Below, one piece after another: positions 1 through 64,000 of a DNA stretch of 64,000 bases. A program made the translations under genes and the position numbers. The stretch comes from Psammoneis japonica (taxonomy: Eukaryota). Each line of letters begins with the position of its first letter. The stretch's first letter is position 1. Location of the stretch: contig QPGO01000016.1 of the NCBI GenBank assembly GCA_008632985.1, positions 468,840-532,839 of the forward strand, given 5' to 3'. The notes beneath the pieces were generated by a model. That model was not told the origin of the DNA and searched no databases. It was given only the letters and a program-made list of their open reading frames with translations.

Positions 1-454
1 ATCCACGTGACGTGGAATCTGTCAACCGATCTGTCCGGAAGCCACTTGCGGAAATTTTTGCATAAGTACTCTTAAGCAGTGCAACATTGAACTGTATGTG
101 CAAAACATATCAACATTTAAAGAAAGGACGGCGTTCTGCAGAGAGAAAAAGGGCCTAAATAAGATGCTTTAAGATTCTTGCGAAAGCCGACTTTTTAAAC
201 ATTGCGGGCTAAAAGTTGATTAGATAAAACCTAAAGCCCAGAATTGTCTGCTAGTCATTCCTTACACAGTCCCGTAAGTACAACATTATACAGTGACTCA
301 TTCTACGAATACCAACAAAAAGAAGATCCCCTAAGTGATCAGTATATCCGAACTTTAGAAGTTACGACTCCAAATAAACCCGAAGCATAGAGTTCATATT
401 ATGATATTACAGTATATTCACTGATTCCCTATTCTCAATTCCTGCTGACGTGGG

Positions 455-657
455 TGTAGGCCTTTGGATATAGCGGGGCGATTTTAGGAAAAAAGACGGA
501 CCCCCGTGGCGGGGCCCCGCACTACGCGATACTGCGCGTGAAGGAGGTACTGCTTGGGCCATGGGTGTACATACTGCGTGCTACGTAGAGTCTACGTGGC
601 ACGATCACAGGAAAATTGCGGGGCCCCCCCGCGCCCCACTATATCCAAAGCCCTACA
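455..657. mobile_element. MITE-like element with 26-bp terminal inverted repeats
   Basis: 455-480 TGTAGGCCTTTGGATATAGCGGGGCG vs reverse complement of 632-657 TGTAGGGCTTTGGATATAGTGGGGCG (2 mismatches); ~200 bp, non-coding; TA at both inner ends. Confidence 0.65.
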
Positions 658-977
658 GTACGGTACGTGGGTGCCTGACGCAGTCTCAAGTGACGGGTGA
701 AGGACAGCCCGCATATGACAAACACACCTACCTACCTCTAGTAGAGGGACCTACTTGCCTACGGTACTGTATCTATCTATCGCGCGTGTCGCGCACGCGC
801 GCGAGTTGGGCAAGCAGTATGGTAGTAGGGCCCTAAGTACCATAGAGCAGGATCTTCTTGGAGATCGCGACATAAGATCTGGTTTTTTCTTTTTTGTTGA
901 TGCTCAGCTTCTCCAGCTTGTTGCGCTCAGCTTCCAGGCAGCAACAACAATCCTATCTCCAACACACGACAAAGATT

Positions 978-1869
978 ATGAATTCCTTTCTCTTAGCCTG
1001 CGCCTTCTTGGTCTCCAGTAGCCAGGCATTTGCGCCACCGTCCCCTTTTTTCGCACGCCATGTGGAAACTTCCTTTGCAGGCAATCTGCAACAACCACCA
1101 CGTCAGGCGACAGAGTTGAACATGATTGGTGGCATGTTTCAGGGTTTGTTTGGTCAGAAATCCGCCGAAATTACTGATACGGTTTACTTTGATGTAAGCA
1201 TTGGGGGGGAACCCGCGGGACGGGTTGAAATGGGTCTCTACGGCGAGGTTGTTCCAAAAACGGCTGAGAACTTTAAGCAACTCTGCACCGGGGAACCGGG
1301 CTTTGGATACAAGGGTTCCATCTTTCATCGCGTTATACCCGGATTTATGTGCCAGGTACGTGTGTTGGGATGTATTTGTTAAGCTTGTTGTACTATGGTT
1401 GCTAACTATTTTTCTGTTTTGGCAGGGCGGGGATTTTACCAGCTTCAATGGCACAGGAGGGAAATCAATTTACGGTCGCACCTTTCCTGACGAGAACTTT
1501 GAGATTGTTCATGGAGGTCCTGGAACTTTGAGCATGGCGAACGCAGGTCCCGATACGAATGGTATGTGATTGTCGTCCTGAAGTCCCAGTAGTCGCGAAG
1601 TACCAATGGTTGTACGATCGAGCTCGTTTCTTTGTGCTACCTTGGAATGAAAGTCGTTGTAAAACTCAGACAGCATTTTGTCCCATGATTTGCCACCAGG
1701 ATGGCAGTTCTTCATCTGCACAGAAGAAACTCCGTGGCTAAACGGAAAGCACACGGTGTTTGGCAAGGTCACAAAAGGATTGGATATCGTTCGCAAGATT
1801 GAAGGCGTTGGATCTCAGAGTGGAGCTCCGCGAGAAGAGGTGAAAATTACCGACTGTGGTGCCTTGTAA
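978..1869 (+). CDS. Cyclophilin-type peptidyl-prolyl isomerase, plastid-targeted; introns 1356-1425 and 1562-1699
   Basis: Motifs [65 protein letters not shown] introns restore frame; signal peptide ending SQA-FAP. Confidence 0.95.
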
Positions 1870-2206
1870 GAAGAATGCTCTTTCAATTGTGCTACCATGA
1901 TACGCTAGAATTTCTCCAAGTTGCGGGATTCACTCCGATATGTGTGAGCTAACTTCATTCTGCTAATAAGTTATAAACGCACTTTAAGCAAGCAAAATCA
2001 TTAGATGGACGACGTATGCTATGTTTAGCACTAGCGATGTTGGACCTTGAAAGCAATACCAAGTCTGCTTCAGGTGTGACAACAGGTAGTATTCGCACAT
2101 GATGTTTATCGTTACAAGCGTAAATCGCCGAACGAGATTCTGACTCCAACGCCGTTCATATCAGGCCTTACGGTGGAGGAAAACACGTCTGTCGGTGAGC
2201 ATGGCT

Positions 2207-2860
2207 TTACTCCTCCTTTTTGCTGCTCTTCTTGCGTTTCTTTTTCTTCTTCTTATCGGAGCTTTTCTTTCTCTTCTTGTTGTTCTTTGTATCAGCTTCT
2301 TCACCACTGCTTGTATTCCCGCTTTTACTTTCGTCGGATTCTAACGTTGTCAGAATTGTTTTAGCTTCTCCTCGGCCATTCCATTCCAATCGAGCCTTGG
2401 CCTCTTCCTCGTCATTATCAGTCACGTTGGATTCGGTTCTTGCCCATTTACCCGTCGCACGACGTTGAGCCCTCATTCCAAATCGCGCACCACCCGTCGC
2501 TTCAAACAATTCTTCATCGGTATAGTGCCTTTTTTTCGAGTTCTTCTTGCTCTTCTTCTTACCCTTGGAAAGCTTTGCCAGTGTATCACCCATGCTGTGT
2601 TTCCACCACGATGCTTCGTGTTTTATATCCTCTATTTGTTGCTGCCCATGACCCAATCCCACATTGTCTTCTCGTCGTTTGACTTTAATATGAGAAGAAC
2701 GACCCTGGCGTTTCTTTCCCAATCCTTCACCCTCGGTCCATCCCATGAGCTTGAGTTGCCGCTGCGCAAAGTCACTGGTTGGTGCAGAGACTTGCTCATT
2801 CAGCGATGCTCCCAACTTTGCTCGCAGTTTCGAGCCTGCCAAGGATGTTGCGTAAGCCAT
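2207..2860 (-). CDS. G-patch domain protein (PINX1/GPATCH4-like) with Lys-rich C-terminus
   Basis: FAQRQLKLMGWTEGEGLGKKRQG...GLG G-patch; TDEELFEATGG motif; KKK-rich tail. Confidence 0.9.
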   Translation of the reverse strand: MAYATSLAGSKLRAKLGASLNEQVSAPTSDFAQRQLKLMGWTEGEGLGKKRQGRSSHIKVKRREDNVGLGHGQQQIEDIKHEASWWKHSMGDTLAKLSKGKKKSKKNSKKRHYTDEELFEATGGARFGMRAQRRATGKWARTESNVTDNDEEEAKARLEWNGRGEAKTILTTLESDESKSGNTSSGEEADTKNNKKRKKSSDKKKKKKRKKSSKKEE

Positions 2861-3871
2861 GGTTACTTTTCTAAAAAGGGATCAATATTGGGGTTTCTAT
2901 CAGTGATAACAGGAGGCGTGTCGTCGCTTCTGTTGCGATTGTTCTTTCAAAAGAATACACGGTAGCAGCAACAGGAAGTGAGCGCAGTGACTGATGAACG
3001 AAACCTAGTAGTAGGGCCCTACCACGACGAGAAACGAGAAGAATCGAATCGCGAATCGCGACCCAAAATGTGAACGTGTGGCTGTCGCAGCGGTTTCTCA
3101 ACCAGCACTGAAGTTGCGTAGAATTCCACAACGGCACAATACTGCATCATACGGTACAGTACATAGCATGCATGCTTGGCTAGAGTAGAGTAGAGAGCTC
3201 TCGAGAGTAGAGATACAGTAGTAGATATCGCTCTCTACTACTCTCTCTAGAGTAGAGAGCTAGTAGCAGTAGCTACGGTATGCTCTATTCTAGCTAGAAG
3301 TAGTACAAAAACCGGTATGCTAGCCCTACCAGAGCTATATTATTGCCGCTGGTAGCTCGGATCGCTGTCACACTCGAGCCACAGTTAGGGTTTTCGAGAT
3401 TCAAGTGTGCTTTTCAGGAAGTTGAAGCAAAAAATGCAAATGAACAATGAAGTTGTGAACCAAGTGAATTGTAAAAGTTTTAGTCGGGGTCGTAGGCTGT
3501 TGTTGTAGAAGTTGCGTTTAAAGGGACCGCTAATGCTAACCTAACATGCCCGGATCCGGCGCCTGAGATGAACGTTTTCTTCAAAATCAACTTTTTAGCC
3601 ATACAGATCGACGTATGTGCAGTAGCTCAGCGCGTCATTAGATTCGAAGAAGGCCTTGGGATATGTATGTATCTGCAACATGCAGAGTTCTCCCGAAAAA
3701 ACGAGTCAGAGTCGCACTGGAAAGTCATCAACATTTATTTTATGCTATAGATTATTGGCTCGTCCTTGGTTGCTGTTGATGGTGTATGCAGAAAATCACC
3801 TACGTTGATGCTCGTTGTGATTTTGATTGGGCGTGACTAGCAATGTCGCAGCTATGATTCTTCGTACGTTC

Positions 3872-4258
3872 TTACTTTTCCCAAAACTTGAAACCAAAGT
3901 AAAAGATTGTAGCCAAAAAGGGTGCCACAAAGCCTCCACCCCAAAATATTGCATTAAACGTGTTTTTCTTGGCTTGAATCTCTTCTGGCGTGGGTGGACG
4001 ACGCTCCTGCAAGCTTAGCGTTTGAGTCGATGAAGACAGGTAATTCTCAATGCCGTTTTGCATTGGTACGGAGCTTGACGTGATGGCAGTAGTAGCAGTC
4101 GTTACTTGCTGATTTACAACAAGAGCCGGAGGAGGAGCGACTGGTGGTGTTACAGCCATGGAAAGAGCCATTGTACTGCGTGCTGACTTGAGTGCCAATG
4201 GCGTAAAGCCAGACGTCACTGCGAGTGTCAGGAATAGGACCAATAGAGACCGAAACAT
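3872..4258 (-). CDS. Small probably plastid-targeted membrane protein of unknown function
   Basis: Signal peptide ending TSG-FTP, Ser/Thr-rich transit-like region, C-terminal hydrophobic helix FWGGGFVAPFLATIFYFGF. Confidence 0.8.
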   Translation of the reverse strand: MFRSLLVLFLTLAVTSGFTPLALKSARSTMALSMAVTPPVAPPPALVVNQQVTTATTAITSSSVPMQNGIENYLSSSTQTLSLQERRPPTPEEIQAKKNTFNAIFWGGGFVAPFLATIFYFGFKFWEK

Positions 4259-4603
4259 GGTTGCGTAAAGGTAATTTCAACAGCAACGGGATCAAGGAAG
4301 GAGTGGTATTGACCGTTTCTTTTATCTATGTAGTTTCACCGATGAAATCACCGCCTCTATGATGTTGATATCAATGCCGTCACTCACCGAGTTGGACTCG
4401 ATCGTCGTGTCAACAAAGAAGGTGGGATGACACAGCAACAACAACTCCCTCCAACAACCTACACGATTTCTACGTAGTTTACGTACTGGAGGGTATCTTT
4501 CCACTTCAGCCAGCTAAGCCAGGAACTGGAATCAGGAATCTGGAAAGTCTTGTTTACTGTGAGTTCCTTGTCTCCGTGTTCAAAGTTTTTGTGCCGTAGT
4601 CTA

Positions 4604-6204
4604 CAGTGCTGTTTGATGCGAGCGACAAATGTCCACGAGGAAACCCCGTGTCATTTGGCTGGTGCAGAAATGGATCATGCATGATGGGCTTTCGGCTTTC
4701 CATCATGCTTTTGTCGTGCTTTCAATTTTCACAGTTCACGAAGCAGCGCACTCTCACCACCCCCCATTTGGCAGGCTGAAAGTGTTTGCTTGTGTGCAAA
4801 ACAACCCGATGCAACAACTCTGTGTCATCGTCTCACGAGAGAGAGGGGCATGACAAGGCAGGCTTTGCCACTGTCCTCATTTTCTTCCATGCACAGTGTT
4901 GCAGTGCCAGAGAAAGGGCATGTGCAGCACTTTTTGGGGGGCGGTTGTTGAGAGTGAAACGTTTTTCTCACAGGGGAGATCACACGTGTTTTTGGGGCAC
5001 CGAGTGAAAATGGCATCACACAGTTGGCGCTGACAAAAAAAGTTTTTTGGTGATGGGTGGTGCCTGCGAAAAATGAATCCTCCTTTCTCTCACTTCAAAA
5101 AAGAGTGACAAGGTCATTTTTTGAAGCTCAGCCACCAGCCAACACCGCCAGCGGTGCAAGCAAAGAGCCGCACATTTGTCAGCAGCCTCAGTGCTGAGAA
5201 AGAAAGATGGCCCTCCATTGACAAACAAAGGGGCTCTTTTGACAACTCAACTTCTGGGCAAAAAGCCATGCTGCCACAAAAAGAAAGGAAAGAGAAAATG
5301 AAGAACACAAGAATCCTGGAAACGTTGAGCACTCAGACTGCCAGCTTTTTTGCAAAACAAATTTTGAGCACTCATGTTGCAGAGGATTCATTTGAAAAGA
5401 GACAAGCGGGTGGTGCACAAGGATGTGTCAGATCTCAGCCCTGGCCACTGCATTGCCCATGACGTTTGAGGATGGGGTGCCTTGCAAAGATTTCTTCACA
5501 GATTTTGATGATGGCCTTTCAAGTGGGCCTTCTTGCAGCGTTGACATGCTTCTTGAGCAAGGGGAAAAGCAAGACGTGTCAGTCACCTCCACTCCCCAGG
5601 AGCACAGCAGCGCACTCCAGTGGCACAATGCTGCACAACTCTGTGTTTTCTTCTGCAATGGCATTGAAGGAAAGCGGCATCAGGAGGTTGGTGCACTCCT
5701 CCTGGTTCTCTGGTTTGTTGTGTGCCAAATGCAACAAGTTGTGTGCTTCTGACATTTTTGACTGGAAGGCACAAAAGATGGTGAAAAAGGCACAGAGCAC
5801 TCCCAAAAAGACTGATCAAAGGATCTGCTCAGCTGAAAGAGCAACAAAAAGCTGCGCTTGAAGAACAAGAGCTTTGCAACAAAGTTGTGCCTGCTGCGCA
5901 CTGCCAGGCTCTCCAAAAAAGAAAGTTTTGAAGGAGAAGCTGGATCACACTCACCCTTTCAATTGCCAGGCTTTGGGTGATTTGACCAACATCAATTGGG
6001 AAGCTGTCACCAAGGTGCACCTCTGCCTGTGAGCAACAAAGATGTGATGAGTTGGAAAGTGAGAAAAGAAGCAGAGTGGAGAAAGAAGGAGGTGGGGAGG
6101 CAGAGAGCGGCTGTGGCAGGCTGCTGAGACCCCCAATTTGCAAAGAGATGAGGGCCACATCATGTGTCAGCAGACAATGACACAGCATGGAACAGGACTC
6201 TCTC
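4604..6204. mobile_element. Decayed unclassified repeat/transposon-like block, TpA-free
   Basis: No TA dinucleotide found by eye in 1.6 kb; CA/TG-rich; broken Tyr-free ORFs; same signature as the copia relic. Element class not recognised. Confidence 0.55.
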
Positions 6205-6514
6205 TAGAGCAACGACATGATCGTTTGTTGTCATGCTGCTGCAGCAGCGCCGCTGCTTCCATTATTTTGTGATTTGCTTTCGCTGCGCTGTCGATGTTGC
6301 CCAGTTGGGCCACCGTGAGAATCCGCGGGTGATGATCGATGATTGTTTTCACGAACCATTGCGGCGGTTGGATTAGTCTTTGTGGGACACACTTTGAAGC
6401 CGTTTATGGCTGCGACTGATCATTTCTATCCTTGCTATTGGACATCTCATCCCACTTTGTGCAGCTGGTTCGGCAAACTTACAGCGTGTTGAGAAGCAGA
6501 ACATACCTTATACA

Positions 6515-8109
6515 ATGTCGCATGAAAATGCCAATACACTGTGTCTCTATGACGACACGATTGGTTTGGAGTGCCTAAGGGAAAAGCACGAGACACTTGC
6601 ATGGAAATTCGAAGAGAATATTGAATCGCGACTGGACGACAAGGTCAAGGACGCACCCATGGTCCACATTCATGATCGTCGTGATGCGCAGTGGCTTCAT
6701 TGCCGCAAACCTGCCCTTCCTCCACAAACCATTCTGGGGGTCTGGGAAGAATTGAGTGACCCCAATCAAGACGAAGAAGAAGAAGAAGTTTCGCCAATTG
6801 ACAGTCCTTCTTTAGTTCTTGATATCTATCAGAGCTCCGTCAGTGAATCAAATGGCAATCACAAAAGGTGTACTTGTGTGGCACCGCATTCTGAATGGAC
6901 CCGACAGCAGCTATTACCTTCCTACAAAGACGACTGTAAGGACACTTTTCATATCAAGTGGGTAGACATTCGCTCATGGCAAAAACATCAGGGAAAAGAG
7001 AAAATTCGCTCGAGACCCCAGCCAGCCTCTGCCACTTTACCAGGTCGCTGCTGAATTGCTCGCACTCTGCGTCTCCGTGGGCCGAATCCTCCGCAGAACA
7101 GCAAGATCCCGACGTTGTGGCGCTCGTCATAATGCGTCGATATCCTCAGCACTGACAACGTTTCGTATTGGAGACGCTTCACCGTCCTATTTTTTGCATT
7201 CTACAAGCCAATTGGCACTCGTTCCAAATAATGTCAATTGGATGCTGTCTGAGAATGATGCACCGGCACAGAAGGCGTGGATACAGAAGAGGCGATGCTG
7301 TTGGTTTTTCGTCGTATCCTCCTCGAGATCACTTGTCAGTACAACATCCCCTCGACAAGGAATCGTTTCAGAGAAGCAGTCAAGATGCTGTTGTCCCGCA
7401 CGGATGTCTGTGGGAGACCTATCAAGTAAAGGTCGAGGGTGTCGACGATGAAGAAAGAGCGAGAAACATTTTACCGCTTGTTGGGACCACCGTACATTTC
7501 GCATCATCAAGATTATCCCAGACTGCTCGAGCCACTCCTCGCCAAGGCTAACTTTGAAGCCATTCGTTCGGAAGCCATGTCTATTCCTCAGTGGACGGCA
7601 TGGCCTGAAAAGGTCCATTACGCGTCGGAAGATGGACCGGCCACGTGGACCGTGTTTCCCCTATGCCATTGCTTTCCTGCAGATATTGTCCAGAATCGAA
7701 AGTGGATCGAAAGTACGTGTGCCTTTGTACCAAAAACTACAGCTTTGTTGAAGAACGTCCTTGGTACAACCTTGCGGACAGCTCTTTTTCACGCTTGAAT
7801 CCACAAGCAACCTTGGAGCCTCACACTGGTTGGAAAGACTTGGCCAACCACGTCTATCGAGTCCACTTGCCCTTGGTGGTACCACCAGGTGGATTATGTG
7901 GGACTTGGGTTGATGGGTGCGTCGAAACGCATGAGGAGCGGCGCCTTGTTTGCTTTGACGATGCCAAGGTTCATCGTGCCTTCAACTACTCCTCACAAGA
8001 TCGTGTTGTGCTGATTCTGGACTTGGCAAGACCGGAAACCCTACCGGCAGGAACTGCCACGGGTGGCCATACCGATGAATTGGATAGGTTTATTCAACAG
8101 CTGACGTAA
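6515..8109 (+). CDS. Aspartyl/asparaginyl beta-hydroxylase-domain (2OG-Fe(II) dioxygenase) protein, with several frameshifts
   Basis: C-terminal WTVFPLCHCFP...ALFSRLNPQATLEPHTGW..L..HVYRVHLPLVVP...FDDAKVHRAFNYS..DRVVLILDL; reading frame switches near 7030-7470 and 7790. Confidence 0.8.
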
Positions 8110-8204
8110 TTTAGAAGTCCTTAGAATGAAGTGCAAGGCGCATAGAAAGAAGACACAGTTAAAATTCAGGATTTTTATACCTCTGCTGCTACTTCCGTTC
8201 TCTG

Positions 8205-9650
8205 CTACACATGTGGGGGGACCAGCACTTTGTGTTTTATGCCCTGACTAGATGAAAAGACCAAATTGTGTCAAACACGTGGATCGTGCAGGAGAAACTC
8301 CATTGCCAATTGAGTGTCAAATGCGCCATTGAGTTGACTCATGCCTCCAATTTTGGCAAAGGCAACATCATAATTATGAACAAGATCATGAAAAGCATGG
8401 AATCTCACAGTGACTCAATGTGCACTTCAGAAAGGCACAAACAAACATTGGGTCCCAGTTTGACACAATCAGACACATGTGCGCAAGTCAGCTTCCATGC
8501 TTGAACAAGTCTGCTCAAAGTCTTGGATCACATTTGTGAAGAGATGAAGTTTTTGCAGTCAAAGGAACACCTGACACCACCTCACAAGAACAACCACCAA
8601 AAAACAGTGCCACACACAGATGTGAGGCCCCATCTGGCCAGTGCAGCCACCCACTCCTGCATTTGATTTGGGTCACTTGGCTGTTTGAGGCACCAGCCCA
8701 CAGCCGCACAACTTGGTTTGAGAGACAAGCTCTTCAGCACAGAGATTGGCTGTGCAGGGTGGGGTGCACCTCTTCTTGGAGAAAAAGTGAAGAACAAGGA
8801 GAAGAGAGCAAGCTTGAACAGCCCTGAGCTGAGCTGTGTGCAACTCTCTCAAACAACAGCCTGCGCCAAGTGCAGCTGATGGTGTGCTGCTGTTTTGTTT
8901 TGCTCCCCTTGTTTCACTTGTGAGTGGCGCACTGAGATTGCCAGTCATCTCAAAATCTTGAAATTTTGGTGGCTGCAAATCATGGTGGTGGGTGTCTGCA
9001 ATGTGCTGCCAGGTGCTGATTCACACCACAGAGGCAGCAACAGCATGCTCGCATGGCCTCATTCAGTGTGGCAGCTCTGAGAGCGGCTCACCTGCAGCGC
9101 ATTTGCAAGCTTGGGGCCCAGGGGGGAGTGGGGGACAGTTTGTTCTGCCTAGAGAGATGGGTTATGAGCTGCCACTGGTGCAGTGCTAAGCAGTGCACCA
9201 GCTTGTTGAAAGAGCGGAGGCGGTGGCGGACTGCGCGCTTGCTGGTGTGGACGACTCACCTGGCGATGTGGGCAGTGTTGGCAACGGCAAGTCATCTGTG
9301 CTCTGGTCATGTGGCAAGGAAAGTGGGCTGCAGAGCAAGATCACCAAAAACTGCCCCCAGCTTTTTTGTCTGGGAAATTTTCCCATTTTGTTGCAAAGCC
9401 CTCCAAGGCTCGTGAGCCAGCTCACACTTGCTTGTGGTCAGAGCGCTGCCCCCCCCCAACAAGTTTGCTGCAGCAGAAAACACAAGCACCCCCTCACAAA
9501 GCAGCATGTGCTTTGCTCTTTTGGCAGAGGTGTGTTTTCAAATTGTCTGGTCAAAATTCTTTTTGTGCGTCACAACTGATTCAAGTGCACTGCATGCAAT
9601 CATCAAAATAAATCTTTGTGCTGACACGTCGTCAGTCGTCAGTCTGCACC
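8205..9650. mobile_element. Decayed unclassified repeat/transposon-like block, TpA/CpG-depleted
   Basis: Only a handful of TA and CG in 1.45 kb, CA/TG excess, no coherent ORF. Confidence 0.5.
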
Positions 9651-9888
9651 CTTGAAGATGTCTTCGAACCAATGACCCAAGTCCAACCACGAGACATTTT
9701 CGTTTATTAAAATATCTTCATTAACAAAGCTTTTAGTTATTATTGAAGACTGAATTTAGAGTGCCCCTCACAAAGTTTTTTGTCTTTCTGGTCGTGAAAT
9801 CCACGAGCATCTGCGACGTGTAAGTAACAAACGACAATTCTGCACATCTCTCCCTTTTCAATAAGAGAGTGGCAAAGTGTGAAGAAGG

Positions 9889-12712
9889 ATGAAGTCCGTG
9901 CTGCTCGATCACGTGTGCCATGGAGCACTGTTTTCTCTCTTCTTCATTGGCAGTCTAGATCTTGTCGTCGAGGCGGGGAACTTGCGCCACGCTGGCCCAA
10001 GTGCCACTGTGAAAGATGAGGATTCTCGACGCAACTTGGTGGAGGGGCGATCTCCACTGTGGGATACCGACGGTGAACCATGGGTTTCCAGCAGTGGCGG
10101 CTCCACTTTGCTTGGCAACTTCACTGATGTTGGTTACATGTCTGGAAATGTGCCCATCCCAAGTGCACAAGATTGGCCTATTGGTGTCTACATTACCGAC
10201 TTTGGGGCTATTGCCGATGACTTGCTCTCGGATGCCCAGGCCTTGCGAGATGCCGTGGCGGCTTGTCCCGATAACATGCCGTTTTCATTCCCAATGGACG
10301 TTATATTATCGACGAAGCCATTGTGTTTGACTCGACATTCAACAACTTTGTCATTCGAGGAGAAAGCCGTGATGGAGCAATTCTTTACTTCCCCAAGCAC
10401 ATGCACGAGATTGAACAAGTAGCCGAGTCCAGCACCTATTTCATTTCTTTCGAAGACGGTACCAACCGCGGTATGGAGGACTTGTCTTTGGTACTTCGTG
10501 ACGAGACAAAGGCCACTGGCTACTTTTAGGTGAGACATATGTTTACTTTTAGCTTGAGCAATGATGCTTCGCTCTACAAGATCTTGTCCTCACTCGTTGA
10601 GTTTCTACTTATATCGCAGACCCATACAAGACGAAACAGATGGAACCGCATTGGTTCAATTCCGGAGAGAACATGATCAGCATTGGTAATAACACCGACA
10701 GTTGGCTCCGCAACTTGTACTTCAAGAACGCGAATACTGCCATTCGTGTGGTTGGCATTTTCACACAACGGATTTCCATTACCGACATTGTGAACGATAA
10801 ATTCATGTTTCGTACCAATGTGGGCATGGGCAAAGACGGCCATGTGGGTATTGCGAGCAATGCGAACCATGTTTTGATTCACAATGTTCTAAATACGGGT
10901 GTGATGCACCACGAACTCGATCTCAACGGCGCCAAAAACACAGTCTACTCGCGTATCTCGGGCCCGAACTTGACCCCCGACTTTCACGCTCAAGGCAATA
11001 GGTACAACTTGTACACCGAGTTTGATTTTGGAGGCGGCAAACCAGTTGGCGTGATCGTGACAACACGAACGGGGGGCGCAAGAATCTACAGTGGGAAACA
11101 TTCTGGGGTATGAAAAGCCGTGAAGACTTTAATTTCTTGGATCCTGCCGACCAGTGCGTCATGGTTGGAATTCCTAATGACGCCAACACAAACATTGGAG
11201 TTGACTACCATCACGAAGCGATTGATCCGGATGCTTTGGTACCACCAAACATTTACCTTGCTCAAATGCAGGAAACCACGGGCAAAGTGCTTCCGCCGGA
11301 CGTGACCCTGACCGTCCCAAGTAGGCCCCAAGAATACGAAGACAAAGCTGTGATTTTGCTCCCAACGAGGATGCCTACGTTGGAGTAAGATTGGCGGATC
11401 GGGACACGAACTACGGGTTTTCTGATCGGAGTCGTTGTGAGGAGGAATGCACAACAAGGCTATGTGAAATTTGACTTGAGCAAGTTGGTCGGAAGCTACG
11501 GAAAAATCTACCACGCCAAACTCAAATTGGCGGTGAAATTCTCCTCAAGGATAATTTCCGTCTCGCAATAAGGAACATGACTGATACCTCGTGGTCGGAA
11601 GCAACGTTGACCTACAATAACCGTCCGTCAAGTGACTCCGTCATTGCCGATTTGCAATTATTCAAAGCGGACATACCAGAATATAGTTACATCGACGTGG
11701 ATATCACTGAAAATGTGAACAATGTTCTTGCTGCCGGAGTTACTTCCATGTCTCTTCACTTTGAAGGAGTTGATAAAGATCGAGCCCTTGCAATCAATCC
11801 CGCGATTCTGCCAATCCAGTGCACTTGGTCGCTTATCTCGACAGGAGCTGGATCCTGTGCAGGAAGTATTGCAACAGTTTACTCCAACAGATGACGGGTA
11901 CACGGAGAAACTTGTCGCCGGGCAAAACACCACCTATGGATCTGAAACTAGGGTCCGCTGAGACAGAATCGGCACCAGGGCTTCATGAAGTTCGATCTGA
12001 CCGGTTTAGGCAGCAACATGGTGAACCCCGTCATCACCAGCGCAAAGCTTCATGCTTATACGACGATTAATTTGAAAACCGCTTTCAATCTCCTAATCAA
12101 GAACGTGACGGATAACTCTTGGAGTGAAGATACCTTGACTTTTACCAACCAACCCGATGCTTACGATCTTGTTGCCGAAACGTATTTTGACAAAACCATT
12201 CTGCCTACCTGGACCTGGACCTACATTGATCTTACTGATCACGTCCAATGCATCAACAGTCTTGGCCAGTCGGTGTTTTCACTTCACTTCTCAGGTGGAG
12301 GGCCGCCCACCCCACCAAAGATGCAGGTCTCGCCTTTAGGAGTACGGAAGATTCTCCCAATGAACCCTATTTGGAAATCTCCCTGTCTGATGATGTTCCG
12401 GCTCCGCCTTCGATCCCCACCGGCCCCGATCAGCTGACCGGTCTACAAGCAACTGCCGGAACAAGCAGCGTGACTCTAGACTGGAATGTCGGAGTTGCTG
12501 CATTGGCCCCCATCACCTACAATGTATACAGATACGATACCTCGGGATACGTCGTCAAGGCAATGGGTCTAATTACACCCACCTACACAGACTACCGAGT
12601 GGCCACAGACAGCAACAATGTAGTGTTCCCACTGACATATGTGGTGACAGCTGTGGATGTTGCTGGCGACGAATCCATTTTCAGTGAAAATGTGACTGTG
12701 TCGCTTTTGTAG
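9889..12712 (+). CDS. Secreted pectin-lyase-fold (beta-helix) protein with two DNRLRE/CBM96-like domains and a C-terminal FN3-like domain; multiply frameshifted (pseudogene or assembly errors); intron ~10530-10619
   Basis: ITDFGAIADD...AL..AV...VFIPNGRY, VIRGESRDGAILYF; EDAYV..TNYG, YVKFDLS, SWSEATLTYNNRP and second copy MKFDLTG, SWSEDTLTFTNQP; VTLDW..YNVYR..YVVTAVDVAGDES. Confidence 0.75.
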
Positions 12713-13198
12713 TGATAACATGAAAACGGCTTGCTCTACAGAAAAGGCTTTTAGTCGTCACTATCCACGGAGATAGCCCCTTCGAAATTTGTCAACCATC
12801 ACCATAGAGTGTACTGTACGGAATTACATCATTTTGTTGCTGCGGTAAACGGCCATGGCGTCCGCGACGTCGTCGTTCCGATTGGCTTTTGAGCTTGCGG
12901 AACGAATCTCAATCTAGCTGCTCAGTTTTATAAACCACGTGGCGTTGACTGAAACAACGTTACTTGTTTGCGCACGGGTCCCATGCAAACACTCATTCTG
13001 AATTCTAGAGTCGACTGCTAATTTCTGTTTTTTTCTGAAAATGCTCACCATACCCACTACTGCTATGAAAATACCAGGTAACCGATATATTGAGGATCGC
13101 GTTTCAAGGCGCAACGTGCCAACGGCAAGCTATCCCATCCGTGATAAGTTTGTTGTGTATCTCGTGGACCATGCATACTACTACAATTACAGCGAATA

Positions 13199-15072
13199 TC
13201 AATTCCCGACCGACAACAAAAGCTCGCATTCCTTCTCCAGTTTTGCATTGAACTCCTTCCCATATTTCAACGCAGCATTCACAGTTGCTTCACCTTCAGC
13301 GTCTAGCCCAACACCAGTCAGCTCTTTCAAATACCTCATTGTCCTTACTGCCGGGATCGCGTTAAGAGGACGCCTTTTGACTCTCTCTACAGTGCGCATT
13401 TGCGTCGTGCGAAAGTCAATACCGCTCATTTCAAGTGCGTGGAGAAGAAAGCTTTCCGCAACAGCCTTTGGTTCGACGGAAGCAAGCATTTCCGCAAGAG
13501 CGGAGACGTGTCCGTGACAGTCTGCAAGCCAACCATATTCTCCAACGCTAACGCAAATATCATGTATATGATGCTCTTGAGAACACGAATGCCCTCTCGG
13601 ATGTCACTGGGCTTGGACCTCGGCTCCTCTTCTTCATCTGAGAAGTAGTTTTGAGCCGAGTCGCTATCATAGAAAGGTTCCGTTTCGTCCTTCTCGGTGT
13701 TGTCGACTTCGTCAACCATTTTGCCCTCTTGAATCACGGAGAGCAGGAAATCCCGAATGTAAGAGGCATTGCTGTTATCGCTGCAACCAGGGACTTCTCC
13801 AAGGAGTACGGCAAGGCTGACGACTACACAAGTTGCAACACCTGTCCTTGCAGGATCCACAAGAACCAGCACACTCTGCACACCAGAAATCCTGGCATCC
13901 ATAAACTCCTTCTTGAGCAGGGCCACGACAAACTCGAGAGAACCGGTCGCTTCTTCGATTTCCTTCTCCTCCGAGAGTGCCAGCTCACTGCGGAGCAGGT
14001 CTTGCATTTCCTTGAGTTCCTGCAAGTCCTTTTCTGCAATCGTTTGCGTCGCCTCGGTCGGACGAAAGTTGCCGAGGGCGGCTTGACGGATGCAGTGTGC
14101 ATAGCGCTGAAAGGTAATTGAGTCGCCCGAACGTCGTTGTAGCTCCAAAATACGTCGTCACCGATGCGTGATTTCCATAGTGAAAGGTAAATCTCCACAT
14201 TCTCTCCGTCTTGATTACTGCGGACGCCTAGATGGAAAGAGCAAAACAATGTTGGCGTGAGCAGCTGATTTTAATAAAGTCCGAGCAACAAAACCGCATC
14301 AAGTCACTTACCGGCACATCAAAGTACTTGGCGTGTACACCTAGCTCACGAAACACGCGTTTCATTTTCGCCTTCAAGTCCTCAAAGACAAACGACTTGG
14401 CTCCCAACATGAGAGAGTTGGGTTCTAGAATATAGTACTTTGGTTGCTCCTCAATGGTTGCCTCGTGACTCCACTGGACTTTGCTGCTACGCTTCTTTGT
14501 GAGTTTCTTACGCTTGTTCTTGTGATGATTGGTTGTTTCAATGTCTCCTTTTGCGCAAACCTGTCTGCCGTAAGCTTTGGATCCAACGGTGCCCGTTTCA
14601 AACTGGCACCGCCCGTACGAGCCACGCCCATTTGCACGGATCTAGAGAGATACATCACAAAACAATAAAATAAGAGACGTTAGCAATAGCAATAGTTAAC
14701 ATACAGGCAGCAGTCAAGTCTCCATTGCACACACGAAAAATCGAAGGTCTACAGTGGCATTTCTCTGAAGCGATTCTCGTCCAGACGCGCGCAGAAATTC
14801 AAATTTCAAAAAATGCAAAAAAAAAACAAACAGACGCTCCTGAAGCGAACCTCACGCACATACACACACCACATCGCACTATCGACGCTTACTTACTGGA
14901 ATGATGGGAGAGAGGGTGTTGCAAGTTGCGGTTGGTTCTCAACGGCAACATTGAGGTGCCGAGAAACATTTCCGTGATCGTACCCCGGTTGGGGTACATC
15001 TACTTGCCGTCGGGGCGGCAGCTCGTTTTCTTCTTTTGCTGAAACATTGTTCTCCTGTCCCCCTTTCTCCAT
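13199..15072 (-). CDS. Uncharacterised protein (KA1-like ELQRRSGD segment followed by helical region); intron ~14642-14897, frameshifts likely
   Basis: ATG 15072, donor GTAAGT at ~14897, chained ORFs 14425-14658, 14228-14410, 13426-14148, 13199-13489 with normal coding composition. Confidence 0.6.
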
Positions 15073-16172
15073 TATATTTTTTAATTAATGTATGATACGG
15101 CATGCGAGTTGCCAGATTAAAATAGGATGCTGGGTAAGGCTTGACTCGACTTCATAAAAATATGACAACAGCAAAAGGCGTCGCCAAGGATGCACTTTTG
15201 AAACGAGCGTCGAGAAATCAATCGAGCCATGACTGACGCAATAGTCAAAGATGTACAAGTTCTACATACAATAGAAACACGTATAAATATAGCACGTAGA
15301 ACACCCTACGCGTCTAACATACTTCACCCATTCGTAGATTTTCATACATTGACGTACTTCAGCCAATCAGAGCACTCTCTGTGGAGAAGAAGAACCCCGT
15401 TTCCAGCTGTCGTGCGCGTTTGGGAACTGTTCTCATTCGTGCGTCGTCAATCGAGTTCGATGATTCCATTTTCCATTCGTGCGTTAGCTCTTTGATGATT
15501 CGATTAGTGCATCTACTCTAGTGACTACTAGTAGAGTTCCTTAGCCAATCGTGCGTTGTTTTGAATGGGACTCCGCATTCGTGCCTTTGCTGCAATTTGG
15601 AGTGGTTGCGCTTTGCTCCCCCCCCCCCCCCCATCTTGCCTGCTCTTGTCCTCCAAGCAAATGGTCGGGCAAAACACGCATTGCTAATCTCGAGCTTTTC
15701 AAAAGCTGTCATGCGGCTTTACACATCGTGTTGACTAAGGAATCTAGCGATCCGCTCTCTCTTTGAAACGAGGTTTTTCATCAACGACTTTGGCTCAATA
15801 TTGCACTCACCCCGTCGTTTGTAGACCAAGGTGGGATGCACTGGGACGATGACACCAAGAACTTGAAGTTGAGAAAAATGAGATCAGCCCTTTTATTTGC
15901 GCTTTGGACGGCGTACATTTAACATTGGACGCTACTCAGTAGGAAACAGTTCGGCGTAGCTTACGTGTGCTGATATATTCACTAATTCGACTACTAAATT
16001 ACATTTCATCATCGACCTATAGAATTCTCGTTTGCAATCGTGCTGGGTCCTTCGCACCATTGCCCTTTGCAAAACCGTGCCCTAGGAGAATGATTGATAC
16101 AATATGGATGACGTCAATTGGATGCAACCATGCACTTTCACACACCATGCACGTGATCCATAATTACTAAAA

Positions 16173-18411
16173 TCAAACGGGGAGGTTGAGTGAACGGCGA
16201 TAGATAGCCAAGAGATTGAGACCACTGGAATTGTGGAGAGCATCGAAATTCTCAGTGATCTCCCTCCACGTAGCCTCTATCTTGCGCGCTACAGCCATTC
16301 GATCGGCGTGGCTTTTCGTCACGGTAGTACTTTCGTTCAGGTGGAGAAAGATCTCATCTTGCATTTCTCTTTGAAATTCAAGGGCCATGTTTACGCGTAG
16401 ATCCAGAACAATGTTCTCGGATTCGTAACTGTTCTTGACCGTCGTAAGGTACTCGACGGTAGCGTCACGCGGGTATCCTTTTTCTACCCATTTGCTTTCA
16501 TTGAAATGCGAGTTTCGGTATGGATCAGCGCCTGTGACGAGACTTCCTGTAGCATTCACAACTACATCTTCAAGAGACTCTTCTCTGCCACAGACAAATG
16601 AGAAGAATTGCGACATTGCTTCACGCCTCTCGGGCCCTTGATAGGCAGCAACGCCTGTGGACCATCCGCCGGCTGCGGCATAAGGAGCTCTGTTGACGCG
16701 GCCAACACCTTCAAGCGTCTCGCCGAACGGACAGATTTCTTCCGTACAATTCACGAGATTGCCAGTTGAACGATCTAGTACCCTCGTTGATCCAGGTGTC
16801 GGTGCCACACCGAGTTTGCCTCCAACAACGCTTCCCTCCTGCAAATGCCGAGCGAACGAATCTCCCCACATGTAAGTCATGGCACATCGACCTTCGTTCA
16901 TCAATCGAATATTCAGCCCACCACAGTCTTCACTAGTAAATTCTAAGCGGAACGGGAAAGCTGTACCGTAAGAACAAACTTCTATCTCTAGTAGGTTGGG
17001 TTCCGAGACATGAGTGAACTCACCTTCTTCGGCGCCAAACTTGATATGGTTTTCCAAGTGTCTCAGGGCTTCTGCCATCGCCTCTCCCAGAAGCGGATTA
17101 AAATTCGTAGGGTCAAACAGCGCTCCATGCTGGGTGCCTCTCGTTTGCGTCAATGAGGAGAGTACCAAGATGCTAAAGAAGTAGTCTTCATGGCAAGCCG
17201 GCCTTCTTCCGACGCAAGATCCTACAAGAGTTACGTTTTCATCGCTGCCATCGTCTAAGGGAACCGACAAGCCATGGAAGAAAGCTGCGGCTTCATCGTA
17301 TTCATCCCATGTCCTGGGGACTTGGATGTTGTAAAGATCGAACAAGTCCTTGCGGTAGAAGAGAGAGTGAATATCGCCATCACAAGGGAAGAGGCGAACA
17401 GCATTGTCGTAGACAGCCTGGATCTCCCGATTGTATCGAAGGACATCTAGCCAGTCAAAGTTGTCCCGAACGAATTCTGTCAGATCAGCAAGGCCGTTCT
17501 GTTCCACAAGAGTGGCGGTGACAAACGGAAGGAAAATATACCCGTCATACACCTCGGCTTTAAGATCGGCGAGTAGCTCCTCTAAAAAGATTTGAAAGAC
17601 ACGGCAAGAGGATGTTTAGAGCGTGAAAGGAATGCTGTTTACATTTCTTGCGAAACTTACCATACAGTTCGTCGATATCTCCCACGGTGTTGATTTGAAC
17701 GTCAATACCTGTCCTCTCCTTGAAAATTTCAACCCTCCTCCGAAACCTATCCGTAAGGAAGTCTTTGTAGTGATTTTCTCCACCAGGAGCCAGCATTTGA
17801 AGAGTGCCGGTAAACTCGCTCTCACCTTCACCCCCTCCCGATAATCCCACGACAAGTCCAACGGTAATGCCAGCTACAACGACCAGAAGAACTCCTGCTA
17901 AAGCCAACAGACGTTGCTTCGGACTACACCTGTCATCGCGAGCTTTGACAGCAGTTGCCAAGGGAGGAGTTTCGACAAGGTCTGCCTCCGGAACCACTTG
18001 GTGGTCTTGGGCTGTCGAGGACGCAAATTCTGGCAGGGGTTCTTGATCAAGCATCTGCGAGTTCTCCTCAGGTGCGTCCACACCTGGAACTCGCTCGGCG
18101 CCTGGCTGAGGGACACGGACGCTACTAAGTCCTCCTTCGTAAACACTGAACTGACCCAACGAGGTTTCGTTCCTCAGCACCTTGGATGGGTGTTTACCGT
18201 TACTTCCTTTCTTGTCCGAGTTGCTTGCGGGTCTTCTGGCCTTCATTCCTTCCTGGATATTTTCTTGAGTGCGTTTTGTCGTGGCAGCATCAGCCATCAC
18301 GGATGGTTTGACCAATTGTGGCGGTTTCCTCGCTGGCGCCTGTAGCGCTTGGCCATCGCCGTCATCCGTGAAGATGCGCGAAGTTACACGCCTCGACTGT
18401 GATTCCATCAT
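16173..18411 (-). CDS. Type II membrane protein with extracellular sugar-type solute-binding (SBP family 1-like) domain; introns ~17582-17660 and ~16944-17023
   Basis: TM helix LLALAGVLLVVVAGITVGLVVGL; FKERTGIDV, PCDGDIHSLFYRKDLFD....VPRTWDEY, GRCAMTYMWGD, LGVAPTPG; GTAAGT/GTGAGT donors restore frame. Confidence 0.85.
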
Positions 18412-18712
18412 GGTTGCTTGTTCGAAGTATGGTAGGATCGGATACGCGGATGATGAATGAGGGATGAGTTTGGCTTGTTTTATGTGCCTGTTGTACGATA
18501 CTAAGATACCGTATCATGCATCCGTGATTGAAAAGAATTTTGATTCATCGGTTTGAGCGCGAGGTCGCCTTGCGTTCCTGTAACGGTATGCGAACTGCCA
18601 ATGAGCTTTCGCAGTCCCGGTAAGATAGAGACCATTACCGCACTACATACGTAGCAGCCCTCTACTACTTCTAGTAGAGTATGTAGCTAGAGAGTAGCAA
18701 ACACCAAATTTT

Positions 18713-21700
18713 CTATCCCTTCTTTTCCAAGAGGTACAAGGGAATGTTGTTGGTGTCGACAGTCTTTTCGATCTCGTCCATGACATCTTTTAGCGCATTC
18801 AACTCCTCACTCGTCGCACTCTCCTCGTCTACCAAGAGAAAAATGAATAAAACAACCACGAAAAGTGAGTGATTGATCATGCAGCACTCAACTAGAAACA
18901 ACAATAACCATACAAGAACTTACATTTTGCCCACAGAGATATCAATTCCAATACACGTCGCGTAGCCGTCTCTCGTGCACGGAGGAACCGTCGATTGGCT
19001 AAATCTTGCAACTCAGTTTTAAGTGCCTTGCTCGCGAGATGCATATTTTTGGTTTCCTTTACTGTCGTGTGAGACACGTTGCGGGGGGTTAAGCTGTCTA
19101 GTTTTGCTTGCAGTTCATTCACAAGAACCGACAGTCCCTTCCTCGTTGCAGTATTGATCGCGGTTGTAATGTCTGTTTTCTTTTCCCATGCTATGGTATA
19201 GTTTAATGTAGAAAAGAGACATGGCAAAATGTGATGAAAGGACAAACAAAGGTGAACAAGATAGCCTACATCATAGACACTTACCAGTCAGTGCTTCGGA
19301 TCTCTTGTGGTTAAAATGCTTTTCGAGCTGAATTCCAACACAATGCATGTAGACGAAACTTTCAATGCCCTCGACTCGTCTTTCGTAATCTTTGAGGAGC
19401 TCTATTGTGCGTTGAAGAAAAATGTCGATACCTGTGTCCATCCGAAGCGTGTAGGACATGGCGCATTCACCACACCGTCCGCGACCTTTACTTGTGGTCA
19501 ACTTTTTCCAATTGTGCAGCTACAAGGAATGTTGGACGCGGAAACATGAGAACGACGAGGTTCTATCACGACTGTAGAGCATGCCATCACAGATCGACGT
19601 ACCTCAAAACCGTCACTACCAGTCCTCCAACCCGCAGGATCGCTCGTGTCTATCCCTGCACCAGAAAGAACTCTTACGGACGGAAACGAGCTCTTTGACA
19701 CAATTTCACCCGAGTCACCTTGCATCGTGGTCCCACTAAAAAGAGACGATATTTCAGACACAAAGGCTCGGCGAGTCTCGTGAATGCGACTTCCACCCTG
19801 CTTCAACTTTCGATTGACGCGCAAATGGTAAACATGAAGCAACAAGCAATATAAGATTCGTCAAACACCGTTTGACACATAAAATTGAGAGAGACAGTTG
19901 GCATACCTTTCCCTGCTCATCGTAAGCATCTTGAGCAGCAGGGTTGCCCTCGAGAATAACAGCACATAGAGCCTCAACAGCTTCAATGCAACGGCCCAAA
20001 TTCTCGCGTAGCCCAATGGCATGTTGCCGAACAAGACGTAATTCCCTAGTAGTCTCCTCCACTCGTACCTCAGCGTCTTTAATACCCACCGCCTCCATTA
20101 TCGAAAGGGCGAGCTTGGCATTCCATAGACCCGGTCGATCCCGAGCAATTTCAATCGCCTTCGACCGCAGCATTTCCTTTTCCTCTTCCATTTCATCGTC
20201 ATCAATGTCATACTCAGATGATGCCTCGCTCTCCGATCCACTGACGCTACTTTGCTGAGGATTGGATCGATAACGCCTGGTGTTGCTTCCAATGTCCACA
20301 ATTCGCTGCACAAGTTCCAACTCAGCCAAATCGTCTTGAAACACTCCTTTTTCGTGCCTCTTTGTCATTTCCGTAATCGCTTTTGAAGGCGCAACACCGG
20401 CTTTTGTTCGCATCGAAATCGAAGACCCTTTCAACAGAGCTGCCTGAGTTGATTCATTCTTGAAATAGGTCCATGCCATTCGAGCACAGCGAAGTGGGGT
20501 TGCTTTGCATAGAGTGGTGACGAATTTGCGGAGAAGACGTTCATTGGACAATACCCGTTCTTCGAAAGCGCGTTTCTGCTGTGTCGCTAGAACCTCTGCA
20601 TCAATCGAGGACGCCTCAGTTGGGGCGGTATTCATGGATGCACCCGAACTCCCTGTGAACTGCCTCTTCATATCACTAAAAGGCAGGGAGGCTAAAGCCT
20701 TGAGCTGGTCTTGCCACTGGCCGCCACAGTCTCCTCCTACTTTGCTCGGACTTCGTTTTCTCTGTCTGCTAGCAGCGGCAACAACGTCGTCCAAACCAGC
20801 AATGTGAATTACAGCTTGTGAATACGCATGTATGGCGGGATCCACAGATGATAGATCCGCCACGTAGGCTGCAAGCATTGCACCCAAGGCGGCAAGACTG
20901 GGAGTCGATCGTTCCATTTTCTGGCGAGCCATTATCCGAAGCCGATCTTCAACGTCCTTCGTCCTTAACTTACGAAAAGGCATGTGATCTTTATTCTCCT
21001 TTATTCCAATTCGTGTCGACTCAATTTCTTTTTCAATCGTAAACAGATTTGATAGAGCAATTGCAAATCTCTTCCAGGCGGATCCAATATGAGATTCCTC
21101 TTCCGACAACTGTCTTAGCTTTTCTGTACACAAAATAGCCGTTTTCCGATAAGATGATACCAATTCTTTTTCTGCCTCCAAGATTTCGGAATGTATTGCA
21201 AGTTGCGATGAGTCTTGCTGCTTATGCTGCGACGACATTTCCACAAAGCTGTCATTCATTTCCAATGTGGCAGAATTTCCCACGGCACGCGAGGAACAGT
21301 CAATTATACCCAGTGGAACATGGCTTGTGATTGGTGAGGACGGTTGTTCCTTTTCATCAACCACTTGATTTCTACCATCACCGCACATCGAGTCCAATTG
21401 CAACCACGAGAAGGGCTTGAAAAAGAGTGAATCGACAAGGGATGGGTCCGCATCGGACGAATCCTTCCAACTGGCAGTATCTCCACCATCGTTCCAAGGA
21501 AGATCCAAACTGGACGGCGATGGGAGACCGGATTTGTTGTATGCAATGGTTTCACCGCGTGGGTCTATTCGAGGCAGCGGGTCCGTGTTGCGATACAGAA
21601 ACGCTTCCATTGCCTCTGAGGCTATAATGTCGACCGAATCCATACCCAACAATACTTCGCCTGCAGCAAAAAAGAAAAGGAACAAAACTCTACATGTAAG

Positions 21701-22408
21701 ACACGAAAACAGATTAATTCAAAAGAGACTACCCAAAAGCAACGCACCTGATCCTCGAATTCCATTAAACACATCTCCCAACCAGTTCTGAAGAAGCTTC
21801 GAATCGACTTCATGCTGTGCAGCATTTGCCAAATCCGACGTTCCCACCGCAATCGACAAGAGTGGCAACACGAGCGCCCCATGGTACTCTGCTCTCAGGG
21901 CATCCTCGAGCCAACAAAAATCCGCAAGTGAACGCCACGTAAAGGCATTGGTAAAGGACGAAGCCCGCTGAGAGCGTCTGGACAAGTCTCGCCGTTGTAC
22001 CAGGATGCGATATTTCCATTGATTCTCTTCACCCTCCCATTCGGCCGGAGACACTTCCACGACCCACGTGCGTGTCAATTTGGATGGCAGTGACTCCCGT
22101 CCAAACTCTCTCGAGAGCACCACATGGGCCTTGCCTCGTCTTTTGGGGATCGAAGAAGAAGAAGTCGGTGACGACGTTTGTGACGATTCTTGCTTATTCT
22201 TTTTCGATTCTCCCTTTTTGAGTGGTTGCAACGAATCACCGGTAGTAGTTTCGCCTTGTTGCTTCTTGGTAGCCAAGTCTTGCTCTCTCGAAGTAGATTT
22301 AGCTGCTTCATCATTCTCGCTGGCGTTTTTATTATTGCTGCTGCTCTTATGAAAGACTCGTCGTTTCCAAGACTTTTTCCTTGCACCTTGTATCTTTTCG
22401 GAATCCAT
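18713..22408 (-). CDS. PX-domain (sorting-nexin-like) protein with long helical C-terminus, multi-exon
   Basis: WKYRILVQRR...WRSLADFCWLEDALRAEYHGALVLPLL PX signature; 643-aa helical ORF and further short exons down to 18713; exact exon borders not all resolved. Confidence 0.7.
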
Positions 22409-22924
22409 CGTTCTCTCTCTCTCTTAAAAAAAAAAAACACAACTAAGCCGGTTTTCAGTAGCTTTTCCAATTGTGAATGGTAATATTATGGAACACCCCT
22501 TACAAAGAGAGTCTCAATTACACCGTTGCTGTTATTATTGTCGACAGCTTCGCTTCGATATTATTGTGCCCGTGGTCTTGGAGGGAGTTTTGCTGCGAAG
22601 AACAATGAGACGTTGATGAAGTCATCTGATTTGCTCATCTTTATGTCTGTATGTTGCATTAGAGAAATTGCGAGGGAAAACTTATAGACACCTACAAAGT
22701 TAAAGATTTTCATAAGAATGAAGTTACTCAGAAAATGTAGAAGTGGTTATCGTGAACAAAATTTCCAAATCCAATGAATGAGTAGAAATGTACGGTGATT
22801 GTACCGGTCCAACGGAAGGAATCACTCAGTACAAAATTTGTGTAGAAACGTGTTGTACAGACAGACGATTTTTGGAGCCAAAGCCGGCCGTTTCGCGCGC
22901 TTTTTTCGCATCCGCAAAACACGG

Positions 22925-23267
22925 CCCGCCGACAGAACGACATGGCGACCATGGCGACGGACTCTTCTCAAGAACACAAATATGAGGCAATTCTCTACGA
23001 TTGTAATATTGTCAATGTGGTGGAAGGAACCATCATGCCCAACAAGTGCATTGTGATTGGCAGAAATGGAAAAATTGAGCACATTTGCGACACGGACGAA
23101 CGGGACATGTTTCTGGAACAACTCTGCCACGCACTGTGCTGGATTGCAAGAATGCATACGTCATGCCCGGTCTGATTGATTGTCATGTTCATGCCACGGC
23201 CTTTACGGCAAGTTTTGCATTGTTGGCCAAGACGGCTCCATCGAACGTGATGGCTCGCCGGCTTTGA
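22925..23267 (+). pseudogene. Truncated, frameshifted duplicate of the 5' end of the amidohydrolase gene at 25009
   Basis: Aligns to 24988-25318 at roughly 90% identity, 2-bp insertion near 23123, ends at the TpA-free block. Confidence 0.9.
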
Positions 23268-24860
23268 TCCTGGACCAAGAGCGATGAGCGGCACATGTCT
23301 CGCCATGACGGAAGCTCCAGCGCATTGCCAACAATGTGCAGCAGATGTTGCTGGCAAGCATGAGATGCCAAGAGTTGAGCTTCATCCTTGTGGCCAACCC
23401 GGGAAATGAGGGCAACCCGTCTGTGTCTCCCCCTTGCCCTGACCCCGAACCGGGCTGGAGACAGACGGGTGAGACGAAGTTGGGGTCGGGTTTTGTTTGG
23501 GGCTGGCCAAGTTCAAAATGACCAAATTTGCAGCAGGAGCCTGAGAGCCTTCTCAAAGCCCTTTTGCGTGCCTGAAGTGACCAAGGATGCCAGCGACATG
23601 ACCCTCATTTTCCTGCCATCAAGCTTCTTCCTGAGATGAAGTTCTTTTCTTGGCGTCACTCTGCACAGAAACACATGAACCCAGTTGTCTCTGTGGTCAC
23701 AAAGTTGTCAACACAACCAGGCTCTCAATTGCCCCCCCCCCCTGTCAGGAGCTTTTTTGTGCACAGTTGCTGCACTCTTTTTGCACAAAACTGGAAGCTG
23801 AGTCATCCCCATTTTCCTCAACTGATTTTTGGGGTTCTGTTGTCAATGAAATCCATCACAGGGACAGGAAAGTTGGCAGCGCACATCTCTCTCCTTGGAG
23901 CCACACAAAACAGACCTCTCTGCAGCACGCGCACCTTTCCTCATGCGCCAAGACAACAGACTCAACTTGCAAAAATGCAGGCTATCCTCACCCTGTGACT
24001 GTCAATCACCATCAACTCCAAATCATCCAAAGAAACACCTTTTTTCAGCTGTGAACTTCCTCAAAAAAGCCAGCAGCATTGCTGGCCTCTTTTTCTCTGC
24101 ATGCCCTCATTGAGGCGCTTGTCACTGTCAGATGGCAGCCATTGCAAAGGTTGAGAAGTGGGCCCACATGCGCCTTGATTTTTCCTGGCTTGCTTGGAAT
24201 CATGAGCACCCAGATGGCTGCAAATGAAATGTTTTTGGACAGCTCATCTTTCCACTTGTTGAGGTTGCTTGTGCGCACACGGCACATGGACCACACCAAG
24301 GTGGCTGTGGCGACGTGCAAGAGACGTTTTGACTGTGTGTTCCCTCCAATGTCTTCTTGAAAATGTCGTCATTGACAGCGTTCCAGTCAAGATTGGTGGC
24401 AGCAGCATGGGTTCCTTTGCTGAGGATGTCACTTTCCTTTGGCCCAGCCCAGCATCTCGCTGCCAGGCCCAGGGGTGCAGTGTGACATGCTTGTGTTGGT
24501 TTCCTTCACACCAGCCTTTGAATTGTTCAAAAGCATGAAAAAGTCCATCCACATGCACTGGGCCATCCTCAAATCGGTGGCTTCCTCTGAGTTTGACAAA
24601 ACAACCAATTGAGCCATTGACCACATTGTTCAAAGTCTTTGGTGTGGACAAACAGCAGCAAAAAGCCCAAGAACTTTGTGGGCATGTCCTTCTCCTCTCT
24701 GATGAGAATGGCAAATGTGACAATGTTCATCATTGAAAATTCAAATTTCAATCTCAGCTCCATGTCACACACACACAACGAGACACAGCCGTCCAGCGAA
24801 GCGTCCAATTTTGCGGGAAGGAACGCCTGAAAGAGGACTCAGGGGAGGGGAACAAAAACG
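23268..24860. mobile_element. Decayed unclassified insertion, TpA-depleted, between the two amidohydrolase 5' copies
   Basis: One TA found (23983) in ~1.6 kb; broken minus-strand ORFs; structured end at 23409-23490. Confidence 0.55.
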
Positions 24861-25008
24861 AATGGAATGCGGTAATGTACGACAATTATTATTAGGCGGG
24901 GGTGCTTTTATCCCCATGACGACCCCGCCCCGATCGATCGACGACGCACGACGACGACTCGCTAGACTCTGATAACACAACACACAACCCGCCGACAGAA
25001 CAGCGACC

Positions 25009-26288
25009 ATGGCGACGGACTCTTCTCAACAAGCGCACAAATATGAGGCAATTCTCTATGATTGTAATATTGTCAATGTGGCGGAAGGAAACATCATTCC
25101 CAAAAAGTGCATTGTGATTGGTGTAGATGGAAAAATTGAGCACATTTGCGACTCGGACGAAAGAGACATGTTTCTGGAACAACTGCCCCGTATTGTGATG
25201 GATTGCAAGAATGCCTACGTCATGCCCGGTCTAATTGATTGTCATGTTCATGTCACGGCCTTTACGGCAAGTTTTGCGTTATTGGCCAAGACGGCTCCGT
25301 CATACGTGACGGCTCGTGCGATTGAAACATTGAAAGAAATGTTGAATCGAGGCTTTACCACGGTTCGTGATGCCGGTGGAGCCGATCATGGATTGGCAAG
25401 AGCTGTCGAAGAAGGACTCGTGGTGGGACCGAGATTGTTGTTTTGTGGCAAAGCTTTGAGTCAGACGGGTGGTCATGGTGACATGCGACTTGCCGGAGAC
25501 GATTCTTCTGTGGAATGTTGCGGATGCATTGCGTTGGGCCGTGTGTGTGACGGCGATGCACAAGTACGAAAGGCAGCTCGTGATGAAATACGCAAGGGTG
25601 CGACTCACATCAAGGTCATGGCGGGAGGAGGAGTCAGTTCTCCCACGGATCGAATCACATCGACACAATTTTCTGTAGAGGAATTGACAGCCATTGTACA
25701 AGAAGCAACGGCGGCCAATGTGTACGTCATGGCCATGCCTATACGCCTCGTGCAATAATCAATGCAACTCGGGCGGGTGTCAAGAGTATTGAACACGGAA
25801 ACTTGTTGGACGAGGAATCGGCCGAAATCATGGCTCAACACGAAACCTATCTTGTGCCTACACTCGCAACGTATGATGTTCTTGCACAAGAAGGATTAAA
25901 AGAGGGTCTCACGCAAGACAATGTCAACAAGGTTGCCGCCGTACGAGACGCGGGGAAACGATCGATTGGTATTGCACAACAGGCCGGTATAGTCATGTGT
26001 TTTGGAACCGACTGATTGGCTGGCATGCAACGACATCAATTGAGAGGGTTTCGCCTGTTGGAGGAAGCGGGCATGTCGGCGCCAGACGTTCTTCGGACAG
26101 CCACTTGCAATGCCGCGCGATTATTGAATATGGAGGGGGAGATTGGAGCCAATGCAGAAGGAGCCAATGCAGACATTGTTGTTTTGGCCAAGAATCCACT
26201 CTTGTCGATGGAGGTATTTGATGATTGGAAGGAGAACTGTGTCGCAATACTAAAGGGCGGCCGAATACATTACTCACAAAGCGATTGA
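25009..26288 (+). CDS. Metal-dependent amidohydrolase (Xaa-Pro dipeptidase-like subgroup); 1-bp frameshift ~25735 and in-frame TGA 26013-26015
   Basis: MPGLIDCHVH, GFTTVRDAGG, LSQTGGHGD, IKVMAGGGVSSP, (AHAY), SIEHGN, GTD, ADIVVL..NPL. Confidence 0.9.
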
Positions 26289-26351
26289 CATTTCTCGCCA
26301 CAAGCAGCCTGTCCAAGAACGGTTTACTTCTTTAAAACTATCAAGTCGCAC

Positions 26352-26587
26352 TCAGCTTGTAGCGGACGAATTCGAATATCCTCTTGCGTAATCTGGGCAC
26401 ACACCTTGACAGAGTCTTGCTGCTTCATCAAAGGCTTCGACGACGGCATCTGGAAGCGGTCCCATTTCTAGAGCTTCCATATTGGTATAGTAGTGCGACA
26501 GTGTGCTTGCACCGATAATGATCCCATCGTTTTGGTTCAGTTTAGAGTGATGACGCATCCACCGCAACGATGCATTGGCCATGGTCA

Positions 26588-26622
<35 letters not shown>

Positions 26623-27426
26623 TCGTCGTCCAATGCCTTTTTGATCATTTCAATTGCTTGGAATTGTTCTTCTTGTTGAAAACGCTCGCGATATCGTTTG
26701 GCCCATTTGGTATTTCCCGCAAAGCGACTACCCTTTTCCGAATTGGCCTTTTGCAGCTCTTCGTCGTTGTTGTTTGCTTTCTGCGTGTACTTGCCGCTCA
26801 GCATGCCTGCTGCGAGTGGTTGGTAGGCGTAAAAATGCATGCCAACTTTTCGTAAGGCTGGAAAGAGTTCGGATTCAACTCGACGCGTAATGGCATTGTA
26901 CATGCCTTGATAAATCGTTGGGACAATGTATTCCCTGGAGCTCATGTAGTTGTGTATATAAACCGTTTCCCATGCTGAAAAATTGCTCAAACCAAACCGT
27001 TGGAATTTACCTTGCGCATGCAATTCTTGAATCGCTTCCAGCGTTGGTTCAATTGGATGATGTGTATCTGGAGCATGCAAGTAATAGATATCAACACTAT
27101 CCCGCTGGAGTGATTGCAAGCTAGCCTCCAACTGGCTTTTCACACTCGACGGAGACAGATTCTTGTCGGGAGTGAACGGATTGGCCTTGGATGAGAAGCA
27201 ATTGCGGGTGCGTTTTTAGGATTCGTCCCAATACTCGTTCCGTTTCGCCATTTTGATACATGATTGCCGAGTCCACCTCGGGAATAATAAGCTCATGGTC
27301 TACTCCAACAAGATTATCATTTGCTTGTCGGCGGCTGCAAAAGTCCAAGAGCATGGTTTTTGCATCTGCTTCGCTTGTTTGACCTCCAAATGTCACAGTG
27401 CCCAGAATAACGCGTGGTAGTGTCAT
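26352..27426 (-). CDS. Aldo-keto reductase, AKR7/aflatoxin B1 aldehyde reductase-like; frameshift ~27195
   Basis: ILGTVTFG, DSAIMYQNGETERVLG, SKANPF, DIYYLHAPD, GLSNFSAWE, PTIYQGMYNAITR, PLAAGMLSGKY, LRWMRHHSKL, IIIGAS. Confidence 0.92.
26589..26621. repeat. (GTT)11 microsatellite encoding poly-Asn in the AKR
   Basis: Direct sequence; N11 run in the ORF. Confidence 0.95.
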
Positions 27427-27573
27427 GGTTGTCGTTAAGAGTGAATAAATAGTAGAAGAAGTAGTAGTAAACGTTGCCGCCCAGAGCGATGAAACGTGAA
27501 AACGAAAAGTGGAAAGTGGAAGTGAAAAAAGAAGCGCAGGGTGTATCTTGTGTTGACGTTTTTCGTTTCACGT

Positions 27574-27698
27574 CTACGTAGAAGCTGGTACAAAATCTAC
27601 GAAAATTTTCAAAAATGGTATCTTTTGGATCTTCATGGGCTGTCTACGTAGAACCTGGTACAAAAACTACGAAAATTTCAAAAATGGTATCTTTTGGA
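27574..27698. repeat. ~55-bp direct repeat (70-bp period) in the divergent AKR/SDR intergenic region
   Basis: CTACGTAGAA(G/C)CTGGTACAAAA.CTACGAAAATTT(T)CAAAAATGGTATCTTTTGGA at 27574 and 27644. Confidence 0.9.
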
Positions 27699-27875
27699 GA
27701 TCGACACAGTAACACGATTATTGCTGCAAGTATGAGATCGCGAGCCTTGTGAGCATTCTTTTTCTTTGCAATCACGGCGCTCTAGGTAGGTATTATTGGC
27801 TCTCACGATACTCTTTTACCCTACTCTCCATTGTGACATTCATCTCAAGTCTTGGAAAAAAAATTGGGGAAGATT

Positions 27876-28622
27876 ATGGGCAAACGGTTAGAAGGCAAAC
27901 GGGTTCTGATTAGTGCCGCAGGACAAGGAATCGGCCGTGCATCAGCACTAGCCATGGCCGCCGAGGGGGCAACCGTTTACGCTACAGATATAAACACGGA
28001 AGCGCTGAAACAGCTAAAGGACGCGGACGCAACCATTGAAACCTTTGTTATGGACGTTACGTCTCAAAATGATATTTCAGCGGCGATGGAACGCGCCAAG
28101 CCACACGTGTTGTTTAATTGTGCCGGTTTTGTCCATAATGGCACTATCATGGATTGTACCGAACAAGACTGGGACAAAGCCTTTACCATTAATTGTCGGT
28201 CCATGTTTTACATGATGAAAACGGCACTCCCCGGCATGATGGAACGGGGCGGAGGTTCCATCATTAACATGTCGTCCGTCATTTCATCCGTCACGGCCGC
28301 ATCCAACCGCTTTGCCTATGGCGCATCCAAGGCGGCTGTGATTGGAATGACAAAGTCGGTTGCAAACGATTATGTGAGTCAAAACATTCGATGCAATTGC
28401 ATTTGCCCCGCCATGGTGGATAGTCCCTCCATGCACGAACGACTCCGAGCCACGGGAGATTACAACGGTGCCCTCGAGGCCTTTGTATCGCGACAGCCAA
28501 TGGGACGAATGGCAACGGCCGAGGAAATTGCAGCGCTGGTTGTCTATTTAGCATCGGATGAAAGCTCCTTTACAACTGGTCAGGCGCATGTAATTGATGC
28601 AGGAGCATCTAGTTTTTACTGA
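27876..28622 (+). CDS. Classical short-chain dehydrogenase (BDH2 / 2-keto-3-deoxy-L-fuconate dehydrogenase-like)
   Basis: RLEGKRVLISAAGQGIG, LFNCAGFVHNGTI, NMSSV, YGASKAAVIG, RQPMGR; intronless. Confidence 0.93.
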   Translation: MGKRLEGKRVLISAAGQGIGRASALAMAAEGATVYATDINTEALKQLKDADATIETFVMDVTSQNDISAAMERAKPHVLFNCAGFVHNGTIMDCTEQDWDKAFTINCRSMFYMMKTALPGMMERGGGSIINMSSVISSVTAASNRFAYGASKAAVIGMTKSVANDYVSQNIRCNCICPAMVDSPSMHERLRATGDYNGALEAFVSRQPMGRMATAEEIAALVVYLASDESSFTTGQAHVIDAGASSFY

Positions 28623-29114
28623 CGAAGTGTGACAAAACAATTTGCGCCACGAGATGACGAGCAATTGACATCTCGGCCTTTGACCTGAAGGAGAGATGAA
28701 CGAAAGGTTTTCATTTAGAGTAGGCTTGGCTGTACTCTGGATTTTTTATGTTTACAGTTGAGTGAGTCGCCTGGATGTAGTTATAGGAGCAGTTGTCTTC
28801 AAGACCCATAAGCCTCAGGTAGTATCGCAAGAAGCATGACCCCAATAGTTGAGGCTTTGCTTTTATTTCCTGCATTCTACTTTCTCCCACTATCATAGCT
28901 CTAGGTATGCTGAAAAGTCATTGCCACTCTTGTAATCATCGTCTTCGCTCTCGAGTTAGCTTTTCTGCACCGCCGCGGTCTGTCGTCATCGGTGCTCATC
29001 GGTTGCTATCGGCTTTCGGCTTTTTTTTCACATCGCTGTCGGCATCAACATGAGCATGGCAGGTACTGTATGCCCTCGGTGTTGTTGTCTGCTTTCGATT
29101 GAAAAAAACACGCT

Positions 29115-30110
29115 ATGGACATGTACAAGTTTACAGAACAAGAAGGAGTGCAACAAGCTGCACTCTGTGGCTTGCAAGTGTTTCTCGTCGTTGCGTCCCT
29201 GATTGCCGTGAGGCACGTCTCTAGCTTGTTTCTTCAACGACACGGTTGGTCTCATCGATTGGCGGGAGCGTTCCATTTGATATGGATCATTCTCGGAGCC
29301 TTTGTCTTTGTGACAAACGATAACAAGAGTGTAGCCTTGCTCTATTATGATGTCGTGTTGGGATGCTCGGGTGTCGTTGCGACTCTTACGGCGGCACGAG
29401 ATTTTCCTCATAAACGAATTCAAAATAAACAGGGACAATCGGGGACTCTGGAGGAACGAGCCATTGTGACGCAGTCGGAAATGATTGAGCACTCGTTTTA
29501 TCAAGCATTGAATTTGTGGCAGGCGTTGTATTTGCACTTTATGGCTCGTTGGGTGACGAATTACAAACAACATAGTCCTGCGGGTAGCATTTTGCACCGT
29601 CTCGTGCCACTGTTTGTCGTGACGTTGCCATGGCTCTTTCGGAGACGCTTTCCAATCAACAGCTTTAGTGGAAATTGGAAACATTTGAAAAGCCAGAACG
29701 GTGTTTTGTGGACGGAAGAAGTGCTCTTGTATCAAATCAAAAAGGCACAGTATCTATTCTACAAGCATGCAATTTTGCACGGTATCAACATTTCCGTTGC
29801 GCTTTCAGAAGAAGCATCCTCACTTCCTTACTCCAAGGCCTGGCGAACATTTTGGCTGGCTCTCAACCTTTCCTATGTAATGGAATTTTTCTTGCAAACC
29901 ATGGTCAAGCGAAAGGTGCTTCGGCAGCAAGACATGTTGATGCTTCAGCGATTGCTCATGGCATCATCGAGCCTTGCGGCTCTGGTGGCTGTCTTTGGGA
30001 CTTTACGACTCGACGTCTTTGCGCTATCCTTGGTATTGAATATTTGCAATCGAGGACATGATATCTTCAATACTATGGGAGCGGGTCTAGTCATGATGGC
30101 TTTTCAGTGA
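29115..30110 (+). CDS. Uncharacterised multi-pass membrane protein
   Basis: 331-aa ORF with several hydrophobic helices and normal coding composition. Confidence 0.8.
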   Translation: MDMYKFTEQEGVQQAALCGLQVFLVVASLIAVRHVSSLFLQRHGWSHRLAGAFHLIWIILGAFVFVTNDNKSVALLYYDVVLGCSGVVATLTAARDFPHKRIQNKQGQSGTLEERAIVTQSEMIEHSFYQALNLWQALYLHFMARWVTNYKQHSPAGSILHRLVPLFVVTLPWLFRRRFPINSFSGNWKHLKSQNGVLWTEEVLLYQIKKAQYLFYKHAILHGINISVALSEEASSLPYSKAWRTFWLALNLSYVMEFFLQTMVKRKVLRQQDMLMLQRLLMASSSLAALVAVFGTLRLDVFALSLVLNICNRGHDIFNTMGAGLVMMAFQ

Positions 30111-30493
30111 AACAAGAGAAAGCTTGATTGGCGACACCTGAATTTTCACCAACAAACGAGACCTGCACTCCTCACTCGTCTTCGATCCTATTTTCAGCTT
30201 TCTCGACGCGTCTTCTGGAACGGAGGGAACAAGCACTAATGAAAATTGTTGGTTAGATCGCGGTTACCTCTGGGTTTGGTTAGATTATTATTTGGGTTGG
30301 CAAGGTGATGGTAAAGCGAGGCGAGTTTTTACATGGTGACTGTCCGTCCGTCTCACCGCTCGCACACTTCACAACTTCCACGTTGAACATGCTCCAACAC
30401 GTTGTTGAAGAAAAAAAATGAGCAGACGGAATATCATCCTCTGATGTGACGACAGCAACCACAGTCGGCGTTGCTGTTGCCGGCAACTTGACA

Positions 30494-31813
30494 ATGGCGA
30501 CTTTCCGAATGATCAGTTTATTCCTCTTTGCGCTGACAGTATTGCTCTTGTGCCTTGGTGTATCTGCGTTGTCTGGAGGGTCGCGAAACGCTCGGGTTCG
30601 TTGGGCAACCATTGAAAACAATAACGAGGTTGACTTTTCGGGCATTGATGCACCAGCACCCGTTTATATTACAATCGGTCCACCCTGCTGTGGAAAGACA
30701 GAAGCGCTACGATCTTATTTGCTTTCCGAAGGATATGATCCCGATAGTGTCTTCTCCAATGATGTCGCGTTGCACGATCAGTCCAAGGTCTATCACAGAA
30801 TTCCGCTTGCGGCCTTTCTCTTTCCCACTACTCGACTCGACCCTGAAATCGGAGATGAATTGCTAAAATCGGGTTCTACGGTTCGAGACAGATTAACAGA
30901 TCCAGCTTATGCGCAGACGGATGAAGAATTACGAAATGTCATGCTGAGAATAGCTGGACGAATCACACCGCAAGAGTTTGCCGACCGAGCAAGACAGCAA
31001 GCTCTGCAAAGGGGAGACACTGTCAAGTTTTTTCAACAACGAAGAATGGCTGTGACTGAAGATTTGGTCATGGCGGTCGAACAAGCCGTTGTGCAGGCTG
31101 TTTCAGAAGTCATTTGTAGGATGCAACTAAGAGGAGATGACCAAGTTGATCGAGATGAGTTACCATATGAAGACGACGGGAAGAAAAACAACGAACCAAA
31201 TTTGTCTCCCATCAATGCCACCGAGGCCCATCTTTTATCCGCACGGGATTTGATTGGAACTTCCTTTGTTGAATTATTTGTCCCGCAAGCCATTTTTCGT
31301 GGAGGCATTGATCGTGCCGAGCAAACTCTCTATGAGTTGCTCGAGTCGAGTCGTCCAGGACAGCCCGTGTCGTGGGGGAACACAAACACACGACCGACCG
31401 AGTTTGTCGCCGCCTTGTCTGCCGCGCAAGAAGCCGGTCGACCCGTCAAGTTTATAGCATGGGGGACGAGTCGATTGCCGACGGTGTCGCGGCAAGAATT
31501 GTTGAGAAGAAATGTGGCGCGATTCCGAAAGACTGGACGGTACATTCCTGCCGGTGCCATTGGCGCGGCACTGGGGCGGGTCGAAACATTAATTTACGAT
31601 GCTCAGCAGCAAGCAGACAAGCTATTTGAAGGCGAAGTTTGTCCGCCCGACATGGATGCGGAAGAATGGGAAAGCCTAAAGATGGATGCCGGCATTGCGA
31701 GTTTGGCTGGCTTTCGCATGGAAGAGGGTGGTTTTGTTGTGCAGGTTGGAGAACCAAAAGGATTTCGTAAAAGAGACGCTAGATCGTTGAAAAAAGCCAG
31801 AAGATTTTCTTGA
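30494..31813 (+). CDS. Signal-peptide-bearing P-loop NTPase/kinase-like protein
   Basis: N-terminal hydrophobic signal; Walker [20 protein letters not shown] motif. Confidence 0.75.
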
Positions 31814-31894
31814 GTGAACAGTGCGAGAAGACAGCAAGTCTCTTATCTGAGAAAGTGGATATTGCCGCGAATGTACGTGAATCTCAATGTTTGG

Positions 31895-32677
31895 CTTTCA
31901 GTCCTGCACTCAAGGCCGCGGACATGGGTGTTGCCATGAGTAAAGAGGGGACCGATGACGCTCACGAAGCTTCCGAGATGATTCTTGCTGATGATGACTT
32001 TGCCACTAGCGTTACCGCCGTCGTTGAGGGCCGTACTGTGTGGGATAACCTCCGTAAGGTGTTGTTGGTGAACACTCCCATCAACAACTCTCAGGGTCTC
32101 TCCGTTCTGTTTGGTGTTGCTTTCGGTCTTGAAGATACCCCGTTGACTACCAATCAGGTGTTCTACTCCAACTTGATCTGTGCTGTGCGTCTTGTATTTG
32201 TGTGCGCTATCGAGCCTGCCAAAGATGTTATCATGAACATCCTTCCTCGTCGTTTTGGAAAACGCCTCCTTGGACGCTACCTCTTCCTCCGTATCGCCCG
32301 CTTTCTTGACTACACTCTTGAAGAACAGCGTGCCCAGACCTTCAAAACTTTGGACTCTGGTGTCAATTCTATTACTGCAAGTGTTGGTTTCAGCTTACAA
32401 CAGTTCCATCCACCCCCGTCTATGCAAGGGCGACATCGGTTTGAACGATACCATCTTTGGTATGGACGGAACCCAGTGGGGTATCACCATTTAGATGATG
32501 GCTTCCGTCTTTTTGATCATGGAGGCCGAGAAGGCGCTTCGCCGTCGCCTCAAGGCCCAGGGCTCGGATACGGACGATCGCGAGGAGTGGATCATTGATG
32601 AGCATGTCGAGCCTGCCCCGCAGAGCTTCTTCCAAAGGGAGCCTCCAAGCTCAACTTGGGCTGAGTTGGACAGATAG
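31895..32677 (+). pseudogene. Fragment of a type II P-type cation ATPase (C-terminal part only, internally deleted, frameshifted)
   Basis: [45 protein letters not shown]; no DKTGT or N-terminal domains. Confidence 0.85.
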
Positions 32678-33331
32678 AGTCCAGTATGTGCATGCTTTCG
32701 ACGCTTCTGTCAACCGGGGACGAAGCATCCTATCGGTTCCCAAGTATATGTGTGTTGGTGTGCTTGTCGCCCCGAAATTCAGAGAAAGAAAAGTCTCGAC
32801 AATGTGTTGTAAATAAGCAAGCTAAAGTTTGTAAAATACTTTTGAATCAATAGCTTATCATTTGTTCATAACGCAGTAGTAGACGGTTCGCAGAAAGCTC
32901 ATATACTGCAAGTTGTTCAGCGGGAACCAAGGCATTTCGTTGCGGTTGTAACATGGCTTCAGCTCTAGCTGCAAGCTGATGATTACTCTGTTGCAACAGG
33001 ATATCTCGATGACAAGGATGCAACAGCAGCTGAGCGAGACGCAGCGGCTGCGCCAAAAAAGATTGCGAGCACACTCATTCTGATTCAACCTTTCTTTCAG
33101 CTATCTACTCTCTAGAGCTAGCTAGCTCTAGCTAGTAGCTAGTAGCTAGAGTACCGGTAGTAGAGTGTAGACTAAAACAGACTAAGTTTCGCACGATTCA
33201 CATCACTCGCAGTCCCGAGTTGCGAAAGTTGGCTCGAGGTTCGCGTCCCACATCAACACAAGTGAAGGTTATTGGATCGCATCACTACTTGGCACTTGGA
33301 TGTGCATGCAACATTATTAATTAGCGCAACC

Positions 33332-36300
33332 ATGATTCGAGACGAAAAAGGCGGACTGGCTAGCAACCATGAAGAAGAGGAGGAGCGGGATGGACCAAAC
33401 TTTCGACTTGTAAGATCTGAATCAAAAAGAATACGCAGAAACCCATCTACAGATTATACTCCACCACTGCAGCAGCGAAAGAGGCCTTTATTTCGAAGTG
33501 CCAGTGGGAACGATCCTTCTGTCGTGATACTACATGATGAAAGTGCGGAAAGTAGACGACACCTGGAACATTCGCAGAGTGCACCGGCTTCTGGATTTCT
33601 CAAGTATCTGGGAAACAACAAGAAAAAATCGCAGAGAGCGCCAGCTACGGCTTTTCTGAAGCATCTCCGAAACAATAAGAAAAAGTCACCGCCCCGAGGG
33701 ATTTCAAATCAAATGCCTCGATTGTCGGAAGGGCACGACCATGAATGGAATGGATATTATGATGATGAAAACGAGCCCCTTTTAAAAGTTGATTCTTCCG
33801 TGGAAGACTCGTTGTCAAGCAGTTTTGGATGCATTGAATCATCGCCAGAGGATTCTCCCTCGTTGCGCGGAATTGCTCGAGAACGAACTAGACAAGAGCA
33901 ACATGAGCTTTATCAAATGGCTGTAGCCTATCTCATGGATCATCAGATGGCACGTCCACCAACCTTGCCACCAGATCATGTTTCGAGTCGTCACTTGGTT
34001 TTGCACAAGCTTCGGTTTTCCAAAGCGTGGAATGCATTGATATTTTCAGCCATGGCGAGTCTCTTTTTGGCGAGTGCGTTTGAAAACAAAAGAGGAAGAG
34101 GGACAATACTGCTCCTTTTGACGTTTTATGCAGTGCTTGTGTTTTTTACGGACATGGTAATGATGAAACTCTTGTTTGGGTTGCAGCATTCCTCCAAGGT
34201 TCATGCTTCGTCGTTGCCGACTCTTCAGTTTCGTGGATCGTCACGTGACGGCGGTTCTGTACAGGCCTTTCTATCCTCCGAGCAATCGTCAGGACAAGCT
34301 CATGCTCGAAAGTCACGCTCTAGATGGTGGGCGCTTCCTCTTTCGGTCTTTCTCCTTTCGCTCTCTATTGAAACGCTTTTGGTAGTAATTGTGCATGACA
34401 ACTCTCGAGTCATTTGGACATCAACGTGGAAACCAATTGTGTTATTTTATGCAAGCCCCAAGGCCCGTAATGCTTTGGATGCTATGAATCGAGTCGCAAG
34501 GATCGTATTCAAGGTTTTGTTTATGGAGTTGTTTTTGATTTTTACCTTTGGTGCTGTGGCTTGTCAGTTGTATGGTGTGGATTTTGAAAGCTACGGTGGA
34601 TTGGCCAAGTCCTTTCTAAGCATGTATGAGATCTCCACCCTCGTGGCAACCCCGGGACTCTGGATGCCTGTTGTGAACAAGCACCCGAGCTGCGCCTTTT
34701 TCTTTTGCTTTTACCTCGTCACGTGTGTCTTTTATCTACACTCCTTGGTCTTGTCGGTCGTCTTTCAGAGTTACATGGAAGGACTTTCTATTATTCGCGA
34801 CCATGCTGCCAATGACAAGGAAGAAACACTTCGGCTCGCGTTTCAGACACTGTACAGAAGTACATTTCGTGGGACGGAAAAGCCCCACTCAGATACCCCA
34901 GTAACAATACATACCAAGAGCATCAAGAAGGTCTTGGTATTGATGAGACCAAACTATGGCCGAGAAAAGATCAATGCGTTACTCAACATTGTTGATCCAT
35001 CTCAGTCGAGCCAAGTTGACTATAACGCGTTTCGTTCTCTCATGCCAAAGGCCATGATTACAACAGGTACGTCCAGTGCGACAATCCATTTGAAAATTCC
35101 TTCGCTGATATTACCAACGGTCCAGTCTTCTTGACACTTCAGTCAGGTCAGCTCGACTATACAGCCATCGCACTCTGGCGATTGAGATTTTTGAAGCGAT
35201 ACTTGCAATAGCAAACTTGGCATTTGTTGTGCTGGCTTCCTCAACGTATGAGTCCTCGTGGTGGGAAGCAATTGTTGTTCCGGTGGGAGAAACCATTACC
35301 CTTTTATGCCTGGGAGACCTCGTCTTTCGACTCTTCTACTCCCGAAAGCATGGCAATTCTCTACCTGAAGCCTGGGAACCTGATGCTACCTTTGACTTGT
35401 TGGCGGTACAAGCAGTCATTGTATCAGTCATTGGGTTGCTGCTCCATCGATCCAAGGTGAATCGATCGCTGGATTGGATGGTGACAGGTCGAGCAATCGA
35501 TCAAATGAGGTTCCTTCGATTGGCAAGGGAGGCACGCGGTATCGTACGACGGAGTGGAGAGCTTTTGCCTTATGTCGTGGGTCCTGTAGTCCTTGTTGTG
35601 ACTGCCCTGCACATGATTACCTATCTGTGCATGTCGATTTGGGGTGGAGCCGTCGTGGTTGGCCAAAACACCAACATTCCACCATTTTATGACCTCAACA
35701 ACTTCAATTCATTTTCTTCGGGTATAATGACAATCTTCAACATGCTTGTAGCCAACGACTGGCACCTGTTGGCCAAAGTGTTTGTCCTTCCTGCATTTCC
35801 AAACAAGAGCAAACTCGTCTACCCGTTCTTTATTGGGGTGAACATTATTATCGTTAGCATCTTGTTGAACGTTTTGACAGCTTTCTTTGTGGGAGCTTTT
35901 GTCACCAGAACGTCATGGAGAAGGAAAAACGAGACTCCTCTTTCCCCCAAGAGAACCAGCGTGGCTACCGTGAACTCTACAATGTTGCCGCTCCCACGCA
36001 TGTCTAGACAACAGAGAACAGTTAGCATCATTTCTTCTGATGGGTTTGATGACGACTCGTCGGTCCCTGAAGACATTACCATGTCGATGCGGCAAGATTT
36101 TGACGACGTTCTCAAAGCAACAATGGGGAAAGGGGACCATGATGGTGACGATGACGCAGCAAAGTACTGCTGTCATTTGTTGGAACTCTACGAAACTCTC
36201 TCCTCCAACGGGGAGGACAGTAGGTGCATTGGGTATTTGGTCTCGTGCCAGCAATCGATGAGTCGGTACGGCAACTCATGTTTTCAACAAATGGTTCACA

Positions 36301-36503
36301 AGTATATGGATGATGAAGCGTTGCATCTTGCCATTGACGACATGCATTCAGAGCTGGCAATGTCGCCAGTCGGGCACGAAACATCGGTTCATCGAACGTT
36401 CCTTTCACCAGACGAGGATCTTCAGGAACCGTCTCTTGAGCTAACGGCGTCGATATTGAAAGAGGGCTCGTCGGTGGCTCTCTTTTTAGCTAAGTTTGTG
36501 TAG
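33332..36503 (+). CDS. Two-pore-channel (TPC)-like cation channel; intron 35067-35142
   Basis: Two multi-TM repeats with pore loops SFLSMYEISTLVATPGLWMP and NNFNSFSSGIMTIFNMLVANDW, EF-hand-like linker DPSQSSQVDYNAF, S4-like RAIDQMRFLRLAR. Confidence 0.85.
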
Positions 36504-36619
36504 ATACTGCTGGCACACTACTAAAAGAAATAGTCTCTCCTAATGCGATGAGCACGAGAAAACATGAGTGGAAAAGGGGGAATCCGGTGGCTTCAGCACG
36601 TTACTCGTAGAATCCCAAT

Positions 36620-37600
36620 CCCGATGCAAGCTCTGCAGCACCCTTGGAACAAGACAACCCCGCCTTTGTGAATTTCGTCAACAAGAACGAGGCCATGTGG
36701 GAAAAGCCAAGAACAGTGGATGGTGGCACTGCATTCTTTGCTCCCAATGACAAGGCATTTGCAGAGTTTGCTGGGACAGAAGAATGATGGGAACACGTGC
36801 ACAAATGCACACTGTGAGTGGCCACAAACCAAAACCCTGTTTTTCAACATTTCTTCTACACCAATTTTGTGCAAATGCAACATGCACAATCTCCTGCAGA
36901 AGTGCATGAGAAGTTTGTGTGTGGCGCACAAGCATTTGGTGATCCTCATGTGTCAAAAACAAGTGAGTGGGCACAAAATGATCAAAGCATGCACCCCCTG
37001 TCTGTGCATCCCCGAAGAATGCAAGTGCAAAAAGTTTGTGGAGGCCATGCCACTGTGCAAGAGTTCATGGAGTGCAGGCACAAGAATTTTGCAGAGAGTT
37101 CCAGAAAACCTGCTCAGGAAACTTCGCAATCTCCCCAGGAATGCAAGTGCAAGAGAAGTTTGTGAGGTGTGGACAGAAAGCCGCATGAGAAAGTGGAAGG
37201 GTCTCTGTTGGCTGAAGTTTGTGCTGGGGTGGGGGGAGCACCGTCTCTGCATTGCATTTTTGAACAACTTTGGACATCCACCACATTCTTGGCACTCCTC
37301 AAATGAGCCCCAAACCAGCCCAGTCATCCTGAAAATGACAACCTGCAGACATCCTGCACAAACTTGGCATCAAAACAAGCTCCCCATTTGCAACCTCTCT
37401 TTTGCAGACAGCAACCCCAGCAAAGCTGAGTGCTGTGCCAAGAACACCATGTCACCATCAAGCAACTAAAATGTTGAAACGTGTGGGTGATCAAATTGAA
37501 AAAATGCAGCGCAGCAATGCACCAGGGCAACATCTGTTGTGAGTGGGTCATTGTTGGTGGTGCACTTTTGTGCAACTCTTCTCTGTCCCCACCAGCTGAG
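36620..37600 (+). mobile_element. Decayed TpA/CpG-depleted block containing a broken ORF of unknown family
   Basis: Long frame interrupted only by TGA stops; almost no TA. Confidence 0.45.
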
Positions 37601-37609
37601 GAGAATGCT

Positions 37610-38397
37610 GCACTTGGCACCTTTGAAAATCTAGCACCTTTCAAAAAAAATGATCAAAAAGTCAGCACCACCTTTGTTCATTTCCACCACTTTTTAAAAA
37701 TGATCTAAAAAACCCCCAGCACCTTTCTTGAAAACACAGCACCTCCTTGCAAGTCTGCAAACGCAGTCATTTTTTCCACATGTGTTTGTTGAAAACACCT
37801 GAGTTGAGCCATGGTTTTTGGCTTTGCTGAGCAGTGCATCATTTGTGGGAAAAACACCCATGAGCACTTGCACTCGCTGTGTGAACACTGCCGAGACAAT
37901 GACACAAATGCCATTTGTTGAGTGCAGCAATGCAGGCAGTCTGGCACCTGAGTCTCTTTGCAGTTTGTCAACCATGGTTCATGAGAAAAATTCTGCAATC
38001 AGTGTTGGCAATGTTGTGCTGAAGTGTTTTTGTTGTTTCGCAATGTGGCGGAGGGGCCCCGCACTTGTTGCTCACTGCAAAATGCACGGCTCGCACCCTG
38101 AGAGGGGCCTGCTGTCTGCACAGGAAGAACGACCCACCCACTGTGAACAACAACATGACAATGGCACAAATGCTGTTCATCGAATGCAGGAGAGGTGGCC
38201 CAATGTCTAAGTTGCAACCACCTCCGCTCTGTGGGCACCACCATCAACACATTGTGCGTGGCCAGCAGCATCTTCCCTCTCATGGGCGGATCGCTCTCAG
38301 TTTTTTCTGTTGGGGTGCTGAGCACAGGCGATGGCCTCGGAATTTGTCACAATGCAGAATTGTTAAAGGTGCTGGAAATTCTAAAAGGTGCCAGTGC
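37610..38397. mobile_element. Non-autonomous DNA-transposon-like element with ~35-bp degenerate TIRs
   Basis: 37610 GCACTTGGCACCTTTGAAAATCTAGCACCTTTCAA vs reverse complement of 38363-38397 GCACTGGCACCTTTTAGAATTTCCAGCACCTTTAA; reiterated AGCACCTTT subterminal motif. Confidence 0.65.
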
Positions 38398-38723
38398 TTA
38401 AAAAGTACAAATTTGTCGATTGAGGATGACTCCTCACTAAAAATGACACAGGGGCCGGCAGACGAGCAGCGCTTAGATAGTCCGTGCGTCCGTCCATGGA
38501 CGCTCAACGGATCAACGGATCAACGGACTATTGGGCATGATACGGAGCATGATGCATGATGGCAATGAGCAAGGAATGATGATACACCTGACTCGACGGT
38601 GAAGCTTACTCGTGCCTGAAGTCCTTTATGCAGTATAAGAACACATGTCATGGATGGCCGTAAAGTGGATTTTGAATTGTTGATTGTCCAGACGTCGAAA
38701 ACAAGCGAGAGCGAGAGACCATC

Positions 38724-39746
38724 ATGGCCCCTCAAGATGCCGTACTTTACAAGGGGGAGATTGCAAGGCACTTTGTCTTTGTGCACATACCGAAATCGGG
38801 TGGATCTGCCTTTTTGGAGGAGTCATCTCGACACATGCCGGTTGGGTATTCCATAAGGGGGAACGGCGAGCGATCCATGTACAAAACCAGTGGCTCTCGG
38901 CAAGACATGGTGACGTTGTTACGAGAACCAACCCATCACGTTGTATCGCAATTCATGATGTGCAAATATTCGGAATGGGGTCGTTCTAAGACTGCTGCCT
39001 ACAGAAACTTTCCGGGACAATGGACGACAGACAATTCAACCAATAACACGAATCATTTTGCGGGCCTGGACGAGTGGGTGCAGCACTTTGTCCGACAAGA
39101 ACATGAAGCATCGAATGAAACATTGGGGGGAGACAAGGCATTTTCGTGCTACAATCCTTGGAATATGCAAACAAGACATTTTGCAGTACCCGAAAAGATG
39201 CGAAACCCATTGGCGGCAAATCGTATTCCACCAATAGACGTGGCAAAGAAAAACCTGGATGAGATTGGGTTCGTAGGAATTGCAGAACACTTTGATGCAA
39301 GCATGTGCTTGTTTGAGTTTCACACATTGGGGTACTTAACGCAGAACTGCCAGTGTCATGAGGAAACAAAACAACTCGGCCGACAAAACAATGGCGTCAA
39401 GATTGTCCATGATGTGCCGCGTTACAACGTGACAGAGAGCTTGTCCAGTGACGCGAGGCTTCTGATTCAAAAGCTGGTTCAGGTCGACAATGTCTTGTAC
39501 GAATACGCTATGGAAAGATTCAAGAATGATCTGAGACATGTAGCGGACGTGACGGGCGTGGACTTGTCATGTGGACGTTTGTCTCTCCAGGACAATGTCG
39601 TGGTGGCTGAACGCTTTCACGAGGAGTCTAATTGTGAAAGTCCGGCTTTGGTTTTCCCTCTTATTCAGTGGATTGCCACAGCAATCATGATCCTATTCAT
39701 TGGAGCCCGGTTATTCTGCAGACGAAAACTAAGGCGGCGGCGATAG
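38724..39746 (+). CDS. Sulfotransferase-family protein with C-terminal TM helix (true start uncertain)
   Basis: 5'-PSB loop FVHIPKSGGS, 3'-PB VTLLREP..HVVSQF, NMQTR, FVGIAEHFDASMCLF, D..LY. Confidence 0.88.
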   Translation: MAPQDAVLYKGEIARHFVFVHIPKSGGSAFLEESSRHMPVGYSIRGNGERSMYKTSGSRQDMVTLLREPTHHVVSQFMMCKYSEWGRSKTAAYRNFPGQWTTDNSTNNTNHFAGLDEWVQHFVRQEHEASNETLGGDKAFSCYNPWNMQTRHFAVPEKMRNPLAANRIPPIDVAKKNLDEIGFVGIAEHFDASMCLFEFHTLGYLTQNCQCHEETKQLGRQNNGVKIVHDVPRYNVTESLSSDARLLIQKLVQVDNVLYEYAMERFKNDLRHVADVTGVDLSCGRLSLQDNVVVAERFHEESNCESPALVFPLIQWIATAIMILFIGARLFCRRKLRRRR

Positions 39747-40262
39747 ATATTGTGGCTCCCGTGTAATCAATATAGGAGCATGTGATGAGAAAAGCTACGT
39801 CAATAACCAGAAATTTTGTATCTCTACCGCAAGCTACAATCGAGCCTGATGCGGCACGCGGGATGATCACTTTTCGCGGGAATAGACAGACGGCAGGTAC
39901 TCTCAACAGAATATAATGAAGGACAGAGCTGGCTAGTCTACGGTACAATTCTCGGTAGTAACAGAAGCACGGAGCATGTACTGTACGGTAAGTTCACGAT
40001 GCAAGTGCACAAATTTTCAGCACATTATCTATCTGAGTGATAGGACTTTTAGCATTCCAAAGTTCTGGTACTGGTATGCGTTTTGGTGAAAAACCTCAGC
40101 TTTCCTGTTGTAGTTTTCTTCATACCTCACGCGTCCTCGATCAAATCTGCACTTTGTCCACTTTAAGTCCTACAGTCCCTCTGCGGGCTCATGACATCCT
40201 AGATCCAAGAAAATTGCAAGTGGCTTCAAAGCAAACTTGCCCTCTAGATCATCTTCTCCCAC

Positions 40263-41258
40263 CTAAAGTGAGTTGGAGCCTGCCGTGGTATTCACCACAC
40301 TTGGAGCAACAGAACCAGGAACAACAGATGGAGCCGCAGTGGGAGAGAGACTAAAAGAAGGCGCAGCAGTGACATCTGCTGGTGATTCCGTTACGACGCC
40401 CAATGCTACACCTGCACCAAGGGCGACACACACAACCAGCGCTGCAATTCCAATGGCAATTACAATGAGAAGGAGTCGCTTTCGCTTCCCCTTTCGACTG
40501 TATCTGGACAAGCCAGATGGTGTTTTTTCTGTTCGCAGCTGCTGCACCCAATCGCCAATTTCCTGCAGGTCCTGCTCGTTCAGAAGGACCTCTAGAATCC
40601 TCTCTTTGTCCTGAGGCTTGGAAGCCTCAGCATCCACACAGCTTGTTCGCAACTGAGAAAAGTCGTCTGGGCCTGTCACATGTGTGTTGGCCGGCATTAA
40701 TCCATATTTCCGAGCATAATACAACTCACACACGCACCAGATTCTGCTGTAAAGATCCTTTACCGAGTTGCGAACTACCACAAATTTGGAAGCATCCATG
40801 AGTGCCTTGACAAATGGCGCGTCGGTGAGCGGGGCATTCTTCTGTCCCACCTGTGTTTCAACTGTTTCTTCGTCGCCTTGAAGCAGTGCGAATGCACAAA
40901 TCCACAGGTTTGGTTTTTGCATTGTTGTTTCAAACACCTCCCCGATCGACTTTGCAAATTCTCGAAATGGCTCGTCCCAACAGTGGGTGATGAATGCATC
41001 CACCATGAGTCCATTCTTGTTGAGGTGCAGAGCATAAGGTCTTTTTGTTTCTTGGCAGACAGGCACAATAACGTGTTTCGTGATGTCATGCATTGTCATT
41101 TGCGCGTATTTCTTGCCAAATTTTTTGGACGCATCGTCATTAAAGTCCATGAACTGCTCGAACGAAATCGAACACATGCTTGGACTAATCGAACACATGC
41201 TTGGACTCATCTCCTCATCAGGAGTGTCGTTGCGCAAAAATTTTCCTTCTGTTGTCAT
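40263..41258 (-). CDS. HET-like domain membrane protein, C-terminus apparently truncated
   Basis: FITHCWDEPF, LWICAFALLQ, YSRIWCVCELYYA, AEASKPQDKERIL; then basic stop-transfer, TM helix and TAAPS stalk. Confidence 0.7.
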   Translation of the reverse strand: MTTEGKFLRNDTPDEEMSPSMCSISPSMCSISFEQFMDFNDDASKKFGKKYAQMTMHDITKHVIVPVCQETKRPYALHLNKNGLMVDAFITHCWDEPFREFAKSIGEVFETTMQKPNLWICAFALLQGDEETVETQVGQKNAPLTDAPFVKALMDASKFVVVRNSVKDLYSRIWCVCELYYARKYGLMPANTHVTGPDDFSQLRTSCVDAEASKPQDKERILEVLLNEQDLQEIGDWVQQLRTEKTPSGLSRYSRKGKRKRLLLIVIAIGIAALVVCVALGAGVALGVVTESPADVTAAPSFSLSPTAAPSVVPGSVAPSVVNTTAGSNSL

Positions 41259-41779
41259 CTCTCTTTGCAATGCCTACGAGAGAGCCTGTTCTGTGCAAAT
41301 GCGGTCACTTGCAACGACGCCATTGGCTACGATTTGTTAACACTGTCGATTAGCGTTCTCAAATAATAGACTTCGCATCCCTTTCCCGTAGGTTATGAGC
41401 CTAAGAGTCACTCTTGGGTTTGTTGACCAATGTTCCAGTTTTTGACTGCATCAAAGAGACCGCCATTGTGGTGGAATTGAGAAGAGTCTGACTGTTGGAT
41501 CAATGGCATCTGGCCATCCTCATCCTGCAATGGTGTGACAATGGGACATGACAGAGAACACCAACAAACCACAATGAGTGTTCTCTCACATTTGCGCTTG
41601 GCTCGGTTTCCTCAAAAAACAACGAGATGATTCTCAAATCTTCTCACTTGTTTCAGGCACTGAGCTCCAGTGAGTTGGTGGTTGCAATGGTCTCATCTTC
41701 AACATGGTCCTCCATGCCTCATGCAGCCTCAGCATGCATTTTGGCACAGGTTGCAACACACTCCTGCAAGGCCAGTCTC

Positions 41780-44700
41780 CAGCCGGCTTGCCAGGCCCGC
41801 TTTCACAGCAGCTTTTTGAATGAGCTGTTTGTGCCGCTCAAAAGTTTGATGCAAAGGCACTTGACATTGATGTGGCAGATGCATCAACTGCTCAACACTC
41901 TCTCACTTGCTTCACTCCAGTGACACTCCACTCCGACTGTCCTCTGGCAGGCTGCATTTTTTGTCCTTGATTCCTCACACCACTGCACTGACAGAAAATT
42001 CAAAGCCCAGACAACCAGCAGCATGCTGTCATCTGACCAAGTTAGTTTGGCCTTGGTTGAGCTCTCAATGCTGGCTGAGCTTCTGCTTGGGGCAGAGAGT
42101 GAACACACACCAGCCCCTTGCCCAGAGATGCACAGACAATCCCACATGGGGTGCTTTTTTCTGTGCAATCCCTTCAAACTGTGAAGAATGCATCAGCCTG
42201 CCATTGGGCAGCTGCATGATCATCTTTGTCCACTTTAGAGTGATCATCAGATCTTGGCTGTCACACAGACACCAGATGCAGTGTGTGGGCAATGCAATCC
42301 TTTTTGTGACAAATTTGACTTTGCCATCTTCTGAGAAGTCTGTGGTCATCCTCCTGAGGCAATTGTGGACCTTTTTTCAACAATGGATGGCAACAAGAGT
42401 TTTGTTCCTGTGTGTGTCATTGTTCATCCCAGCAATGTTTTCCAAGACTTCCTGTTCTGGGTGTGTGAGAAAGCTTTGGGTCATCCACATGATGCCACAT
42501 GATGGTGCATGTCAGCTGCCAGAGTCATGGTTTTGTTCCCCATGCAGCAGCTGCAGGGGTTCACCTTGAATCCCATGTTGTTGCAGAGGAATGAAGACAG
42601 GTTCTTCCAGAGCAGCTGGGCTCCTTGCAGAGCTTCTCAGAGCCCCTTCAATCTGTGCACAGTGTGGGGACATTGGCGCACACTTGCAACTCTTCTTTGG
42701 GTGCACTCTGCAGAGCAATTTGGCCATCTCACCTTCTGATCACATGTGTGGGCCAGCTCATCCATGTCTGATTGCATGAACACTCCAGAGGAATGTTGAC
42801 CACCATGACCTTTCTTCCCTCTTGTGTGTTGACCACTGAGTCTCATGGCAGGTGTCAATGTCTCTTTCTTGGTCTTGTGCTGGCACTGTTGTCTTGTTCC
42901 AGCCATCAGCATGCCCTCAACCCCTTTGGCAATGCACCATGCTTCTGCTTGAGGCACACAAGGCACAACACAGGGTGTTTTCTGTCACTTTGTGATGCCC
43001 TCAGTGAACATGGGCTGCACATGTCTGTGGTTGAACTGCTTTGTTTCCTTTGCAACTGCATCAGCTTCAGCCCTCCAAAGAGTGTCTTGAGGCCTTCAGT
43101 GCAGACAACTGCTCTTTGAGGAATGCTGCAGTGCTCCCATTTGGATCTTTGAAGTGCTGAGCTGCTGTCTGCCCAGCTCTCTCTGTCACATCTGTGACTG
43201 CAACATCTTTCCTTTTAATCTTGGAGGTTGCAGACATGACCTCCTCATTGCTTGTGGTTCACATGCTTGGCCAGGTTCAGGCTCTTCTTGTTGTGCTCAT
43301 CACACCACCGCTGGAACCCAAGAAGTCAGAGTCATGTGTTTTGCTTGTTGGTCCAGTGTGGGGAACCATCATCTCACCCAATTCATTGTCTGATGCACCA
43401 TTGCAATCAGCAGATGGTTGTCTGGGAAAAATGGTTGTCTGGGAAAAATGTTTGGCATGTCATCTCCTTGGTCAGGTGAATCATCAAATTCTTTGTCTTG
43501 CTGGTCTCTGTCATCTGAGCCACTGTCTGAGACTGGTTGGCCAAATTTTTAGTTGGGGGCTCTGTGCTTGCAATGTCAGATGTGTCCCAGGTTTTATGGC
43601 CACTCCTGCACTGGCACCATTTGCTTCCACAGTGGTGCCTCATCTCACTCTTTTGTTTCAGGTGCACATTCTTGGACAGCTGGCATTGTCAACAATGGGC
43701 TGTGACTGTCATCATCATTGCCAGAATCCTGACATTGGGGGGTCACAATTGCCAGCATTGTTGTCAGTCTCACACCCAGCAACACTGCAGCACTGTGGCA
43801 GAGGCATCACAAGGAGCTGAGTTTTGTGTTCAGAGTCATGGTCATTGTTCACATGGCCAGGGTGTCAGGTGGCTTGTGGCCACAGCAGTTGGCAAAGGCA
43901 AGGTTCATGGCATTTTTTGCTTGGCTCTGTTTTTTTTAACCTTTCAGATGATGTGAACAGGCACAGGCACATCTGTCCAGTGACTGTGCCTGGTGCACTT
44001 CCCTGTGGCAAAAGGGACAGCACAAAGTGGTGCTGGCATTTTGTTTGCATTCCCGGTGGGGCTGAGGCATGCAGCTCCCATGGTGTGGGGGTGCATGTTG
44101 CTGTTTCACATGCCTCACAATGCACTTGAGCACAGCTGCCAAGTTCAAGGCAGAAATGCTTTTTTCAGTCAGCACATTGGCCTGTGAGAATGTGATGTGG
44201 CAAAAGGTCACCAGCAGCAATGTCAACATGTGTGTGGGAGGGCATTGTGCCAGGCCAGAAGACCATCGCATTGAAAACAAGCCACACAATGACCAGCCAT
44301 GGTTCTGTGCAGAAGGGGAAAAGTTGTGCATGCTTTCCACCTGATCTTTGACTGTGCGCATGTGTTGCTCAATGTCTGCAACACATGTCTGTCCTTGACA
44401 CATGGGTTGAACAACATGCCTGGCACCAGCTCTTGCAGGATCTTGAGTTCAGTCAGGGTCAGCCTGGTGGTCTCCACCTGGAGCCCTTGGCACACTCATG
44501 CACAACAAGGGCAGCCTTCTGCACCACAGTGACAGCACTGGCCCATCAGCTGGTCAGGGAGGCCACTGAGCTGAAGCACAGGACCTGAAATGAGGTGACA
44601 AAGAAGATGATGTTGTGATGAATGCGACATCAATTGATGGGGTGAGCTTGCCATGTGCCTTCAGCACAGCCAACAGGATGCCATCATGAATGCTGATGAA

Positions 44701-45650
44701 AGGGATGCCACATGACAGACAGTTTTGCCCATGAGCGCTCCTGTGCCAAGTCCAAAGATGTGTTGGGCATTGGCCATGTTGTGTCGGGTGACTGGGAAAT
44801 TGGCAGTTGGCTCTTGTAAACGAGGCACTTTGCTTTTCACGGGAATGGACAGACTGCCACTGCTCTAAGACAGAATGAAGAACAGAGCTGGTTGGCCAGT
44901 CTACGGTGCAATCCTCGCAGGAACAAAAGCATGAAACATGTGCGGCAAGTTCAAGGTGCAAGTGCACAAACAAGAGGTGTCCCATTTTTGGCATGTTGGC
45001 AATCTCAGTCATGGGAATTTTGCCAGCATCTGTCATCATTTCTTGATTGCCAAGATTTCCTGTTGCATTTTTCTTTGCACCACACAGGCAACGAGACGTC
45101 CTTCATCAAATCTGCCTTTTCATTCACTCTAAGTCATAGAACCTCTGCGGGCTTGCTGAGGTTCTCAATGGCCACCAGCAGCAGAAACTTGAGATGACAT
45201 GCATTTTCTGTTGACAGAGTTACAGCATTGGCTGACAATTTGAACACGGCAACCTCAAATTCTTTCCAATTCGATTTCACTGCTGAGGACAACATGTCGA
45301 ATGACACCACAGATTTCAGCATCTGAACTTTTGACATGTCCCTCTTGCATTTCAACTGAATCTCCACAATTGGATCCTTTTTTTGTTGCGCCACTGCAAT
45401 GTCAATCAAAAGGCAGATTTTGGGAGCTGGAGCGCTTCCACATCTTCCTCCGTGGCAGCGAGAAGCGATGCTTTGGTGTCGCAGCCCGCTGTCAGCAGCT
45501 TCCCAGCAACTTCTTCCTTTTTCCTCCCTGCGCCGATTGATGAGAGAAAGTCAGAAAGAGCAGCCTCATCCCATTCATCACTCTGAATGCCGGGGACAGG
45601 CAGAGGGGCAGGCAAAGCCACAGCCATTGTTCATCCACCCGCATGATGCC
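41780..45650 (-). mobile_element. Decayed Ty1/copia (CoDi-like) LTR retrotransposon internal region: gag-like, integrase, RT, RNase H
   Basis: Minus strand remnants IDVAFI and VADIEQHMRTVKDQV (integrase), GFKVNPC..C..NKT and HVDDPKLSH (RT), WQADAFFTV, KQKL..SSTKAKL..DDSM, HINVKC (RNase H) in copia order; LTRs not identified. Confidence 0.88.
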
Positions 45651-45804
45651 AAAAACCAAAATGAAAATCGCTCTTCACTCTGCCTGCTCTTCACGCACAC
45701 GCGTCCACGCATCTGTCCATTGCATTGGAAGACTCCAGATTTCTTTGTGACCACTTTTTCTCTCGGTTTGAGACCTTTGTTGTGACTCTGTTTGATTCGT
45801 TTTA

Positions 45805-46165
45805 GAAAAAAAGGTTGTGACAACCTTTGGAACAATTGAAAAGGTTGTGTGACACAACAGCCATTTTTGACTTGGCTGAAAAGGCCTCGAGAGACAACCT
45901 TTTTGACCCTTGCTTGAGGAAAGAAAGACACTCCTGCTGCAACAGTGTGTTGTGGTAAAGTTTTTGACCCATCTGAAAAGGTTGTGTGACAACCTTTTTT
46001 GAATCACTTGAAAAAAGGTTCCAACAAGAGAACTTTTTTGAGTGTTTTTGAGTTTGTTGTGGCAACCTTTTTGACCTTGCGATGCAACCTCCTCTTTTGA
46101 CTCTTGCTTGAAAAGGCTGCAGCAACTTTTTCAACTCACTTGAAAAGGTTGCAACAGCCTCTTTG
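45805..46165. repeat. Cluster of short inverted motifs AAAAGGTTG / CAACCTTTT
   Basis: Repeated hairpin-like units e.g. 45808 AAAAAAGGTTGTGACAACCTTT, 45975 GAAAAGGTTGTGTGACAACCTTTTTT, 46141 TGAAAAGGTTGCAAC. Confidence 0.75.
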
Positions 46166-46262
46166 CAGGAGACATGGAGCACAAGGCTTTTTTGATTTTC
46201 TTGGCAAAGAGGAGGGTGTGCAACAGCTTTTGCTCATCCCAAGGCAATTGCAGACCTTTCCT

Positions 46263-47300
46263 CAATGAATGGCAACAGGAGTTTTGTTCCCAGCATGCTT
46301 GTTGTTGATCAACTCAGTGGTGCATTTGCCAAGACTTCCTGCCCCACATGTGAGATGCCTTTGGGTCTTCCACACACAGCATGATGGAGCATCAGTTGGC
46401 AGTCAAGCAAGGTTTTGTTCACCATGCACCAGCCACAGGGGCTCACCTTGAATCCCATGTCATTGCAAAGGGAACAAAAATGGGCTCTTCTTCCAGAACA
46501 GCTCTGGGCCCCTCTTGCAAAACTTTTGGAGCCCCTTTTTCAGCTGTGCACAAAGTGAGAGCTTGCCCTTTTTGCTCAGCATGCACTTGCAACTCTTTTT
46601 TGGGTGGCAATTTTTTGGCCATCTTGCCTTTTGGTTGCATGTGTGTGCCAGCTCATCCACATCTGAGAGCACGGATGCTCCCCAGAAATGTTTTGACCAT
46701 CATGACCTTTCTTGTCTCTTGTGCTGTGTTGATTGCCAAGGAGAGAAGCAATGCGTGATTGCTCATGAAGGGTGAGAATGTCCAATCCTTGGCCTCACAC
46801 AGGCACTGTGTTCTTCTGTCCACCATTGCACCCTTTTGACCCTTGGCGGTGCACCGCACTTCTGCTTGAGACACACACAAGGCACAGCACAGGGTGTTTT
46901 TCTTCTGTCACCTGGTGGCGGTGATGCCCTCAGCAAGCATGAGCCAGATCACATCCCTGTGGTCAAGCTGTTTTTTATTTCCTTCACAGCTGCATCAGCA
47001 AGGCCCTCCCAAGAATGTCTTGAGACACCTTTCCTTGCAGACATCTGCTCTGTGAGGAACAGCACACTCCAGCTTGGATCTTTGTGAAGTGCCAAGTTCC
47101 CTGCCCAGTTCTTTCTGCCATGTCTGTGGCTGTGGTCCATCTCCTTTGAATCTTGGAGTTTGCACGCATGATCGTGTTGCTTCTTGTGGCCCATGTGCTT
47201 GACCAGAGGTTTGAGCTCTTGTTGGGTTCATCACTGTGCTGGGACTCAAGCCAGAGCCATGCTCTGGGTCTGCCAGTGTGAACACAGCTCACAAGATTGC
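46263..47300 (-). mobile_element. Second diverged copia RT fragment, paralogous to 42380-43370
   Basis: Colinear similarity to the first copy throughout (e.g. TCACCTTGAATCCCATGT, TTCTGCTTGAG.CACACA); CVEDPKASH motif. Confidence 0.85.
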
Positions 47301-48721
47301 CAGCAATGCAGCATTTGCTGGCAAACAAAAAATTGTTGCTGGCATGCATCGGCTGTCTTGGGTTGTTGTCACTTGTTCCCTCCATTTCTGGCATTTTACC
47401 TGCAACATGCACCACCAGCAAATTCATTCCCCACTTGCCAGTGTGATGATTTTCTCCTGTTCCCCTCTGCTGGCAATGTGCCACTCATCTGGATCACCAC
47501 CTTCCTGTTGCCCCCTGCAACAAGTTTGTGACCTGCTTCCTCATTTCCCCCTTGCCTGCAATGCCCACTCATGATGCTTTTTGGCCTTTCTGCCAAAATG
47601 CTCACAATTCATGAAATCAATGTTTCTTCTACATTGTCATTCCAAAATGCAGACATGGGCACATGGCTCAAGTTGAACATGGGATTGTTTGCAACAGCAG
47701 CAACCATTTAACACCAAATGCAAGAATCACCTGGAGAACATGTCAAAACCTTGTTGTGATCACAAGAGGCATGGGTCCTGAAGCAAGGCATCTTCATTCA
47801 ATGCCTCCAATCATCATCCAAACTTTTCACTCAATTTCTTTCTTTCTTCTGCATCCAACACAACAGCAAATGTTTTGAAGGTCTCAAGCAGAACAAGTTG
47901 TGCTGGTGCCCATCATGTCTTGGATGACACATTTGACAAAGATGAGGTGGAAAGGCACAAGCTCTTTCTTTGGCAGTGTTTTCTGTGTCAAAAACAAAAA
48001 GCAAGCATGGCAATCCTTGTTTGTCAAAATCATTTGTGACAACTCAATGTCTGCGTCAAACCATCCAAAAGTTTCAATCAATCATGGCTCAAACACCACC
48101 CTCTGTGACTAAATGAGACAATCCTGTGGGCAGTCTTCAAGTGTCAAAAATTTGTTTGAGTTCCTGAGGAGCCACAAGCAGTTGGACCTTGGATCCTGTG
48201 AACATGCCAGCTCTGACCAAATTGACATGGAGCATGGCTTAAATGGTTCATTCCATGTTTCTAAGATTGGGGTCAAACTGTAGAAAATGCCACCAGTGAC
48301 AGGCAAATGATGACAGCTGGCCAGAACCCTTCTGTCTGACACCCATTTTCATCATTTTGCATGCGCAGAATGATGCACAGGAGATGTCTGACACATGAAA
48401 GGACATTGAACATGAGCCACAGCAAGAGTCAGCAAAGACAATTGGCAACATTGAAGCCTGAAAGCAGGGCTGAACCGGAGCTTGGTGTGCACCGGCAGCT
48501 CTCTCTGCACAAGCCTCTCCAAGTGCTAGAAATCATTGCTGCAACAATGAGAGCAGATTTGTCAATGAGCTGGTGTAGACCAGTGCTGTCAAAGGCCAAT
48601 TGTGACTGGGAGCCACATGCCATGACCTCAAGGAGATGCAACATGCCACAACAGATTGAACCAGCAAACTCAAGTGTGCTGAGAAAACACTCACATCAAT
48701 GTCCATTCTCTGCTGGGCATG

Positions 48722-50980
48722 CAGTGGACCCCAGGTGACACTTTTTCAGAGCTGCAGTCAAGAGTTGCAAGTCCACCCTGGCTAAGCTGTGGCATCATGT
48801 TGTTTTACACAAAGCCAAAGTTGAGACTTGAAAACTCAACTCTGCAGTGGAAGGACACCATGAATGCTCCTGACAACCCAACAACTGCAGTTTCAAGGCA
48901 CTGAGGGTCTTTGGTGGACCCCAGGTGACACTTTAAGAGACATGGTTGAGAGTTGAGAGGCCACCCTGGCTCAGCTCTGGCCTCATGTCACTTAAAAAAA
49001 AGCCACAAGAGGCGAGACTTGAAACCCCAAGTCCACAGTGAAGGGACACCATGAACGCTCCTGCCAACCCAACAACTGCAGTCACAAGGCATTGAGGGTC
49101 TTCAGTGGACCCCAGGCAACACTTTTAAGAACTGTGGTTGAGAGTTGCAAAGCCACCCTAGATGGGTTGTCACCCCATCTCACTTCACACAAAACCAAGG
49201 GTGAGACTTGAAACCACACCTCCGCAGAGTGAAGGGACATCATGAGTGCACCTGACAACCCAACAACTGCTGTCCAAAGGCATTGAGGGTCTTCAACAGA
49301 CCCCTGGCAATGCTTTTAGAACAATGGTCAAGAGTTGCAAGGCCAGCCTGGCTCAGTGTTGCCCCATGTCACTCTACACAAAACCATGGGTGAGACTTGA
49401 AATCCCAACTCTGCAGTGAAGGGACACCATGAGTGCACCTGACAACCCAACAACTGCAGTTTAAAGGCACTGAGTGTCTTTGGCAGACCCCAGGTGACAC
49501 TGTTGGAGCACAGTCAAGAGCTAAAAGGCCAGACTGGCTCAGCTGTTGCCCCATGTCACTTCACACAAAATCAAGGGTGAGACTTGAAGTCTCAACTGTG
49601 CAGTGAAGGGACACCATGGGTGCACCCAACAACCCAACAGCTGCAGTCCAAAGGCATTGAGTGTCTTCATCAGACCCCTGGTGACATGTTTTGAGCCATG
49701 GTCAAGATTTGCAAGGCCAGCCTGGCTCAGCTGTTGCCCCATGTCACTTCACACAAAACCAAGGGTGAGACTTGAAATCCCAACTCTGCAGTGAAGGGAC
49801 ACCATGAAGAGTGCATCTGACAACCCAACAACTGCAGTCCAAAGGCATTGAGTGTCTTCCGCAGACCCCCAGCAACATTTTTAGAGCCATGGTCAAGACT
49901 TGCAAGGCCAGCCTGGCTCAGCTGTTGCCCCATGTCACTTCACACAAAACCAAGGGTGAGACTTGAAAGCCCAACTCTGCAGTGTGAAGGGACACCATGA
50001 AGAGCGCATCTGACAACCCAACAACTGCAGTCCAAAGGCATTGAGTGTCTTCAGCAGACCCCTGGCAACACGTTTAGAGCCATGGTCAAGAGTTGCAAGG
50101 CCAGCCTGGCTCAGCTGTTGCCCTGTGTCACTTCACACAAAACCAAGGGTGAGACTTGAAACCCCAACTCTGCAGTGAAGGCACACCATGAATGCACCTG
50201 ACAACCCAACAACTGCAGTCCAAAGGCATTGACATTGAGAGTCTTTGGCAGACCCCAGACAACACTTTAAGATCTGTGGTCAAGATTTGCAAGGCCACCC
50301 TGGCTCAGCTGTGGCCTCATGTCTCTTTCACACCATGCCAAGGACAAGGAGACCTGAAATCCGCCCAAGTCCACAGTGTGAGGACACCATCATGAGTGCA
50401 CCTGCCAACCCAACAACTGCAGTCTAAAAGCATTGAGGGTCTTTGGTCAACCCCAGGTGACATTTTGAGAGCCATTGTCAAGAGTTGCAAGGCCACCGTG
50501 GCTCAGCTGTTGCCCCATGTTACTTCACAAAAAGCCAAGGGTGAGACTTGAACCCCAGTCATTTTGCAGTGATGGGACGCCATTGGTGCACATGCCATCT
50601 CAACAACTGCAGTCCAAAGGCAGTGTTGAGAGTCTTTGGGGAAACCCATTTGACACTTTTAGAGCCATGGTGATGATTTGCAAAGCAACCCCGGCTGAGC
50701 TGTGGCCTCATGTCACTTCACACAAAGCCAAGGGTGAGACTTGAACCCCAATCATTTCACAGTGAAGGGACACCATGAGTGCACCACCAACATGACAACT
50801 GCAGTTGAAGAGCATTGAGTGTCTTTGGTGGATCCCAGGTGACACCTTAAGAGCTGTGGGCAAGATCCACAAGGCTGCCCTGGCTCAGCTGTGGCCTCCT
50901 GTCAGTTCCTCCCACACAGAGAGCCAAGGGTGAGACTTGTTGAGCCCCAATTCTGCAGTGAAGCAACACCATGAATGCAC
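48722..50980. repeat. Tandem satellite, ~12 diverged units of ~187-198 bp
   Basis: Anchor GACCCC recurs at 48727, 48917, 49108, 49299, 49486, 49673, 49864, 50057, 50251 and degenerately ~50449, ~50642, ~50831; shared CCAAGGGTGAGACTTGAAA and CAACCCAACAACTGCAGT blocks. Confidence 0.95.
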
Positions 50981-51204
50981 GCACCTTTGTTTGCTCTGGC
51001 ATTTGAAAAATCAAGCAAGACAGTGTCTGCTGCCAACTTGCAGTGGTTGGAGACTGTGCGCAATGGGGCCACTGCACCACAAGATCAAACTTCCTTGCAA
51101 TGCTCAGCCACAATTCTCCAAGTCTTGCTTGGGGCCCTCCAGACAAGAAGTCTGCTCCTCCTGTCTGGACAAGGCAATGCACACAACACCACAGCATCAA
51201 ACTT

Positions 51205-51780
51205 GAAGTGCTGCTCAATCACAGCTCTTAAAGTCTCTCCTGGGGTCCACCAGAGACATTCAATGCCCCCCTCAGCTTTTGCTGCTGTCAGGTCTTCTGG
51301 CATCATCAGCGGGGATCTCTGCACTCTGGAGCTGGGAAAGTCATGCCCGTTGCTCCTGTTGGAGGGGACAAGGTGGCAACACCACCAGATCAATCAAGCC
51401 TGCTGCCACAGGGAACAAGAAGGTGAGAACAACAACACCTGGTCAATGTTGCAATGCCCAGCGACATCTCTCAAAGTGTCGCCTGATGTTTGTCAGATGC
51501 TGCCAGTGTCCTCAGCTTGCAACTGGTGTTCAGTTGGTTGGCACTGTCATTTTGCCCTTTCACTGTGGAGTTGGAATGCTCCAGCCTGCTCTCCTCCTCC
51601 TGCTGGGACAATGTGACATGGGACCACAACCACATGACAGGCGTCTTGCACTGCTCAGCCATGGTTGTTGCTGTGTCACCTGGGATCCACATGATGCCAC
51701 CAATGCCCTCAGCTTTCTGTTGTCACATTGGTTGGTGCCATCACAGGCTCCTTTCATTCTGGAGTTGGGAGTTTAAAGTT
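51205..51780. repeat. Inverted, more diverged copies (~3) of the satellite unit
   Basis: 51220 CACAGCTCTTAAAGTCTCTCCTGGGGTCCACCAGAGACATTCAATGC is the reverse complement of the unit core; further copies near 51465 and 51670. Confidence 0.75.
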
Positions 51781-51799
51781 TGAAGTGCTGTGCTTGTGA

Positions 51800-54140
51800 C
51801 TGAGGCAGAGGGTGCAAGAAGACAGGCAGCACCAGAGCTGCACAAAACACCAGCCTTGTTGCTGATGAGCATGCAGCAGCCACAAATGTTCTTGTTGTGC
51901 ACATGTGGAATGGCTGCAAAGATCTGCTGCCACAATGGCAGTCCACAAGACAACAAAAAAAACACAAACATGAAAATTTCATTCTTGACAAGAGCTGGCA
52001 GAGATCACAAAAACTGAGAGACATCAACAATCTTCATCAAAAACAAACATGCCACATCACATTGAAACAATGCTCAATGGCCAGCTCTGCCAAACTCACA
52101 AGCAAAGTGCTGCATCAGAAATGATGAACAAAATGACTTATTTTCAAGTTGATTCAAATGATTTGAAACTTTGAAAATGGACACAACAAAAGCATTTTTT
52201 TACAAAATTGTCGCTTGCAAAATGATGCAGGACTGTGGCAAAAAAGCAAATCTGCACCACTCAAAACAAAACACTCAAGTGCTTTTGTCTCTCTCTCTCT
52301 GCACTCATGCTGGATTTCTGCTCCAGACAGTGGCATGACAATGATGCATGAGGTGATGCAAACATGCAACAATGAATGAGGGTTGCATGCAACAGAGAGA
52401 ACTCTGCTGCCGGTGGCTGCATCATGGACAGGAACAGAGGCGCGCTGTGATGACATGATGTGTTGCCAAATGTGGTCCTTTGGGCTGGCTACAATGGTGG
52501 CTTGGAGCACAGAGACAATTCAATGAAAATTTCAAAATGCTGCACAATTGATGAAGAAAGCATGCATTTGAAAAACATCCAAGAAACTGTGGCAATGAAT
52601 GACAACATTTCTTTGAATGACAAATGCACAACTGCTGAGTTGAACATCACAATGTTTGCACTTGGTTGATTTTACATGAACTTGCACTGTGAGCACAGAG
52701 TGCTGAAACAGCAATGGTGTTTCAAACATTGTGTGAGAAAAATGGTCATGCACTCAAATTGCCAGCAAAGGTGACAATGAAAACAACACAAAGACAGCAA
52801 CAACATGGACAACACAAAGCAAGACAACATTGACAGGTGAGCATGACACATGCAATGTGATTGTGCATGATGTTGTCATGAACATGACAGCATGGTGTTG
52901 TTGTTCCAGAATGGCAGAAGTTTTCTCACATTCCATCATGTTTCATGCTGTCATTTTCCATGCTGTCATTTTCCATGCAGAATGATGAGCAGCTGCACAG
53001 TGCTGCATGCAGAACAACATTGTGAAGTTCGTGCCAATTGTGGAAGCACCCCCAGAACACAGGCAATCTGGAGACGGGCAATGCTCCAGGAGAAGGTGAG
53101 CACAGAGTCTGCATGGTTGGCAGCATGTGGCATGTGTGCTGATCTTTCTCATGCAACCTTGCACAGCATTTCACCATTGAAAGGATTGCAAACCAACAGC
53201 AACACGGTGTGGAGGAGATGGGCAACATGAGTGAAGTGGGAGACTGTGGGATGCTGTGATCAAGATGACTGTGGCAGCTGCTGCCAACACGATGCTGGAA
53301 GAAGCAGAAGCAGTGGATGCAGTGGACAGCAATGCTCTGATGGAAGTGACTGGGATGGACACAGCAGAGCAGGTGGAAACTGCACAAGACAATGGGTGAG
53401 AACACATGGTGGCTTCTGATTGAAATCAGCAGAGTGACAACACAAGGCAATTTACATGGCAACATTGTGACAACAGAACAATGCATGCATTCTCATCACA
53501 CTTGTCAGTTGAACACTGCCATTTGCATTGCTGGCAGGGGAGGGAACAACAGCGGATGGCAATGCGGTCATGCACTGTCACAGGTGTGGGAAGGAACAGG
53601 GTTGGCTGAGCGAGGGTGGCCGCGGATGTCAAATTGCAGGTGACCACCAGCAATGACATTGCAGGTGTGCCAGCAACAGAATGTTGGGTGAAATGACACC
53701 ACATTGCTTGTGACATCATTGTGGTTGTTGCCGGCATCAGGGGAAGCCAGGAACAAGAAAAACACCAAGAATTGGCGCTGCGCGGGCAGCATGCCAGCAC
53801 AATGGATGCGCAGGGGCAACGGGAGCCAGCAACAAGAGCTGCACCAGCAAATGGCACCAGCAGGGTGACATGCCAGGATGACAGCATTTTCACACCAGCA
53901 ACACCAAGTGCGGTTGAGCTGTGGTGCGCGGGCACCCTTGGACCCATCGCTGGCAACCAGCGGTGCCATCATTGTGGATTTTTGGTGCCAGCAAATGCCC
54001 TTTTTTGCTGGCAATCTCGTGAGCTGTGAAGTCATCATCACCCAGTTCATTGTCTGATGCACTGTTGTGATCAGCAGATGGTGGTCTGGGAACAAGGTTT
54101 GGCACATGTCATCTCTGTTATCTGAGCCACTGCCTGAGTA
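51800..54140. mobile_element. Unclassified decayed TpA/CpG-depleted repeat DNA
   Basis: Continuation of the CA/TG-rich block; no recognisable domain. Confidence 0.4.
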
Positions 54141-54377
54141 AAACAAAGCAAACAAGCAAGAAAAATAAATAAAACTGACAGAAAAATTGAAAGCACAATC
54201 GTCCATTCTCCATCGCATTATTTGCGGGGCATCATCTTGAAAAAATCTATCTTGTACCGTATCTCGTCGCACGTCGCTCATCACAATGATGTGAAATGAG
54301 AGAGCGTGTTGACTGTGTTATCTTCTCTTTCACGTGTCTCAACTTGCGGTTAAAAGCTAAACACACACATACACACT

Positions 54378-55763
54378 ATGAACAATTCAGACTTTCAAGC
54401 GTTGGTAAACAAAGAAAAGACAACAAAAGAGATTGCTCGAGAAGCTGTACAAGATGAATTCTCGCGGAGGCGCAACAAACGCAAGAATCATCATCGAGGC
54501 AACCAAGACGACGATTACTTGTCCGATGATGATTCCGATCCACCACAAGACGACAGTCACAAGAAAAAAGACTTGAAACGACAACGACGACAAGAGCCAG
54601 AAAAAGAAAAAGAACCAACCTATAGCACAAAATACCGTGATCGAGCAAAAGAACGACGCGAGGGGAAAAATCTAGATTACAAAGAGGATGAAGCTCTGCT
54701 GCAAAATGTGACGAGTGGTTCTGCCTTTGACGAGGAACGGCATACCAAGGAGCAACTCGTGGAGTTATCCAAATACTTGGGTGGTGATGACGCGCACACG
54801 CATCTCGTCAAGGGTCTAGACATTGCACTGGCACAACGCGTCAAGCGACAAATGAAGGGAGACCAAGACGAAGCTGATTTGGATGCTATTTTTCAACAAG
54901 CAAAGCAAGCACAAAAAGAAGAACCAGCATCAATTACGATTGCTCGTGATAAAAAGGAAGCTCTAGACTTTTTACAAGAGCGAAAAGCTTCTTCCTTTAC
55001 ATCCGACTTGGGGAAAAGCGTCTACAGCTACCTCCAAAAGACGCATTTGCCTTGTCCACAACAACAAAATCCCATTGCAGTTTCTAGTGCAGGCAGGACA
55101 CTTCAGCGTTCTTCCTTGGTCTTTTCAAAGTACAGTCATCCACACGATAAGAACAAGTCATGGGAAATCCCGGCAGAGCACATTAGGAGTGGCAGCAGCC
55201 ACAGCCAAGGCGACCAAGTCACCAGCCAGTCGTCGTCATGCACACCGCTACCACACAATTTGATTGTACGAATCAAAACTACTCTTGAACAAAAGGAAAA
55301 GTACAAGGAGAGTGTCATTCAGAAACAAAAAACAGAGGAGACAATGTCCAAAGAGAAAAACGCTACAGCAGAGCAGCATGTCGAAGAAGAAGACGAGAGT
55401 GACGATGATATTTTTGCAAATGTGGGAGACTACGTTCCGTCGTCGGCAACAACAAGTAAACACATTAAACAAGAAAAAAAGAGTAGTGGCTCTGTCTTTG
55501 CGGGTCTTGGAGGAAACGAGACTGCGGAATCCAAGCCAGTGGTGCAACAGCAACAGGGTGGGTTCTTGTCACAGTTGCGTACAATAAAGAAAAAGGGTGT
55601 ATCGATGTCTTCTTATTCCGGTGACTATGGTGAAGAAGAAATGGACTTTGATTATGGGGGTATGCATGATCCTGATTATGAAAAAGAGGACAAGAAGGAA
55701 AAGTACAAAAAGAAAAAGAGTTCTACTAAAGAGGATTCAGACAACGACAAGGAAGACAATTAA
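54378..55763 (+). CDS. RED/IK-family splicing-associated protein (RED N-terminal domain)
   Basis: MNNSDFQAL, YRDRAKERREG, SKYLGGD..HTHLVKGLD.AL, DDDIFANVGDY. Confidence 0.9.
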   Translation: MNNSDFQALVNKEKTTKEIAREAVQDEFSRRRNKRKNHHRGNQDDDYLSDDDSDPPQDDSHKKKDLKRQRRQEPEKEKEPTYSTKYRDRAKERREGKNLDYKEDEALLQNVTSGSAFDEERHTKEQLVELSKYLGGDDAHTHLVKGLDIALAQRVKRQMKGDQDEADLDAIFQQAKQAQKEEPASITIARDKKEALDFLQERKASSFTSDLGKSVYSYLQKTHLPCPQQQNPIAVSSAGRTLQRSSLVFSKYSHPHDKNKSWEIPAEHIRSGSSHSQGDQVTSQSSSCTPLPHNLIVRIKTTLEQKEKYKESVIQKQKTEETMSKEKNATAEQHVEEEDESDDDIFANVGDYVPSSATTSKHIKQEKKSSGSVFAGLGGNETAESKPVVQQQQGGFLSQLRTIKKKGVSMSSYSGDYGEEEMDFDYGGMHDPDYEKEDKKEKYKKKKSSTKEDSDNDKEDN

Positions 55764-56536
55764 GTTGTCGCTACTGTAGTTGTACCTCGAGAAGCACTCT
55801 CAAAGTCAAGCAGCAGGGCTAGAGAAAGGGAATAAACTTATGGTTCTGACCTCCTTGTCCCTCTTTTGATGTCAAATTGGTACTTGTATGTTGTTTCTTC
55901 CACCTCGATACTCTTGGTGGGCTTCTTGGCATTGAGTTGTATAATGTTGTTGAAACACCGGTTGCACAGGAGCTCGAAAGGCAAGCGCTTTGGATTGGCA
56001 AAAGAATGGTATCGTCTTGCGGTCAATATAATTCCGCCGCTATCCATTACAAGTAACTAGAACGCCCTCTTTCGGGAGGGTCTTGATTTCTTCACACTTT
56101 CGGCACAGACATGTCGTCGGAGCAGTTTACAAGCTGAGGGCGCATGATGAGCCCCATCAGTCTCCTTATCCAAGAGTGAATACCTTGAAGGACAATGTTG
56201 CCTGTTCGAAACAAGTTTGCAATCACGTCTTACTGGCCCAGTACAGAGGCAAAGAAACCATCTCGAAAGTATGGGAATCAACTACCGGAATGTTTCTCCC
56301 AAACGAAATAAAGATAGGGTGCTTAAGATCGGCAACATCCGTGGTCTGTGTCTCAGCATTGAAGAGCTAGTTCTGTACGAACAGTCTAATCAACGAATGG
56401 GAGTTGATCTGGCTCTAAAGTAGCAAAGTATCCCCGCGTTCGATCGTCCCAGGGCATAACCAAATAAGTTTTCTAAGCGACGTCCTTAGTTCTTAAAATT
56501 CAACACTCAAACACATTTACTCTGTTCACGTTCATT

Positions 56537-57772
56537 CTACTTGGTCGACCACTCTCGTTCCAACATGGTCTCTCCTCCACCCCCATCAAAAGAGCCGTTC
56601 TCCATGGGAAAGAAGTAATCCGCATTGTCCCCCGCATAATCCAAATTGTGCAACGCCTTCAAGCATTCAAAACTCGATTTACGCGTCATTTGAACCGTAA
56701 CAGGCAAGTGCTTGCTTTCAAAGTCATCATCGGTTTCGTGTGCTCCAGCGTCAACAATGGAGGGTTTCAACAAGAGTTTTTGAAGCGTGAGGTATTCAGT
56801 ATCCAGCCCCATGAGATAACCCTTGGATAAGAAGCGCTTAAGGTAGTGAACATCTTCATTGTTGTCGCGATACACAAAGACAAAACGTGATGCGGGTGAT
56901 CCTACAGAAAACGGCTCGGGTTCGATAGCATAAGCCACGGTCCGAGCCAAGGATTTTGCCAGAGGAAAGTTCACGTAAATGTCGGACCCCAACACGACAT
57001 GAAATTTCTTCGCACTAGGACGGCGCTGACGAATCCAATCCGTCTCCTCCACTTGGACCTTGGATGCTTCTACGCGAGAGTTCTTGACGTTGCTAAAGGC
57101 CAAATTCACCATGTCTTCGCTATTGTCCGCCAACAAGAGCGACTCTATGGAATCAGGAAGTGGCGCCGGTTTGGGAATATCCAGAGGATCAACCTTTTTC
57201 AACACAGGAGTAGGTTCATCTTGCAATGCAAACCCCGCCGCAATACTTCCCAGCAAACCGGCCAGTCCCAATTGACACTGCAAATCCAACACATTACCCA
57301 CCATAATGTCTGGATTGGCGGCTAGATAAAGACTGGTACAAATATCGGCTTCAATTTGCAAATCATTCCCCGCTGCACCGGAATGCGATTCTCCCGATGC
57401 CTCGTGCAAATCCAAACGATACAACTCGGGTCCAATCACGTCATTGTCGTCGTCTTTGGACAGACCACGCAAAATCAAGGTGCGTCGGCCCATGGGTTCC
57501 ATGTAACCCTCATCCTCCGCGCTGGGACGAAAACGGACGCGTTCTTCAATCGAAAAATCAGAGTCCATGTTGCTTCCGGATAATTTGTGAATGATGCGTT
57601 GATAGACAACCTTGCCAGTCAGATCCGGAGCTTGTTGTTGTTCTTCCGACATCATGCTGAGTCTCGCACTAAATTTCTGAAGCCTACTCCGGACACTACT
57701 ACTTGTGGTTGCAGTCCATCCGTGCGTAATTCCCACCGCTGAAACCAACAGAGCTGCCGTTCTGAAATTCAT
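56537..57772 (-). CDS. Probably plastid-targeted, divergent class I methyltransferase-like protein
   Basis: Signal peptide ending THG-W plus transit-like region; VLDLQCQLGLAGL, LLLAD, DW, FHVVLGSDIY resemble degenerate Methyltransf_16 motifs. Confidence 0.7.
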   Translation of the reverse strand: MNFRTAALLVSAVGITHGWTATTSSSVRSRLQKFSARLSMMSEEQQQAPDLTGKVVYQRIIHKLSGSNMDSDFSIEERVRFRPSAEDEGYMEPMGRRTLILRGLSKDDDNDVIGPELYRLDLHEASGESHSGAAGNDLQIEADICTSLYLAANPDIMVGNVLDLQCQLGLAGLLGSIAAGFALQDEPTPVLKKVDPLDIPKPAPLPDSIESLLLADNSEDMVNLAFSNVKNSRVEASKVQVEETDWIRQRRPSAKKFHVVLGSDIYVNFPLAKSLARTVAYAIEPEPFSVGSPASRFVFVYRDNNEDVHYLKRFLSKGYLMGLDTEYLTLQKLLLKPSIVDAGAHETDDDFESKHLPVTVQMTRKSSFECLKALHNLDYAGDNADYFFPMENGSFDGGGGETMLEREWSTK

Positions 57773-58348
57773 GTTGTATGAGTATGATACACCTCTCTCC
57801 TTCAATTACTTTGGTTCTCAAGTTAATGTTCAGTGCCCTTGCCACTGCAGAGAGCGCTTGTTCTATGACGCTGATGCTGCGCTTCTCATTGACGTTTCCA
57901 AAAAAGATAAAAGATCTCTGGATTTTTGGATGCGAGCGAAAGATCGCAAAATTCGAAAAGTACAAAAGCCTTTTACCCATAGAAATCTATCGCGCGACGT
58001 TTGTGATGACGCGCCTGCGCGCATTTACTGTATGCCAGTAGTACGGACGACCGTACAGTACCGAAGCCTACGTAGATTCAACGGTCGAATCTTTCGACTC
58101 CGACTGCAGAAAGGTGCGACAGTTGTCACGACTGAGTTCATTTTTAACAGCGACCATTTCAGCGACCATGCAAGTACAAAATCTACGACTGAGTAGCACC
58201 AGCACGACTGACTTTGATGTCGCAAAATTGAGGGTGGCACTTTCGGTGTCAACCTGTCAACCACAAAATCAGCGACACGCGATATCGAGAAAGGACGAAG
58301 CGTAGCATAAAAACGACACAAAAAGAGGAAAAGAGCAAGAGATTATTC

Positions 58349-59770
58349 ATGATACGCAATCGAAAAATAGTCTTCGCTATGACTGCAGCAGCGGCAACGA
58401 TTCCCGCAAATGTTTTATCTGCAACTCCGGCGTTTGTAGCGAGAAATCTCCATTCTCCGAAACCATCGTTGCGAGAAAAAGTCTGCATCAAGAATGCCGT
58501 CCTCAACAATACCATCCTTGATGCCGTAACTGCGCCATCTTTCTATGACGATCCAACAACTCTTTTGAACCAAGCGCAACCTTTTGGTTTGCCAAATATC
58601 TTTGACAAGAGCCTAAGATCCAAGTTGGTAAGTTTCTTCTCGCTCGGGAGCGTAACACGCCGCGATGCTATGGAGAAAACCTCTTTCTTACTTGTCATCA
58701 TAATATGTTTACCATCCACGCTGTTCTGTTGTTGTTTTCTTAGAATGTCCCTCCTGATGATTTATTTACACAAGATTCACAAACGCAGCACCGCCCCACG
58801 ATTGTGGGACACCGCGGTTGTGTCTACGAAGCGTTGGAAAACACACGTCACGGCTTTCTCAAGTCTCACGAATTGGGGAGTGAGGGTGTGGAATTGGACG
58901 TGTTTCTGCTCAAGTGCGGTACAGTGGTTGTGTTTCACGGCGGTGGTTCCGACGAGAATCCCGGAGACTTGACGGAATACTGCAAGAACCTTCCTCCGAA
59001 ACAGTCCATTCTCGACTATACCGCAAAGGAAGCAAGACTCTTTGAGTTTAATCCATACTTTGCCGAGTTTGGGTGTGGTCCACAACGCGTATCCGATAAG
59101 AGTGTCTCGTACATTCCAACACTCAAGCAAGTCTTGCACGATATCAAACACAAGACGGTGCGTTGACATGATAGCATTGGTGCATGCGGCAGTAGCGTAG
59201 TGTCTCACGTATCTTTCCATTCCTAACCTTTCGCAGGATTTGATTGTCAAGATTGAACTCAAGGGTCCTGGTACGCCAGACGCGGTGTTGGAGATTGTGG
59301 AAGAATTGGAAATGGTGGATCGCTGCCACTACAGCAGCTTTTCGTTGGATAGAATCGCTCGGGTACGAAAATTGCGTCCGGAGCGAAACGAACATGGGGA
59401 GCACGTGTACAAAACCGGTGCGCTTTTCAACGAGGTGCCTCAGGACTTTTTAGAGCGTTCCCAAGAGGCCGGTGCTTCCGAAGTGCATCTCCGATACGAC
59501 ACGTGTTCGACCGATCGAGTAAAGGCCATTCACAAGGCCGGTTTGGGCAGCATGGCGTGGTTCCGGGGACCGCGAGGAATGAAATCGGATACGATGGAAA
59601 AGTACCTTGATGTGGGCAATGAAGATCACGACATGTACCGGGTACTAATCAAGACTGGCGTACAGCAAATGTGCGTCAACAAGCCAAACATATTGGCTGA
59701 ACTGCTAATGAAAGAAGGCGTGGCTGAGGAACGAACCGGATTCCAGCCTGCACTAGAATGTATGCAATAG
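58349..59770 (+). CDS. Glycerophosphodiester phosphodiesterase (GDPD); introns 58628-58743 and 59158-59236
   Basis: IVGHRG..Y..LENT, GVELDV, VVFHG, IPTLKQVL, KIELKG, YSSF; GT-AG introns restore frame. Confidence 0.93.
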
Positions 59771-60102
59771 AACTAGAGAGGGGCAAAGGTGGGATCGAAT
59801 ACATAGAGCTACTACTGAACTTAAAGCTATAGAACTTCACAGAAAACTTCTAAACTTATGTTCTTTACTACTTGATTTTGGCTGTCAGCAACGTGCAGCA
59901 TGCTAAACCAGACTTCTAGTCCAGAAGGCTTCGCCAATATCAGCCTGCATGTTCCACTTCCCGAGCCCTCCATCACAAGAGCGCTTGTTTCCGTTCGTTG
60001 CGCAAGGGTGCGTCTTTGAGGAACGGATCGCATATGATAACAACCAAATGCTTGTTTGAAAAGAAGGACTCCTTTGTAAATCATGCTTCCGGTCCACGTA
60101 AG

Positions 60103-60933
60103 TCAGGCGGATGTCTCAGTGGTTTCTGGCTTGAAGCAATGTTCTGATTGTTTCTCTAGCGTGTGAGTTCGCCCGAAAGTTTTCTCCACAAAGTGGACAC
60201 GTCCGCTCTTGGTCACAACAATCACAGAGGACTGTCTTGTTCCGTAGTCAAACTCATCCGCCTTGACAAACATGGAGGAAAGCAACTTTTCCACATTGAC
60301 ACCAAGGCCAGTGTCAACAAGGAGTTCCTTCTCGTACGTCTTGTCATTCTCCAGGATTCGAAACAGTTCTTCAATCAACGTGTCTTCGTCCAGAGTACTA
60401 TTGTTGACTAATAATGATTCTAGTTGCTTCCTGGCCGTTTCCACCTTGGGCCAACCCGGTGCATCCATATAATGATTTGCCACCCCGTGAACGATCCCGG
60501 GATCAACTCGTTTGACGGCTCCATTCTCTACCCAGTTGCTTGAAAACCACAATCCATTCACCACGTCCCCTACAATCAGATTGTATCCATCAAAATGTTT
60601 TCCTTCGATAGATTCCAAATATTGTTTAGGAGTTCTTGAATCCGTCGACTTGAGCCAATCGACTGTCAATAAACCACGTGATTTCGGAGAAACAATTGAA
60701 TTTCGCAGCGGTCCATCTCTGTAGTTTGTCACTGCCGCAATTCTTCCATTCTCATCATTGATACTCAACCATGTTCCTCCTCGTACACCGTCACGACCAC
60801 CAAACACATGAGGTGCATCGTCTCCCCACGGTGCCGCTGCGAGCGTGTCGCGAGCAAAATATTCATCGCGATTGCAAATGAAAACGAGGGGAAACTCCGA
60901 ATGGACCTGCCATGCCACCATGATTACGCACAT
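60103..60933 (-). CDS. TANGO2: TANGO2 / NRDE-family protein
   Basis: MCVI start, NRDEYFAR, GGRD...GGTWL, VTNYR, SRGLL, WPKV, YGTR. Confidence 0.93.
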   Translation of the reverse strand: MCVIMVAWQVHSEFPLVFICNRDEYFARDTLAAAPWGDDAPHVFGGRDGVRGGTWLSINDENGRIAAVTNYRDGPLRNSIVSPKSRGLLTVDWLKSTDSRTPKQYLESIEGKHFDGYNLIVGDVVNGLWFSSNWVENGAVKRVDPGIVHGVANHYMDAPGWPKVETARKQLESLLVNNSTLDEDTLIEELFRILENDKTYEKELLVDTGLGVNVEKLLSSMFVKADEFDYGTRQSSVIVVTKSGRVHFVEKTFGRTHTLEKQSEHCFKPETTETSA

Positions 60934-61442
60934 GGTTGTTTTTAAGTCGATTACAGTAGAATGTAAACGTCTGTTCTCTTGAAAAAAAAAAAATAGACTA
61001 TTGAAAGAAGAAAGAGAGAAGGAATGCAAGTTCGGAGAGTGTGATGGGTTGCTTCGCATCGAAACAGTGCATCATCCAGTCGGTGCCACGACTGGCAGTC
61101 GTGAGTAATGGATTATCAAACATACGGGTTTGATAAACGGTAATGAAATTTTTGTATATAAGTATGTATGCATATTATTCAACCCAAATCGCGACCATCG
61201 CAGCCACGATCAGAATTCATTCACGAGTCATGTTAGTCACGAGTACGTGTCGTCGTTGCTGGTTCGTCGCTCACTTTGTCTCGCACCCCCACACTTTGCC
61301 ACTTGCCACGTCCATCATTTTTTCATGTTTAAGCTGCTTTACCGTTTTGCCATGTGACGCAGCGAATACATTATTCTCGTACTACAGCAGCTAGAAGTTT
61401 GTGGGTTGTGTGGAGGGTGTAAGGTACAAGTATTCCCTCATC

Positions 61443-62792
61443 ATGTTGCGAATCATCGTATTCATCTCGATTGCAGTGTGCGGCTCGTTGTCTACAGCCG
61501 CTTTGGCATTCGGTTCTGCCTCTCTGGTTTCGGAAAAGAAAGTTTGCATTGCTGGAGCTGGGCCTTGTGGGCTCTTTTTGGCGGGACTCCTGTTGCAAGA
61601 GGATCCCTCGGTGACTGTGGAAATACTGGAAAAGGCACCACGCCAAGGCATTCCGGGACAGGCGTTTGGTATCGGAATGAACCCGAGATTGCGTCAAACC
61701 CTAGACGCCGTTCATGGTTTACGGCCACGAGTAGAATCCATTGGAGCAAAAGTAAATGGACTCAATGAAACGCTCATTGCAAGACGGCAAGATATATGTG
61801 AACAAATGACTTGTTTTCTAGAGGAAAAGTACCCCGACCGATGCGCAATTCATTTTGAACAAGGTTGCGAGCAAGTCAACATGGCTGAACAGACCATAGT
61901 TACGACAAACCAAGAAACAGTCACATACGATTTACTCATTGGATCCGATGGTATCAATTCGGTTGTTCGACGACAAAGCAAGAACATTCGTGTCTTAGAT
62001 CACTACGTCTTGGCGAGTCGATGGAAAGCTCTCTTTTTGCCTCCACAAAAGCACATTGAACCCGACTCCTTTCAACCCCTCAAGCACCCCAGTTTTGCAG
62101 GTCGTATCCTTCCACGTCATCCTGATGGTCACATTGCTCTTTTCTTTTGGGATGATAATGGCAAGCCTAATCCTGACGGTATCGAAACCGTCAAGGATTT
62201 GGAGGAAAGTTTCACAGCGGCGCTTCAGGGCAAACAACGAAATAATCTCTTTCGAAGGATGCTGGGGATGGGGATGTACGAAGACTTGAATGAAACCGAA
62301 GTTAGCTACGACAAGGAGGCGCTGAAACAGTGTTTTGATGGACGCGCCGGCATTAGTCATTACCTCAAGCTGGACAAGTACAATGACGGAGTTGTTGCAC
62401 TCTTGGGTGATTCGGCGCATGGCATGTACACCTTGCTCGGTCAAGGATGTGCCTGTGGGCTGGAAAATGCAGTGGTGCTTGGAAAGTGCTTGACAAGCAA
62501 AAATAATCAGTACGAGACGATCGAGGATGCACTTCAAGCCTACTCGGATGCGGTTGTTCCAGAGAGTCATGCCATTACAGATTTGAACCTCATCACACAC
62601 GTACTAAAGAGCAATGTTTTTGTCAAGGCGATCGCATTCCCACCAATTGTTTGGTCAGCAATTCGAGGCAAAATGCTAATGAAACGTGTAGTTGATACTC
62701 CCTACACGCAGGTGCTCAAGGAGAATCGTTTCATCATTGCGCTGTCGAAGAGAATGTGGAAACGCCAAAGAAAACCAGCCACAAGGTCATGA
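61443..62792 (+). CDS. FAD-dependent monooxygenase (kynurenine 3-monooxygenase-like fold) with signal peptide
   Basis: IAGAGPCGL, YDLLIGSDGINSVVR, LLGDSAHGM...LGQG..CGLEN; signal ending ALA-F. Confidence 0.9.
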   Translation: MLRIIVFISIAVCGSLSTAALAFGSASLVSEKKVCIAGAGPCGLFLAGLLLQEDPSVTVEILEKAPRQGIPGQAFGIGMNPRLRQTLDAVHGLRPRVESIGAKVNGLNETLIARRQDICEQMTCFLEEKYPDRCAIHFEQGCEQVNMAEQTIVTTNQETVTYDLLIGSDGINSVVRRQSKNIRVLDHYVLASRWKALFLPPQKHIEPDSFQPLKHPSFAGRILPRHPDGHIALFFWDDNGKPNPDGIETVKDLEESFTAALQGKQRNNLFRRMLGMGMYEDLNETEVSYDKEALKQCFDGRAGISHYLKLDKYNDGVVALLGDSAHGMYTLLGQGCACGLENAVVLGKCLTSKNNQYETIEDALQAYSDAVVPESHAITDLNLITHVLKSNVFVKAIAFPPIVWSAIRGKMLMKRVVDTPYTQVLKENRFIIALSKRMWKRQRKPATRS

Positions 62793-63093
62793 GTGTTTGG
62801 TATAGGGTCCGGCTCAGACACTCCCAACTACCTCAAGATGTACATGTCTTGTGCCTTCTTACTATCTGCTCAATTTATACCGATATCTTTCATACCTACT
62901 ACAAGCAGAAGGAAAAAGCTCATATTTCACTGTAGGGTACGTAGAAACTTTGTATCAAACTCTATTCTCTAAATCTCTACGTGTTGCGAAATTTTGGCGG
63001 GCCAATCAAAACCCTTCATTTTGCCTTTTCATTTCAGAACGCATACGGTACTGTTAGGACTATGGCAGTTTGTTCTCTTTTCACACGCTACCC

Positions 63094-64000
63094 ATGGGGA
63101 AGAAGTCGAAAAAGAACAGGAAGGCCGCGAAAAGTGTCCGTCCTCCGAGCATACAGGGTAGTGTAGAGAGCTTGGAATTCTGTGTTGGGGATAATGTCAT
63201 GCTCCAGAACCTCAAAAGTTTTGGATACAATGGAAAACGTGGTACTATCTCTTCTTTACCTAAGTCCGAAGATGGTCGCTATGGAGTGCTTGTTGAGGGC
63301 GCCGAGAATCCGGTAGCGGTTCGCCCCCAAAATATCTGTTTTGATGGGGCGACCCTAAGTGGAAAGAGTACACAGCAGATGCGCGAGGAACAAGAGCGGT
63401 TGAGAAAGTATACAGAACCTCCAAAATCGCAAAGCGCAGATGCTGACCAACTTGGTCTGATGCGAATGATGACGAATATGTTGCTGACAGATGAGGCGCA
63501 AATGAAAATCTACGGTCGGAAGATTGATCCAATTCCAAACTTCTTGAATGAAATGAGAGGGGAAAACAAAAGCTTCCCGGCTGGTGTTGATTCCTCCTGG
63601 GCAGAGCAATATCTTCGAATGTCGTTCGAGAATGCAAGCAGCAACCCACACAATTTCGAAGTGTATTTCAAGCGGAAAAACTACGATCCGGAGGCACACG
63701 ATTATCTCAAGAGGCTTGGATCCAACGAACCTGCGAAGCTTGACTGGTATTTTGGAGGAAATGAATTTGGAAGTATTTTTCCACAGCGTGTAGGACACTC
63801 TTATTCTGATACAGTACGTCATAGCTTCAGCAATCAAGCATACCGGCAGGAGAAGCTATGGCTTGGCACGACGCACGTTGCCGTTGGATTCGTGGACCTT
63901 GGGATGCTGTTCGCTGCTGAACTTCTGGACGCGCCAATGGGTCGTGGCGGACCATTGAATTTTGTCGGAATTGAGATGAGTGCTTACGCAGTAGCAAAAT
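63094..64000 (+). CDS. Uncharacterised protein, open to the window end (N-terminal SH3-like segment)
   Basis: Uninterrupted frame from ATG 63094 (MGKKSKK..LQNLKSFGYNGKRG..GRYGV..VRPQNI ... HSFSNQ..GTTHVAVGFVDLG); absent from the ORF track because it has no stop in the window. Confidence 0.85.
   Translation, partial: MGKKSKKNRKAAKSVRPPSIQGSVESLEFCVGDNVMLQNLKSFGYNGKRGTISSLPKSEDGRYGVLVEGAENPVAVRPQNICFDGATLSGKSTQQMREEQERLRKYTEPPKSQSADADQLGLMRMMTNMLLTDEAQMKIYGRKIDPIPNFLNEMRGENKSFPAGVDSSWAEQYLRMSFENASSNPHNFEVYFKRKNYDPEAHDYLKRLGSNEPAKLDWYFGGNEFGSIFPQRVGHSYSDTVRHSFSNQAYRQEKLWLGTTHVAVGFVDLGMLFAAELLDAPMGRGGPLNFVGIEMSAYAVAK

Follow-up and report, generated by a model that had tools for sequence, protein, structure and literature searches.

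Fungal repeat-induced point mutation (RIP) turns CpA into TpA, raising TpA and lowering GC. The closest described precedent for the DNA presented here is instead found in mutation-accumulation lines of Bigelowiella natans, where the mutation rate of two integrated viral regions is ~1000-fold that of the remaining genome (Mettrop et al., bioRxiv 10.64898/2026.01.13.699255, 2026). According to the sections of that preprint drawn on here, nearly all of these mutations are A>G/T>C and every one lies at TpA, with no G:C>A:T component; the rate of TpA>TpG/CpA is ~6e-7 per site per generation, and the genome harbors 124 clusters of TpA-poor, CpA+TpG-rich 1-kb windows (bioRxiv 10.64898/2026.01.13.699255). 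Its authors proposed an ADAT2-like DNA adenine deaminase, citing action on DNA for only a few ADAT2 proteins, and their Discussion gives U/T as the preferred 5′ neighbor of A for ADAR. The available text of the preprint mentions neither CpG (0 occurrences) nor diatoms. For the diatom P. tricornutum, the part of the literature consulted places 5mC exclusively in transposons and silent DNA (PMC12344493). Here, we describe a TA-free tract of 1.6 kb in non-coding DNA of a diatom, in which the loss of TA is coupled with a loss of CG.

Results

A non-coding tract without TA

The window, by which we mean the whole 64,000-base stretch analyzed, is gene-dense eukaryotic DNA with 48% G+C and short GT..AG introns of 70–255 bases. 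It carries ordinary host genes, including those for a cyclophilin, a G-patch protein, an Asp/Arg hydroxylase, an amidohydrolase, an aldo-keto reductase, an SDR, an ion channel, a RED-like splicing factor, TANGO2 and GDPD. All ten named matches of the RED-like protein, which is weakly conserved, are diatoms (30–37% identity); the closest relatives of the TANGO2 protein share 63–67% identity, with bacteria next, and a homolog search with a sulfotransferase-like ORF returned no matches. In an atlas look-up, Chlorophyta came out as the commonest taxon for one RED cluster, and a second ORF gave no result. The TA-free tract occupies the middle of a 2.1-kb spacer between divergent ORFs, with TA-bearing margins of ~330 and ~190 bases. 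The elements concerned are as follows.

3875..4276, minus strand: ORF on the left flank, normal in composition (18 TA and 18 CG in 402 bases), with TA present up to 4602
4604..6204, no strand: TA-free tract, non-coding, between the two divergent ORFs and spanned by a contig from genomic run X1
5171..6204, no strand: core of the tract, poor in CG (8 in 1034 bases), 4604–5170 being TA-free yet holding 22 CG
6398..7051, plus strand: ORF on the right flank, normal in composition (22 TA and 27 CG), where a contig from run X2 covers 6419–7266

A sequence-only reading had proposed that TA is absent between the TA at 4602–4603 and the TA at 6205–6206 while a few dozen CG survive. Exact counting bears out both parts: the tract contains 0 TA and exactly 30 CG, together with 167 CA and 159 TG (up ~1.6-fold), at a base composition of 449 A, 361 C, 422 G and 369 T. 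In 5000 mononucleotide shuffles, the expected numbers were 103.6 ± 7.6 TA (minimum 75) and 95.0 ± 7.5 CG (minimum 70), placing the observed TA count far below anything near expectation. The flanking TA are separated by 1603 bases, the longest such gap in the window, which contains 1850 TA in total and whose next-longest gaps are 1020, 980 and 890 bases. Under a first-order Markov null trained on the DNA of the window outside the patches described below (100 simulations of 64 kb), the longest TA-free gap had a mean of 203 and a maximum of 306 bases; if TA occurs at its non-patch density (0.0396 per base), 0 TA in 1601 bases has a probability of ~3e-28. The TA-free tract is confirmed, and is highly significant. 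Its CG are unevenly placed, 22 of the 30 lying in the first 567 bases (4604–5170) and 8 in 5171–6204, and CG o/e in 300-bp windows is 0.51 at 4801 and 0.13 at 5701.

Read-derived contigs reproduce the tract

The tract is reproduced by k-mer contigs of genomic reads from a public run of ~60x (X1), and is therefore not an assembly artefact. One X1 contig of 6432 nt (word depth 59.8) covers 834–7266 with 14 other letters, and a second (depth 32.3) covers 7786–10176, including the second patch, with 0 other letters. Inside the tract, the window and the X1 contig (a comparison with one contig only) differ at eight positions, three of them at TA/CG<->CA/TG sites: the contig holds one TA, at position 5468, where it reads A (TA) and the window G (TG), and there are two CG/CA differences, at 5540 and 5559. 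Two haplotypes of ~30x each are visible in places, and at 9854–10046 the differences of the second haplotype mainly reflect ordinary divergence; a single CA/TG double change is among them, as are one TA>CA and one CG>TG. Loose ends of X1 contigs at 4621–4729 are ~35-base matches and were not taken as a repeat family. The other run, X2, is cDNA-like, its contigs skipping GT..AG intervals of 70–255 bases; it has no cover in bins 4670–6003 and 8672–9338, and no bearing on expression is drawn from this.

Patches of DNA in which TA and CG have moved to CA and TG

The tract belongs to a set of about seven such patches in the window, together amounting to 18.5 kb, and their boundaries are sharp, to within ~50 bases. 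Besides the tract, the patches and the repeats within them to which we refer are listed here.

8376..9608, no strand: second patch, with TA-free runs at 8376–9149 and 9188–9608, downstream of the Asp/Arg-hydroxylase-like ORF
23205..24872, no strand: third patch, holding 1 TA and lying between the two copies of a duplicated 340-base segment from the amidohydrolase gene 5′ end
36609..38207, no strand: fourth patch, in two runs (36609–37466 and 37707–38207)
41403..54118, no strand: large patch of 12.7 kb, with TA and CG both near zero
42349..43303, no strand: 1-kb dispersed repeat, paired with 46234–47234 (69% identity, 83% in purine/pyrimidine code)
48727..50980, no strand: tandem array of ~12 copies of 191 bases, inside the large patch

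Across the large patch, 1-kb windows have TA o/e of 0.02–0.20, CG o/e of 0.02–0.53 and CA/TG o/e of 1.5–2.2, and TA o/e ≤0.26 combined with CA/TG o/e ≥1.52 is seen in 19 of the 64 1-kb windows of the whole stretch. At 300-bp resolution, 52 of 213 windows show TA o/e <0.15 with CA+TG o/e >1.5, compared with 2 of 1982 in a control set of 607 kb from other eukaryotic metagenome contigs (80 loci with RED homologs); of the 56 windows here that have TA o/e <0.15, four do not exceed 1.5 in CA+TG. Ten spliced-out intervals identified from X2 contigs (1069 bases) have TA o/e of 0.82 and CG o/e of 0.97. Since introns keep both TA and CG, the erasure is not a neutral mutation bias of the genome. It is regional and confined to patches rather than genome-wide.

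The 18,539 patch bases were compared with the other 45,461 bases of the window. TA accounts for 0.27% of dinucleotides in patches versus 3.95% in normal DNA (patch TpA o/e 0.04) and CG for 1.15% versus 5.46% (o/e 0.19 versus 0.98), while CA makes up 11.68% versus 7.34% and TG 10.96% versus 7.40%, so that CA+TG comes to 22.6% versus 14.7%. The sum of TA, CG, CA and TG is unchanged (24.06% in patches versus 24.14% in normal DNA). Transitions leave the purine/pyrimidine pattern intact, and an equal sum of the four pyrimidine-purine steps is expected if the TA and CG of normal DNA moved to CA and TG via transitions alone. Simulating only TA>TG/CA and CG>TG/CA on normal DNA gave CA/TG o/e of 1.84–1.85, against 1.81 observed, and the simulated shifts in the other 12 dinucleotides correlated with those observed (r 0.76); patch GC is higher than predicted (0.491 observed versus 0.468 simulated), and stands at 0.49 in patches and 0.47 in normal DNA. 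The strands are symmetric (patches contain 2164 CA versus 2032 TG, and local asymmetry for the most part stays within ±0.1), and AA is unchanged (o/e 1.18 in patches versus 1.16 outside). The composition of the patches is that of ordinary DNA of this genome after only TA and CG conversions. For the tract itself, this mass balance indirectly suggests that TA was once present.

Repeats and a gene fragment record change in place

Repeat copies inside patches diverge by 20–31%, and the differences between them are of a particular kind. In all 66 copy pairs of the tandem array, CA<->TG accounts for 241 of 701 adjacent double differences, the next type for 37; in the dispersed pair 46234/42349 it accounts for 34 of 102, the next type for 6. 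Individual columns of the array are split between TG and CA (for example 7 versus 5, 4 versus 7 and 8 versus 3 copies), and scoring in purine/pyrimidine code raises repeat identity by 10–14 points, from ~80% to ~90% in the array and from 69% to 83% in the dispersed pair. Such CA<->TG double differences are the mark left when every copy, on its own, has turned an ancestral TA or CG into TG or CA.

The direction of change can be read beside the third patch, from a fragment with a working paralog.

22920..23257, plus strand: pseudo-copy of the amidohydrolase gene 5′ end, paralog of 24983–25316, abutting the third patch

Where the working gene (ORF 24976–25755, Amidohydro_1, E 3.4e-24) has TA (three sites) or CG (four sites), the aligned pseudo-copy shows TG or CA. 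Its changes cluster in the last 120 bases; TA is absent after 23204, and is thus lost within ~50 bases of the junction. With the working gene taken as the unconverted state, the comparison reveals the direction of change, TA>TG/CA and CG>CA/TG, and shows host DNA adjoining a patch being drawn in. As far as paralogous sequence can reveal it, the former presence of TA is seen directly only for this neighboring patch, 23205–24872.

TA loss is more complete than CG loss

The proposal that TpA loss exceeds CpG loss holds for the tract (0 TA where ~104 are expected versus 30 CG where 95 are) and likewise for every patch. In 300-bp windows, the cross-table of TA against CG is triangular, low CG never occurring without low TA: CG o/e is at least 0.4 in all 122 windows with TA o/e ≥0.4, while 38 of 91 TA-low windows keep CG o/e ≥0.4. 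The latter are mostly patch edges, and TA-free but CG-bearing windows are found at the edges 4801, 6001, 23101, 23401, 40801 and 53701, and also at 45001–45900. The further proposal, that TpA erasure is no by-product of CpG decay, is upheld by the mutation classes involved, because A:T>G:C and G:C>A:T are opposite classes and CpG decay only makes CA and TG. That TpA erasure may act 'faster or earlier' is a suggestion which, on one haplotype, is equivalent to a process that reaches a few hundred bases further. Relative to normal densities, all of the ~22 TA expected in the left part of the tract are gone, with only approximately one-third of CG lost, which would correspond to a TA:CG loss-rate ratio above ~7 in that part if exposure was equally long.

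Deamination of CpG is expected to need local melting and so to spare sites with G+C-rich flanks, and surviving patch CG do favor such flanks (SCGS 41.8% versus 18.2%; WCGW 17.8% versus 34.3%). Surviving TA are preceded by a pyrimidine in 45 of 50 cases. Classified by the base 3′ of A on both strands (n=49), 28 are purine/purine, 21 mixed and 0 pyrimidine/pyrimidine, where precursor abundance predicts fractions of 0.23/0.53/0.24 (p 4e-9). TA before a pyrimidine may thus be the preferred target (TAY over TAR), a reading that is not secure: the same 3′ pattern may equally have arisen if C>T at dipyrimidines (YCA>YTA) is the main source of new TA.

Origin of the affected DNA

A six-frame Pfam scan of 41401–54100 and 4500–6300 yielded 0 families at E ≤0.1, and no viral or transposon domain among them. 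Transitions cannot erase a period-3 signal in purine/pyrimidine code, and in this code the signal of the patches is at shuffle level (median 0.67 versus a null of 0.72), compared with 2.31 for non-patch DNA (Mann–Whitney p 8e-8 versus patches). Decayed genes, transposon ORFs and viral genes were considered as sources of the patches and rejected, given that no fossil coding periodicity is left. With neither a viral or transposon domain nor coding periodicity, 'defence against foreign DNA' is unsupported here. Rfam, tRNA and tandem-repeat scans revealed no RNA genes in the patches. The tract was also considered as a mobile element, a possibility that was rejected after no terminal inverted or direct repeats were found. 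No relatives of 4604–6204 were detected among the other patches of the window, even in purine/pyrimidine code, and no homologous unmutated copy of it was found within the 64 kb; no deaminase gene was present among the 63 ORFs scanned in the window.

Discussion

Comparison with known systems

The patches resemble the B. natans clusters in that TpA is lost and CpA+TpG gained, on both strands and in kb-scale clusters. Applying the thresholds given for those clusters in the available part of the preprint (Rho TpA ≤0.43 together with Rho CpA+TpG ≥1.52 in 1-kb windows; bioRxiv 10.64898/2026.01.13.699255), 19 of the 64 1-kb windows here qualify, 13 of them consecutive (41001–53001). The tract contributes a single qualifying window (5001–6000: 0.00 / 1.62), which alone is below the published cluster length. 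Mass balance, the three paralog sites, the CA<->TG differences and the near-equality of CA and TG are together consistent with A:T>G:C change at TpA on both strands. Several features set the two cases apart. B. natans is a chlorarachniophyte, whereas the host here is a diatom, probably a different lineage; erasure is saturated here (0.27% TA), compared with 3.3% in the B. natans giant-virus region, as far as the source shows. The targets here are non-coding and have no viral or transposon domains (neither Pfam match nor period-3), unlike the integrated viral DNA that the preprint describes for B. natans. Finally, CpG is also lost here, a dinucleotide on which the preprint, in its available text, is silent.

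Fungal RIP shares with the patches a regional, strand-symmetric hypermutation by transitions that degrades selected DNA, and repeat copies that diverge by context-specific transitions. However, the patches lose TpA (o/e 0.04) at a GC of 0.49, which is the opposite direction from RIP, and the tract is single-copy within the window, so that no dependence on duplication is evident. Methylation-driven CpG decay, as in vertebrates, plants, basidiomycete transposons and diatom transposons, has in common with the patches a CpG deficit (o/e 0.19) and a gain of TpG/CpA; deficit and excess match here, and the survivors are flank-dependent. Removal of TpA is beyond it, and the CG arm is all that it accounts for.

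Adenosine deaminases offer a further likeness. A34 of tRNA is naturally preceded by U33, and the context of tRNA adenosine deaminases is U33-A34-C35, with T/U before A. For both ADAR and ADAT, A after U/T is the natural or preferred context, but these enzymes act on RNA. A preference for TA followed by a pyrimidine would recall the U33-A34-C35 context. A retro-copy hyperedited by ADAR would carry A>G at UA and AA, often with a strand bias; here, AA is unchanged, CA and TG are symmetric and conversion took place in place.

A proposed mechanism

We consider it probable that hypermutation as in B. natans, regional and strand-symmetric and turning TpA into TpG/CpA, has acted on the same silent domain as a methylation-type CpG decay. 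A transition process, targeted by region and symmetric between strands, would have acted on non-coding nuclear DNA and turned every TpA of the tract into TpG or CpA, and most CpG into TpG or CpA, the latter more slowly or over a slightly smaller footprint. By analogy, the TpA arm may belong with the TpA-only hypermutation of B. natans as one kind of process; most simply, an enzyme would deaminate, on either strand, the adenine that lies 3′ of T, with the resulting I (A>I) read as G. The CpG arm may be deamination of 5-methylcytosine in CG-methylated silenced DNA, as for diatom transposons; the confinement of 5mC to diatom transposons and silent DNA (PMC12344493) provides an ordinary explanation for this arm. 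A single targeting signal, silent chromatin, could guide both. The outcome would be DNA without CpG and without TA-containing signals (TATA, TAA/TAG and TA-target sites). For the tract, the enzyme, the targeting rule and the origin are all inferred.

More tentatively, and as a possibility to which we give clearly less weight, a chromatin-guided 'YR-palindrome eraser' may operate in stramenopiles too, and TpA hypermutation would then be no oddity of one chlorarachniophyte or of viral inserts: one silencing-coupled deamination system would take the A of TpA and the C of CpG out of whatever DNA is silent, non-coding spacers and satellites among it, and may prefer TA followed by a pyrimidine.

Alternative readings

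TpA is self-complementary, and A>G on one strand is indistinguishable from T>C on the other. The chemistry could accordingly be directed at thymine, the T of TpA being modified or oxidized (a TET/JBP-type enzyme making 5-hydroxymethyluracil would be one case) and then mispairing or being misrepaired to C, with the same TA>CA/TG outcome. Every signature reported here reads equally well as T>C at a palindromic TpA, and 5hmU in dinoflagellate DNA is enriched at TpA. Neither such an enzyme nor such a base finds support here, however, and we regard this chemistry as unlikely; the B. natans precedent, in the text available, is equally unable to separate the two chemistries.

An improbable alternative is that the DNA arrived poor in TA and CG, as a retro-copy of hyper-edited dsRNA or from a virus under CpG/UpA suppression, the genome itself being inactive on it. 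Suppression of CpG and UpA is documented for RNA viruses and cytoplasmic RNAs in the part of the source drawn on (PMC3829696), and nothing related to the patches was detected elsewhere in the window. Yet the host gene fragment beside a patch was converted in place, the tandem copies each reached CA or TG at the same sites independently of one another, and the YR total of the patches equals that of host DNA to 0.1 percentage point. Editing of the ADAR type should moreover convert AA to AG, which the AA o/e of 1.18 versus 1.16 does not reflect, and neither coding periodicity nor a viral domain is found.

Marginally less probable still is selection instead of mutation bias, with functional elements required to lack TA and CG so as to avoid a nuclease, a TA-targeting transposase or binding proteins. 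The near-absolute erasure and the boundaries, sharp to within ~50 bases, would fit such a requirement. By contrast, seven patches of unrelated sequence have only their composition in common, repeat copies are free to diverge by 20–31%, a dead gene fragment has been drawn in, and ~170 separately selected sites per kb of non-coding DNA are implausible.

Some long-read base-callers err systematically at methylated motifs, which is what speaks for modified bases having been miscalled as CA/TG in sequencing or assembly, a hardly credible reading: the X1 k-mer contigs (depths of ~60 and ~32) agree with the window over two patches, other letters numbering 14 and 0, and exclude it unless the reads themselves are biased, and although X1 is possibly the assembly's own data, such a depth of 31-letter words requires accurate reads.

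Implications

Among the results of full-text searches on TpA erasure, whether in diatoms or in other organisms, the B. natans preprint alone was relevant. Going by the available part of that source, nuclear DNA was first reported to undergo targeted A:T>G:C hypermutation in 2026, in a single alga and only for viral inserts that are far from saturation. The window shows what appears to be the end state of such a process in an apparently different major lineage, in non-coding DNA and coupled with CpG loss, which suggests that the process is widespread and chromatin-guided. If confirmed genome-wide, it would be older or more widespread than thought, and would track silent chromatin rather than foreignness. 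It would also leave an easily scanned signature, namely TA-free, CG-poor and CA/TG-rich patches with an unchanged purine/pyrimidine pattern, that could be used for finding the enzyme through phylogenetic profiling. Such patches would offer a natural dating scale, the TA clock probably outpacing the CG clock.

Haplotypes and duplication beside the patches

Two haplotypes, at ~30x each, are visible over 7786-10176 in X1, a public genomic sequencing run whose k-mer contigs were compared with the window. The alternative X1 contig differs from the window by 56 letters and 25 gaps over 9666-10176, and left of 9666, adjoining the TA-free, CG-poor patch at 8376-9608, it diverges from the window. Inside the tract under study (4604-6204), the window reads TTT at 5517-5519 where the X1 contig reads CCC, a clustered difference of three consecutive letters.

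The 1.7-kb TA-free patch beside the amidohydrolase gene is flanked by a 340-base direct duplication, with copies at 22920-23257 and 24983-25316 (88% identity). What is duplicated is the beginning of that gene, from its start codon through roughly codon 100. The arrangement looks like either a partial gene duplication or an insertion whose target duplication is unusually long.

Neighboring genes and repeats

Four further features were located:
11475-12434, plus strand, CBM96 domains (carbohydrate-binding; E 7e-10 and 1e-12) in two neighboring ORF pieces
38724-39746, plus strand, 340-aa ORF between two patches
48727-50980, 191-base tandem array (~12 copies, 80% matches) within the 12.7-kb patch
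60103-61059, minus strand, TANGO2/NRDE-family gene

The CBM96 pieces are probably a single gene interrupted by an intron. The 340-aa ORF carries a sulfotransferase-like motif, 'IPKSGGS', and a hydrophobic tail at its C-terminus; it returned no Pfam match and no homologs at E ≤ 1e-8 among 5.8 billion proteins. No RNA family matched the tandem array.

The TANGO2/NRDE-family gene has six relatives at 63-67% identity, beyond which the nearest are bacterial, the named bacterial matches being Burkholderiales and Betaproteobacteria at ~40-45% identity. This gene may have been acquired by transfer from bacteria.

Follow-up and report, generated by a model that had tools for sequence, protein, structure and literature searches.

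How did five blocks of a diatom genome come to lose nearly all of their TA dinucleotides and most of their CG? This question is raised by the window analysed here, a stretch of 64,000 nt from Psammoneis japonica (GCA_008632985.1, QPGO01000016.1:468,840-532,839, forward strand). The sample is this one 64-kb window, in which the five blocks, pooled (19,125 nt), were compared with the remaining 44,875 nt. The features on which the argument relies are collected in Table 1.

Table 1. Coordinates of the depleted blocks and of related sequences, numbered along the window
Feature	Position	Strand	Remarks
Block 1	4603..6204		0 TA in 1,602 nt, CG-poor; left 600 nt retain about half of CG
Block 2	8376..9608		3 TA and 18 CG per 1,233 nt
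Copy A	22915..23257	+	Duplicated 5' portion of the amidohydrolase gene; unmutated, TA and CG retained
Block 3	23258..24872		1 TA per ~1.6 kb; insert between two 340-bp gene-fragment copies
Copy B	24978..25316	+	Start of the Amidohydro_1 gene; 88% identity to copy A
Block 4	36609..38207		TA-depleted and CG-poor
Unmutated paralogue of 44830-45156	39867..40192	+	Intergenic, outside all blocks; 18-19 TA retained
Block 5	41403..54118		48 TA and 101 CG per 12,716 nt
Repeat copy c1	42349..43337	+	Non-coding (without codon periodicity); direct orientation relative to c2
Mutated dispersed-repeat fragment	44830..45156	+	In a CG-keeping sub-region of block 5
Repeat copy c2	46234..47262	+	74% identity to c1; 34 reciprocal CA/TG swaps vs c1
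Stretch with many relatives elsewhere in run X1	47713..48600		As many as 19 contigs per position, with likeness of at least 80%
Satellite	48727..50980	+	191 bp x 11.8 copies; 7 CA/TG-polymorphic column pairs across monomers
Inverted satellite monomer copies	51214..51776	-	
Block 5 right edge	53540..54118		0 TA, CG o/e 0.40; 54032-54101 is a repeat of 43369-43437

Dinucleotide composition of the blocks and of the sequencing reads

The initial annotation of this DNA had described a near-absence of TA, a low CG content and an excess of CA and TG in all five blocks, and the pooled counts agree with this description. TA occurs 72 times inside the blocks (observed/expected ratio, o/e, 0.06) vs 1,779 times outside (0.57), and CG 218 times inside (0.19) vs 2,475 times outside (0.99), while CA (2,223 inside, o/e 1.81, vs 1.18 outside) and TG (2,099 inside, o/e 1.81, vs 1.17 outside) are enriched. 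The fraction of pyrimidine-purine (YR) steps is 0.2412 inside vs 0.2413 outside, and the base composition is almost unchanged, with a GC content of 49% inside the blocks and 47% outside. Since the YR total is equal and the CA/TG ratio of 1.81 approximates the background of 1.18 plus the lost CG and TA, the missing dinucleotides were converted rather than avoided.

The extent of the loss is best appreciated in block 5, where about 504 TA and 701 CG would be expected at the outside frequencies and 48 and 101 were observed. The longest TA-free gaps measure 1,603 nt (from 4602 to 6205), 1,020, 980 and 890 nt, the median across the window being 16 nt, and the segment 42481-43140, previously pointed out as having no TA and a single CG, lies inside the TA-free gap running from 42236 to 43216, with its sole CG at 42677. 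The minimum o/e in 500-nt windows outside the blocks (169 in total) is 0.19 for TA and 0.56 for CG. The depletion of TA and CG in the blocks is thus confirmed as real and far beyond chance. The borders are sharp and the neighbouring genes normal, as also noted initially: in the 300-nt flanks, the o/e values recover to 0.29-0.67 for TA and 0.45-1.37 for CG, with the exception of the left flank of block 4. The latter 300 nt are still part of the depleted zone.

A trivial origin of the pattern would be a sequencing or assembly artefact, with modified bases being misread where TA and CG are truly present, in which case TA could reappear in the reads. We therefore turned to X1, a public run of accurate-read contigs that may be the source of the assembly and whose library type is not on record, two points that leave some room for such an artefact. 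Blocks 4 and 5 are matched by X1 contigs of 5.6, 7.3 and 2.4 kb, which differ from the window at 0-3 letters and continue into the flanking genes: one record leads from the gene at 35001 through to position 38179 in block 4, and a second spans 38210-45530 with 3 other letters. These contigs, possibly the assembly's own source, reproduce the TA-free sequence of the blocks, and the check suggested in the initial annotation, a search for TA at these sites in the reads, thus speaks against an artefact. At some CG sites the window and X1 carry different letters, three of the four differences in block 5 being TG in the window and CG in X1, as misreading might produce. However, noisy reads would not assemble into contigs of such length (7,327 nt here, 315,122 nt for the longest record) with 0-3 differences and extending into normal genes. 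Moreover, misreading of the palindromic TA and CG would give CA on one strand and TG on the other at every site, whereas a single fixed choice, CA or TG, is observed at each site, the two being interleaved. Neighbouring satellite monomers carry different fixed choices, as expected of heritable sequence. We thus consider misreading to be highly unlikely.

Repeat content and conversion between related copies

The sequences affected had been annotated as unrelated, and indeed blocks 1-4 have no blastn match to each other or to block 5, and still have none after masking of all YR differences. The satellite label also stands (191 bp x 11.8 copies), while the copia and TIR labels find no support. 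No Pfam family was found among the 104 ORFs of at least 80 aa, and among the shorter ORFs 13 of 107 gave sub-threshold matches alone, RVP_2 at E 0.014 being one of them; a motif scan retrieved nothing relevant and the search for relatives of three ORFs found none. The assignment to an LTR/copia retrotransposon is therefore unsupported, as reverse transcriptase, integrase, protease and gag domains were not found in the ORF, Pfam and motif searches, and that to a TIR element likewise finds no protein homology in the blocks.

Beyond CpG decay, a second process turning TpA into TpG or CpA in repeat blocks had been postulated, and it can be seen directly by comparing paralogues. The 18 aligned TA of the copy lying outside the blocks (39860-40200) correspond inside block 5 to TG (7), CA (6), TA (2), GA (2) and AA (1), and a shorter alignment of the same pair, with 19 TA, gives TG (8), CA (6), GA (2), TC (1), AA (1) and TA (1), the direction of change in these two-copy alignments, which have no outgroup, being deduced from composition and from reciprocal CA/TG differences. 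Such differences occur at 34 sites between copies c1 and c2, both in block 5; in a non-overlapping count, CA/TG accounts for 27 of the 72 adjacent double differences, vs 4 for the next commonest type. Similarly, seven column pairs are polymorphic for CA/TG across the satellite monomers, and each of the other reciprocal double types occurs at most once. That copies within the same block and monomers of the same satellite differ reciprocally by CA and TG indicates that these sequences were altered where they now lie, once amplification had taken place.

When all YR differences are masked, the match between the outside and inside copies lengthens from 149 to 356 nt, its E-value falling from 4e-18 to 9e-46, and the identity between c1 and c2 rises from 69% to 76%. 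Once the changes linked to TA, CG and CA/TG are subtracted, transitions are about as numerous as transversions (approximately 20 vs 23 in alignment A2, 93 vs 78 in alignment A3), and the transversion divergence of the copies is 8-10%. Further information comes from the gene fragments adjoining block 3, where copy B has TA at each of the six positions that align with a TA of copy A. As this 340-bp gene duplicate is untouched although it abuts the block, and as the intergenic family fragment of about 330 nt is unmutated, location rather than sequence appears to decide which DNA is affected.

These comparisons also bear on whether the elements might natively avoid TA and CG, either under selection by a host nuclease or an RNA sensor or owing to a foreign source. 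Vertebrate RNA viruses do suppress both CpG and UpA. Yet the pattern is common to unrelated sequences, the non-coding satellite included, the family member outside the blocks retains TA, reciprocal CA/TG between copies needs an ancestral TA or CG, and the YR total is conserved exactly. An explanation by native composition or selection is already contradicted by these data, and we give it hardly any credence.

The data are divided on whether strand-coherent events covered several sites at once. In c1 and c2, the CA/TG labels form 10 runs where 17 were expected, a number as low or lower being reached in 0.8% of the shuffles (runs test). Along the blocks the labels are unclustered, with z between -0.63 and +1.76 for eight segments, and in the satellite there are more runs than expected (z +3.09).

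Sequence context and independence of the two losses

Not all TA were lost equally. No RTAY tetramer remains in the blocks, vs 504 outside, and retention in the blocks is 0.53 for TTAA, 0.32 for CTAA/TTAG and 0.11 for CTAG. Within the 14,855 nt where depletion is strongest, retention rises from ATA (0.02) to GTA (0.035), CTA (0.11) and TTA (0.22), and from TCG (0.04) to ACG (0.09), CCG (0.11) and GCG (0.24), that is, a loss order ATA>GTA>CTA>TTA for TA and TCG>ACG>CCG>GCG for CG. A strand-wise product model fits the TA tetramers and five of the six mixed CG tetramers. The excess of A:T>G:C changes is restricted to TpA, and the most enriched CA context in the blocks is CCAG/CTGG (2.5x). In the sub-regions that retain CG (3,659 nt pooled), the o/e is 0.03 for TA and 0.48 for CG; TA being erased where half of CG survives, the two losses are separable. 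The TpA arm is more complete and more uniform than the CpG arm, and at least partly independent of it.

A passive regional mutation bias, involving no dedicated system, might lead to a similar composition, through polymerase errors or skewed repair (mismatch or base excision) at TpA and methyl-CpG that would slowly exhaust both dinucleotides in late-replicating or repair-poor heterochromatin. The transversion divergence identifies the copies as old, leaving time enough for slow decay, and a slow, strongly context-biased rate could reach the same end state; the unclustered CA/TG labels are those that independent single-site events would give, and the TG/CG differences between the window and X1 suggest that CpG decay is ongoing. 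A possible analogue is very-short-patch (VSP) repair, which is thought to deplete CTAG in Escherichia coli. On the other hand, such a bias would need a TA transition rate that we estimate at about 30-fold above background (5-10% TA survival vs approximately 25% overall divergence), and a T:G-to-C:G repair bias able to erase TA would be expected to spare CpG, whereas CG is lost as well. In addition, TCG is the most depleted CG context, though it is the weakest in the signature of spontaneous 5mC deamination, and other TA contexts are more depleted than CTAG. Taken together, these points make a purely passive bias rather unlikely in our view.

Oxidation was considered as well, since a TET/JBP-type dioxygenase acting on 5-methylpyrimidines at YpR in repeats would explain both arms by a single enzyme class. 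Thymine oxidized to 5hmU or 5fU mispairs with G (T>C), and 5mC oxidized to 5fC mispairs with A (C>T). Each target may be viewed as a 5-methylpyrimidine that precedes the base it pairs with, and both arms consist of strand-symmetric transitions. The complete loss of TA where half of CG persists does not favour this route, and the 5' preferences, A>G>C>T for TA vs T>A>C>G for CG, argue against a single recognition mode; we regard it as improbable.

Proposed deamination and comparison with known systems

The explanation that we consider probable is that old non-coding repeats were rewritten in place by region-restricted, dinucleotide-specific transitions, likely by enzymatic deamination at T-A and CG. 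The blocks would consist of the satellite, dispersed repeat fragments and unclassified inserts, and the targets are the two self-complementary pyrimidine-purine steps, TpA being changed to CpA or TpG (A:T to G:C) and CpG to TpG or CpA (C:G to T:A), with both strands affected about equally and nothing else changed strongly. One or more enzymes tethered to putatively silenced repeat chromatin could convert adenine into hypoxanthine at 5'-T-A, with a 3' preference T>C>G>A, and cytosine or 5-methylcytosine at CpG might also be deaminated, with a 5' preference T>A>C>G. In effect this would resemble the repeat-induced point mutation (RIP) of fungi, an irreversible inactivation removing TAA/TAG and Tyr codons, TATA, AATAAA and TA/TTAA insertion sites. 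While the conversions with their contexts, the in-place action following repeat amplification, the sharp borders and the agreement with accurate-read contigs are direct observations, the enzyme, its link to silencing or methylation and the status of the process as defence or by-product are what we infer from these patterns.

More tentatively, some diatoms might possess a RIP-like defence combining a natural DNA adenine deaminase, active at T-A in heterochromatic repeats, with a TCG-preferring cytosine deaminase, the two erasing both YpR from silenced DNA; we view this as possible rather than expected. If it were true, a natural adenine base editor would in effect be at work within a diatom genome defence. 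We know of no natural DNA adenine deaminase. Our full-text literature search found no description of repeat-directed TpA and CpG erasure, and a repeat-directed process changing A:T to G:C at TA plus C:G to T:A at CG is apparently undescribed.

The closest enzymes to consider for the TpA arm are TadA, ADAT2/3 and the derived adenine base editors, which share the A>G change with a 5' U or T. The tRNA adenosine deaminases require a 5' U (U33-A34), fitting the need for a 5' T at TpA, and Trypanosoma ADAT2/3 can also deaminate C in DNA. Since A>G at TpA reads as T>C on the opposite strand, A>G with a 5' T is compatible with TadA/ADAT but not specific to it. The natural substrates of this fold are tRNAs, and to our knowledge no natural member edits genomic DNA adenines.

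The RIP of ascomycetes, which needs a RID/DNMT4-type enzyme and a premeiotic stage, likewise consists of irreversible, repeat-confined transition hypermutation that is dinucleotide-specific, affects both strands and has sharp borders. RIP changes C to T at CpA (or another CpN), so that it makes TA and raises AT, and it does not include A:T to G:C changes. In contrast, the blocks have a TA o/e of 0.06, are enriched in CA/TG and have a GC content of 49% vs 47%. Diatoms do have RID-related DNMT4 genes, whose function is given as unknown (PMC9998398). As to the duplication that triggers RIP, the 340-bp duplicate adjoining block 3 (88% identity) carries no such mutations, and is perhaps too short or too diverged to count.

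Decay of CpG through 5mC, as in vertebrates, Cryptococcus and others, also turns CG into TG or CA in repeats, in agreement with the CG o/e of 0.19 and the CA/TG excess of the blocks and with the CG o/e near 1 in the genes beside them. This process leaves TA alone, unlike the situation in the blocks, where TA is lost more completely than CG, even where CG persists. As the whole explanation it was rejected, the TA loss exceeding the CG loss and occurring without it. The preference for TCG is closer to that of Pucciniomycotina/Microbotryum, where Horns et al. are said to have described TpCpG hypermutation of transposons in 2012, a RIP-like C>T change at CG in repeats with a 5'-T preference, as suggested here by TCG having the lowest retention. 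That process is fungal and no TpA erasure has been reported for it, whereas here TpA is erased in a diatom.

Very-short-patch repair in E. coli, which Bhagwat and McClelland reportedly connected with CTAG depletion in 1992, shares with the blocks the change of TA to CA/TG, via T:G resolved to C:G, and the excess of CCAG/CTGG. It is genome-wide, weak and confined to one tetramer, whereas in the blocks CTAG is better retained than RTAY and CG is lost. A VSP-like biased T:G repair was accordingly rejected, the retention of CTAG comparing with 0 for ATAT, ATAC and GTAC, and CG being depleted instead of protected. APOBEC and ADAR hypermutation also inactivates mobile elements by context-specific deamination, and is strand-asymmetric and limited to retroelements because these enzymes act on cDNA or RNA. 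Here, by contrast, CA and TG occur in balance as outcomes, and the in-place changes extend to a tandem satellite.

Dinucleotide depletion and conversion in place

The initial annotation had described five repeat blocks that nearly lack TA and are poor in CG, and both 500-nt sliding windows and pooled counts bear this out. Within the 19,125 nt of the blocks, TA occurs 72 times (observed/expected, o/e, 0.06) and CG 218 times (0.19), with CA and TG both at 1.81, against o/e values of 0.57, 0.99, 1.18 and 1.17 for TA, CG, CA and TG in the remaining 44,875 nt of the window, where the minima over 169 windows of 500 nt were 0.19 for TA and 0.56 for CG. The longest TA-free gaps measure 1,603, 1,020, 980 and 890 nt, compared with a window-wide median of 16 nt, and the stretch 42481-43140, cited as having 0 TA and 1 CG, indeed retains only the CG at 42677. 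The reported boundaries are sharp, the flanks being normal again within 300 nt (left flank of block 4 excepted). The fraction of pyrimidine-purine (YR) steps is 0.2412 inside and 0.2413 outside the blocks, so that TA and CG have been replaced by CA/TG and not avoided.

Coordinates of the depleted blocks and of the repeats discussed in the text
Feature	Position	Location	Remarks
Block 1	4603-6204		TA/CG-depleted
Block 2	8376-9608		TA/CG-depleted
Block 3	23258-24872		TA/CG-depleted
Block 4	36609-38207		TA/CG-depleted
Block 5	41403-54118		TA/CG-depleted
Amidohydrolase-gene duplicates	22915-23257 / 24978-25316	abutting block 3	direct, 340 bp, 88% identical
Outside copy	39867-40192	between genes	dispersed-repeat fragment, ~330 nt
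Inside copy	44830-45156	block 5	partner of the outside copy
c1/c2 direct repeats	42349-43337 / 46234-47262	block 5	1 kb each, 74% identical
Dispersed fragment pair	43369-43437 / 54032-54101	block 5
Dispersed fragment pair	47283-47355 / 54028-53954	block 5
Stretch covered by many diverged X1 contigs	47.7-48.6 kb	block 5
191-bp satellite	48727-50980	block 5
Inverted monomers of the 191-bp satellite	51214-51776	just beyond array end	about three

Direct evidence for mutation comes from related sequences within the window. The 18 aligned TA of the outside copy correspond in the inside copy to TG (7), CA (6), TA (2), GA (2) and AA (1); a shorter alignment of the same pair places TG or CA at 14 of 19 outside TA, with one TA kept. 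Between the direct repeats c1 and c2 there are 34 reciprocal CA/TG swaps, and in a non-overlapping count CA/TG accounts for 27 of 72 adjacent double differences, the next type reaching 4. Such swaps are the prediction of an independent conversion of ancestral TA and CG in each copy, for which the TA and CG density outside the blocks gives an estimate of about 44 sites in 926 aligned nt. Among 12 monomers of the satellite, seven column pairs are polymorphic for CA/TG with at least two monomers on each side, every other reciprocal double type occurring at most once; as a tandem satellite has no RNA or cDNA stage, the process works on chromosomal DNA. When YR steps were recoded to one token, the outside/inside match went from E 4e-18 over 149 nt to 9e-46 over 356 nt, and c1/c2 identity from 69% to 76%. 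Away from TA- and CG-linked sites, transitions and transversions have similar frequencies (our own arithmetic on the paralogue alignments).

The observation is real and striking: TpA and CpG were converted to CpA/TpG in chromosomal repeat DNA, in a region-restricted and strand-symmetric manner. The second, TpA-removing process that had been postulated is supported, in this one window, by direct comparison of paralogues, and a native composition of the elements is largely excluded. The outside copy lies in the TA-richest part of its neighbourhood (39501-40000, where TA o/e is 0.86 and the median 0.56), and this repeat family may have been rich in TA before it was converted.

Mutation is decided by location and not by sequence identity. 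The outside copy, a short intergenic piece of a repeat, has escaped mutation. The amidohydrolase-gene duplicates, which correspond to the 5' part of an Amidohydro_1 gene and bracket the 1.7-kb insert forming block 3, directly abut this block and are both unmutated, and the final ~100-200 nt of the insert, beside the amidohydrolase gene, kept CG and TA.

Support from sequencing runs

Of the words sampled from 38501-48500, 97% are present in a public DNA run (X1). Its contigs, which are continuous from normal genes into the blocks, include one of 5,649 nt with no letter differing from the window on 35001-38179, one of 7,327 nt with three other letters on 38210-45530 and one of 2,446 nt with two on 45532-47977; contigs so long and clean require accurate reads. 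TA in reads at the depleted sites had been proposed as the mark of a base-calling artefact, and the X1 contigs match the TA-free sequence, X1 being one sample from one study, of unrecorded library type and possibly the source data of the window assembly itself. A misread modified base at the palindromic TA and CG sites would yield CA on one strand and TG on the other at every site, which argues against an artefact, as each site actually has one fixed outcome, CA or TG, and the outcomes are intermingled along the sequence and vary between satellite monomers. A sequencing or assembly artefact is thus largely excluded. Four differences fall in the single-copy sequence of block 5; three of them are TG in the window and CG in X1 (43032, 45816 and 47529, with CG at all depth in X1), and these could reflect either allelic CpG decay or errors left in the consensus. 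Some X1 contigs have loose ends with CG and TA, which were considered as unmutated copies and rejected, being only flanks of other copies.

Contigs of a second run (X2) cover genes of the stretches 35.0-36.4 kb and 38.6-41.3 kb and are missing from most of blocks 4 and 5, a missing cover that is not evidence of silence. One of them omits 76 nt with GT..AG ends at 35063-35140, like a spliced transcript; X2 is probably an RNA library, though not recorded as such.

Context preferences, candidate mechanism and known systems

CA and TG outcomes are about equal in each block, as expected for palindromic targets struck on either strand. The RTAY tetramers (ATAT, ATAC/GTAT, GTAC) are absent from the blocks and occur 504 times outside, while other TA tetramers are retained at 0.53 (TTAA), 0.32 (CTAA/TTAG) and 0.11 (CTAG). 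Over the 14,855 nt with the strongest depletion, strand-wise retention is 0.02 for ATA, 0.035 for GTA, 0.11 for CTA and 0.22 for TTA, and 0.04 for TCG, 0.09 for ACG, 0.11 for CCG and 0.24 for GCG. By our own arithmetic, an independent-strand model reproduces the tetramer values reasonably well, except for ACGC/GCGT, which is two-fold off. The conversions of TA and of CG are separable: at the block edges and in 44.6-45.9 kb (3,659 nt in all) TA o/e is 0.03 and CG o/e 0.48, and the inside copy keeps 5 of 10 CG of its outside partner but 2 of 18 TA. A runs test on c1/c2 gave 10 runs against 17 expected, suggesting clustering; CA/TG labels along the blocks are not clustered.

As to the cause, we favour an enzymatic deamination, tethered to silenced chromatin, that would rewrite repeats. 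Adenine would be converted to hypoxanthine at T-A, with a 3' preference T>C>G>A, and cytosine or 5-methylcytosine (5mC) would be deaminated at CG, with a 5' preference T>A>C>G. This reading is favoured because the rate at TA must exceed background transitions about 30-fold (our own estimate), because the obligatory 5'-T matches the requirement of tRNA adenosine deaminases, and because the TCG preference differs from the spontaneous 5mC signature, in which TCG is the weakest context, and resembles the TCG-directed hypermutation of basidiomycetes. A passive replication or repair bias in heterochromatin is a rival for which the copies are old enough (8-10% transversions). A T:G-to-C:G repair bias alone is insufficient, since CG is lost and not protected. 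An oxidation route via 5hmU/5fU and 5fC is another rival to the favoured deamination.

The process shares with fungal RIP the permanent and local rewriting of repeats. However, the defining feature of RIP is absent, as TA is here destroyed instead of being formed and there is no rise in AT content. CpG decay of methylated transposons accounts for the CG conversion only. RID-related DNMT4 genes, of unknown function, are reported from 31 of 60 diatom species in an article that describes no RIP-like mutation (Hoguin et al. 2023, PMC9998398). Our full-text literature search, with most subscription journals outside its scope, returned no account of repeats from which TpA is erased; an earlier description is possible, and the probability that the chemistry is of a wholly new category is substantial.

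Should the pattern hold across the genome, it would be the first case of repeat-directed hypermutation described from a non-fungal organism, and the first such process known with A:T to G:C changes in DNA. It would then imply an as yet unknown enzyme activity that acts on adenine or thymine of the genome and bears directly on base-editing technology, and a new permanent silencing of mobile DNA through the removal of TAA/TAG and Tyr codons, of TATA and poly(A) signals and of TA/TTAA insertion sites. It would also suggest a testable role for the RID-related DNMT4 genes of diatoms.

Content of the blocks and neighbouring genes

The blocks are mutually unrelated, as had been stated, blocks 1-4 resembling neither each other nor block 5. 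The satellite label stood, and the inverted monomers past its end imply that a large imperfect palindrome terminates the array. For "copia" and "TIR element" there was no confirmation, as no protein homology was found; inverted matches were only short and non-collinear. No Pfam family was matched at E<=0.01 by the 60 plus 44 stop-to-stop ORFs of at least 80 aa in the blocks. A scan of short ORFs (45-79 aa) covered 107 of 109 in block 5, leaving aside two at satellite and block edges and the 65 of blocks 1-4, and gave 13 weak matches, all below curated cut-offs. Regular expressions for reverse transcriptase, integrase, protease, RNase H and gag motifs returned a single CCHC-like match (block 2), and three block ORFs queried against large protein libraries, one by exhaustive search, had no relative. 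Rfam and tRNA scans gave no match, c1/c2 showed no codon periodicity, and a 23-nt satellite motif had 0 matches in a metagenome scan. Long ORFs are expected by chance in the blocks, where TAA and TAG are absent. The content is best described only as old non-coding repeat DNA. Transposon annotation that relies on homology will overlook blocks of this kind, which gave no protein match; a simple TA/CG/CA/TG scan would suffice to detect them, and recovering their families would need a "de-mutation" step analogous to deRIP.

Between the blocks lie ordinary eukaryotic genes, including an aldo/keto reductase, SDR, amidohydrolase, TANGO2 and RED, the named relatives of the latter being from diatoms (30-36% identity). 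The aldo/keto reductase ORF contains a perfect (TGT)11 microsatellite (26588-26621). In this eukaryotic neighbourhood, a long ORF on the reverse strand (16173-17612) encodes an extracellular solute-binding domain of bacterial type (SBP_bac_1, E 1.4e-07). Long ORFs of 271-653 aa without a Pfam family at E<=0.001 lie at 17560-21715, 29103-30107, 31783-35131, 38676-41270 and 56537-57802. Some of these ORFs combine mildly low TA (o/e ~0.3) with an elevated CA/TG content, as at 39.0-39.5 and 40.5-41.4 kb, adjoining block 5.

What the first reader, a model, noticed from the sequence alone, without database searches (positions are those of the whole stretch)
42380..46700. Two copia RT paralogues reveal the direction of mutation
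Seen on the minus strand: the canonical NPYD-type motif reads CCC TGC AGC in copy 1 and CCC TGT GGC in copy 2 (Tyr->Cys in both, with the following ancestral CG resolved to CA or TG). The catalytic motif reads CAT GTG GAT GAC CCA AAG (HVDDPK) versus TGT GTG GAA GAC CCA AAG (CVEDPK), where (Y/H)VDDLK is expected, so CTA->CCA and probably TAT->CAT/TGT. The RNase H 'HI.IRY' motif reads HINVKC. Established: these residues are conserved in Ty1/copia pol. Caveat: HVDD occurs naturally in some diatom copia. Inference: TA was ancestral and was converted on either strand.
Basis: partly seen in the sequence, partly recalled or inferred. Interest (0 to 1): 0.75.

Follow-up and report, generated by a model that had tools for sequence, protein, structure and literature searches.

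The report
Dead retrotransposons stripped of TA steps
Two dead jumping-gene copies in a probable diatom lost their conserved tyrosines because T-A steps in repeated DNA are rewritten to T-G or C-A after insertion, a targeted mutation process opposite in direction to fungal repeat defence and like one reported in an unrelated alga.

Summary
The motifs are where stated. Both copia remnants lie in a 12.7-kb block with TA at 6% and CG at 13% of expectation. The direction TA->TG/CA is right, but the two paralogues alone cannot show it. Outgroups and younger copies do. Conserved Tyr survives at 0 of 8 window sites. In 36 LTR pairs, 241 of 308 differences are at TA, so the change is post-insertion. 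One detail fails: WHVDD is native to this lineage (109 of 122 relatives). In 16 near-identical copies elsewhere in the genome, loss is strand-symmetric and nearly all transitions, ranked TAC>TAT>TAG>TAA. It forms contiguous domains that share a zone in the first ORF, and CG decay is five-fold higher inside them. Best mechanism: an adenine deaminase acting on DNA in silenced, CG-methylated chromatin (about 0.5); rivals are error-prone repair and a modified base. Closest known: TpA hypermutation of viral inserts in Bigelowiella (2026 preprint). The scan noted this TA loss before on other DNA of this genome.

The parts
41410..44830 (-). Copia copy 1: degenerate polyprotein remnant (upstream/integrase region, RT, RNase H), 5'-truncated, many indels
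   Evidence: tblastn of outgroup ORFs hits 44801-44718, 44400-43908, 43059-42314 and 42144-41915; profile alignment 43059-42313; 7 TA against 212 expected. Domain labels are by position in outgroup polyproteins; Pfam did not recognise the fragments.
46230..47330 (-). Copia copy 2: degenerate RT region and the stretch upstream of it
   Evidence: Profile alignment 47059-46234; 68% identical to copy 1; 1 TA against 66.5 expected
42550..42558 (-). NPYD-type motif, copy 1; the Tyr column reads TGC (Cys)
   Evidence: Tyr in 49 of 52 profile rows at this column
46432..46440 (-). NPYD-type motif, copy 2; the Tyr column reads TGT (Cys)
42474..42491 (-). RT catalytic motif of copy 1 (HVDDPK); His probably native to the lineage, Pro derived
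46359..46376 (-). RT catalytic motif of copy 2 (CVEDPK)
41857..41874 (-). RNase H-end motif reading HINVKC; outgroups end in RY
   Evidence: 7 of 7 outgroup motifs
44833..44970 (.). TA-poor copy of a short repeat whose TA-normal copy lies at 39870-40013
   Evidence: 74% identity; of 10 aligned TA steps in the outer copy, 6 read CA, 1 TG, 1 TA and 2 other here
41403..54118 (.). TA- and CG-depleted repeat block that holds both copies; sharp edges (dense TA ends at 41402 and resumes at 54119)
   Evidence: 48 TA against 824 expected and 100 CG against 750 in 41410-54000; 39 of the 48 survivors are in TAA-containing 4-mers, none in ATAC/GTAC/ATAT

Best explanation
SHOWN: after a repeat has inserted, A in 5'-TA is replaced by G on either strand of the chromosome (TA->TG or CA), preferring TAC and TAT. 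This happens inside contiguous domains that grow along an element. CG steps in the same domains decay more slowly to TG/CA. The window's two copies are the end state, with both steps nearly exhausted, so Tyr codons became Cys (His in related copies). INFERRED: the domains are silenced, CG-methylated chromatin. An adenine deaminase of the TadA/ADAT type, or an unknown one, is recruited there and turns dA into inosine in DNA, which replication fixes as G. The effect is a RIP-like genome defence with the opposite polarity. The process is about 0.95 certain; the deaminase chemistry about 0.5.
For: Post-insertion: 36 LTR pairs of four copia families differ at 308 events: 98 TA<>TG, 117 TA<>CA, 25 TG<>CA, 1 TA<>CG, 30 at CG, 30 other transitions, 7 transversions; 517 of 10,117 aligned steps involve TA. 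Polarity: copies with identical LTRs keep their TA (9 and 11 of 291 lost); 155 of 204 sites lost in at least 3 copies show both TG and CA; outgroup Tyr is kept at 0 of 8 anchored window sites against 68 of 122 for other conserved residues (my sum). DNA level: A>G fractions match on sense and antisense strands (TAC 0.54/0.52, TAT 0.44/0.42, TAG 0.27/0.27, TAA 0.20/0.19), and DNA-methylase-family duplicates are also stripped (TA o/e 0.07-0.10). Deaminase-like: 1394 TG/CA outcomes, only 5 CG, few transversions; weak off-target A>G at AAC/AAT/CAC/CAT (10-20 per 1000 in domains) with no rise in transversions; no same-strand runs (0.515 against null 0.509+/-0.014). Chromatin link: CG loss 91/2185 inside against 32/3910 outside domains (p=5e-18), other C>T classes unchanged; DNMT5 methylates copia elements in Phaeodactylum (PMC9998398, passages). 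The genome holds three TadA-like ORFs and two A_deamin loci.
Against: No enzyme was identified. The deaminase genes found look like an ordinary set, with no expansion (9 matches; 5). Sequence cannot tell whether the A or the paired T is the altered base. Methylation was not measured; CG decay is a proxy. Domain limits were called from TA loss itself, so the TA in/out figures (1183/1561 against 211/3082) are partly circular; the CG and off-target figures are not. Outcome concordance between copies is 0.63 against 0.53 expected from context alone, so some changes may be inherited. Copies were taken from the top 150 RVT_2 hits and so lean to less decayed elements. The YAC preference I found in print is for an engineered TadA variant (PMC13109818, passages), a loose analogy. 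'Defence' is an inference: TA loss makes no stop codons, and heavily hit copies keep 1,900-codon frames.
Confidence: 0.5

Rival explanations
1. Error-prone patch repair. T:G mismatches from 5mC deamination in methylated repeats trigger excision, and a Y-family polymerase (eta- or iota-like) refills the gap, putting G opposite T, as in the A/T phase of antibody hypermutation.
For: TA loss and CG loss share the same domains. AAC/AAT are the strongest secondary targets, and Pol eta is error-prone at WA motifs during mismatch-triggered gap filling (PMC6423074, passages). Some tandem changes next to TA occur in LTR pairs.
Against: TA is hit some tens of times more than AA (about 0.2-0.5 against at most 0.02). 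CAC is hit as often as AAC. Transversions do not rise. No same-strand clusters, which gap filling would leave. TA events outnumber CG events about tenfold per site. 22 of 121 metagenome copia loci lost CG without losing TA. That Pol eta gives many transversions at A is recalled, not checked.
Confidence: 0.2
2. A modified base in TA context is the mutagen: N6-methyladenine that is deaminated, or oxidised thymine (5hmU/5fU) that pairs with G. A writer enzyme marks repeats and mutation is the by-product.
For: It parallels CG decay from 5mC in the same domains, and strict context with pure transitions fits a writer with a short motif. A deaminase/2OG-Fe(II) oxygenase fusion exists in the genome (L060).
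Against: MT-A70 and Tet_JBP searches found nothing, though neither rang in the controls, so these blanks are weak. TA loss is about ten times faster than CG loss, which needs an active step rather than spontaneous decay.
Confidence: 0.17
3. RNA editing or reverse-transcription error during transposition (ADAR-like A-to-I on element RNA).
For: ADARs favour 5'-UA (5'UAG in PMC10661471, passages); two A_deamin loci exist.
Against: The two LTRs of one insertion differ at TA in both directions. The strands are hit equally, and TAG is a poor target. Non-retroelement duplicates are also stripped.
Confidence: 0.04
4. Opposite polarity (RIP-type CA->TA in the TA-rich copies), plain CG decay, GC-biased gene conversion, selection against TA, or an assembly artefact.
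For: CG is also depleted in the window, and CA<>TG swaps between the two paralogues fit a CG ancestor. An LTR pair alone does not give polarity.
Against: TA-rich copies are the youngest and keep Tyr like outgroups. Many copies lost TA with CG still at 0.8-1.0. G-preceded A sites and other A/T contexts barely change. Conserved Tyr is destroyed. A short-read contig reproduces the window. Non-TA variants do not co-segregate with the hit zone (0 of 31 shared variants).
Confidence: 0.03

Closest known systems
TpA hypermutation of integrated viral DNA in Bigelowiella natans (Mettrop et al., bioRxiv 10.64898/2026.01.13.699255; read parts 1-3 of 5 of the main text: abstract to conclusion)
   Same: T/A->C/G transitions at TpA on both strands; confined to foreign DNA; uneven between lines there and between copies here; low-TpA CDS there are enriched for RT and DDE domains; a DNA adenine deaminase (ADAT2) is proposed but not shown.
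   Different: There: a rhizarian, two viral inserts (one shown single-copy), TpA only moderately depleted (rho 0.45), ongoing mutation measured directly. Here: a probable diatom, LTR retrotransposons and other repeats across the genome, near-total exhaustion, LTR-pair dating, 3' context ranking, spreading domains and coupling to CG decay. The preprint's text has no hit for 'diatom', 'LTR' or 'trinucleotide'. Its supplements were not seen and may list 3' contexts.
Repeat-induced point mutation (RIP; RID/DNMT4-type) of ascomycete fungi
   Same: Dinucleotide-specific transitions on both strands, aimed at repeats, spoiling transposons after insertion (features recalled; RIP is named in PMC9998398 passages).
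   Different: RIP turns CA into TA and makes DNA AT-rich and full of stops; this removes TA, makes no stops and leaves GC near 48%. Dependence on homology pairing or on the sexual cycle is unknown here.
5mCpG decay in DNMT5-methylated diatom transposons (PMC9998398, passages)
   Same: Explains the CG half of the pattern and marks the same kind of element.
   Different: Cannot remove TA; 22 of 121 metagenome copia loci have CG o/e below 0.3, and only 1 of 121 has TA o/e below 0.3.
Ty1/copia elements of the WHVDDLK.SH lineage (CoDi-like; CoDi label recalled)
   Same: Both window copies align to this lineage across RT.
   Different: The window copies are dead, frameshifted, without identified LTRs, and stripped of TA and CG.

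Membership tests
Bigelowiella-type TpA hypermutation | Changes are almost only T/A->C/G transitions at TpA | tested here: met
   241 of 308 LTR-pair events at TA, 7 transversions; 1394 TG/CA outcomes at 291 sites in 16 copies
Bigelowiella-type TpA hypermutation | Both strands are hit | tested here: met
   Context-matched fractions are equal on sense and antisense strands
Bigelowiella-type TpA hypermutation | Confined to foreign or repeated DNA, host genes spared | tested here: met
   Sharp edges at 41402 and 54119; genic windows normal; TA-poor elements between TA-normal flanks, e.g. L200, L202-L204. Some spill into near flanks is possible.
Bigelowiella-type TpA hypermutation | Ongoing rate about 1000 times background in mutation-accumulation lines | not testable with these tools
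   Needs lines and resequencing; only one DNA sample was listed
Bigelowiella-type TpA hypermutation | Same enzyme | not testable with these tools
   The enzyme is unknown in both organisms; candidates exist here
Fungal RIP | C->T transitions, CpA->TpA, TpA gain | tested here: not met
   TA is lost; CA>TA 2/3161 inside domains against 12/5871 outside
Fungal RIP | Acts on repeats after insertion, on both strands | tested here: met
Fungal RIP | Triggered by homology between copies in the sexual phase, through RID/DIM-2 | not testable with these tools
   Against simple homology dependence: near-identical copies are hit over part of their length only, and 5 of 16 hardly at all
ADAR-type RNA editing fixed by reverse transcription | Strand-biased A>G, UAG preferred, identical LTRs after insertion | tested here: not met
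   Strand-symmetric, TAG weak; LTRs differ at TA
Ty1/copia (WHVDD lineage) | RT similarity, and integrase-RT-RNase H order | tested here: met
   Profile scores 166 and 109 against 24-27; collinear tblastn hits; domain names assigned by position
Ty1/copia (WHVDD lineage) | Paired LTRs and target-site duplication for the window copies | tested here: inconclusive
   No LTR pair found in the window self-comparison; the copies are old and truncated

The most novel reading that the evidence does not exclude
Diatoms and chlorarachniophytes share a chromatin-guided DNA adenine-editing defence, an 'A-RIP'. A natural DNA adenine deaminase with a TAY preference is recruited at a nucleation zone near the 5' end of a new retrotransposon, spreads in cis with CG methylation over kilobases, and erases TA from all silenced repeats. 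It would be a natural genomic A-to-G editor of deep SAR ancestry.
Probability: 0.3. Interest if true: 0.92.

Novelty: new variant of a known kind. Interest (0 to 1): 0.72.

Why it matters
It extends a mutation signature that I found reported once (viral inserts in a rhizarian, preprint) to genome-wide transposon decay in a second SAR lineage. It makes the enzyme hunt testable in a group with knock-out tools. A natural adenine editor of chromosomal DNA would be a new class of genome defence and of interest for base editing. In practice, the process keeps reading frames open while removing Tyr, so dead elements look like long genes. It also breaks LTR-based dating, since 78% of LTR differences come from this one process, and it hides old repeats from homology searches.

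Tried and rejected
Searches for close in-genome relatives of the window copies gave little: DNA queries found only the two copies and L033, a protein fragment only itself, a strict motif nothing, a loose motif one more copy, L066. phmmer with a 79-residue fragment gave one weak hit that I did not use. Pfam did not recognise any of 15 fragments, and ORFs of the first 50 or so loci gave no real tblastn hit to the window. No RNA holder was listed, so expression was not examined. MT-A70 and Tet_JBP searches were blank with silent controls: no evidence either way. The TANGO2-like gene was no use for host identity. TA loss did not track other private changes among 16 copies (rho -0.19, p=0.47), so it is not a simple clock. 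Chimeric origin of the gradients was tested and not supported. Left out of the LTR count: L043 (N gap), L208 (old duplicate, not an LTR pair), L189-L197 (incomplete; eight refetched) and loci with no pair in range. L127, L139, L172 and ORFs under 200 aa were left out of the outgroup profile (53 of 122 used). Literature searches for a diatom account listed none; they cover only the held open library.
Full report
Observation. The five quoted strings are on the minus strand at 42558-42550, 46440-46432, 42491-42474, 46376-46359 and 41874-41857. They belong to two dead Ty1/copia remnants, about 41410-44830 and 46230-47330, which are 68% identical over 1114 columns with many indels. Both lie in a block from 41403 to 54118 with 48 TA against 824 expected and 100 CG against 750 (41410-54000), at an unchanged GC of about 48%. 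Genic windows have TA o/e 0.43-0.83 and CG near 1. A short-read contig of run X1 reproduces 38210-45530 with 3 other letters, so this is not an assembly error, though X1 may be the same sample. The host is probably a diatom: among 120 listed relatives of a window gene, the seven that carry a taxon name are diatoms, at about 30-34% identity.

A motif scan of metagenome contigs returned 122 copia stretches of this lineage. A profile of 53 of their ORFs aligned to copy 1 (score 166) and copy 2 (109), against 24 and 27 for shuffles. At anchored columns at least 75% conserved, Tyr is kept at 0 of 8 window sites (5 Cys; the other three lie near frameshifts). Other residues are kept at 68 of 122 (my sum). 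In two in-genome relatives Tyr is kept at 0 of 12 (7 Cys, 3 His). The NPYD Tyr is Tyr in 84 of 89 outgroups, and the RNase H motif ends in RY in 7 of 7. These readings hold. The catalytic His does not: 109 of 122 relatives read WHVDD, and the in-genome relatives read CAT and CAA, so His is probably native. The Leu after VDD was fixed by my pattern and so was not tested independently. The two paralogues read Cys at the same three Tyr columns, and their excess of CA<>TG swaps (p=2e-6) fits TA or CG ancestors alike. The pair illustrates the process but does not by itself fix its direction.

Direction and timing from younger copies. The genome holds at least 150 RVT_2 matches. Among the first 30, RT-core TA o/e runs from 0.78 to 0.07 while CG stays at 0.76-1.0, so TA goes first. 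Across 36 LTR pairs of four families (16, 9, 9 and 2 pairs), 308 differences split into 98 TA<>TG, 117 TA<>CA, 25 TG<>CA, 1 TA<>CG, 30 at CG, 30 other transitions and 7 transversions. LTRs are identical at insertion (established knowledge), so these changes came later, in chromosomal DNA. Copies with identical LTRs have lost 9 and 11 of 291 TA sites. Of 204 sites lost in at least three copies, 155 show both TG and CA, which only a TA ancestor explains. The sample leans to less decayed copies.

Anatomy of the process (16 full-length copies, 95-99% identical). (a) Strand symmetry: A>G fractions in domains are TAC 0.54/0.52, TAT 0.44/0.42, TAG 0.27/0.27 and TAA 0.20/0.19 (sense/antisense). The order TAC>TAT>TAA/TAG recurs in a second family and in the LTR pairs. 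In the window, 39 of 48 surviving TA are in TAA-containing 4-mers and none in ATAC, GTAC or ATAT, against 450 and 362 of 1211 in genic DNA. This ties the window to the same process. (b) Purity: 774 TG, 620 CA and 5 CG outcomes; weak off-target A>G at AAC, AAT, CAC and CAT (10-20 per 1000 in domains, 1-5 outside), with no rise in transversions. (c) No same-strand runs (0.515 against 0.509+/-0.014). (d) Domains: 11 of 16 copies have a contiguous zone of loss. Ten of these include element positions about 450-1350, in the first ORF (gag by position), and extend from 1.4 kb to about 6 kb; five copies are barely touched. Non-TA variants do not follow the zones (0 of 31), and outcome concordance between copies is 0.63 against 0.53 expected, so the zones are mostly independent events, not chimeras. 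(e) CG loss is 91/2185 inside against 32/3910 outside (p=5e-18), with other C>T classes unchanged. (f) Where the domain reaches the 5' LTR, the nearest 250 bases of flank hold fewer TA (p=0.005, 8 against 8 copies). This suggests spill-over, but it is confounded by insertion into already stripped DNA.

Reach. Non-retroelement DNA is hit too: three DNA-methylase-family duplicates have TA o/e 0.07-0.10 and almost no Tyr, and a short repeat inside the block has lost TA relative to its copy outside. Among 121 metagenome loci of at least 600 bases, one (L139) has TA o/e 0.03, while 22 have CG o/e below 0.3. TA erasure therefore occurs in another sample as well, is rare in this set, and does not follow from CG decay alone.

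Mechanism. Shown: post-insertion, two-strand, TAY-biased A:T->G:C transitions in spreading domains that also show CG decay. Inferred: the domains are silenced chromatin, since DNMT5 methylates and represses copia elements in Phaeodactylum (PMC9998398, passages), and an adenine deaminase acts there on DNA (0.5). Pure transitions, the 5'-T/3'-pyrimidine ranking and scattered single events suit a deaminase. A review table gives 5'ACG for TadA/ADAT2 and 5'UAG for ADAR (PMC10661471, passages), and an engineered TadA prefers YAC (PMC13109818, passages). That tRNA position 33 is U is recalled. Candidates exist but look ordinary: three TadA-like ORFs, one fused to a 2OG-Fe(II) oxygenase, and two A_deamin loci. 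Rivals: Pol eta-like gap filling after mismatch excision (0.2; PMC6423074, passages), a modified A or T (0.17), RNA editing (0.04), and opposite polarity or artefact (0.03). Whether this is a defence is open, because hit copies keep frames of about 1,900 codons while losing conserved residues.

Known and new. Mettrop et al. (bioRxiv 10.64898/2026.01.13.699255; parts 1-3 of 5 read; supplements not seen) report 231 changes in two viral inserts of Bigelowiella natans, all but one AT->GC and those all at TpA, and propose ADAT2. The signature matches, so this is best filed as a new variant of that kind: another SAR lineage, transposons genome-wide, run to exhaustion. It works like RIP in target and timing but fails RIP's defining chemistry. 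Six searches of the held library listed no diatom account. The scan has noted TA loss before on other DNA of this genome (eight notes, which gave me the preprint; two more nearby). Those notes are unchecked and not independent support. Two word look-ups for gradients and nucleation returned nothing, but they needed all words to match.

Verdict. One codon reading is probably wrong, and the proof lies outside the paralogue pair. Interest 0.72.

Noticed in passing
window 4602-6205, 8375-9609, 23204-24873, 36857-38208: Other TA-free or nearly TA-free islands between genes, some with CG partly kept: probably further repeats at earlier stages.
   Followed up: no
window 22915-23257 vs 24978-25316: Partial duplicate (88%) of the start of an amidohydrolase-family ORF, running into a TA-poor stretch; of 11 TA in the intact copy, 6 are kept, 2 read TG, 1 CA and 2 other.
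   Followed up: partly
window 48650-51750: Degenerate tandem repeat of about 190 bases with inverted copies at 51214-51732, also stripped of TA and CG; read depth shows many more copies elsewhere.
   Followed up: no
window 44830-46230: The spacer between the two copies has lost TA but keeps more CG (12-13 per 500 bases at 45001-46000); it includes a 138-codon frame at 45137-45550 with no Pfam match. It may be a younger insertion.
   Followed up: no
window 60106-61071 (-): TANGO2/NRDE-family gene; best hits 63-67% identical and unnamed, and the taxon-named hits are bacterial: possible horizontal transfer.
   Followed up: no
L060:313-1785 (-): TadA-like deaminase motif in one frame with DIOX_N and 2OG-Fe(II) oxygenase domains.
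   Followed up: partly
L230, L231, L232: Multi-copy cytosine-methylase-family genes with TA o/e 0.07-0.10 and 0-0.5% Tyr in their longest frames, against 2.4-3.1% in five other matches.
   Followed up: partly
L139: Metagenome copia fragment with TA o/e 0.03 and CG 0.07, the only such case among 121 loci; its organism is unknown.
   Followed up: partly
L034, L039-L042 (about 500-1000 in element orientation): In this family the leader behind the 5' LTR stays TA-rich (35-40 per 500 bases) even in heavily hit copies, and the 5' LTR usually keeps more TA than the 3' LTR: promoter-proximal DNA may be protected.
   Followed up: partly
L208:4714-8989: Old 1.3-kb direct duplicate (87%) inside stripped DNA, with 20 TG<>CA swaps and almost no TA left.
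   Followed up: no
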